From: a virus
Direction: 5' to 3' (one strand)
DNA: 64,000 bases
IMG/VR virus record: IMGVR_UViG_3300037067_026753
Shown here: positions 1 to 64,000 of the stretch, in pieces
How the letters are laid out: every line of letters begins with the position of its first letter
Numbering within the stretch: the first letter of the stretch is position 1
The notes under the pieces: generated by a model
What the model was told of the DNA's origin: nothing
The model's input: the letters and a program-made list of their open reading frames with translations, nothing else
The model's database searches: none
Translations under genes and position numbers: made by a program

Positions 1-176
1 AAATACACGTACTCTTTGGGGATTCAAGAGCCGAGTATTTGGCGACACACCTTCTCTATAAATATACGCTTGTCTTGCCATAACTTATACTCCTTAGATT
101 AGATTTCCTATTTCTTCATTCTATAAACACTTTATTAAATTGAGCGCCCAGTATTGAGCGCTCAATTTACATCAAC

Positions 177-2894
177 TTAGAAACGAACTCTTATCTGGTA
201 TTCTACATCGACCCAGTTCAATCCCATGATCGGGATATAGAAAGCAGTAACTTTGATGTAATCAGGTTGAACCGAATCTCTAACCGCAGTAACGCCCTTG
301 TAATCAACAATGATTTGTGCATCAACTGCGGACGCTAACATGGATCCTACTGCAGCTCCAACTTCTCCAGGAAGACTTGAAGTCATCTTTCTTCCGATAT
401 AAGGTTCTACAACTCTACGAGTTTCTTGTTGGATGAAGTCTCTGATTGTGATAACCATAACTTCTCTTGTAAGAGCACTTGTCATATTCGTTGTCATTGC
501 ATGACGAATAACCATTGTCGAACTTACCTTCATGATCACCGTCAAACCTCTAACAGCAACCAGGTCCATAGTTGTTTCATCCAGAGAGCGTACAAGCTGT
601 TTGAAACCAAGCAATGTTTTGCGTGTCATCGGTGTTGCAACATCCCATATCGGACTTACATTCAAGCCACAAAGTGCTGCAGCTACAAATGTTCCATCAA
701 CAACATGTTCTGTTACGCTCCCGTCAGCTTCTACCATCTCAATAACAGCACCATCAGGATAGACGCCAATCATACGTTCTGTATTCAAAGCAAGAGCGTA
801 GTTTCCTGCTTCCATAGGCTCTGTACCAACTGCAAAGCCAAAGAAACTGATTCTCTCTCTTCTGTTTCTCTTTGAAGACATACTTGCACAATGTGATGCT
901 GTATAATTTATAACAGCAGCCGATGCTGTAACAGGGAAAACTACAGCTGGATTAATACCATCTACATCCTGTTCAAGTCTCTTTATCACATCCATGTAAG
1001 ACTGATCAGGTGCAAGATCGCTGCCCTCTGCTTTACGAACTTGACAAAGAATAAGAGCAGTTGCTCCATTCAAAAACATCAGATAAGCAGTAAGAACTAA
1101 CGGATTCGATGCGGTAAGATCACCGTACTCTGTCGTAATGTCTTTAAATTTCGTATAAAGAGCACAATCAAAATTGTCTTTTTCATAGTAATACGAAACA
1201 TAATAAACATCACCGACATTTGGCTCTTTACCCGATTTATCGAAAGCAATCAGATCTGTAATATCCCCTGCAGCAACATCCGTTGTGTTATTGACATTCA
1301 AATTCAAACCAGGAATGCTTGTAACCATAAGAACGCTCGTAACAAATATTGCTTCAGCTGTAATATCTATCTGAAGAGTATCACCAGAAGCATAGGCGAC
1401 ATCAGATTCAAGCGTGAAAATTAATCCTGTTTGACTGTCAACGTAAGTTGAATTTGTTATTCCAAAACCAGCGGAACCTCCAACAACATTCGAACTTACA
1501 ACAAAATGTGTATTTGAGGTAAAAGTAAGTGTTACAGTTTCATCAATGGTATAACCCTTAGAAACCGTAGGCCCTGTAAGATAATTTGCTCCAGTAAAAC
1601 TTGGATTTGCAACAGACTCAAGCCCTGGAACTGCAATACCAAGTCTTCCATCTTCAAGTGAAGAAATAGTATATGTCCCTACTCCTACACCACCTGATGT
1701 TGCAACTTCTATGCTATAAGTATCATCTTCCATTCTTGAGCGCCAGTATGTAACTCTAACAGTGCTTCCTACAGCAGGAGGAGTTGCAAGATAAATAGTA
1801 CCTAATTCTCCATTAACTCTTGTAACATCTCCTTCGACTGCTGGACCAACTAAAGGAGTTATTGTTACGGTAACATTTGTAGGATCATTTGTTACAATAT
1901 CACGACCTGTTCCATCGACAATAGGTACGAATCTTACCGTACAAGATGTTTCGATCCCATGAAATTGGCTTGAAACATCTTCATTATAGATTCTGTCGTC
2001 AATCAGAGTTGCTTGGATTTGATTGTCATTGAAAAACTCACTACCTGATGTGTGAACAATTTCTGACAATTTGTAGCCTGTTCCCCATTCAATCTGTTCT
2101 CCAATAATAGCGTAATCGACGTTTTCGACAAAATCTGTTGTCTCGGGAGAAACACCAACTCTAATCATCCTTGTCAAACCAGTGAAAGGAAGATCATCAG
2201 CAGTGTTCAAATGCATATTGTAATAGTAAGTAACAGTAAGAGTTTGTCCAGGTGCCGGTGGCTCTGTCAGAGTAAACTCTCCATTTACACCATCAAGATG
2301 TGAAACTTCAACAATTGCATTATTGACTTTCACTGTAATGTTACTTATTGTCGTAGTCGCTTTTCCGGCATTTGTACCATCAACAATTGGTTTGTGATGA
2401 GTATAAAAAGTCACTGCTGATACTGTAATTTGATCTGAGATGTCTTCATCAACAACTCTTGTGTCAGTCTTTTTATAGAAGTAAGTGCAAGTTACTTCAT
2501 CGGTACTTCTTGGTGCAAGTGCTAGATAAATTCTTCCATTAGCACCTTCAACTTTAGCAACAATTACTTTTGTACCATTGACTTTTACTTCGACATCATT
2601 TGTGTTGTTCGTTACACGGCCAAGTCCATCACCCACAACGATAGGATAATTAAGAACGGTAAAATCACGATTTGTGCCAGTAAAACCTGCTGACACATCT
2701 TCATTGACTTTTCTGTTGTCAAGATTTGGACTCGAACCACGAACAAGTTCATACCCTTCAACTCTTTTAACTTCTTCTGCTGTTCCAACAAGAGCAGGTA
2801 TTCTCTGATTAGCGAGCAAACCCCCGATAGCGGTGTCGAGATTTGTCGATGTGTATACAGCAGGCGGCGCATACCCTGTAAAAGGTCCAGCCAT
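177..2894 (-). CDS. Putative contractile tail sheath protein with large inserted Ig-like domains (905 aa).
   Basis: The C-terminal ~250 aa match conserved sheath patterns: ...RERISFFGFAVG...NYALALN..GVYPDGAVIE..., ...VRGLTVIMK..., and the closing ...GAAVGSMLASAVDAQIIVDY...VTAFYIPIMGLNWVDVEYQI. The central part is Thr/Val-rich beta-sandwich-like. Recognised by eye from memory of the Phage_sheath_1/1C families, not searched. Confidence 0.4.
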   Translation of the reverse strand: MAGPFTGYAPPAVYTSTNLDTAIGGLLANQRIPALVGTAEEVKRVEGYELVRGSSPNLDNRKVNEDVSAGFTGTNRDFTVLNYPIVVGDGLGRVTNNTNDVEVKVNGTKVIVAKVEGANGRIYLALAPRSTDEVTCTYFYKKTDTRVVDEDISDQITVSAVTFYTHHKPIVDGTNAGKATTTISNITVKVNNAIVEVSHLDGVNGEFTLTEPPAPGQTLTVTYYYNMHLNTADDLPFTGLTRMIRVGVSPETTDFVENVDYAIIGEQIEWGTGYKLSEIVHTSGSEFFNDNQIQATLIDDRIYNEDVSSQFHGIETSCTVRFVPIVDGTGRDIVTNDPTNVTVTITPLVGPAVEGDVTRVNGELGTIYLATPPAVGSTVRVTYWRSRMEDDTYSIEVATSGGVGVGTYTISSLEDGRLGIAVPGLESVANPSFTGANYLTGPTVSKGYTIDETVTLTFTSNTHFVVSSNVVGGSAGFGITNSTYVDSQTGLIFTLESDVAYASGDTLQIDITAEAIFVTSVLMVTSIPGLNLNVNNTTDVAAGDITDLIAFDKSGKEPNVGDVYYVSYYYEKDNFDCALYTKFKDITTEYGDLTASNPLVLTAYLMFLNGATALILCQVRKAEGSDLAPDQSYMDVIKRLEQDVDGINPAVVFPVTASAAVINYTASHCASMSSKRNRRERISFFGFAVGTEPMEAGNYALALNTERMIGVYPDGAVIEMVEADGSVTEHVVDGTFVAAALCGLNVSPIWDVATPMTRKTLLGFKQLVRSLDETTMDLVAVRGLTVIMKVSSTMVIRHAMTTNMTSALTREVMVITIRDFIQQETRRVVEPYIGRKMTSSLPGEVGAAVGSMLASAVDAQIIVDYKGVTAVRDSVQPDYIKVTAFYIPIMGLNWVDVEYQIRVRF

Positions 2895-2999
2895 GGTAAA
2901 CTCCTTATGATATAATGTTGATAATCTTAAAACTAGCAGGTAAGTTTAGCTTTTACGCAATTCATCTAAATTCTGTATTTAATAAAACCACTAGAAAGG

Positions 3000-3281
3000 T
3001 TATTTCTGTTCATATTCAATGATTTTTCGATTACACTTACAATTAAAATTTTTATCAGGAATATCATCTTTTTTTGAAAATTTATGTTCTAAGCCACAAT
3101 GACATTTTATGTACATATAAGATTCGACACCATTGGGAACTGGCAAAGAATCTATAAAATCAATTAATTCATTTTTATTAAGCCAGTTTCGATATGTGTT
3201 TGATTCTCGTTTTTGAACAATAGAATTATTGAGCTGAAAAGGATTATTTGATGCTATATAACTAACAATAGACTTTGGCAT
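3000..3281 (-). CDS. Small Cys-containing hypothetical protein (the ORF table lists 3000..3419; a start at 3281 is preferred).
   Basis: An in-frame ATG at 3279..3281 is preceded by GGAG with 7-nt spacing (tggagtttttt-ATG). The longer ORF would overlap the upstream gene (3319..3594) by 100 bp. The C-terminus carries a CHCGLEH...CKCN putative zinc ribbon. Confidence 0.35.
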   Translation of the reverse strand: MPKSIVSYIASNNPFQLNNSIVQKRESNTYRNWLNKNELIDFIDSLPVPNGVESYMYIKCHCGLEHKFSKKDDIPDKNFNCKCNRKIIEYEQK

Positions 3282-3318
3282 AAAAAACTCCAATGGGCGA
3301 GTTCTACTCGCCCACAAA

Positions 3319-3594
3319 TCATGCTGGTGTAGCAAGTTTCTTTTTGGTCTCTTCTTCGATCTGAGCTTTGATAACACGTTCTTTATGTACCATAACAATT
3401 TGCTGAACATTTTGGTCATAAATAAAACTTGCTTTTTCTTTCTTCAAAGTCGCAACAGCTAACTCGGCTTCAGCTATTTTTTTGTCAAATTCTTGAAGTT
3501 TCAAATTGAATGCGGTTCCTGTATCAATCGAAATCTCTTGTTTTTGTTGTTCGGGCTGTTTCGTTTCTTCTTGTTTTGTAAGTTGTTCTGACAT
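3319..3594 (-). CDS. Small coiled-coil, charged hypothetical protein.
   Basis: A 91-aa K/E/Q-rich ORF lying directly downstream of the fiber gene. It may be a fiber assembly or chaperone protein. Confidence 0.35.
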   Translation of the reverse strand: MSEQLTKQEETKQPEQQKQEISIDTGTAFNLKLQEFDKKIAEAELAVATLKKEKASFIYDQNVQQIVMVHKERVIKAQIEEETKKKLATPA

Positions 3595-3638
3595 AGTAAC
3601 TCCTTTTAATTGTTATTTAATCTAAGAGCAAAGCTCTT

Positions 3639-6600
3639 TTAAAGTCTCACTTCAATCAAACCGACATCAGTTGAATCATAAGACTGACGTGCTATTGCAA
3701 ATGAATTTATTGTTTCTTCTATTGTTTTTGCGGCTCTTGCAACACCTGGGTATGGAGATGTGCATGCGCAAAGCGTCAGACGATCTCCTCTTTTAATAGT
3801 TCCAACAACTTTACAAAGCACATGTCCTGTCATAGCAATTCGTTTTGCATTGTATTTTTTCTCAAGATCTTCGATTGACAAATTTTTGAAATCATGCTTT
3901 ACAGTTTCAGGATCAGCATCGCTTACAGCAAAACCACCACAAAAAGTTGCACGGTCTGTAACAATACCATAAGCAATTTTTCCTGTTCCAATTTCGACTT
4001 TCATGTCTTCGTCTGTCGATTGTTGGACAATAGTTCCAACACAATAATTAGCAAGATCACCTGTAACAGCAGCCCATTCAGCAAAGTCGGCAGCAGGAGA
4101 AGAAATTGTTGTTCCTGCATCAGAATAAATTTGTCCATTTGAAGCAATTTCAGCAACAGTAGCATTACTGTTCTTGAATCTAATTGCATGGCCATTTGCA
4201 TCCAAAGACAAATCCTGATATGATTGTATTATTACCGCACCATGTGTCAAACCACTACCAGCTGAAAGCGTTAGGTCAGAACCTGCACCATCACCCTCAA
4301 CAAGCACATAAGCTCCATTTGTTGAACTAGGTGCTCCATGATCTACGCCATGACAAATCTGAATAATTCCTGCATCAGAAGCAAAACTTGCATTGATGTC
4401 CAAAACTTCTGAATAAGAAGTAGCATGGAAATAAGTTCCACTTGAATTAAAATCCAAATTATCAGAAAGAATTGTTCTCCCTTGATGGATAATTGCACCA
4501 CTTGATGTATTCCCAGCACTTATATAAACATTACCACCCGCACCAACACTACCATAATCATTTCCATCACATCTTATATAGCCACCGTAACTAATACTTG
4601 GGAATCGTCCACCAGCTAAAGAAAGATTACCCGCATTAGAAGTACCACTTGGATCAATACCTGATGTTATCGAACTTTCAACTCCATAAAAATTTATTCC
4701 GCTCTGACCATTGAAACCTGCAGGGACTATATTCAAAGCAGCAAAAGTCGCAGGAGTAGACCCTATTGCAACTCCATGAGTATAGAAAGTGAACGTACCA
4801 TCAACTCCAGTATTAATATGCGACTCTCCTGTTGCAGCATCTAATTTTAAAATTCCACTATAGTTACCATTAGTTGCTGTTGCGACCTGCAATATTTGTC
4901 CTGCCGACGTATACATACTTGTATTGGACATACCCCAGAATTGATGCTGAGCACCATCAGTCGTATCAATGTGTATAACATTACCATACATACTAAATGT
5001 GCCATCAACACCGACATCGACGTAAGAACCCCCTGTTGCAGCATTTAATTGCAAAATTCCACTATAATTGCCATTGGTTGTTGTTGCAACTTGTAACACA
5101 TAACCTGATGTTGTATACATACTAGTATTAGGCATGCCCCAGAATTGATGCTGAGGTCCACCAGTAGTATTAAAATTAATTTGAGTAGCATTTAAATCAA
5201 TTTTTTGGTCTACTTCATAACCTTGTACATAAATAGATGAATCTCCACCAATTATGTTTACAGAACCAGTAGAAGCACTTATACTTATACTTGCTGATGA
5301 GTCAGCTGCACCTGGAAAATCAGGTTCCAAAACAAGTACATAGCCTCCAGTTCTAACTCTATCTGTCATTACATTGTCACCAACAAGATAAATGCCTGCG
5401 CCTGTTATAGTATTAAAATATGCTTGACCTTCACAATGGAGTTTATATTGTGGGTCAGTAGTACCAATACCAAAATTTCCACCGTATGCCATTCTAAAAA
5501 GTTCTGTGCTATCGAAAATGAAAGCAAGATCACTAGCTGGCCTGTAAATATCTCCAGTAAGATTAATATTTCCTGCCACATCTAGTTTTTGTAATGGGGA
5601 TGATGAACCGATACCTACTCGATTTGAACTCAAAAATATATTGTCAGAACCACTATCTGTCGAAATTTGCATTCCGTAAGATGGGTCCCAATTAACAATA
5701 CCTTTTCTTGCACCTACATTATCGTAAAAACCTACGCCAGTAATGTTAGAAGGTTCATTACTTTGAATTTTAACAGTTGAATGGCTAGAAGACCAGGGAC
5801 CTATAATGTGTGCTTTTGAATTGTTTGCCGTTGTTGTCCCAACACCAAGGTTTCCAGTAATATTAAAATCACCACCTGCACTCAAATTCCCAGAAAAAGC
5901 TCCTGTTCCTATGACATCAAGAGCACTTGTTGGTGTTGCCGTTCCGATACCAACTCTACCATTGTCAATCAATAATGCATAACCTGTGCCTGCGTTATGC
6001 AATGTCATAACTGTTGCAGAATTTCCAACTTCGGTTTGATTTATTGAAAGAGCAACCTGATTATCATTTTGATTTATTTCTAACATATCTGCTGTTGTTA
6101 CTTCTGTATTGATAACTGTTGTTGTTCCATTGACAGTCAAATTATTGTCAACAAGAACATTTCCACTTACATGTAATGTTGCACTAGGGTTTGTTGTACC
6201 AATACCAACTCTACCAGAATTGACTATTAATGAGGGACCGATACCAGCATTTGTAATTTGAACGACAGCAGTATCATTTACGGCACCTGTTTGACTTACT
6301 ACAAGTCCGTTGTCATTAGCAGCTTGGGTAATTGTAAGTTTTCCAGCAACACCCATATCTGTAAAATTCGAACTTCCATTAATAAACAAATCATTATTGA
6401 TTAGACAACTTCCTTGAACATGAAGGAGTTGAGATGGATTTGTAGTTCCTATGCCAAGTCTTCCTGTTGATGTAAAACAGGCACTTTCACTTCCGTTCGT
6501 ATGAAATCTTATTTTTCTAGCACCTTGAGCAACAAGATCTATTCCCTCAGAACCTGAATCATCATTCCCACTCAAATAACCCAAATATGTTCCTGTTCTA

Positions 6601-7718
6601 TAAAAATCAATTTGAGGGTATGTAGATTCTATTCGTTCATGACCCACAATATGTACAGCCTCTTGAGGATCTGTCGTTCCTACACCAATTCTTCCATTTG
6701 TTTTAAAACGAATTCTCTCGATACCTGGAATCATTTCAGTTTCTGATGTACCATCTAAAAATCTCAAATCATTCGAATAATCTACAATGCTTGCCATGAA
6801 AATCGTACCAATACGATGATTTATATCACCAATATTTTGTCCATCGGCAAGTAAAAGATCTGTTCCTGGACCAAGTTCTACATCTTTAATCGTTGTTCCC
6901 ATACAGTAACTACTAAGAGAATTGATTAAAATTCTATTATCTTCAATCATTGATGTAGTAATATTACTTGAGGTATCACGGGTAATTGTGGCAATCTTTA
7001 CAAACCTGTGATAGATACCATTAGCATCAGGTTCGTCTTCTGGTATTGCAGGAACAACTGGAGTAACACTTTCGACACCTTCCATCACACATATATCTTG
7101 CACCATTCTTACTCTATTTGCCGTAGAAAACCCTATGCCTGGGACAATCAAAGATGTGTCTTTATATTCAGGAGGTTCTGTTCCAATACCTACACCAGTA
7201 GCAGAAACTTCAGCAAAATAGAAATCAATATAAACTACATCAATTCTTGGATTTGTTACAGGGGCATGTAAAGCTGGTGCCGCTGGCCAGGTTTTTGTAT
7301 AACGATCATCAACAAGTGTTCCTGTACTATAACCTTGATTTTTGTATTCAAGATCATTTTTTAAAAACAAAATATAACCATCAACAATTAGAATACCTGC
7401 ACCTTCAACAGTTCCATCACCACCCCTAATCAAAAAGTTATTCACCGTGTCAGTGCTTTGAACAACTTGAAAACCATTATTTAAAGAGTAACACCTGCAA
7501 TTTACATCAACTGGATTTTCTTTTGAAGGGAAGTTTGCCGTAATTAACTGTCGAATATAAGAATCAGAAACTTCTTGTATTTCATCAAGCTCATTTGATG
7601 ATAGAGGTACACCTTTTTGAAAATGCATTCTATAACGTTTTTGAGCCCCTATAGCATTCGGAATTCCATCGGGATTATACATGCTGGGTTCATAATTGCC
7701 TGAATAAGCAACACTCAT
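3639..7718 (-). CDS. Long tail fiber protein (1359 aa).
   Basis: Seven copies of the fiber repeat G(R/N)(V/L)GIGTT(N/D)P....LHV.G, for example RVGIGTTNPSATLHVSG. There is an internal ~65-aa tandem duplication (..QHQFWGM(P/S)NTSMYT..GNYSGIL(Q/K)L(N/D)AATG..). The protein is Gly/Thr/Asn/Ser-rich and has a globular C-terminal domain. Confidence 0.6.
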   Translation of the reverse strand: MSVAYSGNYEPSMYNPDGIPNAIGAQKRYRMHFQKGVPLSSNELDEIQEVSDSYIRQLITANFPSKENPVDVNCRCYSLNNGFQVVQSTDTVNNFLIRGGDGTVEGAGILIVDGYILFLKNDLEYKNQGYSTGTLVDDRYTKTWPAAPALHAPVTNPRIDVVYIDFYFAEVSATGVGIGTEPPEYKDTSLIVPGIGFSTANRVRMVQDICVMEGVESVTPVVPAIPEDEPDANGIYHRFVKIATITRDTSSNITTSMIEDNRILINSLSSYCMGTTIKDVELGPGTDLLLADGQNIGDINHRIGTIFMASIVDYSNDLRFLDGTSETEMIPGIERIRFKTNGRIGVGTTDPQEAVHIVGHERIESTYPQIDFYRTGTYLGYLSGNDDSGSEGIDLVAQGARKIRFHTNGSESACFTSTGRLGIGTTNPSQLLHVQGSCLINNDLFINGSSNFTDMGVAGKLTITQAANDNGLVVSQTGAVNDTAVVQITNAGIGPSLIVNSGRVGIGTTNPSATLHVSGNVLVDNNLTVNGTTTVINTEVTTADMLEINQNDNQVALSINQTEVGNSATVMTLHNAGTGYALLIDNGRVGIGTATPTSALDVIGTGAFSGNLSAGGDFNITGNLGVGTTTANNSKAHIIGPWSSSHSTVKIQSNEPSNITGVGFYDNVGARKGIVNWDPSYGMQISTDSGSDNIFLSSNRVGIGSSSPLQKLDVAGNINLTGDIYRPASDLAFIFDSTELFRMAYGGNFGIGTTDPQYKLHCEGQAYFNTITGAGIYLVGDNVMTDRVRTGGYVLVLEPDFPGAADSSASISISASTGSVNIIGGDSSIYVQGYEVDQKIDLNATQINFNTTGGPQHQFWGMPNTSMYTTSGYVLQVATTTNGNYSGILQLNAATGGSYVDVGVDGTFSMYGNVIHIDTTDGAQHQFWGMSNTSMYTSAGQILQVATATNGNYSGILKLDAATGESHINTGVDGTFTFYTHGVAIGSTPATFAALNIVPAGFNGQSGINFYGVESSITSGIDPSGTSNAGNLSLAGGRFPSISYGGYIRCDGNDYGSVGAGGNVYISAGNTSSGAIIHQGRTILSDNLDFNSSGTYFHATSYSEVLDINASFASDAGIIQICHGVDHGAPSSTNGAYVLVEGDGAGSDLTLSAGSGLTHGAVIIQSYQDLSLDANGHAIRFKNSNATVAEIASNGQIYSDAGTTISSPAADFAEWAAVTGDLANYCVGTIVQQSTDEDMKVEIGTGKIAYGIVTDRATFCGGFAVSDADPETVKHDFKNLSIEDLEKKYNAKRIAMTGHVLCKVVGTIKRGDRLTLCACTSPYPGVARAAKTIEETINSFAIARQSYDSTDVGLIEVRL

Positions 7719-7809
7719 AAATTCTCCCTTTAAAAGAGACCTTTAAGAAATCAAAAACCAGACTTTAATAAAAATTTTAATAAAGAAGAAAATAAAAGGA
7801 GTAGAAAAC

Positions 7810-9039
7810 TTATTCTTGTTGGTATTTACGAGTCACACGTGGCCATGCACTTGGATAAACTTGATAAGCATCCATTGTAGGAACTATTTGCAAACCCTTT
7901 TGATGTCTACTATTCATTTGACGTTCATCATATTGATTTGTTTCATAAGCTTGCTCTTTTAAATAATCAATACCATTCTTAAAACTATCTTCACCGTAAC
8001 CATAATTGATTCTACGAACTGTAGCAATCAAAGGGATATAAATTTCCCAATCTGTTTCGACAGTAAAACTAATTCCGCCCGTGAAATTATATTCTTCAGG
8101 AACTTCCACTTCTAAATCTTCAGCCTCGCCTGACAAGGCAAACTCGCTAATTGCAATTCCTTCGTTTGCTAGGGCATCTTGATAATCTGCCCACAATGAT
8201 GTAACTACATAATCTATAACACGTTCTTGTTGATCAGCATCCTGAGCTACACCAAGAATATCGACATTAAGTATCCAGCGCCCACCAAAAACTTTAGCAG
8301 TTGTAGTATTTTCTTCTTCTACAACAACAACTTGTTCATCTCCAACTTTTAGTCTATCACCAAAAGCAAGCACTACACCTGGGATAGCTGTATTATTAAG
8401 CCCATAATATTCTGCTACAAAAGGGCCTTGTTGAGCAGATCGAACTTGATAATCAATAACAATTGGTTCGTGATCAGTTACTGGATTTGTGAAAAGAATC
8501 TCTCCTGTCTCATAATCTATAGCATAATCAATATCTTTTTTAAACTCGAATTGCCCATGTTCTGAAAAAACAATTTCTGAGCCTGGATTGACAGGTATGT
8601 TTTTTAGAATAGCACCTTGGTGTGTTCTTATAACAACAAGATCTAGTTTTTCATTCGTGCAAGTCAAGTACGGGTCAACAGTAAAACTAAAAACATTTGT
8701 GTTGAGATCATGTTCAGTAATTTTCACAATATAAAAACCTTGAGAAACTAATTTATCAAGGTTTTCTTGATCATCTCTTACCCATTCAATAGAATTACCA
8801 GGAACATCTTTTAGATTTGCTAATGAACAATAACCTCTATGAGTTCCAATAAAATTGTCAAGACCTAATTTTTGAGAAGAACCTGAAACAGATCTTACAA
8901 GAATAGCCGTTTTTGGACGCTCTTCTTGTGGGAATTTTGTATAGACTTTAACTTTTTCAAAAATAGGATGTCTAGCCAAAATATCTTGGAATATTGAAAC
9001 AAATCTTTTTTTGAGCGAATTTGAAATTATATAAAACAT
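7810..9039 (-). CDS. Hypothetical virion or structural protein (409 aa).
   Basis: A long ORF between the fiber gene and the actin-like gene cluster. No recognisable motif. Confidence 0.35.
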   Translation of the reverse strand: MFYIISNSLKKRFVSIFQDILARHPIFEKVKVYTKFPQEERPKTAILVRSVSGSSQKLGLDNFIGTHRGYCSLANLKDVPGNSIEWVRDDQENLDKLVSQGFYIVKITEHDLNTNVFSFTVDPYLTCTNEKLDLVVIRTHQGAILKNIPVNPGSEIVFSEHGQFEFKKDIDYAIDYETGEILFTNPVTDHEPIVIDYQVRSAQQGPFVAEYYGLNNTAIPGVVLAFGDRLKVGDEQVVVVEEENTTTAKVFGGRWILNVDILGVAQDADQQERVIDYVVTSLWADYQDALANEGIAISEFALSGEAEDLEVEVPEEYNFTGGISFTVETDWEIYIPLIATVRRINYGYGEDSFKNGIDYLKEQAYETNQYDERQMNSRHQKGLQIVPTMDAYQVYPSAWPRVTRKYQQE

Positions 9040-9308
9040 TCATTAAACTCGCTTTTTGAAACTTTCATTTTCAAAAATTTCTTGCCTTGTAGTTGAACAA
9101 GTACTTTGTCCCCTTCATCTTTTACTACAACAAATTTATCTTTTTCACCAGAAAGAATCGCACCTGGCTGAACAGTTTTAAATTGTGGCTTAGGCTTAGT
9201 ATTAAGAGATTCTACATATTTCTTATGTTCTTCATCATTCTTAATTTGACGAGCAAGATGGATTTTTAAGTTTTGAAACTCTTTATTGCAAACTGGACAG
9301 AGAGTCAT
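9027..9308 (-). CDS. Small hypothetical protein with an N-terminal CxxC..H..H zinc-binding-like motif.
   Basis: The ORF has good coding periodicity. The motif is CPVCNKEF..KIH....EEH. Confidence 0.3.
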   Translation of the reverse strand: MTLCPVCNKEFQNLKIHLARQIKNDEEHKKYVESLNTKPKPQFKTVQPGAILSGEKDKFVVVKDEGDKVLVQLQGKKFLKMKVSKSEFNECFI

Positions 9309-9320
9309 TGCTTTCTCTCC

Positions 9321-9683
9321 TTATTGTTCGTTATTATCTAACACAAATCTATTAATTGCAAAAACACCTACATCTTCACCTGTATCTTCTTGAACACAAA
9401 GATACCCTGGCATTGATGCATCAGACACTATATAACGACGCCCTTTAAAAAGGGGACCAAAATTATCTACACAAATAACAATATCACCCCCGTTAATGAG
9501 TTTTGCTTCTTTTTCTTGAGCAGCTTTTTTCTCGACAGTATCAACAATAGAATCAAGTTCTTCATCACTTAATATAGATGCAACTTGTTTTGCAATTCTA
9601 TCAAGATCTTCAGACATTGCTGGATTAATCTGCTTTGTCTGAGAAGCTACTTTTGTCAAATTACCTACCATTGTCTGTTTCAT
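9321..9683 (-). CDS. Hypothetical protein (120 aa), immediately downstream of the actin-like gene.
   Basis: ORF only. Its size and position would suit a partner or adaptor of the actin-like protein, but this is speculative. Confidence 0.3.
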   Translation of the reverse strand: MKQTMVGNLTKVASQTKQINPAMSEDLDRIAKQVASILSDEELDSIVDTVEKKAAQEKEAKLINGGDIVICVDNFGPLFKGRRYIVSDASMPGYLCVQEDTGEDVGVFAINRFVLDNNEQ

Positions 9684-9695
9684 ATTCTCTCTCCT

Positions 9696-10772
9696 TTATG
9701 CATAAAACTGTAAAGCATTCAATAAGCACCCTTTTGCAACTGCATTGAGTGGATCTGATGCCTTTTTTACTTGTTTAATTGAGAATGGTAATTTTTTCGT
9801 CTTTATTTCTTGCTCAAAAAGTTTATCAAAATTAACAGCTTTAGATGTTCCACCACTAACGACAACAGATATAGATTCTGGAAAATTAGGAATATCTGTC
9901 ATAGAAGCAAATTTCTTTTCGATAGCATCACAAGTATAATTAATCAAATTTTCATAATAAATCTTTATTGCAGTCTCTTCTCTATTCTTTGAGTTCAATA
10001 AATCAACACCAGCTTCTTTAAGCATAGTAATTCTTGAACTCTTAACTCCAACAGCTTGAGCAGCATTTTGATCAATCCAATCCCCTGAACGTGCAAGACA
10101 AAATTGATATTTTTTATCAGAGACACCGTATAAAGAAAGAGCAAGATTGATTGAACCCGCACCAAATGATAAAGCTAACCCTGTAAATTGTTCTTCCTCA
10201 AGTTCTGACCACACGATAGCAAATGCTTCATTGAGTGGCTCAGCATTATATCCAAATGATTTCAAAAATGACATAAGTACATTGCCATGATAAACATTAT
10301 TGAAATCACTGTCAATAGGATCAGCAGGAATCGAGAAATAAAGCTTCTCATTTTCTTCTATAGGGTCTCCCACAAGATTCTTCAAAATAATCTTTATAAT
10401 TGACAAAGCTTCCGTTTCTCTAGAAGAAAGTACACCTTTAGAAAAGGGTCGACGTGATTCTTTGCTAAAGAAATTTGCTACATGCAAAGCTTCATCACCA
10501 AGAACATAGAGATTTCGTTTGTCAGAACTTTCAGCAAAACTGGCACCAAGTTTTGTAAGCATATTTTTTGAAATCGCATTGTTTTCTAGATCTAGAAAAG
10601 CATTTCTTTGACTCTTGAATATAATACCATTATCTGAGTAAAAAGAACTAACAGCAAAACCTGTACCACAATCTAGGCCTACACCTTTTTTTCTAGCAAT
10701 TTTTGTGTCTTCCATTATTCGTCTTTTTCTTCTTTCTGGCTCTGAACCTTCTTTTTCAAGTTGGACATCCAT
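9696..10772 (-). CDS. Actin-like ATPase of the ParM/MreB/Alp superfamily fold.
   Basis: All five actin-fold motifs appear in order: phosphate-1 GVGLDCGTGFAVSS; connect-1 LYVLGDEALHVA; phosphate-2 LALSFGAGSINLAL; adenosine ISVVVSGGTSKAV; connect-2 ASDPLNAVAKGCLLNA. Confidence 0.55.
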   Translation of the reverse strand: MDVQLEKEGSEPERRKRRIMEDTKIARKKGVGLDCGTGFAVSSFYSDNGIIFKSQRNAFLDLENNAISKNMLTKLGASFAESSDKRNLYVLGDEALHVANFFSKESRRPFSKGVLSSRETEALSIIKIILKNLVGDPIEENEKLYFSIPADPIDSDFNNVYHGNVLMSFLKSFGYNAEPLNEAFAIVWSELEEEQFTGLALSFGAGSINLALSLYGVSDKKYQFCLARSGDWIDQNAAQAVGVKSSRITMLKEAGVDLLNSKNREETAIKIYYENLINYTCDAIEKKFASMTDIPNFPESISVVVSGGTSKAVNFDKLFEQEIKTKKLPFSIKQVKKASDPLNAVAKGCLLNALQFYA

Positions 10773-10774
10773 AA

Positions 10775-10993
10775 TTAATCTCCTTTAATTTTATATTGCT
10801 GTTGTCTATTGAAATCGTCTTTTACATCCACAGGGTTGCCTCCGGACCATTGTTTGCCACGATTTTTTAGACCAGCAGGTATTTCTCCTTTATCGAAAAA
10901 ACCTTGTTCTAATAAAGCTCGTGATACATCACCTTTTTGTGATAATGAACGTGATGCAGCAAGAACATCTCTTATGATATTTTCAGTATTCAT
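10775..10993 (-). CDS. Small hypothetical protein.
   Basis: A 72-aa ORF upstream of the actin-like gene. Confidence 0.3.
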   Translation of the reverse strand: MNTENIIRDVLAASRSLSQKGDVSRALLEQGFFDKGEIPAGLKNRGKQWSGGNPVDVKDDFNRQQQYKIKGD

Positions 10994-11643
10994 TTGTTTT
11001 CTCTTTGTTGTTTAATCCGCTTCATCTTTTCAAGCGAATTTGTAAGATCATTTTTTTGAACTTCTACATTACCTGTTTTACTCATATTCGCTGTCATTCC
11101 CACTTCTTCGTCTTTGAATTCGACAAAGATATTATCTGAACTATTAATATCTATCCTTTTTTCAGATACTTGTGGTACAATTAGTTGTTCTACTTTAATA
11201 TTGTCTTTTATTTCGGCAACCATTTCCTTCGCAAGTTCTCTAGCAATATCTTTTACGATAGTGCTGTTTTTTATCATTTCTTCAGCCATTGCTTTAGCCA
11301 TATTTTTTGCAATTTCTAACACATCTGACTCTAGCACTTTTTCATTTCCTGTTTTATTATTTTGAGCTGATATAGCTCTCTTAAGCATGGCTCTATCATA
11401 CACGATCTCGACCCAATTTCGATTTATTGCATTTTGCAAATCTTTTGAACGATTAACTTCATATTCATTAAGAATTACTTCTTTACCACATTCAACGACT
11501 TTACCAATATCATTAAGTCGAACAGCAGTAAGTATTTTCCCTTTAATTATCATGATGATCTCGGGTTCCCGTTTTATAACTGGTTTCCATATATGTCTCA
11601 TTAAATGTTGCTGAAAGCTCATGAACCATCTTTTCAAACACAT
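10990..11643 (-). CDS. Hypothetical protein (217 aa, K/E-rich C-terminal half).
   Basis: ORF only. Confidence 0.3.
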   Translation of the reverse strand: MCLKRWFMSFQQHLMRHIWKPVIKREPEIIMIIKGKILTAVRLNDIGKVVECGKEVILNEYEVNRSKDLQNAINRNWVEIVYDRAMLKRAISAQNNKTGNEKVLESDVLEIAKNMAKAMAEEMIKNSTIVKDIARELAKEMVAEIKDNIKVEQLIVPQVSEKRIDINSSDNIFVEFKDEEVGMTANMSKTGNVEVQKNDLTNSLEKMKRIKQQRENK

Positions 11644-11655
11644 GTTCTAGCACTT

Positions 11656-12018
11656 TTAGATTAGTTTGCTTATCGAATCTTGAATCTTTTTCCCAGCTTG
11701 TTCTTGTGTTCTCTCCATAGCTTTCTCTATTCCTGTTGTAGAGAACTGTTGAGCTGTAATTTCTTCATTCAACAATTCTACAGGAATATTTTCAAGACCT
11801 TTGAGAACTTGCTTATTTGCAATATCTTCAGTTTTTAAATTTTCTATTTTAGGTTCTACAACAAAATTGATAGTATTATTTTTAATACTATAAGACACAT
11901 CAGCTTCTTGCCCTCGTTTCTTTAACTCTGATCTTATATTGTCTGCGCCCTTGATTGCAATAGAGCGTATTTTAAAATCAAATTTCTTTTTTAAGAGTTT
12001 TTTGCTCGGGCTTAACAT
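11656..12018 (-). CDS. Hypothetical protein (120 aa).
   Basis: ORF only. Confidence 0.3.
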   Translation of the reverse strand: MLSPSKKLLKKKFDFKIRSIAIKGADNIRSELKKRGQEADVSYSIKNNTINFVVEPKIENLKTEDIANKQVLKGLENIPVELLNEEITAQQFSTTGIEKAMERTQEQAGKKIQDSISKLI

Positions 12019-12025
12019 TTACTTC

Positions 12026-15000
12026 TTATTTTATAAATTTTTTAGAAAACTGCCTTGTTTCAAGCAATTTATTTACAATAGATAGATTAGATTTTGCTAT
12101 ATCAAAATTTGGATTAACAGATAATGCGCTCTTAAACATAAAAATAGCTTTTTGAAAACTATTTTTATTTGCAAGATCTATACCTTTGTCATTGTAAGCA
12201 ACTTCTAATAAACCCCAAGACTTTGTTTCTTCTGTATTTATTCTCAAGCATTTTTCTAAAATACTAATAGCTTCATCGTTTTTTTTGAGAACATTACAAC
12301 AATGACTAAAATCGGCCATAGTTTTTAAATCATCAGTCTTATAAACAATCTTTCTAAAAGCAAAATATGCATCTTCAATACGATTTTGTTTTGCATAGCA
12401 GATACCAAGATGTTTAACAGCATACTCTGTTTCTTTTATCTTTATAGATTCTAAAAAATATTTTTCAGCTTGTTCATAATCTTCTATGAGATTATAGGTT
12501 GTTCCCAAATGCGCAAGAACATCTTCATTCTCAGGTTCAAGTTCTAATAATCTGCGCCAAGTCACTAGAGCTTCATCGGGATTATTCAAAACTAAATATT
12601 GGGTCCCAAGTTCAAAAAGAGCTTTCGTGTCATTAAATGTTTCAGCCTTTTTCTTGCTAAGTTTTAAATATGTTTCGTTTTTTGAAGAATTAAGCTTTGA
12701 ATAATGGTGAATTGGAATAGCAGACATTTCGATATCAATTCCGAGTTCTTCAATAGATTTTTCTACCAATTCATGTATTTCACCCCTAAACTTTATATTT
12801 TTATTCGTAGGAAATAAACGAATTTTATCTGATCTACACCAACCTATGTAACCTTTTTCTTCTTGCTCATATTCTCCGGTATTTGTATTGATTCCTTCAA
12901 CATTTTTTGAATTCACATAATTTCTCGTAATGAATCCATAAGCTTTAGATGATGCTTGTAAATTTTTTCTCAATTCATCAATATCTTTCTCACTAATCAT
13001 TTCGTCAGCATCCAAAACTAATGTCCAGGGTTGTGTTGCTTTTTCAAGTGAAAAATTTCGAGCAGCTGAAAAATCATCAATCCATGCAAAATGATAAATC
13101 TTAGCTCCGTATTGTTTTGCAATTTTTATTGTGTTGTCTGTAGATCCTGTATCAACTATTATAATCTCATTTGCTACATTTTTTATAGACTCTAAACACC
13201 TTCCCAGGCAATCTTGTTCATTTTTGACAATCATACAAACAGAAAGTTGCTCTTTTCCCTGGCACAAATAGTTTGAATAGAGCCTATGTAGAACGGTCTC
13301 TAGTTTGTCAATGCTTTTATACCATAGGAATTCATTAGCAGTTTTTAAACCTTCTTCTATTAAACGAGAATAAATAGTCTCATTTAAAAAAAGCAATTTT
13401 AAAGAACTACAAATAGCCCCAGAATTTTTAGGTGGAACAATTAATGCGTTTTGACCATGTACAGCATAATCATTCACTCCTCCGCAATCTGTAGTTATGA
13501 CAGGGGTTCCACTTGCCATTGCTTCTAATGGAGGAAGACTGAACCCTTCGACTTCAAATGGTGCATTTACAACTACATCACAAGAAGCGTATACATTTGC
13601 AATTTCAATCTGCGTCATATTCGACATATTATAAAATTCGTAAGGCTCATCTTTAGAACATTTTTCAGAAGCTAAACGAACTATTGCACATTTAGAAATC
13701 TTCAAATAATTTGTTGCACCTTCTAATGCGATTTTTACTCCCTTAAACACTAAATTATAATTGCCCACAATAAGAATTCTTGGGAGTTTATTTCTTTCAT
13801 GTTTTCTCAAAGAAAAAACATACTGATCAATTCCATTAGGTATGTAATGTGATTCTGTTTCAAATTTTTTATCAATAATAGATTTCAAATATTTAGAAAT
13901 AACAATTTTCTCTTTTATCTTCAAATAATTGTTATTCACAGCATCAACTATTGTTGCGTCCAAATCTTTATCATATATCAAAGCTTCATAACCTTGACAA
14001 AAATGAATCTTTATTTTTGCTTTAATTTTTTGTAATATGTCTAATGTAGAAAAATAAGTACCAATTGCTATATCTACTTCTGGAATTTCTGTATATTCTT
14101 TAAAACAAGAAACTGATACGTCTAAATCAAACCAGGGCTTTGATGTATTAGAATAACACCAGATAGATACATCATATCCTCTTGATTTTAAACGATTTGC
14201 ATACTCAAATACGACTTTGACTCCGCCACTGGGTTGATTTGAAGCTAAAATGTATATGATGGAAAATTTATCTTTTTTCTCATTTATTTTCTGTATTCTT
14301 GAAGAATCATACCATTTTTGAAGATACAGTTTTTTGCTTTGTTCTAAAGTTTCTTCGAAAAAACCTTCTTTTTCTTGAAAAGATTTACTACCAAAATGGT
14401 AAATAAAAACGCCTTTAGAACATATTAATTTATAACCATTCTCTATGAAACGATTACAAAGATCATCATCTTCAAAATTGAAAATAAATCTATCATCAAA
14501 AAAACCTACCTGATTTAAGAGCTCTCTTTTTGTTACAAAACAAAATCCGATAAGTTTATTTGCTTCTACTACATCATCTCCAAAATTTGCATATTGTTTT
14601 TGAGAAAACAGACGAATTTCGTTATCATTTACCTCAGCTTTAAAATTATAATTTTGTCCAACTTTTTGAATTTCTGATGATGTATAATTAGTGACTGGCC
14701 CAATAATACCTGCATTATTTTCTTCAAGCAAATTTATTAATCTTAACAACCAATTTGATGTAACAACAGTATCGCTGTTCAAAAAACAGACATATTTAGA
14801 ATTTGATTTTCTAAGAGCTTGATTATTTGCATAACCGAACCCAAAATTTTTAGAATTGTATATTATTTCAATATTTTTTAAAGACATTAAATACATTTTT
14901 GTAGCATTATCGGAGCAATTATCTACTATGATAAGTCTATAATTTGCTGTATTTCTTATTATGCTTTCAACACATTTTTGCAAGTAAGGAAGAGCATTAT

Positions 15001-15847
15001 GTGTAATTAAGACAATATCACAATCATAAGTAACTTGAGCTTCATTATACTCAAGACTTAAAATTTTTGATCTTAGATAATCTAAAGCTTTTGCAGCTAT
15101 TACACCATTTTGTTGTATAAGTCTTTGTCCCCATTTTTTCAAAAGCGTAGGATACGAATATTTGACGAGAACATCTCTTTTCCCTTTATATGATTGATTC
15201 GAGCGATGATAAACATAAACATCATCAGCTATTGCAAGTTTATAACCTCTTTGTCTTATTTTCAAGACATAATCGTCTTCACTACCATAATGTGGAAAAA
15301 CTCTTGTATCTAATAAACCTATGACTTTTATAATGTTATATGAAATAAAAAAACAAAATCCATTTACGAAAGCTGTTTCTGGGTATCTTCTTTCTGATAA
15401 CGATGTCACCCAATTGCCATAAGTATCTATTTCTGTATCATTGACACAAGATTTACCTACAGATTGTGTTGTTGCACAATTTGACAAAACACCCATACAA
15501 CCAATCTGTTTATGACTTGCCCAATAAGTCGTAATCTTTTCTAACCAATTTTGTGTAACAATTTGAGTATCAGAATTTAACAAACATACATATTCGAAAT
15601 TCTTGCTTTCTAAAATCCCTTGATTACAACTCTCTGTGAATCCCTTTGAAACAGGATTTTTAATGTATTTTTGTACTATTTTGCTATCAAAAAGTAACTG
15701 ACAAAAATTAGAAGTTTCAAGATCAGAACCATCGTTAATTAAGACTATTTGAAAATCTTTGGTGTTAGACTTTTCGAGAATTGTTTTGACACATTTTTCA
15801 AGCAATTCCCACTGATTGTGTACTGGTATGATGATTGAGACAGCCAT
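12026..15847 (-). CDS. Five-module glycosyltransferase (1273 aa): GT2, GT2, GT4 (GT-B), TPR-associated GT2, then TPR repeats.
   Basis: Module 1: IIIPVHNQ...INDGSD..LLNSDTQIV. Module 2: IVLITHNALPYL..IVDNCSDNAT..FLNSDTVV. Module 3: GGVKVV...EGFSLPPLEAMASGTPVITTDCGG (the E-x7-E GT4 motif). Module 4: LSVCMIVKNE..IIIVDTGSTDNT..FAWIDDFSAARNFSLE..LDADE. The C-terminus has TPR-like helical repeats. Confidence 0.75.
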   Translation of the reverse strand: MAVSIIIPVHNQWELLEKCVKTILEKSNTKDFQIVLINDGSDLETSNFCQLLFDSKIVQKYIKNPVSKGFTESCNQGILESKNFEYVCLLNSDTQIVTQNWLEKITTYWASHKQIGCMGVLSNCATTQSVGKSCVNDTEIDTYGNWVTSLSERRYPETAFVNGFCFFISYNIIKVIGLLDTRVFPHYGSEDDYVLKIRQRGYKLAIADDVYVYHRSNQSYKGKRDVLVKYSYPTLLKKWGQRLIQQNGVIAAKALDYLRSKILSLEYNEAQVTYDCDIVLITHNALPYLQKCVESIIRNTANYRLIIVDNCSDNATKMYLMSLKNIEIIYNSKNFGFGYANNQALRKSNSKYVCFLNSDTVVTSNWLLRLINLLEENNAGIIGPVTNYTSSEIQKVGQNYNFKAEVNDNEIRLFSQKQYANFGDDVVEANKLIGFCFVTKRELLNQVGFFDDRFIFNFEDDDLCNRFIENGYKLICSKGVFIYHFGSKSFQEKEGFFEETLEQSKKLYLQKWYDSSRIQKINEKKDKFSIIYILASNQPSGGVKVVFEYANRLKSRGYDVSIWCYSNTSKPWFDLDVSVSCFKEYTEIPEVDIAIGTYFSTLDILQKIKAKIKIHFCQGYEALIYDKDLDATIVDAVNNNYLKIKEKIVISKYLKSIIDKKFETESHYIPNGIDQYVFSLRKHERNKLPRILIVGNYNLVFKGVKIALEGATNYLKISKCAIVRLASEKCSKDEPYEFYNMSNMTQIEIANVYASCDVVVNAPFEVEGFSLPPLEAMASGTPVITTDCGGVNDYAVHGQNALIVPPKNSGAICSSLKLLFLNETIYSRLIEEGLKTANEFLWYKSIDKLETVLHRLYSNYLCQGKEQLSVCMIVKNEQDCLGRCLESIKNVANEIIIVDTGSTDNTIKIAKQYGAKIYHFAWIDDFSAARNFSLEKATQPWTLVLDADEMISEKDIDELRKNLQASSKAYGFITRNYVNSKNVEGINTNTGEYEQEEKGYIGWCRSDKIRLFPTNKNIKFRGEIHELVEKSIEELGIDIEMSAIPIHHYSKLNSSKNETYLKLSKKKAETFNDTKALFELGTQYLVLNNPDEALVTWRRLLELEPENEDVLAHLGTTYNLIEDYEQAEKYFLESIKIKETEYAVKHLGICYAKQNRIEDAYFAFRKIVYKTDDLKTMADFSHCCNVLKKNDEAISILEKCLRINTEETKSWGLLEVAYNDKGIDLANKNSFQKAIFMFKSALSVNPNFDIAKSNLSIVNKLLETRQFSKKFIK

Positions 15848-15854
15848 GATGTGT

Positions 15855-16916
15855 TTAAAAAAGCCTTTCTATATTTTCAATTGTTTTTTCCCAAGTGTAA
15901 TTTGAAATCACCTCTTCTATATTTCTTTGAAACATAGTTGCAAACTCTGTATTATTTAAAAGCTCTTTAGATTTTCTTAAAATATCTTGTTTATTTTTCT
16001 TTTCAGCTATAAGACAAGTTTTTTTATCAAAAAAAACATCATCAAAAGCTCCATCACAAATGACAGAAGGGCATCCACATAATGTCGATTCTATAGGGGT
16101 TAAATTAAGACCCTCGGAAATCGATGGCATAATAAAAATAGAACACTTATTAAAAATTTCTCTTATTGTATCTTTATTTGCATCTACATATTTGGCTATA
16201 AGTTTTTCAGGATGTTTTGCGTTTTCAAACCCCGAACTTGTACCAAAAACTATTGTTCCATCAATTAAACCTTGGTTGCACAAATCATTACAGATTTCAA
16301 CACCAAGTGCATATTGTTTATCTGGAGCATAATGATACAGTAATGAAGCATATCTTTGTCTTTTAATCGCCTTATCTCTGAAAAAATAATTTTGCGAATC
16401 CGATCCAAAACCTACACAAGCACATTTTCCTCCTTCTGCTTCTATAGCTTTTTTGATTTTTAAAGTGCTTGACATGACAGTTAATTTCGGGTTGAATACA
16501 TTTTTTCTTTCTCTTTCGAAACACATACCATAACTTAGCATATAAATCAAAACTTTTTTGACTTGAGGAAGATTTGTAAGATACTCTGTGTAAGGATTGT
16601 CTGAATATGTGATCACTACATCAGATGCAGGAAATGTTTGGTCAGGTAATCCCACTGTGTATGGAAGAGGCAACACTTTCGAGTAGTCTAAATTAGGATT
16701 TAAAGTTTGAATCCTAAGTTGCACTTGATATTTTTTTTTTAATCCCCTTGACAATGCCATTGACAACTGTTTCATATGTTGAATCCCTCCACTTGTTTCC
16801 ACATATTTAGGGATTTCAACGACAAACAGATTGCTAAATTTTCTAGCTAAAGTTGTCTGCCGCATTATGCCACCGCTCTCATTATTGAACACAGGAAGTT
16901 CTACTACAATCGTCAT
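15855..16916 (-). CDS. GT-B fold glycosyltransferase (GT4-like).
   Basis: The C-terminal motif PSISEGLNLTPIESTLCGCPSVICDG resembles the GT4 E-x7-E sugar-donor binding region. Confidence 0.5.
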   Translation of the reverse strand: MTIVVELPVFNNESGGIMRQTTLARKFSNLFVVEIPKYVETSGGIQHMKQLSMALSRGLKKKYQVQLRIQTLNPNLDYSKVLPLPYTVGLPDQTFPASDVVITYSDNPYTEYLTNLPQVKKVLIYMLSYGMCFERERKNVFNPKLTVMSSTLKIKKAIEAEGGKCACVGFGSDSQNYFFRDKAIKRQRYASLLYHYAPDKQYALGVEICNDLCNQGLIDGTIVFGTSSGFENAKHPEKLIAKYVDANKDTIREIFNKCSIFIMPSISEGLNLTPIESTLCGCPSVICDGAFDDVFFDKKTCLIAEKKNKQDILRKSKELLNNTEFATMFQRNIEEVISNYTWEKTIENIERLF

Positions 16917-17476
16917 TCTTTTTTCCTACAAGTTATTGCAACATTTTCAAAATCTAAAAAATCTTTTTTTAAATTATTTTCTAAACAAGTTGCATCTATA
17001 TCCTTGTCGGTTATTTCAATCCAATTCCAGATTTTTCCTATCATGACATTTTCAAAATACTCCATATCCTTTGCATAATCATGTGCCAAAATATAATCGC
17101 CTGGTTTTAAAAATTTTGAAAAAATGCTAAATTCTTTAATTTTGTTTCCACCATCACAAAAAACAACACTTGTTCCTTCATTCTTTATCAAGTTTTGGAT
17201 TACATCAATACTCTCAAAAACATCAGCAATTCTATGATCAATATTTAAACGTACAAACAGTTTATTGTTTTCAGTTAGTTTTTTAATGTCAAATGTAACA
17301 AACTGACAATCATAAGCAATTGCATACATTTGAAACAATATAGAAAGGCCTCCATAATATGTTCCAATTTCTATGATAGTCTTTGGCTTTACAGCAAGTA
17401 AAAATTCATTTAGAACTTTTGGAATATTTTCATTCTGTGCAAGATTAAAGCCTAAAAATTCGAAACTCACATTCAT
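16913..17476 (-). CDS. Class I SAM-dependent methyltransferase (TylF/MycF/CmcI-like, Methyltransf_24-type).
   Basis: A Gly-rich SAM motif, KTIIEIGTYYGGLS, followed by VVFCDGGNK. Confidence 0.45.
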   Translation of the reverse strand: MNVSFEFLGFNLAQNENIPKVLNEFLLAVKPKTIIEIGTYYGGLSILFQMYAIAYDCQFVTFDIKKLTENNKLFVRLNIDHRIADVFESIDVIQNLIKNEGTSVVFCDGGNKIKEFSIFSKFLKPGDYILAHDYAKDMEYFENVMIGKIWNWIEITDKDIDATCLENNLKKDFLDFENVAITCRKKE

Positions 17477-17519
17477 AGCTACTCCTTGTCAAAGCAATCA
17501 AAGCAATGTTCGAATTAAA

Positions 17520-18077
17520 TTAATCTTTTCTCAAAACCCAACAATTTCCTCTAACAATATATTTTTTATTTAATTTTTCACAAAATTCATCAATCGCTTG
17601 TTTTACAGGAGGGTGTGAAAAATCATGCCCTGCCATAGTTCCACCTACACAAATCTTAGGCCACCAACAATTTAGATCTCTTCTAACGGCATCCAAACTA
17701 TGATCGGCATCAATAAAAACAAAATCTATTGTATTGTCTAAGAAATAACTTGCTCCTAAATGACTGAGTGATTTTATAACAATTAGATCTTTCCAAATTG
17801 GTTCTAGATTTTTTCGAAATAAATCTAATTGTGGATATGTAGTGATTTCATTACCATTATGAGCATTCCCTATGAAAGCATCAATGCTTATTACAGTTAG
17901 ATTTTTTTGCGAATTTATAGCTTCAACAGCTAAAAATGCTATACTTTGGCCTATCCATGAACCTACTTCTATAAGAATGCCATTTTGTCTGCTCTGTTTT
18001 ATTGCATCTTCATAAACATCTTGGAAATTAAACATAGTTTGTTGAGGAGAACAAATTGTTTCATAAAAATGTTTCAT
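17520..18077 (-). CDS. Class I SAM-dependent O-methyltransferase (TylF/MycF-like).
   Basis: The motifs ILIEVGSWIGQS and FVFIDADHS...GGTMAGHDF. It is paralogous to 47467..48051. Confidence 0.5.
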   Translation of the reverse strand: MKHFYETICSPQQTMFNFQDVYEDAIKQSRQNGILIEVGSWIGQSIAFLAVEAINSQKNLTVISIDAFIGNAHNGNEITTYPQLDLFRKNLEPIWKDLIVIKSLSHLGASYFLDNTIDFVFIDADHSLDAVRRDLNCWWPKICVGGTMAGHDFSHPPVKQAIDEFCEKLNKKYIVRGNCWVLRKD

Positions 18078-18084
18078 ACTTGTT

Positions 18085-18861
18085 TCACACCTTGTAAGTT
18101 GTTTTTATTGTTGTTGGACTACAATTAGGTCCTCGAGTGTCTTTACCAGCAAAAACATCAAATACAGAACCAATGTCTACTGCTACACCACCTTGATTTT
18201 TCCAAAACAGACCATATATTTTTCCGACAAAACCTGAGCCATATAATAACAACTTTCCCTTTAGATCTCCCAAATTTTTTATAATTTGTTGTATTTCAAG
18301 AAATCTATCAGGATAATGTTTACTTCTATATCTTTTTTCTTCAAACATCATTTCCGGAGGTACTGGAATAAATTGTACATTAGTTATATTGAATCTCTTT
18401 GAAAATTGTCGAGCTAAATCTCTACAACTTATAATGTATAAATCTTGTCTATTTAAAAGCAATTTATCATAACAAGATTCTCTTGATTCCCAATTTCTCA
18501 AAAATTCATAATGAAAATCTATCGACCCAAAATCTGTAGTTTTAATATTGCAATAAATTTTTAGAATATTTAAACTTTCGGTCCAGCAACTTCCAAGACT
18601 AAGATGATATTCTGTAGGAATTCCTAACAAATCGGCATTGTTTATAGTCTCAATTAAATTTTTTCTTATTTCTTCTATAGATTCTTTTTTTAGAATCTCA
18701 TTTAATTGTCTACTAAAAATATGTTCAACAATATTTTTTTCATTGTTCTTTAAAAGTATTGCTTCACCATCACCATATCTTAATGCTAGAAATGATCTAT
18801 TTTCATTTAAGCTAGTTATTATTTTTAAAAATACTTGATTGAAATCATTATTGATATTCAT
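18085..18861 (-). CDS. Hypothetical protein in the glycosylation cluster (possibly a GT-D/DUF1792-like transferase).
   Basis: A 258-aa ORF. The C-terminus KLLLYGSGFVGKIYG...GGVAVDIGSVFD looks Rossmann-like. The assignment is weak. Confidence 0.3.
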   Translation of the reverse strand: MNINNDFNQVFLKIITSLNENRSFLALRYGDGEAILLKNNEKNIVEHIFSRQLNEILKKESIEEIRKNLIETINNADLLGIPTEYHLSLGSCWTESLNILKIYCNIKTTDFGSIDFHYEFLRNWESRESCYDKLLLNRQDLYIISCRDLARQFSKRFNITNVQFIPVPPEMMFEEKRYRSKHYPDRFLEIQQIIKNLGDLKGKLLLYGSGFVGKIYGLFWKNQGGVAVDIGSVFDVFAGKDTRGPNCSPTTIKTTYKV

Positions 18862-19516
18862 ATCTCGACAATTCTTGAAAATTCTGACAATTTACATTAA
18901 TAAGACAATATGTTTCTCTATATACATCTTTAAATTGAATTAATTCTTTTGCTCCCAATTTTTCACTATAAACAATAGTATCTACAGGTGAACAAATCGG
19001 AACTATTTCATTAGAACTTGAATCATTTATTTTATATAAGCTCCCTATCTTTGCTTCAAATTTTAATTCTTCAGTAATTTTTTTTAACATTTCCGTTGTT
19101 ACATTTGTAGGATGTCCTATCCAATCTGTCCATGTCAACTTAAACCCTAAAGAAGCAAGGTATTTAATTTTATCGAAACATGGGACTTTAATAAAGATGA
19201 ATTCTGTAGCAGCTTTAACAGATTTTTCTAATACGTTTTTAACTTGTGCTTCATTTTTTAAATGTTCAAGAAAATGAAGCATTGTTATAAATCTACATTT
19301 AGGAATTTCACAACTTACATCAGTAATATCAGCAAAAACTACATTATAACCTTTTTCTCTTGCTCTTTCAAGTTCGCTTTTCCTATTGTCAATACCTAAA
19401 AATGTTTCTCCACCAAATCTAGATTTTGCCCATCCTATAGACCCACCCACACCACAACCCAAATCGACACAATCTAGCATTATATTTCCTTTAGCAAAAA
19501 TTAAACAAATTTTCAA
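18848..19516 (-). CDS. Class I SAM-dependent methyltransferase.
   Basis: Motif I, LDCVDLGCGVGGSIGWA, then a GIDNRKSELERAREKGYNVVFADITD post-I region. Confidence 0.55.
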   Translation of the reverse strand: MKICLIFAKGNIMLDCVDLGCGVGGSIGWAKSRFGGETFLGIDNRKSELERAREKGYNVVFADITDVSCEIPKCRFITMLHFLEHLKNEAQVKNVLEKSVKAATEFIFIKVPCFDKIKYLASLGFKLTWTDWIGHPTNVTTEMLKKITEELKFEAKIGSLYKINDSSSNEIVPICSPVDTIVYSEKLGAKELIQFKDVYRETYCLINVNCQNFQELSRYEYQ

Positions 19517-19836
19517 ATATTATGATGTAGCTGTTTTGACATATCTGGTAAAGAAATATTGTACATTGGGCGTCTAGAATACAAATCATCCATCTCAAAA
19601 ACATACAAATCTCTTGCTCTATTTCTAGCATGCAAATGTCTCATAGGTCTGAAATCTTCATAAATCCTGTTTTCAACAGGTTGTCCCTCGCTTTTATCAG
19701 AACCTCTAGGTACAATACTATCTACTTTTTGCTGAATTCGAACGGCATCGGGAGAATCTTTCGACAATTCAACAAATTCTTTACGAAGAGGACCACGTCT
19801 ATAAGTAGCTGTTGGAGCAATTACTAAATTATCCAT
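19513..19836 (-). CDS. Hypothetical protein.
   Basis: A 107-aa ORF. Confidence 0.3.
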   Translation of the reverse strand: MDNLVIAPTATYRRGPLRKEFVELSKDSPDAVRIQQKVDSIVPRGSDKSEGQPVENRIYEDFRPMRHLHARNRARDLYVFEMDDLYSRRPMYNISLPDMSKQLHHNI

Positions 19837-19877
19837 AAATTCCTTTAGTCAATTTGGGGACTTGCTCCCTCAAATAA

Positions 19878-20465
19878 TTAAGCCCAAATTCTTGTAAAAG
19901 GTCGATCAAATAAATGTATTCTTCCTTTTGAATCTTTTCTCGGATTATCTTTATAATAAACATCTTGAAAAGTTCCTGATGTCTGCTTGTAAAGATAATG
20001 AATGAATTTCGCATAAGTATGAGCATTTGCATACCTGCTTGCAGGGTCTCTTATAGTTCTCAACATGGGTCTTACTGTAGACTTAAATGTTGCTTCTGGA
20101 TTTACTGCCTTAGGGTCAAACCAAGCACCCAAATTCATTCCTTGATCAACAAGGTATTTGTCAGCTTCTAATTGAGGTTTCTCCACATCAGCCAAAAGAT
20201 TCCTTTTCCTTGTACGCCATAAATTCAACATGTCATTGTTGAGAGTTAAAGTCATAGGAATTGTGGTTTCATTAATAGTATAGCCGCCTCTAACCGTAGG
20301 GTATTCTCTTTGAAAATTATTGAAAGTATCTTGTTCAGAAACAAATTGTGGAAGCGGCACTCCAGGATACTTTCTTGTAACATCAAACTGATCTCTTTCG
20401 ACATTAGAAAATCTTTGACTTTTTCTTGCTGGATCAGCTATTACAATACCATGTAAAGTTGCCAT
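19878..20465 (-). CDS. Hypothetical protein (195 aa).
   Basis: ORF only. Confidence 0.35.
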   Translation of the reverse strand: MATLHGIVIADPARKSQRFSNVERDQFDVTRKYPGVPLPQFVSEQDTFNNFQREYPTVRGGYTINETTIPMTLTLNNDMLNLWRTRKRNLLADVEKPQLEADKYLVDQGMNLGAWFDPKAVNPEATFKSTVRPMLRTIRDPASRYANAHTYAKFIHYLYKQTSGTFQDVYYKDNPRKDSKGRIHLFDRPFTRIWA

Positions 20466-20526
20466 AATGATATTCCTTTCATTTCAATTTCGAAATTATA
20501 AACATATAACAAAAAATGTCACAACA

Positions 20527-23268
20527 TCAATAATTTATGTTCTCGAAAACTATACTTCTACCTTTTACTATATGATCTACATTTGAATTTTCATGCGAAA
20601 CAAAATCCTCACTTGTATGCAACTCTTCTCTTTCTTTAGGGCTATCTACTGTCGCAACATTCGGGCCACCATGCAGAACATGCTTACTGCTCTTGTCGAT
20701 CCCAGGTTGCATGATCTGATTAGGTAATATCACTTTAAATTTATGCCTTACATCAGTTCCATCAAGAACTTCAACAACAAAATGTTGTTGTGCTCTTACT
20801 CCACCAGGACCTTCTACTGGAGTTATCGGCCCTATCAAACATCTATCACCATTTCTTCGAATTATCATGTCTCTTTGATTGACTATAGGACTTGGTCCTG
20901 TCCATGTTTCGATCTGATATGCTAATTTTAAGCCCCTATCAGTTTGTTGCACTCTTTGTTCTGTTGTCAAGGGACCTATAAGTATTGGGAATGGTCCATC
21001 AAATCCACCAACGAAACCCGAACCAAAACAAATTTCGCAATCTTGATCCGGTTGTTTATGAGTTCTTTCTTTAACATCTCTATAAGTACAAGCACATTTT
21101 ACCCCTGCTTTTTTCTTTAAATAAAGCAAAACACGTTCTCCACCCTGTTCAAGCATCCATGCGTTTCTACGCACACACTCTTCTAAAATATACGTCATCT
21201 TGTCAGGCTGCAAAACCATTGGCGTTAATAAATCTAAATCAGTCTCGTCCTCGCTCGTTACGCACGTTACCTTATAAAAATAGTTCTTCCTTAACCGTAT
21301 ATCAATTGTGTTAGAAGGTACTCTATATGACACGAGCACTATTGAATATTCATTTGGTACAGGTGGCTCGAACCATTGTTTTTTTACTTCATCATATTGT
21401 CTTTTTGTTTCAAGTTCTATCACGCCTTCTAAACCTTGAAGTAAACGTACATAAGCTTGCCGTCCATCAATTGTTACGTTTACGAACTCTGATTTATCCG
21501 TAGGTGTATTTTTACCTGAATCATCTATCACAGGTCGTTGGGACAAATAGATCAAATATTCTTTTTTAGGGTTCAAAGGTTGTATAATAATTGGATTTCC
21601 AGAAACCACAACAAATTCTGAAAATCTAAACTCAATTTGCTTGTCACCTGAGACACCACAAAGTTCTATGTGTAATTCATCAGAATATCTATCAAACACA
21701 CCAAGTTGTATAAAATTCTGAGTCAAATGGTCAAAGAAATATGTTGTAATTATCTCTCCAACTCTTATGATTCTAAATTCTCCTGTTACATCACTAGAAG
21801 GAATTGTAGTTGGTATCTCTTGATTACCATTAACGTATTGAACAGAACTATATACTTCAGATAATCTCGACATTGCTCTAGAAATTTCGACACTATTCTG
21901 TTCGTCTTTTCGAACAATGAATTTGCAAGCTTGTATTCCAATATCGGGTGCAATCCAAGTAGAAAAATCAAACTTTATCTTTATTTCAAAATTTCCTCTA
22001 AGTTTATATTTTGACACAAGTCTTGATGTCTGTTTCAAACCCACACTATCTTTGAAAATCACACCATCATACTGAAACAACATTTCGGCAGGATCTATTT
22101 CATCCCATTTTGCAGCATCAAATATTTCAGTAGAACTAAAATCATCATTCACATCATTACTAATGCTTACAGTTCTTCTAAACTGTTCACTCACATCTTC
22201 ATTTACAATCCGACTATCAAGATTTTTGTCAAGATATTGAGTAATTGCTATAGTGCTAGAATTAAGTTTTTGAAACGGGCCTATTTCTGAATCAGCTCTA
22301 TAGATGTTATATCCAATTACTTGATTATAAACCGGATACATATCGTCCCAACGAATATGTAGTTCACTTTGATTGAAAGGGCAGGACACAAAAACATTTG
22401 TAGGAATATAATTGTTTTTAGCTATTTCAACATTATAGATTTCGGTATGAGTTGTCTCGACATTACCGATTTCATCAATAGCAAAAAATTTTATTGTTGT
22501 TCTTCTATTATCTCTTACTCTTATTGGTGTTGCATAAACCAATGATGCTGTTGTCGGCTCAGTACCATTAATTGTATAGTAGATAATCGCTTTTGGATCG
22601 TCTACAGAAAGTACTATTTCTTGAGAAGTAAAAAATGAACCACCAGAAGGTGCAGCACTTGAAATTGGAGCAATCGAATCTATCTCGTAATTTTCTATTA
22701 TTATTTCGGAATATGAATTGGAAACAAATGCAATTGCTTTTAATGTTGTTGTTCCTTGATTTGTTATAGAGAGTGGAGCGACATAAGTATCGGAATATAA
22801 TGTAGGTGTTGAGCCATCTAAAGTAAAAAAAACTACAGCTGTCACATCTGTCGTAAGTGTTACAGATATAGCAGAATTAAAAAGACGTCCATGAGGAGCA
22901 GCTGTAACTATAGGTGGCTGAATACTTGGATCTGGTATTGTTAAAAACTCGTAATCACTTTCACCTGTTGCTCCATGTAGATCATTAATTTCAACATGAA
23001 CAGAAACAATCTGACTATAATTAAAGTGAGCGATCTGATAAATATTTATGCTGACTGAATTCGGTACAGAATTTTCGTTTATTATTGTACCTTCAAAACC
23101 CGTTTGAAACACGCCATTTACTATTGCAGGAACCGTAGCAATAGAAACATTCAATGTTGCAACATCAACACCATGTATATCTTGTGCTCTTAAAAATATT
23201 GGGACATCTAATTTTGCTCCAATATAACCTTGAGCTGGGCTAAAATCTAAAAAAGTTGGATTAGACAT
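20527..23268 (-). CDS. Large multidomain virion surface protein (913 aa) with repeated chitobiase-C-like Ig domains, an FN3-like domain and a C-terminal Cys cluster.
   Basis: Two or three repeats of the form ..FFTLDGSTPT..Y..P(L/I)..T...TTLKAIAF../..YYTINGTEPT..TTIKFFAI.. fit the CHB_HEX_C-like fold. A later segment ..YNIYRADSEIGPF.. is FN3-like. The C-terminus carries CACTYRDV..CEICFGSG. Confidence 0.45.
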   Translation of the reverse strand: MSNPTFLDFSPAQGYIGAKLDVPIFLRAQDIHGVDVATLNVSIATVPAIVNGVFQTGFEGTIINENSVPNSVSINIYQIAHFNYSQIVSVHVEINDLHGATGESDYEFLTIPDPSIQPPIVTAAPHGRLFNSAISVTLTTDVTAVVFFTLDGSTPTLYSDTYVAPLSITNQGTTTLKAIAFVSNSYSEIIIENYEIDSIAPISSAAPSGGSFFTSQEIVLSVDDPKAIIYYTINGTEPTTASLVYATPIRVRDNRRTTIKFFAIDEIGNVETTHTEIYNVEIAKNNYIPTNVFVSCPFNQSELHIRWDDMYPVYNQVIGYNIYRADSEIGPFQKLNSSTIAITQYLDKNLDSRIVNEDVSEQFRRTVSISNDVNDDFSSTEIFDAAKWDEIDPAEMLFQYDGVIFKDSVGLKQTSRLVSKYKLRGNFEIKIKFDFSTWIAPDIGIQACKFIVRKDEQNSVEISRAMSRLSEVYSSVQYVNGNQEIPTTIPSSDVTGEFRIIRVGEIITTYFFDHLTQNFIQLGVFDRYSDELHIELCGVSGDKQIEFRFSEFVVVSGNPIIIQPLNPKKEYLIYLSQRPVIDDSGKNTPTDKSEFVNVTIDGRQAYVRLLQGLEGVIELETKRQYDEVKKQWFEPPVPNEYSIVLVSYRVPSNTIDIRLRKNYFYKVTCVTSEDETDLDLLTPMVLQPDKMTYILEECVRRNAWMLEQGGERVLLYLKKKAGVKCACTYRDVKERTHKQPDQDCEICFGSGFVGGFDGPFPILIGPLTTEQRVQQTDRGLKLAYQIETWTGPSPIVNQRDMIIRRNGDRCLIGPITPVEGPGGVRAQQHFVVEVLDGTDVRHKFKVILPNQIMQPGIDKSSKHVLHGGPNVATVDSPKEREELHTSEDFVSHENSNVDHIVKGRSIVFENINY

Positions 23269-23653
23269 ATTTTTCTTCTAATTCTTGTATTTCATCAGCA
23301 ACTTTTGCAACTAATTTCTTTGCAATTTCTTTTTTGATTTCTAGCCAATCAATTTTAAAACTATGGTCATCGATATAATAGTCAGCATACACCTTTGACG
23401 AAGTTTGAAAATCTATACTCGGTATATTCTGATTCGCAATATCATAATGGATCTCATTGTCTTTCAAAAAGCTTGTTGCTTGTTTAAACATCTCACCACT
23501 ACGACAAGTCCAAAGAATTATATAGCAACCTTTTTCATGTGCCCATTTCAAAACTTCTTTTGCGTTTGGCATAAGTTCTCTGGGCACATAATCTTTTTCG
23601 TCTTTTATAATTGTGCCGTCAAAATCGATTGCAAGTATGAGTTTCTTCTTCAT
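23261..23653 (-). CDS. Small HAD-superfamily hydrolase-like protein.
   Basis: N-terminal HAD motif I in LILAIDFDGTII (DxDGT), 130 aa. Confidence 0.45.
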   Translation of the reverse strand: MKKKLILAIDFDGTIIKDEKDYVPRELMPNAKEVLKWAHEKGCYIILWTCRSGEMFKQATSFLKDNEIHYDIANQNIPSIDFQTSSKVYADYYIDDHSFKIDWLEIKKEIAKKLVAKVADEIQELEEKYV

Positions 23654-23904
23654 AATTTCACAAATTCAGAAATAATAAGTTCAGCTTTGACTTTTGATTT
23701 TGCTGCAGCTAATGCGTTGCGAATATAATTGATTTTTCCGTCGTACAAATCATTTATTTCTTCAAGAACTTTTTTATATTTGCTCATGTCAAAAAAAGCA
23801 TAAGACTTAGGGTTGTGTAAATTCACTTTGTCTGTCAATTCCAAAAATTTCTTTTTTTGACTTTCAGAAAGCGACTCTGCAATATCCATGATTTCTATCT
23901 TCAT
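23650..23904 (-). CDS. Small hypothetical protein (the table lists 23650..23985; a start at 23904 is preferred).
   Basis: An ATG at 23902..23904 is preceded by a strong AAGGAG RBS. The longer form would overlap the upstream gene. Confidence 0.35.
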   Translation of the reverse strand: MKIEIMDIAESLSESQKKKFLELTDKVNLHNPKSYAFFDMSKYKKVLEEINDLYDGKINYIRNALAAAKSKVKAELIISEFVKL

Positions 23905-23914
23905 GTTTTCTCCT

Positions 23915-24895
23915 TTACAGCACTTTACATAACAAAGGCAAAACAATATTATCAAATTCATTAAAACATAAAAACTTATCTTCAATAAAATGTTTAGAAA
24001 CTGGTTTTAAAATTAAAAAATCTATGTCTTTTTTCATTCCTAATTTTTCATATATAGACAGTTTTCCATACCAATCAATATCATCCTCTCGATCTAACCC
24101 ATCAATTTCAATATGTTTTGAAAACTCTGGTAAAAAGAAATCAGAATGTCTATATGTGTGTGTCAATCTAGGATGAGGAATGTGCTTTATATTTTTCTCT
24201 AATAACCATTCATCGAAATCTTGCTCATGTAATGATGTATATCTATGACCATCAGTGCAAAGCCCTTGGTAACCAAATTTATGTATTCTGATATTTGCAT
24301 AGGGCTCTACATGAGTACAATTTTTACAATATAATGGGTTCCAGAATCTTTCTTTTGTAGCTTCATATTTATCACCACATTTTATACACGTCTTAATATA
24401 CTTACCATCTATATAACAACTCTTTTTAAATTCTTGCATTTTATCGCGACAATCAGCGCATACTATTGTTCTGTGTTTTTGTAACACATTAGGCGTATGT
24501 CGTTTGCAAATTTGACAATAATCTGTCTTTATCTCGTTAATAATTTTTAATTTTGCTTGTTTTTTTATTTCTTTCTTATGCTCTCTGCATTCTTCACAAT
24601 AAATTACAGTCGCTCTTGGCACTGTTGTAGTTACTTCAATTCCACAATCAGGACAAATTCGAACCCAAGATTTTTTCTTCTTCTTATCTGCTCTATCTTT
24701 TCTTCTCTTTTTTACGCAATCAAAACAGAAAAAACCCTTATAAGAAATTTCTTTACCAATCAACTTATATGTATTGCACTGGCCACATTTTCTATATGTC
24801 ATGCAAAAATCACAATCTCTATTATTTAATGTAAAAAATGATAAATCAAGTGATTTATGACATTTTTTACATTTTCTTGTAGTTTTCAAACTCAT
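23915..24895 (-). CDS. Cys-rich protein with about five CxxC-CxxC zinc ribbons and a C-terminal Vsr/PD-(D/E)xK-like endonuclease domain; a putative freestanding nuclease.
   Basis: Ten CxxC pairs (CKKC, CDFC, CGQC, CFDC, CPDC, CEEC, CQIC, CADC, CIKC, CKNC). The C-terminus HSDFFLPEFSKHIEIDG matches the DF....IEvDG pattern of Vsr/DUF559-like nucleases. Confidence 0.35.
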   Translation of the reverse strand: MSLKTTRKCKKCHKSLDLSFFTLNNRDCDFCMTYRKCGQCNTYKLIGKEISYKGFFCFDCVKKRRKDRADKKKKKSWVRICPDCGIEVTTTVPRATVIYCEECREHKKEIKKQAKLKIINEIKTDYCQICKRHTPNVLQKHRTIVCADCRDKMQEFKKSCYIDGKYIKTCIKCGDKYEATKERFWNPLYCKNCTHVEPYANIRIHKFGYQGLCTDGHRYTSLHEQDFDEWLLEKNIKHIPHPRLTHTYRHSDFFLPEFSKHIEIDGLDREDDIDWYGKLSIYEKLGMKKDIDFLILKPVSKHFIEDKFLCFNEFDNIVLPLLCKVL

Positions 24896-25794
24896 TGTCC
24901 AAAACCCTTACCCGCTTGAGTACCAAAACCAAGTACCCATTTCTTAACGCTCATTCTACCTGCGCACCAGGGTCCGAAAAAGCCGCCATAACTCATCGTA
25001 TATCTGGATTGTCTTAGTCCAATTGTGTAATGCAGTCTTCTTTTTGCTTCAGTTAATTGCGTATCTACTTGAGTCTGTATTCCTTGTGCTGCATTCAAAT
25101 ACTTATCGCTTCTTGTCAGATCGAATGAATAACCGTTAAGATTGTAAGCAAATTCTTCATTTACCCACAAAATTGCTAAATCCATAAGAGCATAAGACAT
25201 AGCCTGTAATAGAAGCAATGGTTGCCAGGGAGCAGGAACAGCTACAAGATCATATGCAGTATCTGGCGGTATCAAATTGATGTAATTGCATGCTTGAACT
25301 AAATGCATATAAAGAGAATCATCAGTCCAACGATAACCTCTTGTCCTTGTAAAACCAGCTATAGTTGCTTCTTTTTCTGGAGGTACGAAGTGATAATCCC
25401 GGTCAGGGTTACTGTCTCTCAATTTATTTCGCAAATGTTGAATCAAATACATAATTTCAGGTGGATAAACAATTCCTACACCTGCACACAAAGGAATTAT
25501 TTGAAACTCTTCAACATCTTCCTTTATTTGAGATGTCGCAGAATCTCTATATTTCCATCTTATCTTATGGACACCAAGAGGCTCATCATCAGGTATTGTC
25601 CAAGAAGCAAAATAACTACCCGTGCTAAATTTCAAAGGTGTTCTATCTGGCAAACCAATTATTTCATCTGTACCTGAAGTAGAATCATATAAGGTATATG
25701 TGACAAAATAAGGATCAGAAAGATTACTATTCACATAAAAATAGATATTCAAATCACTTTTAGTAAGTGTCTGTCCTTGTTTTAAAGCTCCCAT
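24892..25794 (-). CDS. Hypothetical protein, member of a three-gene paralogous family.
   Basis: The N-terminus (..KQGQTLTKSDLNIYFYV...YFVTYTLYD..) is homologous to the N-termini of 26072..26500 and 26721..27083. Confidence 0.4.
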   Translation of the reverse strand: MGALKQGQTLTKSDLNIYFYVNSNLSDPYFVTYTLYDSTSGTDEIIGLPDRTPLKFSTGSYFASWTIPDDEPLGVHKIRWKYRDSATSQIKEDVEEFQIIPLCAGVGIVYPPEIMYLIQHLRNKLRDSNPDRDYHFVPPEKEATIAGFTRTRGYRWTDDSLYMHLVQACNYINLIPPDTAYDLVAVPAPWQPLLLLQAMSYALMDLAILWVNEEFAYNLNGYSFDLTRSDKYLNAAQGIQTQVDTQLTEAKRRLHYTIGLRQSRYTMSYGGFFGPWCAGRMSVKKWVLGFGTQAGKGFGQ

Positions 25795-26000
25795 TAATCG
25801 CTTTCTCCTTTACCACCAACGAGTTTCCGCAACTCATTCTTTGCTTCATCAAATGTCTTGTATCTACCAATTTCTTCTTTTTCTTCAGATTCTTTATTCT
25901 TCTTTATCATTATCCACTCGACTGGTGCAACCATTAAAATCTGTTCTTCATCTTCAAATCTTATAAAATCTGGCTTTTCTTGATAAAGCACTCGTTCCAT
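25794..26000 (-). CDS. Small acidic hypothetical protein.
   Basis: A 68-aa ORF whose stop overlaps the downstream start (ATGA). Confidence 0.3.
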   Translation of the reverse strand: MERVLYQEKPDFIRFEDEEQILMVAPVEWIMIKKNKESEEKEEIGRYKTFDEAKNELRKLVGGKGESD

Positions 26001-26071
26001 AAAAATCTCCCCAAGTTGTTGTTGCTTTGCTAGTAGGGTTTAATCTTTTATACATCTTGAGAAGATTAATC

Positions 26072-26500
26072 TTAACCTGCACACAACGTACTGTTACCCC
26101 ATTGTTGATGAGGTAATTTTCCTCCTGACCCATCATTAACTGCTGAATAATTCATTCGATCTATTCTGTTCACAATTTCAAAATCTTCAATATATTCGGT
26201 TAAAGAAGAATCAGAGAATCTCGCTATATTCCATTTTATTCTATAACTTCCTACACCAAGATCATGCGCTTGTTCCCAAGCAGCAAAAAACTTCCCAATA
26301 CCAAAAGGTAATGGCAACAAATCAATAGTTTCCAAAATTGGTTCTTCACCACATTCTTGATTTCTGAATTGATCTGAAATTACTCTATAAATAGTATAAG
26401 TAATCGAAAAAGGATTGAAATAAACTCCATCTTGATCTTGAATAAAAATGTTCAAATCATCTTTTGTCAAATTCTGCCCTTTATAAATTACAACAGGCAT
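26072..26500 (-). CDS. Hypothetical protein, paralog of 24892..25794.
   Basis: The N-terminus (..KGQNLTKDDLNIFIQD...FSITYTIYR..) is shared with the other family members. Confidence 0.4.
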   Translation of the reverse strand: MPVVIYKGQNLTKDDLNIFIQDQDGVYFNPFSITYTIYRVISDQFRNQECGEEPILETIDLLPLPFGIGKFFAAWEQAHDLGVGSYRIKWNIARFSDSSLTEYIEDFEIVNRIDRMNYSAVNDGSGGKLPHQQWGNSTLCAG

Positions 26501-26720
26501 TACTTTCCACCTTCATTGATTTTAATTATCAGACAATCTCGACACAAATGCTTTGTCGGTTCTTCTACAACTATAAATTGCACAACTTTAGTGTTGCACT
26601 CTACACATTTCTCTTTTTCATTGTACACATTTAAAAAACTCATAATGCTACTCCCACTCAATACAACACAAGCCTACTTTATCAGTAAGCTTGTACATAT
26701 AAAAAGTATAGAAAAATGAA

Positions 26721-27083
26721 TTACGGTTTTGTGAATTTAACTACCATTCCCCCATTCGAACCTGGAAAATATGTCTCTGTCAACACTCTATAAAAATCTT
26801 CTAAAACAAGATTTGTCAAATTTATCGGATGTGTTCCTGTTGCTCTAACAAAATATGTTTCATTTTCTAAAGCGGTACCAGGTATCTCCCAAGAACAAAC
26901 ATATTCACCTGTTCTACCAGCAAGTTTATCTAAAACCGTAGTTGCAACGACAATATTCTCAGTTGGACCGGCATAATAGACAATAGAATATTGAGCATTA
27001 TCTACATCTATTGCTTCTCCTGTAAGTATATCTCTAAAGATAAATTTAGAAACTGCTATCTCATTTCTCTTGAAAAAACGCAT
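26721..27083 (-). CDS. Hypothetical protein, a more distant paralog of the same family.
   Basis: Similar N-terminal pattern (..VSKFIFRDI.....YSIVYYAG..). Confidence 0.3.
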   Translation of the reverse strand: MRFFKRNEIAVSKFIFRDILTGEAIDVDNAQYSIVYYAGPTENIVVATTVLDKLAGRTGEYVCSWEIPGTALENETYFVRATGTHPINLTNLVLEDFYRVLTETYFPGSNGGMVVKFTKP

Positions 27084-27092
27084 ATTTACTCC

Positions 27093-27296
27093 TTACATTG
27101 ACTTATAATCATCATGAAGATGCAAATATCTGAATTGTCTAATATCTTGTGAGCGCATCGATTTGCATTCAGGACAATCACAAGTATCAGGATCTACATA
27201 CTTCTGTTGCTCTTCACACCAACACAACCCATTAGGGCCGAACCATGTGCGATCTAATATCTCGTCAGCTATCTCTGATATTTTTTTCTTATTCAT
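27093..27296 (-). CDS. Small Cys-rich protein, tandem paralog A.
   Basis: The motif GPNGLCWCEEQQKYVDPDTCDCPEC. The next gene is near-identical in layout. Confidence 0.35.
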   Translation of the reverse strand: MNKKKISEIADEILDRTWFGPNGLCWCEEQQKYVDPDTCDCPECKSMRSQDIRQFRYLHLHDDYKSM

Positions 27297-27299
27297 AAG

Positions 27300-27500
27300 T
27301 CACCACGTAATATCTTTGCGTCGAACATATGAAGGAGGTCTATTACTTGTAGAACCTTCATCTAAAGGCTCACAACCAGAACATCCTTCACCCTCTTCTT
27401 CTGTTAAATATTGTTGCTGTTCTTCGCACCAACACAAACCAGAAGGACCATCCCAATCCAATATCTCATTTGCAATTCGAATAACATTTTGACTATACAT
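27300..27500 (-). CDS. Small Cys-rich protein, tandem paralog B.
   Basis: The motif GPSGLCWCEEQQQYLTEEEGEGCSGCE, matching 27093..27296. Confidence 0.35.
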   Translation of the reverse strand: MYSQNVIRIANEILDWDGPSGLCWCEEQQQYLTEEEGEGCSGCEPLDEGSTSNRPPSYVRRKDITW

Positions 27501-27537
27501 GAAGTAAGAAGAGCCATAAAAACTTTAGAAAACAAGT

Positions 27538-28185
27538 TTATAGCTTTTCAAATTCGACTTTTTGTTCTGTTTTGAACTTATATTTGACAGGAACTACACC
27601 GAGCTTGTAGAGTTCTTTTAAAACAAAAACATCAAAATTATTAGCAATAACTATTCCAACAACAAAATCATAAATTCTATTTATCAAACCTAACTTAAAA
27701 TGTATGACATATTTATTAATCTGTCCAACAACATCATGAAATGCGCCATTTTTCTTGACTTCAATAGGATATACAGTCTTTTTGTCTTGAGCTACTAAAT
27801 CAACTCTCCCATATCTAGTTTCCATTTCGGTAATAATACAATTAAAATCCGATTCAGCTCCAAGACAAATTCTTAAATCATCTTGAGACAACATGATAGC
27901 TTTCACAAGATCATCCTGCTTTGAAAAAACTGTTTCATCTTCTTGTCGTAAAACAACAACAGATTTGTCTTCTACAAGATTTGACAAAACTAAATTCTTA
28001 TCAATAGCATTTCCAATTTCTTTAAGATGTTCCCAACGATGATCTTTTTTTAGCGGATCAAAAGATTTCTCATTACTATCAAACTCTTCTCTTAAAAAAC
28101 TCAAATACATTTTAGCATTACTTGAGTCACCTAACAACATATAGTTGTAAGTTTGATAATAAAGAGTTTCTGCTAAAGTCGTCAT
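27538..28185 (-). CDS. Putative PD-(D/E)xK-fold nuclease.
   Basis: The E...D...(I/V)E(V)K core in ITEMETRYGRVDLVAQDKKTVYPIEVKKNGAFHDVVGQINKY resembles Hjc/NucS-type active sites. Confidence 0.35.
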   Translation of the reverse strand: MTTLAETLYYQTYNYMLLGDSSNAKMYLSFLREEFDSNEKSFDPLKKDHRWEHLKEIGNAIDKNLVLSNLVEDKSVVVLRQEDETVFSKQDDLVKAIMLSQDDLRICLGAESDFNCIITEMETRYGRVDLVAQDKKTVYPIEVKKNGAFHDVVGQINKYVIHFKLGLINRIYDFVVGIVIANNFDVFVLKELYKLGVVPVKYKFKTEQKVEFEKL

Positions 28186-28451
28186 TGAATTCTTTCAAGA
28201 ATCAAAGGCTCTGTTTCGATTTCGTCTTTTTCTACAAATTTTTCTGTCTTAGGATCCCTAATTTTTATTTTTTTAATCTGTGTAACTCCATTTACTTTTC
28301 TATTAACTTGTATATTTATATGAGCAAAAACATCATTTCCATCAGCAGAAAATTCTAATCTTTGAACACCACCGATTTGTACATCATCTATGAAAACCAA
28401 AGTTCGCATCGATGTGCCATCTGTTTCAATTCTAATCTTATTGTATTTCAT
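28182..28451 (-). CDS. Small hypothetical protein.
   Basis: An 89-aa ORF. Confidence 0.3.
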   Translation of the reverse strand: MKYNKIRIETDGTSMRTLVFIDDVQIGGVQRLEFSADGNDVFAHINIQVNRKVNGVTQIKKIKIRDPKTEKFVEKDEIETEPLILERIQ

Positions 28452-28460
28452 TTCTTCTCC

Positions 28461-28967
28461 TTATGTTGCAAAGACTTTTGAAAATTTCTTGACGACATTA
28501 ATTCTAACCAATGGTCGAATAATATGATCACTCAATGAATTATCAAGAACTATTTTGACTCCCATTACAGAACCAACAATTTTACCAATCTGTTTTTCTT
28601 CATCTGTTAAATTTCTAGGGATGTGATCTACTTCATAACTGTAGTATATTCTAAGAAGATTTTTTGTGTTCTTGTTCATAGTTATGCAAAGGATTTCTTC
28701 ACCAGTATCTTTTATTTCTTTAAACATGTTTTGTAGTTGCTTGATCACATGACTTTGTATATCAGATTTAACAATTCTACCAGAAGTTCGAGTTGTACGT
28801 TGTAATCCGTCATGTCTATCAGAAATAATATCTCTAGAATTTAAGTCTTCTTGTTCGATAAAATAAAATTCAAAAGTCTTCCTAAAGTCTTTATAAAACA
28901 ACACATTACTTAATGTAGACTTTTGAGTTTCCAGATGATCTTTTATTACAAAATCAAATTTGTTCAT
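28461..28967 (-). CDS. Hypothetical protein (168 aa).
   Basis: ORF only. Confidence 0.3.
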   Translation of the reverse strand: MNKFDFVIKDHLETQKSTLSNVLFYKDFRKTFEFYFIEQEDLNSRDIISDRHDGLQRTTRTSGRIVKSDIQSHVIKQLQNMFKEIKDTGEEILCITMNKNTKNLLRIYYSYEVDHIPRNLTDEEKQIGKIVGSVMGVKIVLDNSLSDHIIRPLVRINVVKKFSKVFAT

Positions 28968-29190
28968 TTTTGGGTTTGGGAGCTAAACGTACTAAATAAA
29001 GTCGAGAATCATCGACGTCTTCTGCTGTTTTTTTTAAAACACCATGATAGGTCAACAATTCTGGGTCATTATTTTTTGCTTCATTTCTTGCTGTTTTAAG
29101 ATCTGCAAAAGGACCTGAATAAGTTCCATCAAGTGCTTTTACGAAAAAGCCACGCTGCTGTTCTACTTCATTCATTCTTTGTCCTTTCAA
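28954..29190 (-). CDS. Small hypothetical protein.
   Basis: A 78-aa ORF. Confidence 0.3.
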   Translation of the reverse strand: MKGQRMNEVEQQRGFFVKALDGTYSGPFADLKTARNEAKNNDPELLTYHGVLKKTAEDVDDSRLYLVRLAPKPKNEQI

Positions 29191-29365
29191 ACATTTGTTG
29201 TTGCATTTCTTTTATTTGCCTTCCAGTATAAACTCTATGTGCTCCACGAGTTCTACCTGCTATAAAGTAATTTTCTCTATCCCAAGCTCTCAATGTCGAT
29301 CTACTAACACATAATAAAATAGCCGCTTCCTTCAATTTATAAATCTTGTTCTCATCAATGTCCAT
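29168..29365 (-). CDS. MerR/excisionase-type helix-turn-helix DNA-binding protein.
   Basis: KLKEAAILLCVSRSTLRAWDREN...HRVY is a typical MerR-like or Xis-like HTH. The protein is 65 aa. Confidence 0.45.
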   Translation of the reverse strand: MDIDENKIYKLKEAAILLCVSRSTLRAWDRENYFIAGRTRGAHRVYTGRQIKEMQQQMFERTKNE

Positions 29366-29420
29366 ATTTATCGATTTCTTATAAACATACTAGAAATTAG
29401 CAGAAATTCACATTTATAAA

Positions 29421-29448
29421 AACAAAAAAGCCCAAGTCTTCCTTGGGC
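29421..29448 (-). terminator. Rho-independent terminator read on the minus strand.
   Basis: Stem GCCCAAG/CTTGGGC (29430..29436 and 29442..29448) with loop TCTTC is followed on the minus strand by a T-run (TTTTTTGTT, 29421..29429). It lies 50 bp downstream of the gene ending at 29498. Confidence 0.6.
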
Positions 29449-29497
29449 TAGAGTGCTTGAGTCGAAAAGACTCTATAACATCCCTCAATGAGTATAC

Positions 29498-29800
29498 TTA
29501 TTTTCCAACTGGAGCTACAGTTTCAATTGCTTTTTGGATTTGTTCTTCTTCAGAAAGGAACATTTTTTCGAGTTCTTTCAAAAACAGATCCCAAACTTTT
29601 TCTTTCAGCTTTGGTTCTAGCTGCGCATAAGGAACTTTTTGCCTTCCCTGAGTAAATGTGCGCGACTTGATAAAATCTAAAAACTTCTGATTGATTTCTT
29701 TATAATGCTGCTTAAGCCACTGACGAGTCACTGCAGCCTCTTTTACAAACTCATCAAATAGAATATTGTCTGCAATTTGTACTATAGCTTCTTTATTCAT
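29498..29800 (-). CDS. Hypothetical protein (the table lists 29498..29866; a start at 29800 is preferred).
   Basis: An ATG at 29798..29800 is preceded by an AAGGA RBS. The longer form begins with a hydrophobic, low-complexity stretch. Confidence 0.35.
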   Translation of the reverse strand: MNKEAIVQIADNILFDEFVKEAAVTRQWLKQHYKEINQKFLDFIKSRTFTQGRQKVPYAQLEPKLKEKVWDLFLKELEKMFLSEEEQIQKAIETVAPVGK

Positions 29801-29859
29801 TTTGAATTCCTTCTGAAATATTTTTCTATAAAGCTTTAATAATAAAAACAGTAGAAAGG

Positions 29860-30525
29860 TTAACAATATTTGCTTATATTCTCAATAATTATTCTGTTTT
29901 CACATATTGCGCAAATTGCTTTTCCTTCATATTCATTCAAAATCCAACTTTTATCTTTACATATTGCGCATGTATTAATTTCAATTTCACTCTTTATAAT
30001 TTCAGGTGCAAGTTTATCTCTTATCTCAACCAGTTTATCTTTAATTTCAAATTGATTTGTTAAACTTCCCGGTATACGTGTTTTCAAATCAGCATCATCA
30101 CCACCTTCAAAATCTGCTGATTCAAGAAACCAGTTTTCTAATTTAAACTTATCTTTTATTTTTTCAGCTAATCTGTGACTATTAAATCCAATGCGAATTT
30201 CTAGCTCTATTGCATTACTATCAAGTTTATCGTTGAAATCTAAATACAATCTTACATGTCTTAAACCTTCAACAAATTGTCCTGCTTCATTTTTGAAATA
30301 TATATAACTGGAATCATCACAATCAAAAATTTCAAAAACTAGATTTTGAAAATCGATATACCAACAAGAATTTTGGTTACATCCGCTTGTCCAAAGTTTG
30401 CAAATATTGTTTCGAACACAATCTCGTCCATCTACTGGACATTGATTAGTAAACGGAAAATATTCTTCATATAACTCATTTTTTCGTCGCATAAACCCTC
30501 GTGAAATAGTGCGTCTTGCTCCCAT
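29860..30525 (-). CDS. Hypothetical Cys-containing protein (221 aa), first gene after the 340-bp regulatory region.
   Basis: A C-terminal CAICKDK...CAICENR zinc ribbon. The start codon is preceded by an RBS-containing hairpin. Confidence 0.35.
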   Translation of the reverse strand: MGARRTISRGFMRRKNELYEEYFPFTNQCPVDGRDCVRNNICKLWTSGCNQNSCWYIDFQNLVFEIFDCDDSSYIYFKNEAGQFVEGLRHVRLYLDFNDKLDSNAIELEIRIGFNSHRLAEKIKDKFKLENWFLESADFEGGDDADLKTRIPGSLTNQFEIKDKLVEIRDKLAPEIIKSEIEINTCAICKDKSWILNEYEGKAICAICENRIIIENISKYC

Positions 30526-30714
30526 TGTCCTGCTTGCAGGACAAGCCGCGCGTTAATACTCCAACCACTACAAGTTAAATATAATTCAATTCCTACCAAC
30601 AATACTACCAATGACTTTCACACCGGCACGGTGTTTTATATTTTCTCGCCATCTGTAATGTACAAACTAAATTCCAAGAGTTTTTGCTTAACTTGTTATG
30701 TTCTCAAACAACTC

Positions 30715-30732
30715 TATACGATATATCGTATA
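30715..30732. promoter_or_regulatory. Perfect 18-bp palindrome TATACGATATATCGTATA, a candidate operator within the 340-bp intergenic region.
   Basis: A perfect dyad, tatacgata|tatcgtata, read directly from the sequence. It lies between a terminator and the next leftward operon. Confidence 0.4.
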
Positions 30733-30786
30733 GGCTATAATTTTTAACATTTTTTACAAGATTAATATAAAAAATAAGATGTAAAT

Positions 30787-30820
30787 AAAAAGGGCTCTAG
30801 ACCTTTTAAGACTAGAGCCC
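30787..30820 (-). terminator. Rho-independent terminator read on the minus strand.
   Basis: The 9-bp stem GGGCTCTAG/CTAGAGCCC (30792..30800 and 30812..30820) is followed on the minus strand by T5. It lies ~45 bp downstream of the gene ending at 30866. Confidence 0.65.
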
Positions 30821-30865
30821 CTGGTGTTACTATGGTAAAAACAATCTTAATATGCTAGAGCCTAA

Positions 30866-31297
30866 CTAGAAAACCTTTAGCACATTTCCGTTCCAACTTG
30901 TCATTACCATTCCGTCAAATCGTTCGCCATTTTCAATATACTTGATTTTAAAACGACCTAAAAGCGTAAAAGATCCAAATTGGAATTCTATAAACTTTGC
31001 TTCATCGATTTTCGGGAAGTTGCTATTTTGTTCTTTAAATAAGACATTTAAATTTTCTGCTTTCAAAGCCATTATTTCTCGAGCACCTTTGGTAAGTTCT
31101 CTATATGAAACTGGCTTTGCACATGAACAATCGGATGGCATTGCTGGTGCAGGTACACCAATATTTGGGGCACTTGTAACTTCAGGTTTTGATTCACATG
31201 GCTCGTCTTGTCCAGAATCTATAACCATTGTTTTTGACTCATCACTTACAACATACTCACCAATTGCAGCATAAATTGTTTTTGCTATGTCTCTCAT
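30866..31297 (-). CDS. Hypothetical protein (143 aa).
   Basis: ORF followed by a strong terminator. Confidence 0.35.
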   Translation of the reverse strand: MRDIAKTIYAAIGEYVVSDESKTMVIDSGQDEPCESKPEVTSAPNIGVPAPAMPSDCSCAKPVSYRELTKGAREIMALKAENLNVLFKEQNSNFPKIDEAKFIEFQFGSFTLLGRFKIKYIENGERFDGMVMTSWNGNVLKVF

Positions 31298-31653
31298 ATT
31301 TTAAGTTTTTCCCAAGCATCTTTAAGTGTTTTAATAATGTTGTCAGCATCATCATTTTTTCCTATTGTCCCAGAAAATTCTACCATAAAACCGCCTCCAG
31401 GCATTTTTACTAGAGTGCCATGCGTATCTGGTCCAACACTAAAAAACCTTTTGTACTTTGCTTCTTTTAAGATTTCGTCAACAATTTTACTGTGTTTTGG
31501 CTTTTTTAATTCTGCAAAAATATTTGAACTTAATTCTCTTACTTGTGAAATAAGTGATTCTAGATCACCATGGTCTTTTTCTCTTGTGAGTACTTTGATG
31601 AGTTGAGAAAAAAGATCAACAAGATTTTCTTTGTTAAATGCTTCTTTTTTCAT
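31294..31653 (-). CDS. Hypothetical protein (119 aa).
   Basis: ORF only. Confidence 0.35.
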   Translation of the reverse strand: MKKEAFNKENLVDLFSQLIKVLTREKDHGDLESLISQVRELSSNIFAELKKPKHSKIVDEILKEAKYKRFFSVGPDTHGTLVKMPGGGFMVEFSGTIGKNDDADNIIKTLKDAWEKLKI

Positions 31654-31865
31654 ACTAAAGCCAATATTTTATTTGTAGGTTTAAATTTTTTGCGATTTAA
31701 GAATTTTGGTAATTCTTCTTTATTAATTTCAGATATTTTAGTAAATCTTGCTTTGTTGTTTTCTAGTACGAAGGATAAAATTTTACAACTTGGTCTCCCG
31801 TTCATCTCGATTTTCAAAAACTCATTATCATTTGACCAGACACGATCTTGAGTTTTCATATTCAT
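31650..31865 (-). CDS. Small protein, tandem paralog.
   Basis: Shares the pattern W..D.E.LKIE..G....F with the next 71-aa ORF. Confidence 0.3.
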   Translation of the reverse strand: MNMKTQDRVWSNDNEFLKIEMNGRPSCKILSFVLENNKARFTKISEINKEELPKFLNRKKFKPTNKILALV

Positions 31866-32077
31866 ACTTCCTTTAATGTAATAAATTTTCTTGAAATCTC
31901 CAATTTCATATCATTAATTAATCTCTCAATTTTAGAACTCTTAGGATCAATAACTATATTTATGAATTTAAGAGTTTCGCCGTCTTTTTTGAATATTAAT
32001 GCTTGAAAATTTTCACCCATTTTTTCAATTTTCAAGATATATTCTTCATCTTCCCAGATCTGATTATTATCAAGCAT
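31862..32077 (-). CDS. Small protein, tandem paralog.
   Basis: See 31650..31865. Confidence 0.3.
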   Translation of the reverse strand: MLDNNQIWEDEEYILKIEKMGENFQALIFKKDGETLKFINIVIDPKSSKIERLINDMKLEISRKFITLKEV

Positions 32078-32080
32078 TAT

Positions 32081-32671
32081 TCACTCTTGGAGTACTTTAA
32101 CATGTTTCAAATCTTGTTTTTGCCCGAACATCCCTCTTAAAAAACTCCCAAAGCCTTCTTCAGTTTTTTTGAGTGTTATTCGTGTTGCATCGGCTTCTTG
32201 TAATTCAACGTTCTCATTAAAATTTTTTCCTACAAAACGTAAAGCGTCTTGATAAGGAATTCTAATATCAATAGAATCTTGTATTTGATAAGTAGAATCT
32301 TCTGTGAACATTTCAACTTGTTTGACATTATTCACTACAACTTTTACGTCAATTGAATCTGTATCTGCATAAACAGTAAGCATTAGAATACAACTTACAG
32401 CTTGTGCCCCTGCTGTTCCAAGCTTTACAAGGCCACCGAGCAGTTGTGGTGCCGAAACACCACTTACGAAAGCTGTTCTAAAGTTTGTTGCACCTGAAAT
32501 AAAAAACCCAATTACCCCAAAAACGCCTGCAAGTAACATACCACATAAAAAATAAACATCAGGTGTCTCTTTTGCTTTCAACATGTTAGCTAGTTCTGTC
32601 AAAGACAAGACTATTCCCCCAGCAAAAGCACAACTTACAAGTTGGATCTTTATTTTTTTAAGTTCTAACAT
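32081..32671 (-). CDS. Membrane protein with about three N-terminal transmembrane helices and a soluble C-terminal domain.
   Basis: Hydrophobic segments CAFAGGIVLSL, FLCGMLLAGVFGVIGFFI and AQAVSCILMLTV. Confidence 0.4.
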   Translation of the reverse strand: MLELKKIKIQLVSCAFAGGIVLSLTELANMLKAKETPDVYFLCGMLLAGVFGVIGFFISGATNFRTAFVSGVSAPQLLGGLVKLGTAGAQAVSCILMLTVYADTDSIDVKVVVNNVKQVEMFTEDSTYQIQDSIDIRIPYQDALRFVGKNFNENVELQEADATRITLKKTEEGFGSFLRGMFGQKQDLKHVKVLQE

Positions 32672-32897
32672 AACAAAATGTTTTTAAACTACGTATTGCA
32701 TTTGCATATTTGAGTGCAGGAATTGCACTCTCAACAGACTCATTGAAATAACTATCTTTTAAATTTTCTCTATTTTGTGGATCTTCAAAGGAAAAAATAC
32801 ACTTAGAACTCTCTCTTTCAGTTTTAGTAATTTTACAGCCCATACACTGTAAAAACGACGCAAAATACAAATCACTTGTTTTTATCACGTTGCCCAT
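32658..32897 (-). CDS. Small hypothetical protein.
   Basis: A 79-aa ORF at the divergent promoter. Confidence 0.3.
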   Translation of the reverse strand: MGNVIKTSDLYFASFLQCMGCKITKTERESSKCIFSFEDPQNRENLKDSYFNESVESAIPALKYANAIRSLKTFCYVRT

Positions 32898-33054
32898 ATT
32901 AGCTCCTTAAATCTTTTTACATCATTTTCAAAATCAAAGTTGTCTGCATCTAAGACATAAACTTGCAGTGAATAAAAACTATAGAAAACCATTTTTCTCT
33001 TGTTTTTATACGGTCAAACTTACTAGATTTCATCGACTAAAATTAGGAGTAAAA
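32898..33054. promoter_or_regulatory. Divergent intergenic region between the leftward operon (32897 and below) and the rightward collagen/RCC1/GT block (33055 onward). It should contain promoters for both.
   Basis: Gene orientation switches here. The region is AT-rich and the GGAG RBS of the plus-strand gene lies at 33044..33047. Confidence 0.4.
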
Positions 33055-35313
33055 ATGGCTTATAAAGAACGAGCTTTAACTTCTGAATTAAAAAGTGATG
33101 TAAGTAGTTTAGCAAGTTACTTATTGAGTTCTGCCGATACCGTAAGAGTTACTTCAAATTTAACTGTTACAGAGAACTTAATAATACCTGCATCCTGTTC
33201 TTTTATGTTTTTTAATGGTGCAAAACTTGTACATAGTTCTTACACAATTACTTTTACCGGGTCCATTATAGGAGATCCAACATGGAAGATATTTGACGGT
33301 ACTGGTACTGTCACCTTCAATGTTGGCTCTGTCCCTCATGTAAGACCGGAATGGTGGGGCGTAACACAAGGTGTTGATTGTACTGCGTCTGTTCAAAAAG
33401 CAATAGATTCTGTTTCAAGTGGTGGTATTGTTCTTTTATCAGCTGCTAGTTATGTAATTAATGGCCCTCTGACAAATAATACAGGTGCAATAATTCTAAA
33501 TTATAGTTCAGTAAATCTTTTCAATCTTTTACCTGCAAGTTCATTTAGTAGAGAAATGCAATTTGGCGGCTCTTTTGTAGCGGGTACAGGTTCGTTCATA
33601 GAAAGTGCCTCTATTCCTCGATTATCAAATTTTACTTCTAATGGAGTACTTAAAACAACTGGCGCAAATGGAACTTTAACGGTAGATACAGTTGGAGTTT
33701 TTGGACCTACTGGCATTCAAGGTGAAACAGGAATTCAGGGCATCCAGGGTGAAACAGGATTACCAGGCCTTGGTGGCACAGGTTTACAAGGTCCTCAAGG
33801 TGATACTGGAATTCAAGGAATACAGGGAGCCACAGGAATAGGAGCCGAAATATCTGGTCATAGTAGTTTAACTGATATGCCTGATTTAACAGGTGTTGTA
33901 GCTGATCATGATACAAGACTTGTAACAAAAGTTCAAGACATAACTCCCACAGTGCCTGCACCTTTTGCAGGTATGCTATGGTATGACACTTTAGCAACAG
34001 GAAGTGAACAAGGTTATACTGGGCCACAAGGTCTTACTGGAATTCAAGGTATCCAAGGTGAAACAGGGTTGCCAGGTATTGGTGGTACAGGTTTACAAGG
34101 TCCTCAAGGTGATACAGGTATTCAAGGCTTGCAAGGTGAAACTGGGCCTGCCGGTTTAGGAACAACAGGTATTCAAGGTGAAACTGGGCCTGCTGGTTTA
34201 GGAACAACGGGGATCCAAGGTGAAACTGGGCCTGCTGGTTTAGGAACAACGGGGATCCAAGGTGAAACTGGGCCTGCTGGTTTAGGAACAACAGGGATTC
34301 AAGGTGAAACTGGATTACAAGGAAGCACGGGATTACAAGGTTTAGGTGAGACTGGATTACAAGGCATTCAAGGAAACACAGGAATACAAGGAAATACAGG
34401 TGCACAAGGTTTAGGTGAGACTGGGTTACAAGGTGTTCAAGGAAATACCGGCATTCAAGGAAACACAGGAATACAAGGAAACACAGGTTCACAAGGTTTG
34501 GGTGAAACAGGATTACAAGGCATTCAAGGTGAAACTGGAATACAAGGAAATACAGGTGCACAAGGTTTGGGTGAGACTGGATTACAAGGTGTTCAAGGAA
34601 ATACCGGGATACAAGGTGAAACTGGAATACAAGGAGACACAGGTTCACAAGGTCTAGGTGAGACTGGACTACAAGGTGTTCAAGGTGAGACTGGATTACA
34701 AGGAAATCAGGGCGAAACTGGAATTCAAGGCAATACTGGATTGCAGGGCGCGACTGGACTCCAGGGATTAATTGGAATTCAAGGTGATACAGGTCTTGGA
34801 ATACAAGGTGAGACTGGTGCAGGAATTCAGGGTGAGACTGGCCTTCAAGGAATTCAAGGCGATACAGGCCTTGGAATTCAAGGTGATACTGGTGCAGGAA
34901 TACAAGGTGAGACTGGGCTTCAAGGAATTCAAGGTGATACAGGTCTTGGAATACAAGGCACAACTGGTGCAGGGATTCAAGGTGAGACTGGGCTTCAAGG
35001 AATTCAAGGTGATACAGGCCTTGGAATTCAAGGTGATACTGGCGCAGGGATTCAAGGTGAAACTGGCCTTCAAGGAGCTCAAGGCGAGACTGGAATTCAA
35101 GGTGAAACAGGCTTAGGTCTTCAGGGTGAAACTGGCCTTCAAGGTTCTCAAGGTCAAACTGGGCCAGAAGGTGGACCTCAGGGAACTACAGGTCTACAGG
35201 GACCACAAGGATTAACAGGTATACAGGGTGCTGCTAACATTTTGTCTGGTACTGATGATCCACCTGATCCATCAGGATATCCTGATGATACTTTATATTT
35301 TCAATATGTTTAA
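33055..35313 (+). CDS. Collagen-like fiber protein with an N-terminal pectate-lyase/beta-helix-like segment (cassette 2a).
   Basis: The start ATG at 33055 has a GGAG RBS. The N-terminal ..VRPEWWGVTQGVDCTASVQKAIDSVSSGGIVLLSAASYVINGPL resembles the Pectate_lyase_3 N-terminus. About 500 aa of Gly-X-Y triplets ([13 protein letters not shown]...) follow, with a C-terminal ..PSGYPDDTLYFQYV. Confidence 0.7.
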   Translation: MAYKERALTSELKSDVSSLASYLLSSADTVRVTSNLTVTENLIIPASCSFMFFNGAKLVHSSYTITFTGSIIGDPTWKIFDGTGTVTFNVGSVPHVRPEWWGVTQGVDCTASVQKAIDSVSSGGIVLLSAASYVINGPLTNNTGAIILNYSSVNLFNLLPASSFSREMQFGGSFVAGTGSFIESASIPRLSNFTSNGVLKTTGANGTLTVDTVGVFGPTGIQGETGIQGIQGETGLPGLGGTGLQGPQGDTGIQGIQGATGIGAEISGHSSLTDMPDLTGVVADHDTRLVTKVQDITPTVPAPFAGMLWYDTLATGSEQGYTGPQGLTGIQGIQGETGLPGIGGTGLQGPQGDTGIQGLQGETGPAGLGTTGIQGETGPAGLGTTGIQGETGPAGLGTTGIQGETGPAGLGTTGIQGETGLQGSTGLQGLGETGLQGIQGNTGIQGNTGAQGLGETGLQGVQGNTGIQGNTGIQGNTGSQGLGETGLQGIQGETGIQGNTGAQGLGETGLQGVQGNTGIQGETGIQGDTGSQGLGETGLQGVQGETGLQGNQGETGIQGNTGLQGATGLQGLIGIQGDTGLGIQGETGAGIQGETGLQGIQGDTGLGIQGDTGAGIQGETGLQGIQGDTGLGIQGTTGAGIQGETGLQGIQGDTGLGIQGDTGAGIQGETGLQGAQGETGIQGETGLGLQGETGLQGSQGQTGPEGGPQGTTGLQGPQGLTGIQGAANILSGTDDPPDPSGYPDDTLYFQYV
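33700..35200. repeat. Degenerate 9/18-bp tandem repeats encoding the Gly-X-Y collagen-like region of 33055..35313.
   Basis: Repeating ggtgaaactggattacaa-type units. They create long spurious antisense ORFs, for example 34034..34963 and 34768..35100. Confidence 0.7.
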
Positions 35314-35321
35314 GGACTATT

Positions 35322-36533
35322 ATGATAGCTTTTAAAAAAAATGGAGAAGCATGGTCTTGGGGGTACAATGGTTATGGTGGGCTTGGTGTAAATGATACAC
35401 AAAACAAAAGTTCACCCGTACAAATAGTAGGCAATCATAGCTTTATTTTTGTAATGTCTGGATTTGCTCAATCATACTTTATTAAATCTGATAATAATGT
35501 ATGGTGTTGTGGAAATGGTCAATATATGGGAGCAGGTAATACGTCTGATTATTCGTCACCTGTTGTACTAATTGGTAACCATCAATTCATTAAAATATCA
35601 ACATCTTATAGCTATAGTGCAGGTACAATAACAACTGTAGGTCTTAAGTCAAATGGAGAAGCGTGGTCTTGGGGATATAATGGTATCGGACAACTTGGCA
35701 CGGGAAATACTACTAGTACATCTTCACCAGTAAAAGTTATTGGTAACCACAGTTTTATTTATGTACATTCAGGTCATCAATATTTGGGTCTAAGTTCAAC
35801 ATTTGGCATTAAGTCAAATGGAGAAGCATGGTGTTGGGGATGCAATAGTTATGGTGCACTTGGTGTAAATGATACACAAAACAGAAGTTCGCCCATACAA
35901 ATAGCAGGCAATCATAGCTTTATTTTAATTAAATCTGGTTTTTATTTTGCAATGGGTCTTAAATCAAATGGAGAAGCATGGTCTTGGGGATTTAACGGTA
36001 CTGGACAACTTGGTACAGGAGATACTACTAGAACATCTTCACCAGTAAAAGTTATTGGCGATCACAGTTTCATTTTTATAGATGTATCTCAAAGTTCGTC
36101 TTTGGGTCTTAAATCAAATGGAGAAGTATGGTCTTGGGGACAGAATGCCTATGGACAACTTGGCACGGGAAATACTGCTAGTACATCTTCACCAGTAAAA
36201 GTTATTGGTAACCACAGTTTTATTTCAATTAAGGCATTTGAAACTTCATCTTTGGGTCTTAAGTCAAATGGAGAAATATGGTCTTGGGGATATAACTACT
36301 ATGGACAACTTGGCATAGGAAATACTTCTAATGCATCTTCACCAGTAAAAGTTATTGGTAATCACAGTTTTATTTCGATTAATACTGGAATGAATATCAG
36401 AATTTTAGATAATTCTTCTTGGCATCAAAGACCTATAGGTTTTATTCGTAAATCAGGAGCTTGGAGAAGGTTAATTGACATATACATTAAAAAAGATAGT
36501 GTCTGGAAAACAACTGATAGACTGCATAAATAA
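35322..36533 (+). CDS. RCC1-like seven-bladed beta-propeller protein (cassette 2a partner).
   Basis: Seven ~51-aa repeats of the form NGEAWSWGYNGYGQLGTGNT..TSSPVKVIGNHSFI. The basic C-terminal tail is WHQRPIGFIRKSGAWRRLIDIYIKK. Confidence 0.7.
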   Translation: MIAFKKNGEAWSWGYNGYGGLGVNDTQNKSSPVQIVGNHSFIFVMSGFAQSYFIKSDNNVWCCGNGQYMGAGNTSDYSSPVVLIGNHQFIKISTSYSYSAGTITTVGLKSNGEAWSWGYNGIGQLGTGNTTSTSSPVKVIGNHSFIYVHSGHQYLGLSSTFGIKSNGEAWCWGCNSYGALGVNDTQNRSSPIQIAGNHSFILIKSGFYFAMGLKSNGEAWSWGFNGTGQLGTGDTTRTSSPVKVIGDHSFIFIDVSQSSSLGLKSNGEVWSWGQNAYGQLGTGNTASTSSPVKVIGNHSFISIKAFETSSLGLKSNGEIWSWGYNYYGQLGIGNTSNASSPVKVIGNHSFISINTGMNIRILDNSSWHQRPIGFIRKSGAWRRLIDIYIKKDSVWKTTDRLHK

Positions 36534-36600
36534 AAAAGATAGCATCTGGACATGCAACTCTATAATGTTTTGATGATCAGTGTCTAAATTTGGAGGATAA

Positions 36601-39252
36601 ATGCCACTTTTAAAAATTTTTGATGGTGCAGACTGGCAAATTGTTGGACGAGGCGTCCAAGGTGATACAGGTGCTCAAGGTTTGCAAGGTGCTACAGGTC
36701 TTCAAGGAATTCAAGGGCAAACTGGTGTAAGAGGAGAAACTGGAGCACAAGGTAACACTGGCGTTACAGGAAGAACTGGACTTCGAGGCGCTACAGGCCC
36801 ACAAGGTCAAGGTAATACAGGACTTCAAGGACAAACAGGAGTAAAAGGACAAACAGGAATACAGGGTCCAACAGGCCTTAAAGGTGCTACAGGCTCTCAA
36901 GGCGATACTGGCTATCAAGGCATACAGGGTGATACAGGAGTTGCTGGACCTCAAGGTGATACAGGAGTCCAAGGTGCAACTGGACCTTTAGGAGGGCCCC
37001 AGGGAGCTACTGGCTTACAAGGCACTCAAGGTGATACTGGTTTAGAAGGAACTACTGGATTACAAGGTTTGCAAGGTGAAACTGGTTTTCAAGGCCAAAC
37101 CGGTGCCCAAGGATTACAGGGAGAAACAGGATTACAGGGAGAAACTGGGTTACAGGGTACACAGGGATCAACTGGTTTCCAAGGCCAGACTGGTATAACA
37201 GGTGATCAGGGTCAAACTGGCGATCAAGGTGCTACTGGCCTTCAAGGCTCAACAGGTTTTCAAGGACTGACAGGCTCGCAAGGCAACACAGGAGCTCAAG
37301 GCTTTACGGGTTTGGGAGCACAAGGAGATACTGGATTACAAGGTCTTCAAGGCGAAACAGGAACTCAAGGCATTCAAGGCGACACTGGATTAAGTTTGCA
37401 AGGCGAAACGGGTCTTCAAGGTATTCAAGGCGAGACTGGCCTGGAAGGTTCTCAAGGACAGACAGGTTTACAAGGACTTGGCGAAACAGGACTTCAAGGC
37501 GAAACAGGTTTAGAAGGTACTCAAGGTGTTACTGGATTACAAGGTATCCAAGGAAATACTGGATTACAAGGTATCCAAGGAAATACTGGATTACAAGGCG
37601 AAACTGGATTAGGACTTCAAGGAGAGACAGGTTTACAGGGTGTTCAAGGTAACACTGGATCACAAGGTACTCAGGGTAATACTGGAGTTCAAGGTCTTGG
37701 TGAAACAGGTTTACAAGGTGAAACAGGAATACAAGGTAACCAGGGTAACACAGGAGCTCAAGGCCTTCAGGGAAACACTGGATTAAGTTTGCAAGGTGAA
37801 ACAGGTCTTCAAGGTATCCAAGGCGAAACAGGCTCTCAAGGTATTCAAGGACAGACAGGTGTTCAAGGTGAAACTGGCTTACAAGGTACTCAAGGAAACA
37901 CAGGCATACAAGGAAGCCAGGGCGATACCGGTGTTCAAGGAACGCAAGGAAATACTGGATTGAATGGTGAAACAGGCCTTCCGGGTTCACAAGGTGAGAC
38001 AGGATTAGAAGGCGTACAAGGTAATACAGGACCTCAGGGACTTGGCGAAACAGGTCTTCAAGGTATAACAGGCTTGCAGGGCTCTCAGGGCGATACAGGG
38101 TTGCAGGGCTCTCAGGGCGATACAGGGTTGCAGGGTCAAACTGGATCTCAAGGAATTCAGGGCAATACAGGATTACAGGGTGAGACAGGGTTACAAGGAT
38201 CGCAGGGTGATACAGGAGCCCAAGGTTTGGGTGAAACAGGTCTTCAGGGTTTCCAAGGACAAACAGGTATCCAAGGCGATACAGGAGCTCAAGGTTTACA
38301 AGGAGATACTGGTCTACAAGGAAGTCAAGGCAATACTGGTATCCAAGGGTTACAAGGAAATACTGGTTTAAGTGGTGAAACAGGTCTTCAAGGTGCTCAA
38401 GGTGATACAGGAGCACAAGGAATTCAAGGTGATACAGGAGCACAAGGAATTCAAGGTCAAACAGGAGCACAAGGAATTCAAGGTCAAACAGGAGCACAAG
38501 GAATTCAAGGCAATACAGGATTGCAAGGGCAAACAGGTATTGATGGTATTCAAGGACAAACAGGACTTCAAGGTCTTGGCGAAACAGGTCTTCAGGGTCT
38601 ACAGGGTATCCAAGGCGATACAGGAGCTCAAGGATTACAAGGAATAACGGGCCTTCAAGGTCAGACTGGTTTGCAAAGTCCACAAGGTGATACAGGGTTA
38701 CAAGGTCATACTGGTACTCAGGGGGTTCAAGGAAGTACAGGTCTTCAAGGTGCTCAAGGTGATACTGGCACACAAGGGATACAAGGTCAAACTGGGCCTC
38801 AAGGTTTAGGTGAAACAGGCCTACAAGGAATGACGGGTTTGCAGGGCTCTCAGGGCAACACTGGAGCACAAGGCATTCAAGGAAATACTGGATTACAGGG
38901 TACTACTGGTTTACAAGGTTCTCAAGGCGATACTGGTATTCAAGGAAATACAGGTGCTCAAGGGCTTGGTGAAACAGGATTACAAGGCGAAACCGGTTTG
39001 CAAGGTGAAACAGGTCCTTCAGGTGGTCCTCAGGGAGCCACAGGTTTGCAAGGTGAAACTGGTGTTCAAGGTATTCAGGGAGTAACTGGCGTAGGTACTG
39101 GAGGTTCAGATCCAACATTCAATTCTGTAACTATAACAGGTAATCTAAATGGTACTACAGGCATGGCTGCTCCAGTTTTATATGGTACTGGAAATCCACC
39201 ATCTACTGCAGGTATCCCTTATGGAGCTATTTATTATCAATATGTGAACTAA
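36601..39252 (+). CDS. Collagen-like fiber protein (cassette 2b), almost entirely Gly-X-Y.
   Basis: GGAGG RBS. About 800 aa of G-x-(T/Q) triplets. The C-terminus is ..[13 protein letters not shown]. Confidence 0.7.
36650..39060. repeat. Collagen-like tandem-repeat DNA within 36601..39252.
   Basis: The same 9/18-bp periodicity. There are exact local duplications, for example ggctctcagggcgatacagggttgcagg twice at ~38070..38130. Confidence 0.7.
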
Positions 39253-39272
39253 GAAATACGAGGCAAGAGTAA

Positions 39273-48051: not shown

Positions 48052-49675
48052 ATCTTTCAAGAACTTTTTCAATTACTTCTTCTTCTGTCGGTAAATAAAA
48101 ATCCCAATTTTGTTTTATAAGTTCTGCTGTCGCTCCACCTTCAATCCATGTTGTAGGTCTTTGATCGCAATCATCAAGTGTAAGTTTCTTATATAGAGCA
48201 TCAGCTTTATGATAAGGCGTAATATAACCTTCGGATGTTTTTCTAAAAGGTAATACATGATCTGGATGTTTGCATGTTGGCATTATTATGATCCAATTGT
48301 CGAATGCCCCAGCTAAATGTATTGGAACAGAATCATTAGATAATAAAACAGGTGCTCTTGAGATAGCTGAAATTAGAACACCAACAGATGTTCTGTCTAT
48401 GAGACTGATAGAATTAGAAGGAAGTTCAAGTTGATATGCGCCTCGATTTTCATGATCATCTGTTCCAATTAAACATACAGGAATTTCTTTAGAGATACCA
48501 TCTACAACTTTTTGCCACCATTCGATAGGAAATGTTTTGCTTTCCCAATGTCTTCCTGGATGAACAATTACAGCTTTTCTAAGATCAAAACCTTTAAGTA
48601 TTTCATCTAATTCATCATCATCTTCTTTTGTTGTTTGTATTTTGATAATTTTTTCTTGTAGGGGTAATACTCTTTGTAGAGAAGCAATAGAACAATAATC
48701 TACTGTATGACAGAGTAAATTCGAAATAATAGAATAAACTACTGTTTTTGGATCTGGGAAAGTTTTTATTTGAAAAAAGGGTTGAAAAATCGAAGGGTTG
48801 AAATCATCATGATGTATTATTTTATATTTCAAATGCTTGAAAAGCCTTGGCCAATGTGTTGTAATAATTATTTCTGTTGTATTATCTTTGTAGACTTTTT
48901 CAAGAAATCTTAATGTCGGTTCAGCATCTACTTGATCGCCCATTCCCCCAGAAACCACAATAACTATATTTCGTTTATAATTATATTCGGGTTTGTCGTT
49001 TTCCCATTTTTCAAGATCTCCCTTAATTATTGATAAAATCTCATTATTTACTGTAAAATAATGATAACCAGCATAATGTATAATAAATGAACTATGTCTT
49101 GTTTCTCCACAAAAATCCAGACATGTCATTCGGTTAAGTTTGTATGGTAAATCATACATGAGTGAATTTTCTTCTTTTCTTTTACCTTCTTCAATTGCGA
49201 ATTTTAAATTGAGATACCCTTGTTCATAAAAGTTTGAAATTTCTTTTTCAGGTTTTTTAAAAAAGAATTTATGACACTTTGAAATAACTAAAACACCAGT
49301 ATTATAATATTTTCCATTCCAGTTTATTTTCTCAGGGTTAATATCATAACTCTTGCAAGCTTCAATTAATGAGTACTCTCTTGGTACAAATTTAGCTTCG
49401 TTGAAAGCACCTATTTTGTTATAAGGCACTATATCAAAAAGATCAGGACAATCATCTCTTACGATTAAATCCGTATCAAGATAAATTATTCTATCATAAG
49501 AATTCAAAAGATCGAATATTTGGAATTTTTCCCAATGTGGAGTCGTTTTGCATGAATCAATAACTATAAAATCAGCATTGATTTTTTTCGCGTATGATTG
49601 TAGAGTTGGATGCGTAAGTTTTGAGATATTTTTAATCTCATCCCCGATAGAAATAGCAATAAGAGCTTTTTTCAT
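48041..49675 (-). CDS. Two-domain glycosyltransferase: N-terminal GT8-like (DxD) and C-terminal GT9 heptosyltransferase-like.
   Basis: N-terminus: IAISIGDE...ADFIVID...RIIYLDTDLIVRDD (GT8 pattern). C-terminus: VIVHPGRHWESKTFPIEWWQKVVDGISKEIPVCLIGTDD...LLSNDSVPIHLAGAFDNWIIIMPT (GT9 motif). Confidence 0.6.
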   Translation of the reverse strand: MKKALIAISIGDEIKNISKLTHPTLQSYAKKINADFIVIDSCKTTPHWEKFQIFDLLNSYDRIIYLDTDLIVRDDCPDLFDIVPYNKIGAFNEAKFVPREYSLIEACKSYDINPEKINWNGKYYNTGVLVISKCHKFFFKKPEKEISNFYEQGYLNLKFAIEEGKRKEENSLMYDLPYKLNRMTCLDFCGETRHSSFIIHYAGYHYFTVNNEILSIIKGDLEKWENDKPEYNYKRNIVIVVSGGMGDQVDAEPTLRFLEKVYKDNTTEIIITTHWPRLFKHLKYKIIHHDDFNPSIFQPFFQIKTFPDPKTVVYSIISNLLCHTVDYCSIASLQRVLPLQEKIIKIQTTKEDDDELDEILKGFDLRKAVIVHPGRHWESKTFPIEWWQKVVDGISKEIPVCLIGTDDHENRGAYQLELPSNSISLIDRTSVGVLISAISRAPVLLSNDSVPIHLAGAFDNWIIIMPTCKHPDHVLPFRKTSEGYITPYHKADALYKKLTLDDCDQRPTTWIEGGATAELIKQNWDFYLPTEEEVIEKVLERFKQ

Positions 49676-49797
49676 AAATCTCCCTTTAATTTTATTAATA
49701 TTAATCTTTTTATTTTATTTTTTCAATTAAAGCATTTTGAATTAATAAAATAATATTTGTAGTACTTGCTGTCACCCATTGTGTACAAAGAAACTCC

Positions 49798-50583
49798 TTA
49801 TGTATAACTAGCTACTGAAAGTTTGCTTACATAACTGTTTACAACAAATTGAATATCATTATCTGTTGCTAAACCACCATTAGCTTGTATTGTTGGATTT
49901 AATGCAACAAAACATGTCATGGCAAGTGTATAAGTATCAGGGTTCAGCATAGCATTTGCAGCCCATTGAACTCTTTCTTTATTGTCGGCAAAAGTAACTT
50001 TAGCTGAATTTGCTGTAGTGTAGGAATTTGTCAAATTAGCTGCCATTATAAGAGTATTCCCAGAAATTTCTGCAATAGTACCTGTTTCTGAAGTTAATGT
50101 ATCTGAAATGACAACTTGTTTACCCACCCAGAATGCAGTAGAACTAACTACAGCCACGTTTTTTTGCCCTGAACTTGCATCACTGGATAAATTAGAAGTA
50201 GTCAGAGCCTCATTCAAAATATCTTGTGATGTTTTGGCTACAGCTGCTTGTACACGTTTTCTCATTTCATTTGATATGTAAATCTTATTGATAGCCAATA
50301 AACTGCTATCACCTGTTATATCTGTGTTGACTTCATTAACAAGTTCATTATCATAATAATAAGCAGCTTCTTCAGCTTCACCTTCATTATGAACAATAAA
50401 ATTGACAATCTTAGATTTCAATACGGGTTTTTTGCTTTTTTCAGAACTTCCTGTTTCATAAACAAGAATTTCATATGTCTTTATAGTTGCAGGTACACTA
50501 GCGTCCGAAGAAGTTGTTTCTCTTGCTGTTCCGACAACTGTATAAAATGCAGTTACCTCAGCTATTAACTCAGCTTTCGTCAT
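49798..50583 (-). CDS. Hypothetical structural protein (261 aa).
   Basis: ORF lying between the RCC1 gene and the GT8/9 gene. It is Thr/Ser/Ala-rich. Confidence 0.35.
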   Translation of the reverse strand: MTKAELIAEVTAFYTVVGTARETTSSDASVPATIKTYEILVYETGSSEKSKKPVLKSKIVNFIVHNEGEAEEAAYYYDNELVNEVNTDITGDSSLLAINKIYISNEMRKRVQAAVAKTSQDILNEALTTSNLSSDASSGQKNVAVVSSTAFWVGKQVVISDTLTSETGTIAEISGNTLIMAANLTNSYTTANSAKVTFADNKERVQWAANAMLNPDTYTLAMTCFVALNPTIQANGGLATDNDIQFVVNSYVSKLSVASYT

Positions 50584-50595
50584 AATAAATCTCCT

Positions 50596-51831
50596 TTAGG
50601 TATACATCGCAGAATTATTTGTCCATACTCCACTTTGTTTTTGATAAATATTGACAACTCTTCTCCAATTCCCAGAAATATTTACGAAATAAGCAGGCCA
50701 TCTTCTCCATGTTTCAGTTACACAAACAGGAATTCTTGATGCTCCTGATCCTATAAATAAGAAAGAATGTGCCCCAACAACTTGCACAGGAGAAGAATAT
50801 GATGTTGCATTATTTGTTCCTAATCTCCCTTGCGAATTTGAACCCCATGCCCAAATTGAACCATCAGCTTTCATAGCATGCGTAAAATTATTGCCTATAG
50901 CAAAATGTATAAAACTATGTGCACCAACTACTTGTACAGGAGACGATCTATTTGTTCTTGTACCATCACCTAATTGTCCATAGACATTGTTGCCCCACAT
51001 CCACAATGAACCATTGGATTTCAAACCAGCACATGCACCCTCAGTTTGTTCATTAGTCATACCTGCAGCAACATGTATAAAAGAATGACCCCCTATTACT
51101 GTAACTGGTGATGATCTAGTTGTCACAGTTCCATCACCTAAATTTCCACTACCATTATATCCCCATGTCCATGCAGCACCAGTTTCTTTAAGTGCTATAG
51201 ACAGACCATTATCTGCTCCACCTGTAGCTATTTGAATAAAACTATGACTTCCTACAACTTGTACTGGAGAAAAAATCCAGTTTACTGCATTATTGCCTAA
51301 TTGTCCTGACTGACCATTTCCCCAGCACCATACTTGTCCATTATTTTTAAGAGCTGCAGTATGTGCAGCACTACAATGCACTCTAATAAAAGAATGATTT
51401 CCAACAACTTGTACTGGAGAACTGTAAGACACTTGATTGTTTGTACCTAATTGTCCATAACCATTATGACCACAACCCCACATTTGACCATTGTCTTTTA
51501 AACCCAAAAAATTGTAAGTTCCCTCAGCTATTGAAATAAAAGAATGATTTCCAACAACTTGTACTGGAGAAGAGTAAGACGCACTATTAGCGTTGTTACC
51601 TATTTGTCCATAAATATTTGCGCCCCAACCCCATGCTTCTCCATTAGATTTCAATGCATGTGTGGCTTGATTAGAAGCTGTTAACATAATAAAAGAATGA
51701 TTACCCACTACTTGTACGGGTGACGATCTGGTAGTCAATGTATTGTCGCCAAGGCCACCTGCACCATTAAATCCCCATAACCAACAAGCCCCATTTAATT
51801 TTACTGCATAGCCTTTATTATTATCAGACAT
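50596..51831 (-). CDS. RCC1-like beta-propeller protein (cassette 1 partner).
   Basis: Repeats such as GNNVYGQLGDGTRTNRSSPVQVVGAHSFI. The C-terminal tail is WRRWPAYFVNISGNWRRVVNIYQKQ. Confidence 0.7.
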   Translation of the reverse strand: MSDNNKGYAVKLNGACWLWGFNGAGGLGDNTLTTRSSPVQVVGNHSFIMLTASNQATHALKSNGEAWGWGANIYGQIGNNANSASYSSPVQVVGNHSFISIAEGTYNFLGLKDNGQMWGCGHNGYGQLGTNNQVSYSSPVQVVGNHSFIRVHCSAAHTAALKNNGQVWCWGNGQSGQLGNNAVNWIFSPVQVVGSHSFIQIATGGADNGLSIALKETGAAWTWGYNGSGNLGDGTVTTRSSPVTVIGGHSFIHVAAGMTNEQTEGACAGLKSNGSLWMWGNNVYGQLGDGTRTNRSSPVQVVGAHSFIHFAIGNNFTHAMKADGSIWAWGSNSQGRLGTNNATSYSSPVQVVGAHSFLFIGSGASRIPVCVTETWRRWPAYFVNISGNWRRVVNIYQKQSGVWTNNSAMYT

Positions 51832-51842
51832 ATTTCTATCTC

Positions 51843-54800
51843 TTATATGTATTGAATATAAATAGCATTATCTGGATAACCTGCCGGACTAGGAGGTGCA
51901 CTTGTACCTGACGTAACATTGAGCCCTAAAATTCCAGTTACGCCTTGGATACCAGTTTGACCTTGTATCCCTTGTAATCCAGTGACTCCTTGCGCCCCTG
52001 CTATTCCAGTTTGTCCTTGTAGACCTGTCTGACCCTGAATACCTTGTACACCAGTAGCACCTTGATTACCTTGAAGACCTGTTTCGCCTTGTAATCCAGT
52101 TTCACCTTGCAGACCTTCTAACCCTGTCTCACCCTGCAACCCAGTGTCACCTTCGATACCTTCTAGACCAGTTTCGCCCTGAATTCCTTGTAATCCTGTA
52201 GTTCCTTGAGAACCAGTTTCACCCTCTAACCCTGTCGTACCTTGGACACCTGTCTCACCTTGAGACCCTTGTAACCCAGTTTCTCCTTGAACTCCAGTAT
52301 TTCCTTGCAAACCTTGAAGACCAGTTTCGCCTTGAGCACCTTGCAATCCTGTAGTACCCTGAGTTCCAGTTTCCCCTTGAATTCCTTGCAACCCTGTCTC
52401 ACCTTGCAAACCAGTTTCGCCCTGAACACCTTCTAAACCTGTAGTTCCTTGAAATCCAGTTTCACCTTGAATCCCAGTTTCACCTTGTGCACCTTGTAAC
52501 CCTGTTGTTCCTTGAAGACCTGTAACTCCCTGAAGTCCAGTAGAACCTTGCTGTCCATTTATACCAGTTTCGCCTTGTAAGCCCGTATTACCCTGAATAC
52601 CAGCAAGACCTGTTGTACCTTGTAGTCCGGTGTCACCTTGAACACCTGTTTGACCTTGTAATCCTGTATTACCTTGAACACCTTGTAACCCTGTAGCTCC
52701 AATTAAACCAGTGAGACCTTGCACACCAGTCAGACCTTGAACGCCTGTAACACCTTGAAGTCCTGTTTCACCTTGTGCTCCTACAGCTCCTGCTGAAGCG
52801 GGTGATGTTCTAGAACCAAAAATAGATTTTACGTTTTTTATTACAAAACTACCAGTTAAAGCACCAGTTCTTTGTAATGATATTTGAGCAATTATTACAT
52901 ATTCAGGGCTTGAAAAAGTACCAAAACTCAAATTTCTCGGGTCTTCTGTAAGACAAGAAGATGATGCACTATTTGTATAAGTTTGTTGACCTTGTACCCA
53001 TAAAAATCTATAACTCTGAGAACCAGAGTCCGCTGTAACTGGTACAGCAACTAACCAAACATTCATCCAATTATTAGAAGGTAATACAGTTTGTTGCCAA
53101 GTTCCACCCGTAAATTGATTATACGCTATTGTACCCCCTACTAAAGGTACTATGTTAGGATCAGTAAGCGTGAATACTGCTGTAGCGCCAGAACCTGAAA
53201 GATAAAAAAGAGTATAAGGCCCATTATCAGCAAGCGAATTCAAAGTTGTAAGAAGATCTTCATCTTCAATATAAGTTGCACCTACAGCTGGTCTGTTATC
53301 TGCATCAGTTGCACCGTCAATAACATAACCACTAATATCACCACCACTTCTACGATATGTGCCTATTGTATTATGAAATGTTCGATGAGATTCCCAAGGC
53401 ATTAATCCATGAACTTCTCTAAGACCAAATTTGACAGCTGTATAATAATTAACAAAAGCTATTTGCGCCATATCATAAGACCAGATAGAGCTAGACCAAA
53501 TAAAACTTGAACCATTATAATACAAGAACCATGTGTTATCACTATCTGTATGTGAGTCTGAAGTCCATGTTGTTATGCCATCCCAAACTTTAGTACCTCT
53601 CCAATACAATGTAATAGAACTACCAGTAAGCGTAATTGTTCTTGCTGTAGAATCATAAGTTACAGTTATATTTTCTGGACTTAGAAATCCAGTGGGTTCT
53701 TTAGTGTCATTTAAAATAGTACTGTCAAAAACTCCAGTTTCACCTTGAATTCCAGTATTTCCTTGGACACCTGTTTCGCCTTGTAGACCATTAACACCAG
53801 TTTGTCCTTGTAATCCAGTATTTCCTTGACTCCCTTGTAACCCTGTATTGCCCTGTAATCCTGTTTCTCCTTGAGCGCCATTAGAGCCTGATAATCCAGT
53901 TGTACCTTGAAGACCAGTACTACCCTGTATACCTTGTGAACCCGTTTGCCCTTGTAAGCCAGTTGCGCCCTGAACACCTTGCAGTCCGGTTGCTCCTTGT
54001 ATACCAGTCTGTCCCTGTAAACCTGTAGTACCCTCTAAACCAGTAACACCTTGCTGTCCCTCAAGTCCTGTATTTCCTTGATTGCCTTGAAGCCCCGTAT
54101 CACCCTGCAAACCAGTCTCACCTTGTACCCCTTGAGGTCCTTCAAGACCATCTTCACCCTGCAAACCAGTAACACCCTGAAGTCCATTCAACCCTGTATT
54201 ACCTTGTGCTCCTGTAAGCCCTGTGTTTCCTTGACTTCCAGTCAAACCTGTCTCGCCTTGGTTGCCATTGACACCTGCTAAACCAGTTTGACCCTGAAGA
54301 CCTGTTTCGCCCTGTATACCATTAACACCAGTTTGTCCTTGAGCGCCTTGAAGTCCTGTATTGCCTTGAATACCAGTGCCACCCTGGTTGCCCTGTAAGC
54401 CAGTAATTCCTTGAAGTCCTGTGTCGCCCTGAAGACCTTGCAACCCAGTATTGCCCTGATCACCTTTTATACCTGTATCACCTTGTAGTCCTGTTTGACC
54501 TTGATAACCAGAAAGTCCAGTTGCGCCCTGAACTCCTGTATTTCCTTGAATTCCTGAAAGACCCGTCTGTCCTTCTAAACCCGTTGACCCTTGTAATCCA
54601 GTATGTCCTTGTAAACCTGTAGCACCCTCTAAACCAGTAATGCCTTGCTGCCCTTCAAGTCCTGTATTACCTTGTATACCAGTTTGACCTTGAACACCTT
54701 GTACTCCAGTATTTCCTTGATTGCCTTGAAGTCCCGTATTACCCTGTAAACCAGTCTCGCCTTGTGAACCTTGCAACCCTGTTTCGCCTTGTAATCCCTG

Positions 54801-55406
54801 AGTACCAGTTTGACCTTGGAAACCAGTTAAACCTTGTATACCTTGAAGTCCAGTAAAACCTTGCAACCCAGTGTTTCCTTGAGTGCCAAGTCCTGTTTCT
54901 CCTTGTGGTCCTTGTAAACCTGTTGCACCTTGTGTTCCTAACCCTGTCTCACCTTGTAGACCATTTAACCCTGTTGCACCTGGTAAACCAGTAGCTCCTT
55001 GTTCACCACCCCCAGGACCTGTCACACCTTGGACACCAGTATCGCCTTTAAGACCTGTTTCACCTTGAACACCTGAGAGGCCAGTATCCCCTTGAATGCC
55101 TGGTAAACCAGTGACACCCTGTTCTCCACCTCCAGGACCTGTTACACCTTGAATACCTGTTTCACCCTGTATCCCTTGCGAGCCCGTCGAGCCTTGTATA
55201 CCTGTACTACCTTGGTTACCTATATTCCCTTGTAAGCCTGTTGCTCCCTGGGGGCCCATCTGACCCGAAACGCCCGTCTGGCCTTGTAGTCCTGTATTGC
55301 CTTGAATACCAGTCTGACCTTGTAGACCCGTGTTTCCTTGGATTCCTGTTTGACCTTGCGGGCCAGTATCCCCATTCTTCCAACTTGATCTTGAAAAATG
55401 AGACAT
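51843..55406 (-). CDS. Collagen-like fiber protein (1187 aa): collagen segment, central ~280-aa globular domain, second collagen segment, conserved C-terminus.
   Basis: GAGGA RBS. G-x-(T/Q) triplets run from ~aa 10 to 520 and ~815 to 1150. The central domain (..TLYWRGTKVWDG..) is rich in Trp, Tyr and Ser. The C-terminus is ..PAGYPDNAIYIQYI. Confidence 0.7.
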   Translation of the reverse strand: MSHFSRSSWKNGDTGPQGQTGIQGNTGLQGQTGIQGNTGLQGQTGVSGQMGPQGATGLQGNIGNQGSTGIQGSTGSQGIQGETGIQGVTGPGGGEQGVTGLPGIQGDTGLSGVQGETGLKGDTGVQGVTGPGGGEQGATGLPGATGLNGLQGETGLGTQGATGLQGPQGETGLGTQGNTGLQGFTGLQGIQGLTGFQGQTGTQGLQGETGLQGSQGETGLQGNTGLQGNQGNTGVQGVQGQTGIQGNTGLEGQQGITGLEGATGLQGHTGLQGSTGLEGQTGLSGIQGNTGVQGATGLSGYQGQTGLQGDTGIKGDQGNTGLQGLQGDTGLQGITGLQGNQGGTGIQGNTGLQGAQGQTGVNGIQGETGLQGQTGLAGVNGNQGETGLTGSQGNTGLTGAQGNTGLNGLQGVTGLQGEDGLEGPQGVQGETGLQGDTGLQGNQGNTGLEGQQGVTGLEGTTGLQGQTGIQGATGLQGVQGATGLQGQTGSQGIQGSTGLQGTTGLSGSNGAQGETGLQGNTGLQGSQGNTGLQGQTGVNGLQGETGVQGNTGIQGETGVFDSTILNDTKEPTGFLSPENITVTYDSTARTITLTGSSITLYWRGTKVWDGITTWTSDSHTDSDNTWFLYYNGSSFIWSSSIWSYDMAQIAFVNYYTAVKFGLREVHGLMPWESHRTFHNTIGTYRRSGGDISGYVIDGATDADNRPAVGATYIEDEDLLTTLNSLADNGPYTLFYLSGSGATAVFTLTDPNIVPLVGGTIAYNQFTGGTWQQTVLPSNNWMNVWLVAVPVTADSGSQSYRFLWVQGQQTYTNSASSSCLTEDPRNLSFGTFSSPEYVIIAQISLQRTGALTGSFVIKNVKSIFGSRTSPASAGAVGAQGETGLQGVTGVQGLTGVQGLTGLIGATGLQGVQGNTGLQGQTGVQGDTGLQGTTGLAGIQGNTGLQGETGINGQQGSTGLQGVTGLQGTTGLQGAQGETGIQGETGFQGTTGLEGVQGETGLQGETGLQGIQGETGTQGTTGLQGAQGETGLQGLQGNTGVQGETGLQGSQGETGVQGTTGLEGETGSQGTTGLQGIQGETGLEGIEGDTGLQGETGLEGLQGETGLQGETGLQGNQGATGVQGIQGQTGLQGQTGIAGAQGVTGLQGIQGQTGIQGVTGILGLNVTSGTSAPPSPAGYPDNAIYIQYI
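51900..55400. repeat. Collagen-like tandem-repeat DNA in two blocks within 51843..55406, separated by the globular-domain coding region (~52800..53700).
   Basis: Seen directly as cc(t/a)gt..ccttg periodicity on the plus strand. Confidence 0.7.
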
Positions 55407-55408
55407 TT

Positions 55409-55741
55409 TTATTCCTCGGTCTCTAAATTAAAATGACCAATAATTCGAACATCTGTCAAACTTCCTGTACTTATCAAAGAAATCCCAGTAGCCTGTTTAA
55501 TTTTCTTGTCAGCAGCATAATATTGTTTAGGATAAATCGGAATACCCGATGTTAAAGTAGCAACTCCCCCTGAAATATTTAAAAAAATAGTAGCAGTTTC
55601 AGAATTGTTTGCTATTTCAAAAGCAACAACATCTTGGGAAAAATTAATAGTACTACTTGTCAAACCAATCAATCTTGACATATCTTCAGAATCTACAGTT
55701 TGGTCTTGACGTACTGGCATCGAACGACTATATTCTGCCAT
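55409..55741 (-). CDS. Hypothetical protein (110 aa), possibly fiber-associated.
   Basis: ORF directly upstream of the collagen gene. Confidence 0.3.
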   Translation of the reverse strand: MAEYSRSMPVRQDQTVDSEDMSRLIGLTSSTINFSQDVVAFEIANNSETATIFLNISGGVATLTSGIPIYPKQYYAADKKIKQATGISLISTGSLTDVRIIGHFNLETEE

Positions 55742-55750
55742 ATTTTCTCC

Positions 55751-56395
55751 TTAAAACCTTGTTCCCTTATCTTCTAAGAACTTTTTCATCATATGCATTA
55801 TTGCTAAAACTGCTGCATCATTTTTGTTTCGCATCGAATTCCAAATTTTTTCTACAGTCACACCAGGATTTAAAAGATTTATTGTCTGTTTTGAATTCAT
55901 TGCTTGTTCTGATAAAAGTTCTATGATTGCTTCTATTTTTATGTTTACATTCTCTATTGATTCATTTGAGTCTTTAATTTTCCTATTTAAAATCGATATA
56001 CTATTTTTTAGAATTTTTAAAGCTTCTTCTGATTGTGTTTCTTTTTCATCAACCTGAACTTCTAAATCTTTATGATATTCGACTAATTCTTTTAAAGTAT
56101 CTTCAATTAAAACAAATTTTTCGTTTTTCTTTACAAGTCCTTCAATTGTTTTTTGATTCTCAGTTTGTTTCTCAACAAGTTCTTCTACTGTTTTTTTGAG
56201 ATTCGAAATCTCTTGTCCTTCATGTCCGCTAAGATATGCTTCAGCTATTTGTTGTTTACTCAAACCCAATTCTTCAAGAGTTTTCAGATCGCTTGAATAA
56301 ATTATGCCTGAATGCTTGTCATAACAAAAATTCAAATATTTCTTAAAAAACCCAATTTTAAAACTAGTACCAACTTTGTACGAATACATACTCAT
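55751..56395 (-). CDS. Coiled-coil protein (214 aa).
   Basis: A long heptad-like E/K/L-rich stretch, ..NLKKTVEELVEKQTENQKTIEGLVKKNEK... Confidence 0.35.
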   Translation of the reverse strand: MSMYSYKVGTSFKIGFFKKYLNFCYDKHSGIIYSSDLKTLEELGLSKQQIAEAYLSGHEGQEISNLKKTVEELVEKQTENQKTIEGLVKKNEKFVLIEDTLKELVEYHKDLEVQVDEKETQSEEALKILKNSISILNRKIKDSNESIENVNIKIEAIIELLSEQAMNSKQTINLLNPGVTVEKIWNSMRNKNDAAVLAIMHMMKKFLEDKGTRF

Positions 56396-56421
56396 CTTCC
56401 TTAATTTTTTAATTAATTTTT

Positions 56422-57312
56422 TTAATATGTATAGCCAAACAAACCAGACTCATATCCCTGATTACTAACTTCTGTGTGATATGCTGTAACAGTAACTGTT
56501 GTTCCTGCAGGACATTGAACTGATTTGTCTGAGAAGTCAAACAAAACATTACGATTATTCCAACTATTGCGCAAAGCACAAATAGTTATTCCATTTAATT
56601 TCACTCTAAAAAGAGCATCAGCAGTACCTGTACAAAAAATTCTTTCAAGATAATAAGCTGCAGCATTAACATAAGAAAGTATTGTTGTCTCTGTGTTCGG
56701 GACAACAACTGGTGTTTCAACAAAACTACGAATTCTAGATACAGTTGAAGGATCTTCAGAAACTATCAATCGTCTATTATTGTCGACAAGTAAATACTCT
56801 AATGTAGTGCCATCAGATAGAGCAGCGACTTTTACATTTTCAAGTGTAATATCGCCAATAGTTACACTAGCATCAACTTTTAACTTACCATCATCGGTTA
56901 TTAGAAGTTTTTGCCAATGTTGTGAAGTTTCATCCCAGGCAAATACATGGGAATTAGCTTCCTGTTGTTCACCTTCAAGATGAAAATCTACCGTTGCAGG
57001 ATATATTGTAGCATAAGGAGAAAGATTGATATCACTCTCTACATAAGAAGGATCTATAGCTGTAAGTTTGAAATAATATCGAACATTTGGTGGTACAGGT
57101 ACATCAGAATCTTTTACAAGAGTACAAACTTTATTTTTGTAATTTTTGTCAACTAGATTAGGAATACCAGTTTTTACTAATGTGTAAATACCTGCAGGAG
57201 TAGCAGAACTATAAAGATTATAGCTTTTTGCTTCAGACTTAGTTAAAGGGATCCAGCCAAAAAATATATCCCCATTTCGACGGTACAAAACTTGTAATCT
57301 AGGTGCCGCCAT
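56422..57312 (-). CDS. Structural protein with an FN3-like N-terminal domain (296 aa); paralog of 57431..57862 at its N-terminus.
   Basis: MAAPRLQVLYRR...YNLYSSATPAGIYTL compared with MAIQGVQIIYRL...FNFYYSDAPSGVYTL. Confidence 0.4.
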   Translation of the reverse strand: MAAPRLQVLYRRNGDIFFGWIPLTKSEAKSYNLYSSATPAGIYTLVKTGIPNLVDKNYKNKVCTLVKDSDVPVPPNVRYYFKLTAIDPSYVESDINLSPYATIYPATVDFHLEGEQQEANSHVFAWDETSQHWQKLLITDDGKLKVDASVTIGDITLENVKVAALSDGTTLEYLLVDNNRRLIVSEDPSTVSRIRSFVETPVVVPNTETTILSYVNAAAYYLERIFCTGTADALFRVKLNGITICALRNSWNNRNVLFDFSDKSVQCPAGTTVTVTAYHTEVSNQGYESGLFGYTY

Positions 57313-57375
57313 TTTACTTCTCCTTCGGTTGGCAAAGACGTGTGTTCGTCTATTTCTTGTTAGTCCGAAGTTCTT

Positions 57376-57401
57376 AAAAAAGGGTTAGATTCCTCTAACC
57401 C
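57376..57401 (-). terminator. Rho-independent terminator read on the minus strand.
   Basis: The 8-bp stem GGGTTAGA/TCTAACCC (57382..57389 and 57394..57401) with loop TTCC is followed on the minus strand by T6 (57376..57381). It lies 30 bp downstream of the gene ending at 57431. Confidence 0.65.
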
Positions 57402-57430
57402 TTAATATTCAAAGAACTTTCAAATCAAAA

Positions 57431-57862
57431 TTATGTGCCAACTGTTGTTGTCACAACATTCCCGTCAGCATCAACAGAAACAGGTATAAATCTTTGTGTA
57501 TCTTTATTAAAACCATATACGACTGAAAACTCTTTAGGGATAATTGTCTCTACTCTCGTTGGAATTGTCAAAGGTCCTTCCATTGCACCTTCAGTTCCTC
57601 CAGTAACAGGAGCGAGTTCTATATAATTCCTTGCATTGTCGTCCCAATTAACAAGAGTTTCAGTACTGAATTCGAAAACAATTTTGCCTCTAGTAGCAGG
57701 TGCATTTGATGGCTGATTAACAGCAGAGCCAAACAAAGTGTAGACACCACTCGGAGCATCTGAATAATAGAAATTAAAAGAATCTACACCCGCTCTATAA
57801 TCGACAAAAAGACGAATCAATTGTCTCAACCTATAAATTATCTGTACACCTTGTATTGCCAT
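57431..57862 (-). CDS. Structural protein with an FN3-like N-terminus (143 aa).
   Basis: See 56422..57312. Confidence 0.4.
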   Translation of the reverse strand: MAIQGVQIIYRLRQLIRLFVDYRAGVDSFNFYYSDAPSGVYTLFGSAVNQPSNAPATRGKIVFEFSTETLVNWDDNARNYIELAPVTGGTEGAMEGPLTIPTRVETIIPKEFSVVYGFNKDTQRFIPVSVDADGNVVTTTVGT

Positions 57863-58531
57863 TTATGCTTCCTGGCTTGTTGTTTCTAATTTTCTACGTC
57901 TTCTTATGCGTTTTTCAATTTCCTGACTTATTTGTTCTTTAGCTTCATGCTTTTTTTCATCAAAATTTGGAGTTGCCAATTGGATATCATCAGCTCCTAT
58001 TTCTTTTGCAAGATTTGCTATAACATCTTTCTTAGGTGGCTCTACTACAACTTCTCTTCTTGCTTGAGTTTGAATTGGACTCCTAAGAAGCTCATCAGGC
58101 CCTTTTGTTGTAACATCAGCTTGACGTTCTCTCATTCTTCGTTCAGCTGCATTAAAATTTGGTATTACAGGTTTATCTTCTTCTTTCTGTTTTTGCATCG
58201 GAGCTTTAGGTTTAAAACTTTTTCCAGCTTGACGAGATTCTAGACTTTTGTTTGTTTCCTTTGCATCAACAGAAGTTTTTATTGGTGTTTTCTTTTGAAG
58301 AACAATCTCTTCTTTTTCTTCTATGGGTTTAGATTTAGGAATTGAAATATACTGTGATGCTTCCTCCTCTGTGACTTCTGTCATCCATTTTGCTTTCAGA
58401 GAAGCTGAAATCCCTTTTGAAGCATCACAAGTATATTTATCAAAATAAAAATACTCATCAGTCTGTATTTTTCTGTTCAAATCCGTTAGTCTAAAGCCAC
58501 CTAACCGATTACACTTGAAGAAACGATACAT
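57863..58531 (-). CDS. Lys/Glu-rich hypothetical protein (222 aa).
   Basis: ORF with a low-complexity, charged middle section. Confidence 0.35.
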   Translation of the reverse strand: MYRFFKCNRLGGFRLTDLNRKIQTDEYFYFDKYTCDASKGISASLKAKWMTEVTEEEASQYISIPKSKPIEEKEEIVLQKKTPIKTSVDAKETNKSLESRQAGKSFKPKAPMQKQKEEDKPVIPNFNAAERRMRERQADVTTKGPDELLRSPIQTQARREVVVEPPKKDVIANLAKEIGADDIQLATPNFDEKKHEAKEQISQEIEKRIRRRRKLETTSQEA

Positions 58532-58569
58532 ATTAATCTCCCTAAATCTTAATTTTAATTTTTTATAGA

Positions 58570-59088
58570 TTATGCTGTTGCTGCTTTACCGATTTCATTT
58601 CTCTTATCATCAAATGTACCAGGACCAATAGAAATCCATTCTTCATCACCTAATTGAGATGAAGCAAAAGCCGCAGGATCATCTTTATTCGGATCATGTT
58701 CAATTGGATGTGATGCCTCTTTACCAGCAGGATCTAACCAATCTTCGGTGCCCATCTCCATAGACATAGGATCATCAGTGTCTTCCCAAGCTTTTTCTTC
58801 ATCGTAGTCATCATCAGCCATTTCTTCAACGCCCGACTGATATGCTTCTTCCATTTTACCAAGAGCTTCAAGTTCTCTTGAAATTCTCATAAGTTTCTTG
58901 GCAAGTCTCTTTTTTCTGTTTGCAATGGAAGCAGCTCTATGAGCAGGATCTCTCTTGTCATTACCCCAGTTATTCTCCGGAGCAACTTCTTGTTCATGAT
59001 CCAATCCAACCTGCGGTCCATCATAACCAATCGCTTCACGGCATGCGCCAATCTCATCGAGATATGAAGCCTGTTTCTTTTCCATCAT
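58570..59088 (-). CDS. Strongly acidic protein (172 aa).
   Basis: D/E-rich runs such as EEMADDDYDEEKAWEDTDDPMSMEMGTEDW. Confidence 0.35.
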   Translation of the reverse strand: MMEKKQASYLDEIGACREAIGYDGPQVGLDHEQEVAPENNWGNDKRDPAHRAASIANRKKRLAKKLMRISRELEALGKMEEAYQSGVEEMADDDYDEEKAWEDTDDPMSMEMGTEDWLDPAGKEASHPIEHDPNKDDPAAFASSQLGDEEWISIGPGTFDDKRNEIGKAATA

Positions 59089-59129
59089 TATCCTCCTTAG
59101 GAAATGTCTTAATTTGTTTTATGTGAAAA

Positions 59130-59420
59130 TCATCCAAAACGATGATAATGTCTTAATCCTCTACGACGTTTTAATTGTGTTCTATGTATTGAACGATATC
59201 TTTTCATTCTTGTTCTTAATTTTTGTCTATGTGTTTTATAGTAGAGTTTTCTCTTTGTTCTTGTAGTTCCTCTACTTTTTCTTGGCCTTTTAATTCTAAA
59301 TCGATAACGAGCTGCCACTTCCATTGCAACTTTATCAAGTATGTCAGCTAGATCTGCGCGATTATATTTGTCTTCTAATTCGTCAGCATAATCATGCAAT
59401 TTTGCTAGAATAGAGAACAT
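59130..59420 (-). CDS. Small protein with an extremely Arg/Lys-rich C-terminus (the table lists 59130..59489; a start at 59420 is preferred).
   Basis: An ATG at 59418..59420 is preceded by GGAGG with 6-nt spacing. The C-terminus is RIKRPRKSRGTTRTKRKLYYKTHRQKLRTRMKRYRSIHRTQLKRRRGLRHYHRFG. Confidence 0.4.
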   Translation of the reverse strand: MFSILAKLHDYADELEDKYNRADLADILDKVAMEVAARYRFRIKRPRKSRGTTRTKRKLYYKTHRQKLRTRMKRYRSIHRTQLKRRRGLRHYHRFG

Positions 59421-60441
59421 CAGTCGCCTCCGAATCATATCTATATAAAAAATTAAAACAAGACAAAATCTCATTACAAGTACAAGCAAATTTCATTTTA
59501 TAGACACATAATTCATCTACAATAGCAAAATCTAATTTGTTTTGTTGACAAAACTTTCTTGCGGCATCGAATTTTAAATGATTATTTTCAGTATCTATAA
59601 AAACACTTGGTTTTATTTCGATTAAAATGCAATTATTTTTAAGACAAATTAAAACATCAGGAACATAATTTCTTATATAATCTTTTAGATAAGGTATACG
59701 AATAGGTTCGACATAATAACCAATAACATCATCAAATTTTTCTAAAGATTCGAATACTTGTAATTCCAGACTTGATCTATAATAAAATTTTAAATTGTTC
59801 TTATGTGATTTGAAAAACCCAGTTTTGTATTTTGAACGTTTATCTATTTTTTCTAACATTTTTGCTGAAGCAATTGAAATCTTTGATCTTGCTTCTAAAG
59901 TATGATGTTTGCCAAAAAAACCATTATTTTTTCCAGAATTAGCTTTACTTATTTTTTGCTTTGTATCATAAGAATGATAATAACCATTTTGTTCGGCAGT
60001 TTTCTTTCTTGTTTTTTTATTTTTTTCAATTGCATCTAGAGTTGGTTTTTTCCCAAACATCCAACTCCCAAATTTTCTATCTTTTGCTATTTTAGACATT
60101 TTCTTTGAGAATTTTAAAAGTCTTGTATCAGTTTCTTTTGTTAAACCCTTAGACCATGATACATGACCTTCGTGTTTTCTGCCCTTGTTACTTCTAGAAA
60201 TAGCTTGATTATGTTGAGTCGTATTAGATTTGTGTCTTCTTGCATGCCCTTTTATAAACTTTATTCCAAGTCTCATTTTCTCCCAAGAAATAATTTTCCC
60301 GCATCCGCAAAGACAATAACAAAAAGTTGATTCTAAAGTCTTTCTACAATTATCACAAAATTTTGTCCGATTTGAATTTGCTTGGAATTCATTAGAACAT
60401 TTAGAGCAAACTTTGCGAATTTTATTTTTTAGAACTCTCAT
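59392..60441 (-). CDS. Freestanding homing-type endonuclease with NUMOD3-like DNA-binding repeats and a C-terminal PD-(D/E)xK-like domain.
   Basis: N-terminal zinc ribbons (CSKCSNEF...CDNCRK, CYCLCGCGK). NUMOD3-like repeats SKANSGKNNGFFGKHHTLEARSKIS and GHVSWSKGLTKETDTRL. The C-terminus PDVLICLKNNCILIEIKP is a D..E.K-type motif. Confidence 0.5.
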   Translation of the reverse strand: MRVLKNKIRKVCSKCSNEFQANSNRTKFCDNCRKTLESTFCYCLCGCGKIISWEKMRLGIKFIKGHARRHKSNTTQHNQAISRSNKGRKHEGHVSWSKGLTKETDTRLLKFSKKMSKIAKDRKFGSWMFGKKPTLDAIEKNKKTRKKTAEQNGYYHSYDTKQKISKANSGKNNGFFGKHHTLEARSKISIASAKMLEKIDKRSKYKTGFFKSHKNNLKFYYRSSLELQVFESLEKFDDVIGYYVEPIRIPYLKDYIRNYVPDVLICLKNNCILIEIKPSVFIDTENNHLKFDAARKFCQQNKLDFAIVDELCVYKMKFACTCNEILSCFNFLYRYDSEATDVLYSSKIA

Positions 60442-60796
60442 TTTTGCTCTTCTTGATCTTTTCTTCCATTTGTTTTAATAAAGTATAATAAAGTTCCCCA
60501 TCTGATTCTGCAAGATGGTCCAAGGCAATTCGCTTTGTTACATCTTCATCAGGTGTATGCTCTTTCTCTACTTCAATCCCCATTTTCAATTCATTTTGAT
60601 CGACATCTTCTTCACTAATCCCTTTTTCATTTGCTCTCCCGCTTGTAAGAAATGTTACAAACTTTGTTGCAAGTTTATAAATTTCAGCTTCAACTTCATG
60701 CACATCATAATCCTGAGCTTCTGCCCATGCATGCAGATCAGCATCTTTAGGGTTAGGATTAAGTTTTAGAAAAAATATTATGTCTTCTCTTAACAT
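60422..60796 (-). CDS. Hypothetical acidic protein downstream of the capsid gene (124 aa).
   Basis: ORF only. Confidence 0.35.
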   Translation of the reverse strand: MLREDIIFFLKLNPNPKDADLHAWAEAQDYDVHEVEAEIYKLATKFVTFLTSGRANEKGISEEDVDQNELKMGIEVEKEHTPDEDVTKRIALDHLAESDGELYYTLLKQMEEKIKKSKNESSKK

Positions 60797-60949
60797 TATA
60801 AAACCTCTTACAAGTTATTAGAGCACTACTAATAAAAACAGTAGAATATTCAACATTAGAATGCAAATAAAATATGATGCAATTATTTCAAACAAAAAGC
60901 CCCGCCTTGTTTCCAGGGCAGGGCTCAAAACTAATAATATTTCAATTAG

Positions 60950-61828
60950 TTATGGACGTGTAACTTCAATCAAGCTTACACCGCGCGGATTCCATACACC
61001 AATTCCGATTTGTTCGAAAATTGACCAACCAATGAGGCGGTTATCCGGATCATCAGCGGGAAGAACTGTAATGTCAATTCTCTGCGGCATAACTGCAAGG
61101 AACTTCTCTTCGGTGCATACAAAGACTGTACCAATCGGAACTACCCTGCTAACAATGATATCGGCACCCCAGATCTGAGCCATCAAACCTGTGTTCAACA
61201 AACTCTTCTGAGTTACGGGGTCCAACTGGTCGCGACCAAACTTACGGATGTCAGAATAATCTCTGGCATTCATGAACAGACGTGCAACACGAAGGTCATG
61301 TTTCTCAACTTCAGCAAAAGCATCAGCAAGCGCATCCCTGTCAAGAGACGGTGTTGCTGGTGTAACTGCGTTGAAAGGAAGACCAGTGTTTGGGTTGATC
61401 TGAGCAGCCGCAACTTGGAGGGCATTGAAACCAAGATCATCTTCACTTGCCTGGATGTCCTGTTTTGCCTTGTCCTGAGCACGGTCAATCAGATTGTACC
61501 GACGTTCTTTAATCTGGGTAAACGGAATTTTCGGGTTCGAAGCAAGTTCGAACAACGGAACGAGAATTCTTTTACCTTTGACGATAGTTTCTGGTGTCTG
61601 GCCTTCTTCACCGATGACGATGGCCGGAACATCAACGTCTCTGTCATAGTACGGAAGAGCACCCTGAGGCAGAGGATCTACAACTGCTGCCCGACGGAAC
61701 ACACCCTCATAGTCCAGACGTTCACGGAGGGGATTCTGCATCGATGCAGCAAGCTTCATCTTTCCTTCTGGGGAAAGCAAGAGCTTCTCAATGGCTCTTT
61801 CTTTGTCAGCTGCTGTCGTGATTTTCAT
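60950..61828 (-). CDS. Major capsid protein, HK97 fold (292 aa).
   Basis: The size and the C-terminal pattern ..GLMAQIWGADIIVSRVVPIGTVFVCTEEKFLAVMPQRIDITVLP..GWSIFEQIGIGVWNPRGVSLIEV are typical of HK97-like coat proteins. It sits after scaffold-like and decoration-like genes, as in lambda Nu3-D-E. Confidence 0.55.
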   Translation of the reverse strand: MKITTAADKERAIEKLLLSPEGKMKLAASMQNPLRERLDYEGVFRRAAVVDPLPQGALPYYDRDVDVPAIVIGEEGQTPETIVKGKRILVPLFELASNPKIPFTQIKERRYNLIDRAQDKAKQDIQASEDDLGFNALQVAAAQINPNTGLPFNAVTPATPSLDRDALADAFAEVEKHDLRVARLFMNARDYSDIRKFGRDQLDPVTQKSLLNTGLMAQIWGADIIVSRVVPIGTVFVCTEEKFLAVMPQRIDITVLPADDPDNRLIGWSIFEQIGIGVWNPRGVSLIEVTRP

Positions 61829-61898
61829 GGAAATCTCCTTTAACTTACTGTTGCTTGTTTGTGAATACTTAGAACTTGTTACTTTTTGCGTCTTTCAG

Positions 61899-62387
61899 TT
61901 AGATCATCAGATCAAAACCAAGCCAAGGATCCGTCGGTGTCGGTGCCTTAGAGACACGACCAACGATATTGCTTGTTGTGTTTTCTGTTGTGAGAAGACC
62001 GAAATCACTAACATAGAGAAGAGCGCCAGCTACATAGGCGACATCGCCTGAATCAGCTTCATTGCGAGTCTCATAAATGTCAGTTTCAAACGATCCCATC
62101 GAACGCATAACAGTAACTTTACCCGAAGCAACAGCTGGAGTATTTTCGAACGGTGAGCCTGCAGCATCGTTGAGAAAGATCCCGACAGCCGTATGGTCGT
62201 TACTGATATCGACCTCGTAATTGTCGGAATACATCGCAACCATACCTGCCAGGACTCCGTCCGGTGTGTCAGCCGTAATCCGGGATGACGTAGCACCAGC
62301 AGCGCCATAGTTCTGACGAGTGAAGGCGCCAGGAGCCAATGTTGACAGAGAATTTCTGTCACCTGCGAACAGGATACGAAGTGCCAT
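61899..62387 (-). CDS. Putative head decoration or auxiliary capsid protein (162 aa).
   Basis: The call rests on its position between the scaffold and capsid genes (the lambda gpD position). The protein is Ala/Gly/Ser-rich and probably beta-rich. Confidence 0.3.
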   Translation of the reverse strand: MALRILFAGDRNSLSTLAPGAFTRQNYGAAGATSSRITADTPDGVLAGMVAMYSDNYEVDISNDHTAVGIFLNDAAGSPFENTPAVASGKVTVMRSMGSFETDIYETRNEADSGDVAYVAGALLYVSDFGLLTTENTTSNIVGRVSKAPTPTDPWLGFDLMI

Positions 62388-62510
62388 GGAACAACTCCTT
62401 ACGTTAAGTTTTACTTTTGAAAACTAGCAGCACTACTGAACAGTTAATCTGAACTTATAAAAGGTTTATAAAAGACAGAGGATTTCACCCCTGTCTTTTT
62501 ATAAAACTTA

Positions 62511-64000
62511 TTAGTCTTGTGGTGCGCCTCTCCACATCTTAGAAAGAACTTCAACTTCAGGATCACTTGTATAATCATTTTGTTCAACAAGAGAAGCATT
62601 TTTGTCGATACCAAATTCATCGACAACTTCACCATCTTCACGTTTTAAAGTTGAATGATCTGACGAACTTACTGTTTTTCCCGGATCTTTTTTTGCAGCT
62701 TCTTTTTTTGCTTCTTCTGCAACTTCATCTTTAGGAGTCTCAGAAACTTTTTCAGCAGGGGTTTCGGGCTTGTCAGCTTTCTCTTCATCTTTTGCAACTT
62801 CAGGTACAGCTTTCTCTTCTTTGCATTCAGCAAGTTTCTTTTCAATATCTTCAGCTTTCTCTTCAGCAGAATCACCAAGAGCATCTTCTTTGTCAGCTGT
62901 TTCAATATCACCTTCAGCTTCGGCTGACTCAGCAAGTTTACGATGATTTGCAGCTACCGTTCGATATGTACGTGCCAATTCAGCAAGTTTTGCCTTTTTG
63001 TCATCTGTTGCAGCTCCTTCAGGTTTTTCTTCAGCTAGTGGAACTGCTGCATCGGCCTTTTCTTCTTCAACTTTACCTGCTGGTGTCGAGTCTGGTGTTG
63101 CATTTGGAGGAAGAGCTGATGCTGCATCTTTTTCTGCTGGTACTGCGGTTTCTGGTTGTGCAACTAGATCAGCTTTTTCTTCTTTTTTTGCTTCTTCTGC
63201 TTCTACTGGTGCAGCTTCTTCAGGTTCTTTCTTAGCTTCATCATCTGCTGTCTTCATAAGGGAAATAACTTCTTCGATATGAGCAACTTTTGCTGCAGCA
63301 TCATCAGCTTTCTGATCAAGGAATTCAGCCTGCTCTTCATCATCATCTTCTTGTGCTTCGGCAGCAGCTTGACGATTGATTCTTTCGACCCGTGCCTGAC
63401 GACGAAGTTCTTTTTGAGCATCTTCAATTGAAGCAAACTCGTTTTCTCCGGCAACTTTTCTTTCAAGTCTTTCAATTTCACTATCATCGAGTTTTACGAT
63501 TTGAGCGATTTTCGCTTTAATAGTTTCATATGAATCTTCAAGTTTGCCCTCAACAACAAGTTGTTTTGCAATTGCAAGTCCTCTACGAGCTTTACGTTCG
63601 ATAGCACGATCACTACGTTCTTGAGCAAGTTTCTTTTTCAAATTTGAAATAACTGCTTTAAAACCTGCAGCTTCACTTGCAAATTTATCCTCATCTTCAT
63701 TTACATCTTCAGCAGGTTCGCCTTCGCCTTCATCTTCACCTGTACCTCCATCTTTTTCTTCAACAGAAGGATTTAAAGGTGCTGCAGGTGTCATCGGGCT
63801 TGCAACTGGTGCATCTGCACCTGCACCTTTGCCTTCAGCCTGAGTATTCACTGCCTGAACTACTTCTGAATGAAGTTCGTTTGTATCAGTAACAGCTGGT
63901 TGATCAGCTGGTGCCGCCATCTGCGCACTGGTTCTGCTTTGAAGTGTAGCAATCAAGTCCTCAGCAAATTTTTGAGCTTCAGCTGGTTCAAAAGTCTCTT
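62511..64000 (-). CDS. Scaffolding-like protein, partial at the 5' end: the ORF stays open past the window edge. It may be a protease-scaffold fusion or a longer scaffold.
   Basis: Extremely Ala/Glu/Lys/Asp-rich, coiled-coil-like and acidic. The table's start at 63956 is a TTG, and the reading frame continues uninterrupted to position 64000. Confidence 0.45.
   Translation of the reverse strand, partial: ETFEPAEAQKFAEDLIATLQSRTSAQMAAPADQPAVTDTNELHSEVVQAVNTQAEGKGAGADAPVASPMTPAAPLNPSVEEKDGGTGEDEGEGEPAEDVNEDEDKFASEAAGFKAVISNLKKKLAQERSDRAIERKARRGLAIAKQLVVEGKLEDSYETIKAKIAQIVKLDDSEIERLERKVAGENEFASIEDAQKELRRQARVERINRQAAAEAQEDDDEEQAEFLDQKADDAAAKVAHIEEVISLMKTADDEAKKEPEEAAPVEAEEAKKEEKADLVAQPETAVPAEKDAASALPPNATPDSTPAGKVEEEKADAAVPLAEEKPEGAATDDKKAKLAELARTYRTVAANHRKLAESAEAEGDIETADKEDALGDSAEEKAEDIEKKLAECKEEKAVPEVAKDEEKADKPETPAEKVSETPKDEVAEEAKKEAAKKDPGKTVSSSDHSTLKREDGEVVDEFGIDKNASLVEQNDYTSDPEVEVLSKMWRGAPQD

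Follow-up and report, generated by a model that had tools for sequence, protein, structure and literature searches.

A variable glycosyltransferase and methyltransferase island in the structural operon of a tailed phage, with a possible role in virion protein glycosylation

A run of glycosyltransferase (GT) and methyltransferase genes among the tail and fibre genes of a phage raises the question of which molecule the encoded enzymes decorate. The DNA analyzed here (hereafter the window) is a 64-kb stretch of a genome of ca. 420 kb, present as a 424-kb contig. It carries a tailed-phage gene set of major capsid, tail sheath and fibres, and the phage context and placement among virion genes of the original prediction were borne out by a major head protein (60950-61828; phrog_2522, 2e-67), a tail sheath (177-2894), a tail fibre (3639-7718) and three collagen-like genes. 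The label Nanoarchaeia attached to the 424-kb contig was rejected as a mislabel.

Six minus-strand open reading frames (ORFs) of 1273, 353, 187, 185, 258 and 222 aa were located exactly where they had been predicted between 12026 and 19516 (island 1), with Pfam domain assignments far beyond chance. Intergenic gaps range from −14 to +61 nt, and the region has no more sites resembling terminators than chance would give. The island is bounded by a 913-aa surface-type protein and by genes that run on to the tail fibre and the sheath. On the upstream side, the genes for the 913-aa protein (CHB_HEX_C/Fn3_assoc by Pfam) and for proteins of 195 and 107 aa (19513..23268, minus strand) are joined to it with gaps of −4 to +61 nt; the downstream flank (9696..12018, minus strand) encodes proteins of 120, 217 and 72 aa and a 358-aa actin-fold protein of the Volactin family (Pfam PF25216, 2.9e-74). 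This tight packing suggests that the island 1 enzymes are co-transcribed with the head and tail genes as one operon and would be expressed at the same time.

The largest ORF (12026..15847, minus strand), an exact match to the public protein P0001, encodes a 1273-aa mega-GT. Pfam recovered Glycos_transf_2 over three stretches (E 7e-68), Glycos_transf_1 (8e-17) and TPR_1 (3e-19), in the order GT2 (residues 3-219), GT2 (278 to ca. 490), GT4 (ca. 525-860), GT2 (868 to ca. 1060) and TPR (1075-1260). The arrangement GT2-GT2-GT4-(TPR-GT2)-TPR proposed earlier held for its four GT modules and C-terminal TPR; since Pfam places no TPR ahead of the last GT2, the TPR-GT2 sub-architecture was abandoned, leaving four catalytic modules and one TPR module. 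Module 1, a GT2 of the GT-A class (residues 1-225; 15173..15847, minus strand; Pfam Glyco_tranf_2_3 over residues 3-219) with motifs LNSDT and SEDD read from the translation, matches a GtrB-like PHROG. It is a variable N-terminal extension, missing or replaced in relatives, whose alignments start only at residue 277. The conserved core opens with module 2 (GT2, residues 277-515; 14303..15019, minus strand; Pfam Glycos_transf_2 over residues 278-445), which carries NSD359T and FE459DDD and has among its PDB relatives the GT2 structures 3bcv (3.2e-8) and 5hea, named GalT1 (9.3e-7). Module 3 is a GT4 of the GT-B class (residues 525-860; 13268..14275, minus strand; Pfam Glycos_transf_1 and Glyco_trans_1_4) with the motif E767-x7-E775. 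Whether the catalytic DxD or E-x7-E residues would be lost on alignment, a question posed with the original prediction, was answered with a set of 20 homologues at 50-73% identity: the DxD-type and E-x7-E motifs are kept and invariant, in 20 of 20 for module 3 and, for module 2, in those homologues covering the region.

Module 4 (residues 868-1060; 12668..13246, minus strand) is a GT2 of the GmaR/SunS type. It was matched by phmmer to GmaR (22ao, 2.3e-25) and SunS (7msp, 1e-13) in the PDB, and its motifs VD899TGS and D946AD948 are invariant in homologues. Foldseek searches with an AlphaFold model of the GT2-TPR portion (pLDDT 88.7) returned SunS and ThuS first, both domains being matched (E 7e-17), and also listed the wall-teichoic-acid transferases TarP and TarS. 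The C-terminal TPR domain (residues ca. 1070-1260; 12068..12640, minus strand; Pfam TPR_1, TPR_2 and TPR_12) is an all-helical repeat in the predicted model, its structural matches include the TPR domains of OGT and SPINDLY, and many of its residues are invariant across homologues. By analogy, module 4 is proposed as a candidate protein-initiating transferase, and the TPR domain is presumed to be a substrate-recognition module. Matches to families of characterized enzymes all fell far under the equivalog cut-offs; the SunS family model, for instance, scored 81.8 bits where the cutoff is 350.

Four of the remaining minus-strand ORFs are cassette genes. The 353-aa product of 15855..16916 is a GT4 with E268-x7-E276 and a Pfam Glycos_transf_1 match (5.6e-11), in agreement with the GT-B identity first given to it. 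The 258-aa ORF (18085..18861), until now a possible GT-D-like protein, can be assigned with confidence to the DUF1792 GT-D fold on the basis of its AlphaFold model (pLDDT 95), for which the best Foldseek matches were the DUF1792 GT-D structures 4pfx, 4phr and 5v4a (E 4e-7, prob 1.0, TM 0.55-0.58); its RYGDGE motif (R28, G30, D31, E33) is invariant in 38 homologues, and most of 37 homologues carry PF22882. All three predicted class I SAM methyltransferases were recovered, each with SAM motif I. The TylF/MycF type attributed to two of them was not upheld for the two small enzymes: that of 187 aa (16913..17476; motif IEIGTYYG) is of the CmcI/rhamnosyl-O-methyltransferase type by Pfam RMNT_CmcI (PF04989; 30.2 bits, cutoff 23.2) and a PDB match to CmcI (E 0.0065), and that of 185 aa (17520..18077; motifs IEVGSWIG and FIDADHS) is of the Methyltransf_24 type (PF13578, 1.2e-13), one PHROG labelling it 'DNA methyltransferase'. 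At E<=0.01 their matches did not include the TylF model of Pfam, and the sole TylF-superfamily trace was NovP at E 0.059. The third methyltransferase (18848..19516; Pfam Methyltransf_25 and Methyltransf_11; motif VDLGCGVG) has a maximal ORF of 222 aa from a TTG; an ATG at Met13, giving 210 aa (18848-19480), is the likelier true start, because it is preceded by AAAGGA and public gene calls give 210 aa.

Island 1 was compared with the loci of five related phage contigs (L001, L002, L007, L008 and L009). The GT2-GT4-GT2/TPR core occupies the same site in the structural operon in all five, as does the syntenic downstream flank, and upstream-flank homologues were found in L001, L002, L007 and L009. 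Of the neighbours, the Volactin-family protein is the best conserved (56-90% identity across the five loci). Genes beside the core are exchanged among these loci and include GT11, DegT, ATP-grasp, radical SAM, NeuB plus a CMP-transferase, GT7C and other methyltransferases. The 353-aa GT4 has relatives in L001 (62% identity) and L009 (67%) and no match in L002; with L007 and L008 only alignments of ca. 100 residues at 27-29% identity were obtained, inside their mega-GT genes. Neither the 187-aa nor the 185-aa methyltransferase has a homologue in the five loci. A fixed position combined with a variable cassette is the pattern expected for a surface-exposed glycan under diversifying selection.

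A second group of such genes, island 2, sits between collagen/RCC1 gene pairs. As assigned by PHROG families, two collagen-like fibre proteins (781 and 883 aa) are encoded at 32968..40508 (plus strand), with an RCC1-like propeller protein after each of them (403 and 411 aa), and a third of 1187 aa, followed by a 411-aa RCC1-like protein, at 50596..55406 (minus strand). Starting 247 nt downstream of an RCC1-like gene, a 515-aa fusion of a GmaR-like GT2, TPR and a class I methyltransferase (40755..42302, plus strand; Pfam) matched GmaR (2.5e-24), ThuS (7msk, 4e-12) and SunS (7msp, 3e-10) in the PDB. The region 44564..48051 (plus strand; Pfam) encodes a GT2 (402 aa), an HNH endonuclease, a GT4 (388 aa) and a Methyltransf_24 protein (194 aa), and 48041..49675 (minus strand; Pfam) a 544-aa GT8-GT9 fusion. 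The latter is a highly conserved huge-phage gene: its homologues number at least 725, of which more than 120 share 47-75% identity with it. The PHROGs category of all the GTs described here is 'moron/host takeover', a point against virion glycosylation.

The collagen-like fibres had been put forward as the most likely substrate. Their repeats are GXQ/GXT, position Y being Thr in 33-37% of triplets (781- and 883-aa proteins) or 40% (1187-aa protein), and the ca. 250 GXT threonines make collagen a plausible acceptor. However, the conserved partner of the GT8-GT9 fusion is an RCC1-like gene, adjoining it in six of six contexts (in some phages with a Baseplate_J neighbour), whereas collagen is present in only two of the six; nor do the comparative data contain any signal tying island 1 specifically to collagen. 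The likeliest candidate acceptors are the fibres, through their collagen-like stalks and/or RCC1-like tip proteins. A shared C-terminal motif, GT..PP...G.P....Y.QY[VI], was recorded at the third collagen/RCC1 pair (50596..55406). Ser/Thr-rich C-terminal tails of the mycobacteriophage acceptor-site type were seen on none of the other structural proteins checked, which weighs against virion glycosylation.

On balance, island 1 is probably the variable part of a phage-encoded cytoplasmic O-glycosylation pathway acting on virion proteins. Since their closest characterized relatives decorate proteins directly, the enzymes most likely build a methylated sugar chain, varying from one related phage to another, on the phage's fibres or on other proteins of its virion. 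Virion glycosylation, which like the original prediction we still infer, is strengthened by the GmaR/SunS and GT-D likeness, the soluble enzymes, the operon packing and the conserved site with its variable cassette. None of 18 proteins checked in and beside both islands has a membrane segment (19-residue window >1.64, Kyte-Doolittle scale), and no flippase, polymerase, priming transferase, lipid-carrier or sugar-nucleotide gene was recognized among the window proteins scanned; as the window covers only 64 kb of ca. 424 kb, the rest of the genome could encode transporters, sugar-nucleotide pathways or enzymes for lipid carriers. The soluble enzymes would be made together with the head and tail proteins from one operon. 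The TPR domain of the mega-enzyme would hold the acceptor protein and the GmaR/SunS-like GT2, by analogy, would put the first sugar on Ser or Thr. The remaining modules and the stand-alone GT4 and GT-D enzymes would then lengthen the chain sugar by sugar, with donors assumed to come from host pools because the window has no recognizable enzyme of sugar-nucleotide synthesis. The CmcI-type and Methyltransf_24-type enzymes would O-methylate sugar hydroxyls, probably as caps, and the observed exchange of accessory genes between related phages would alter the outer glycan.

The enzymes might instead remodel the host envelope by altering the infected cell's teichoic acid, its capsule or its LPS (core or O-antigen), possibly blocking superinfection, preventing re-adsorption of progeny to debris or changing the cell surface. 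GT8 and GT9 are families classically associated with the LPS core and TarP and TarS are among the fold matches, points that, together with the sub-cutoff family scores, were counted against virion glycosylation. Module 1 matches a GtrB-like PHROG, the variable cassette is reminiscent of O-antigen loci, and multi-domain GTs with terminal methyltransferases are also typical of ABC-transporter-dependent O-polysaccharide and S-layer glycan synthesis. Remodelling is nevertheless unlikely in view of the lack of membrane segments (0 of 18) and of any transporter, flippase or priming enzyme recognized among the scanned window proteins, the closeness of the TPR-bearing modules to protein/peptide glycosyltransferases, their top matches, the co-oriented location inside a late structural operon at a position conserved in five related loci, and the tie of the GT8-GT9 fusion to RCC1-like fibre genes in every context.

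Proteins outside the virion, such as host flagellin, pilin or adhesins, or the phage actin-fold neighbour, could be modified for takeover or exclusion. Flagellin is the substrate of GmaR, the Volactin-family protein is the most conserved neighbour, and conservation of the TPR domain implies a conserved partner; yet no specific signal points toward any such protein, the hypervariable cassette is more in keeping with an exposed structure than with a target inside the cell, and both islands lie among fibre genes, making such targets quite improbable. Several GT modules per polypeptide plus methyltransferases also resemble polymerizing, chain-terminating systems, and small peptides are substrates of the SunS family, as would fit an oligo- or polysaccharide that is free or carried on a lipid and later attached en bloc to protein or released (S-layer/O-antigen type), or a glycocin-like peptide. 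This is very unlikely, since the scanned window proteins included no recognizable oligosaccharyltransferase, exporter or priming enzyme, tailed-phage virions are generally considered to assemble in the cytoplasm, beyond periplasmic en bloc transfer, and a non-systematic look at the ORFs next to the SunS-like modules brought up no cysteine-rich precursor of the glycocin kind. Phage GTs classically modify DNA, as reviewed in PMC9614988 and PMC12619734, and the 'DNA methyltransferase' label of the 185-aa enzyme would agree with anti-restriction hypermodification by glycosylation or methylation of phage DNA. That role is scarcely credible: the genes sit in the structural module, the scanned window proteins included no recognizable product of a nucleotide-metabolism gene such as a hydroxymethylase or kinase, and TPR, GT-D, CmcI-type methyltransferases and a total of 10 or 11 GT domains are not known from DNA glucosylation systems.

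Glycosylation of virion proteins, the favoured reading, has parallels in known systems. The GXT threonines of the phage collagen-like fibres are like the GPT repeats of BclA, which are reportedly O-glycosylated. Module 4 with its TPR domain resembles GmaR and SunS/ThuS, direct protein/peptide glycosyltransferases, and the 515-aa fusion of island 2 is a second GmaR-like GT2-TPR(-MT) enzyme. GmaR glycosylates flagellin, the proposed binding partner of its TPR domain (PMC9638930), and the DUF1792 GT-D class performs the third step in O-glycosylation of serine-rich-repeat adhesins (PMC6291802). Among viruses, glycosylation of mycobacteriophage capsid and tail tube is cited in PMC12619734. Two further cases are described in PMC9614988: chloroviruses make capsid glycans with virus-encoded multi-domain GT and methyltransferase enzymes (A064R), and in Mimivirus the viral collagen is a substrate for glycosylation by L230.

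The six contiguous minus-strand ORFs of island 1 (12026–19516) were found exactly where the original prediction had placed them. The largest (12026..15847) encodes a 1273-aa enzyme, hereafter mega-GT, which had been read as five modules in the order GT2-GT2-GT4-(TPR-GT2)-TPR. Pfam supported four catalytic modules and a terminal TPR array (residues 1075–1260) but recognised no TPR ahead of the last GT2. Modules 1 (residues 3–219), 2 (residues 278 to ca. 490) and 4 (from residue 868, Glyco_tranf_2_4 type) belong to GT2, the family model matching in three stretches with a total of 228.3 bits (cutoff 23.3). Module 3, a GT-B unit of ca. 525–860 whose C-terminal half (689–834) matches Glycos_transf_1/Glyco_trans_1_4, belongs to GT4 (Glycos_transf_1, 61.7 bits against a cutoff of 26.4) and carries the E-x7-E motif. 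Alignment of 20 homologues with 50–73% identity showed that motifs NSD359T and FE459DDD of module 2, E767-x7-E775 of module 3, and VD899TGS and D946AD948 of module 4 are invariant in all sequences covering those positions; in module 1, motifs LNSDT and SEDD were read by eye in the translation. Module 2 also resembles, though less closely, the putative glycosyltransferase GalT1 (PDB 5hea). The 353-aa protein encoded in the island is likewise a GT4 enzyme (Glycos_transf_1, 42.7 bits against 26.4) with E268-x7-E276. The objection that the modules might lack catalytic DxD or E-x7-E residues thus failed on careful alignment, since the motifs are invariant in the 20 homologues and present in the 353-aa GT4.

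The C-terminal part of mega-GT, comprising module 4 and the TPR array, resembles transferases that act on proteins. Its best solved relatives in a PDB sequence search were GmaR (2.3e-25) and SunS (1e-13). An AlphaFold model of this part of the polypeptide (pLDDT 88.7) was matched in a fold search by SunS and ThuS across both domains (E 7e-17), followed by TPR proteins including OGT and SPINDLY and, lower down, by the teichoic-acid transferases TarP and TarS. The same layout of GT-A domain and ensuing helical repeat, again with SunS/GmaR enzymes as best matches, was seen in the 515-aa GT2-TPR-methyltransferase fusion of island 2 (40755..49675), a GmaR-like protein (PDB GmaR, 2.5e-24). Scores of the two for the SunS equivalog TIGR04195 were 81.8 and 52.2 bits, respectively, against a cutoff of 350, and every other NCBIfam match of these enzymes also fell far under the equivalog cutoff; such similarities are regarded here as resemblances, not family memberships. 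GmaR transfers GlcNAc onto flagellin, and its TPR domain has been proposed to recognise flagellin (PMC9638930). Like GmaR, the Listeria flagellin O-GlcNAc transferase, and the glycocin S-glycosyltransferases SunS and ThuS, the phage enzymes have a GT-A (GT2) domain with DxD followed by a helical TPR-type domain thought to bind the acceptor, and are soluble and cytoplasmic. Unlike GmaR and SunS, the phage unit is either the C-terminal part of a polypeptide with four catalytic domains or, in the 515-aa protein, fused to a methyltransferase.

The 258-aa product of island 1, originally described as a possible GT-D-like protein, scored below the curated cutoffs of the GT-D-like family PF22882 (24.9 bits against 27) and of NF040628 (16 bits against 75), and single and profile sequence queries of PDB returned nothing meaningful; most of its 37 homologues carry a precomputed PF22882 hit. 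Its identity was settled by fold search alone: the three top Foldseek matches of an AlphaFold model (pLDDT 95) were the DUF1792 GT-D structures 4pfx, 4phr and 5v4a (E 4e-7 to 7e-6, probability 1.0), which bears out the GT-D fold, with a superposition that is only moderate because the TM score is 0.55–0.58. The motif RYGDGE (D31-G-E33) is invariant in the 38 aligned sequences of this family. GT-D enzymes reportedly use a DxE motif, according to work of Zhang and colleagues from 2014. The passage on DxE in PMC6291802 concerns GtfC enzymes, and DUF1792 enzymes perform the third step in the glycosylation of serine-rich-repeat adhesins (PMC6291802).

SAM motif I is present in all three methyltransferases of island 1. 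The 187-aa protein is a class I SAM methyltransferase matching RMNT_CmcI (PF04989) with 30.2 bits against a cutoff of 23.2, and the 185-aa protein matches Methyltransf_24 (PF13578; 52.3 against 26.3), with PF04989 at 20.5 bits, below the cutoff. The TylF/MycF label initially given to these two was not upheld: Pfam TylF was absent at E ≤ 0.01, and the sole trace of the TylF superfamily was NovP in the 185-aa protein (E 0.059). An NCBIfam equivalog for rhamnosyl methyltransferases gave 16.7 bits against a cutoff of 400. The 222-aa ORF encodes a generic class I methyltransferase according to Pfam; it probably starts at Met13, as AAAGGA precedes this ATG and public gene calls have 210 aa.

The claim that the island lies among tail and fibre genes was confirmed. 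The window covers the structural genes of a tailed phage: it contains a tail sheath gene (177–2894), a tail fibre gene (3639–7718), three genes for collagen-like fibre proteins, each followed by one for an RCC1-like protein, and a gene for an HK97-type major head protein (60950–61828; phrog_2522, 2e-67; Pfam Phage_capsid). Mega-GT is identical to a public protein on a 424-kb contig and is also encoded on contig JAQUND010000005.1 of assembly GCA_028717785.1, labelled "MAG: Candidatus Nanoarchaeia archaeon", a label borne too by the related public protein P0007. The closest relatives of the sheath belong to phages of 309 kb and 485 kb. Contig JAQUND010000005.1 is therefore phage sequence, given the capsid, sheath and fibre genes, the 424-kb contig and the phage relatives of the sheath. 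The archaeal label probably results from mis-binning of a huge phage; a public MAG presented as a DPANN archaeon contains such a phage, at least in this contig.

Intergenic gaps range from −14 to +61 nt from the 913-aa gene through island 1 to a 217-aa gene. Scanning for promoters and terminators gave counts not above shuffled expectation, terminator-like sites being no more frequent than by chance, and operon structure is hence deduced solely from gene spacing. The region's closest match to a sigma-70 promoter, GTGACA-16-TATAAT (11/12; 20495–20522, minus strand), belongs to a set of sites not more numerous than by chance and lies inside the 61-nt gap upstream of a 195-aa gene that leads to island 1. 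The two 2-kb windows of lowest G+C content in the region (28–30%, against 33–36% in neighbouring windows) fall in island 1. A tRNA scan of the window found none, megablast of island 1 against 50,697 phage records gave no match, and tblastn gave only partial matches of less than 35% identity.

Comparison with related phages provided the main new result: within the structural operon, a conserved anchor enzyme and an exchangeable cassette occupy one constant position. The core of mega-GT (residues 277–1273) is shared, with 50–73% identity, by about 20 proteins with total lengths of 983–1832 aa, a range explained by N-terminal extensions that differ among them (none, GT2, GT4+GT4, or GT2/CHGN/GT7C). 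Five related phage loci (L001, L002, L007, L008 and L009), viewed as ±10 kb around each match, keep the same gene order: a CHB_HEX/Fn3_assoc protein of ca. 900 aa, proteins of ca. 195 and ca. 107 aa, the cassette and the core enzyme, followed by proteins of ca. 120, 210 and 70 aa, a Volactin-family protein and, further on, tail fibre and sheath. The cassette of L001 encodes a GT4, a methyltransferase fusion, a DegT fragment, ATP-grasp and radical SAM/SPASM enzymes (these last three at 3495–6400 of that locus), a methyltransferase, a GT11 and a DUF268 protein. That of L008 encodes NeuB and a CMP-sugar transferase of nonulosonic-acid synthesis (4769–6659), two GT7C-type transferases and several methyltransferases and GT4s. 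Other sets were found in L007 (radical SAM, methyltransferase) and L009 (Gly_transf_sug, a GT2/GT-D fusion, GT4, GT2-TPR). The CmcI-type methyltransferases of 187 and 185 aa have no counterpart in the five loci. Some relatives may synthesise rare or modified sugars themselves, because NeuB and CMP-transferase, or DegT, ATP-grasp and radical SAM proteins, are encoded in their cassettes.

Other genes of the region deserve mention. A 358-aa protein (9696–10772, minus strand) matches the archaeal actin-fold family Volactin of Pfam over its full length (E 2.9e-74) and MamK weakly (1.2e-8). Its gene, always located a few genes downstream of that for mega-GT, is the most conserved of the region (56–90% identity in the five loci) and places an actin-like protein within a phage structural operon. 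Directly upstream of island 1, the 913-aa protein (20527–23268, minus strand) has CHB_HEX_C_1 and Fn3_assoc domains, two of each. Conserved counterparts exist in L002 and L007, with a 992-aa PKD-domain protein inserted beside the one in L002. The protein is probably exposed on the virion surface and is another candidate acceptor. ORFs of homing-endonuclease type break into glycosylation and structural genes: HNH_3 (43965–44570, plus strand), HNH_3+AP2 (45712–46350, plus strand) and NUMOD3 with a TnsA-like endonuclease (59392–60441, minus strand). For the last one, the PHROG label "head closure", devoid of Pfam support, was dropped.

Island 2 sits between collagen/RCC1 gene pairs and encodes, besides the 515-aa fusion, a GT2, a GT4, a Methyltransf_24 protein and a GT8-GT9 fusion (48041–49675, minus strand); the two islands therefore bring the window total to ten or eleven GT domains and five methyltransferase domains. 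A scan of viral contigs with the 515-aa protein gave no pattern match. The GT8-GT9 fusion represents a large and well-conserved family on contigs of huge-phage size (up to 496 kb), with at least 725 homologues, of which more than 120 show 47–75% identity over the full length; a sequence search of PDB found nothing. In some homologues of 898–912 aa (among public proteins P0160–P0278), an inserted LAGLIDADG_3 domain (PF14528) points to an intein or homing endonuclease, and others are fused to Methyltransf_24. Six contexts of this gene were compared (the window and loci L010, L011, L021, L022 and L023). An RCC1-like gene immediately adjoins it in all six, a small methyltransferase gene precedes it in three and a Baseplate_J gene is nearby in one. 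Two of the contexts include collagen-like genes; collagen as a general conserved partner of the GTs was rejected because the other four contexts have none.

The collagen-like proteins show alternating GXQ and GXT triplets, with threonine at position Y in 33, 37 and 40% of them (43, 98 and 111 residues, respectively). This is the BclA-type feature of collagen triplets with Thr at Y and provides candidate glycosylation sites. No 30-residue stretch with 45% or more Ser+Thr, as in acceptor tails, was found in 45 window proteins (the capsid peaks at 17%), nor any Ser/Thr-rich tract in structural proteins other than the collagen-like ones. An RCC1-like beta-propeller gene begins within about 10–20 nt after each collagen-like gene (32968–40508, plus strand; 50596–55406, minus strand; 1–7984 of L021), and the collagen-like proteins share the C-terminal motif GT..PP...G.P....Y.QY[VI], encoded directly ahead of it. 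Such an arrangement suggests a fibre built of two pieces, with collagen as the stalk and the propeller as the tip.

The simplest interpretation is a pathway that O-glycosylates virion proteins stepwise in the cytoplasm. The enzymes are intact and soluble, are encoded among structural genes and are akin to transferases that target proteins; the locus keeps its position but varies in content. TPR-guided initiation would come first, followed by chain extension and, last, by O-methyl capping; the enzymes would be expressed late and use sugar nucleotides of the host as donors, and the acceptors would be the fibres, at their collagen stalks, their RCC1-like tips or both. Among possible acceptors the fibres rank first, the stalks for their acceptor-like chemistry and the tips for the conserved adjacency of their genes to GT8-GT9; no feature linked island 1 specifically to either protein. 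Remodelling of the host envelope by these same enzymes is the main rival, kept in play by the ancestry of GT8 and GT9, by the presence of TarP and TarS among the fold matches, by the O-antigen-like variability of the cassette and by the 85% of the genome that lies outside the window. The membrane-embedded machinery expected of lipid-carrier polysaccharide pathways (Wzx/Wzy-, ABC-transporter- or synthase-dependent) was not found within the window: no membrane-like segment was detected in 18 proteins in or beside both islands, and the scanned proteins of these 64 kb of a ca. 424-kb genome included no recognisable priming transferase, flippase, transporter, polymerase or sugar-nucleotide enzyme. 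A role in defence, as a "conflict system", was dropped because PADLOC models gave nothing relevant; Pfam GT4-conflict matches were below cutoff.

Extending the protein-glycosylation reading, it is tentatively proposed, with less confidence than doubt, that a clade of phages of ca. 400–500 kb keeps a "glycan serotype" locus for its particles, in which the conserved TPR-guided three-transferase enzyme would lay a core O-glycan on fibres (collagen-like stalks and/or RCC1-like tips) and a fast-exchanged cassette supplying transferases, methyltransferases and enzymes for rare sugars would vary the outer sugars. If true, this would be the phage equivalent of the islands for O-antigen or flagellin glycosylation in bacteria and of the glycosylation of fibrils in giant viruses. 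Very large environmental phages would then devote ten or eleven GT and five methyltransferase domains to decorating the particle with a glycan that differs among relatives, making virion glycans a variable surface trait relevant to host range, stability of fibres whose collagen lacks hydroxyproline, protease resistance and recognition by grazers or immune systems. The compact, soluble, TPR-guided multi-enzyme would also be of use in protein glyco-engineering.

To our knowledge, mycobacteriophages, which use small enzyme sets, are the only phages in which experiments have demonstrated glycosylation of the particle by the phage itself. In work of Freeman and colleagues from 2023, GTs of phages Che8, Corndog and Myrna reportedly glycosylate their own virion proteins, the glycans being placed on C-terminal tails of capsid and tail-tube subunits by one to four single-domain GTs. 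Mycobacteriophage virion glycosylation is cited in PMC12619734. Unlike those phages, the present one, of a ca. 400-kb clade, combines ten or eleven GT domains with five methyltransferase domains, fusions, a TPR-bearing core enzyme and a highly variable cassette, and its window proteins have no Ser/Thr-rich C-terminal acceptor tails. In BclA of the Bacillus anthracis exosporium, a short oligosaccharide terminated by 2-O-methylated anthrose is O-linked to the GPT repeats. The tetrasaccharide, with its 2-O-methyl group, is described in PMC6222408. The collagen-like triplets of the phage fibre carry threonine as in BclA, but as GXQ/GXT instead of GPT, and collagen is not a conserved neighbour of the phage GTs.

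The system would appear to work most like bacterial glycosylation of serine-rich-repeat adhesins and flagellin, and like the multi-domain GT/methyltransferase enzymes of chloroviruses and Mimivirus. In the Fap1, PsrP and SRRP clusters of Gram-positive bacteria, soluble GTs, with GT4 and DUF1792 (GT-D) classes documented, build an O-glycan stepwise in the cytoplasm directly on a repetitive Ser/Thr-rich protein, glycan and GT content being strain-dependent (PMC6291802). The phage set similarly has soluble GTs including GT4 and GT-D; by contrast, no SecA2/Y2 export system or GtfA/B pair was recognised in the window, methyltransferases and a fused mega-enzyme are added, and the candidate acceptor is a virion collagen-like GXT repeat or propeller protein. 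Serine-rich-repeat clusters also use GT2 (GalT1-like) and GT8 enzymes. Chlorovirus PBCV-1 A064R, with two GT domains and a sugar O-methyltransferase, builds the glycan of the capsid protein, a second methyl group coming from a separate methyltransferase (A061L is named beside A064R), and Mimivirus L230 glycosylates viral collagen-like proteins (PMC9614988). As with A064R/A061L and L230, a virus encodes its own multi-domain enzyme; those are viruses of eukaryotes with N-linked or hydroxylysine-linked glycans, whereas the phage system comprises a larger number of GT domains and includes a TPR module for recognition. All of its domains come from known families; what is unusual is their organisation and the phage clade that carries them.
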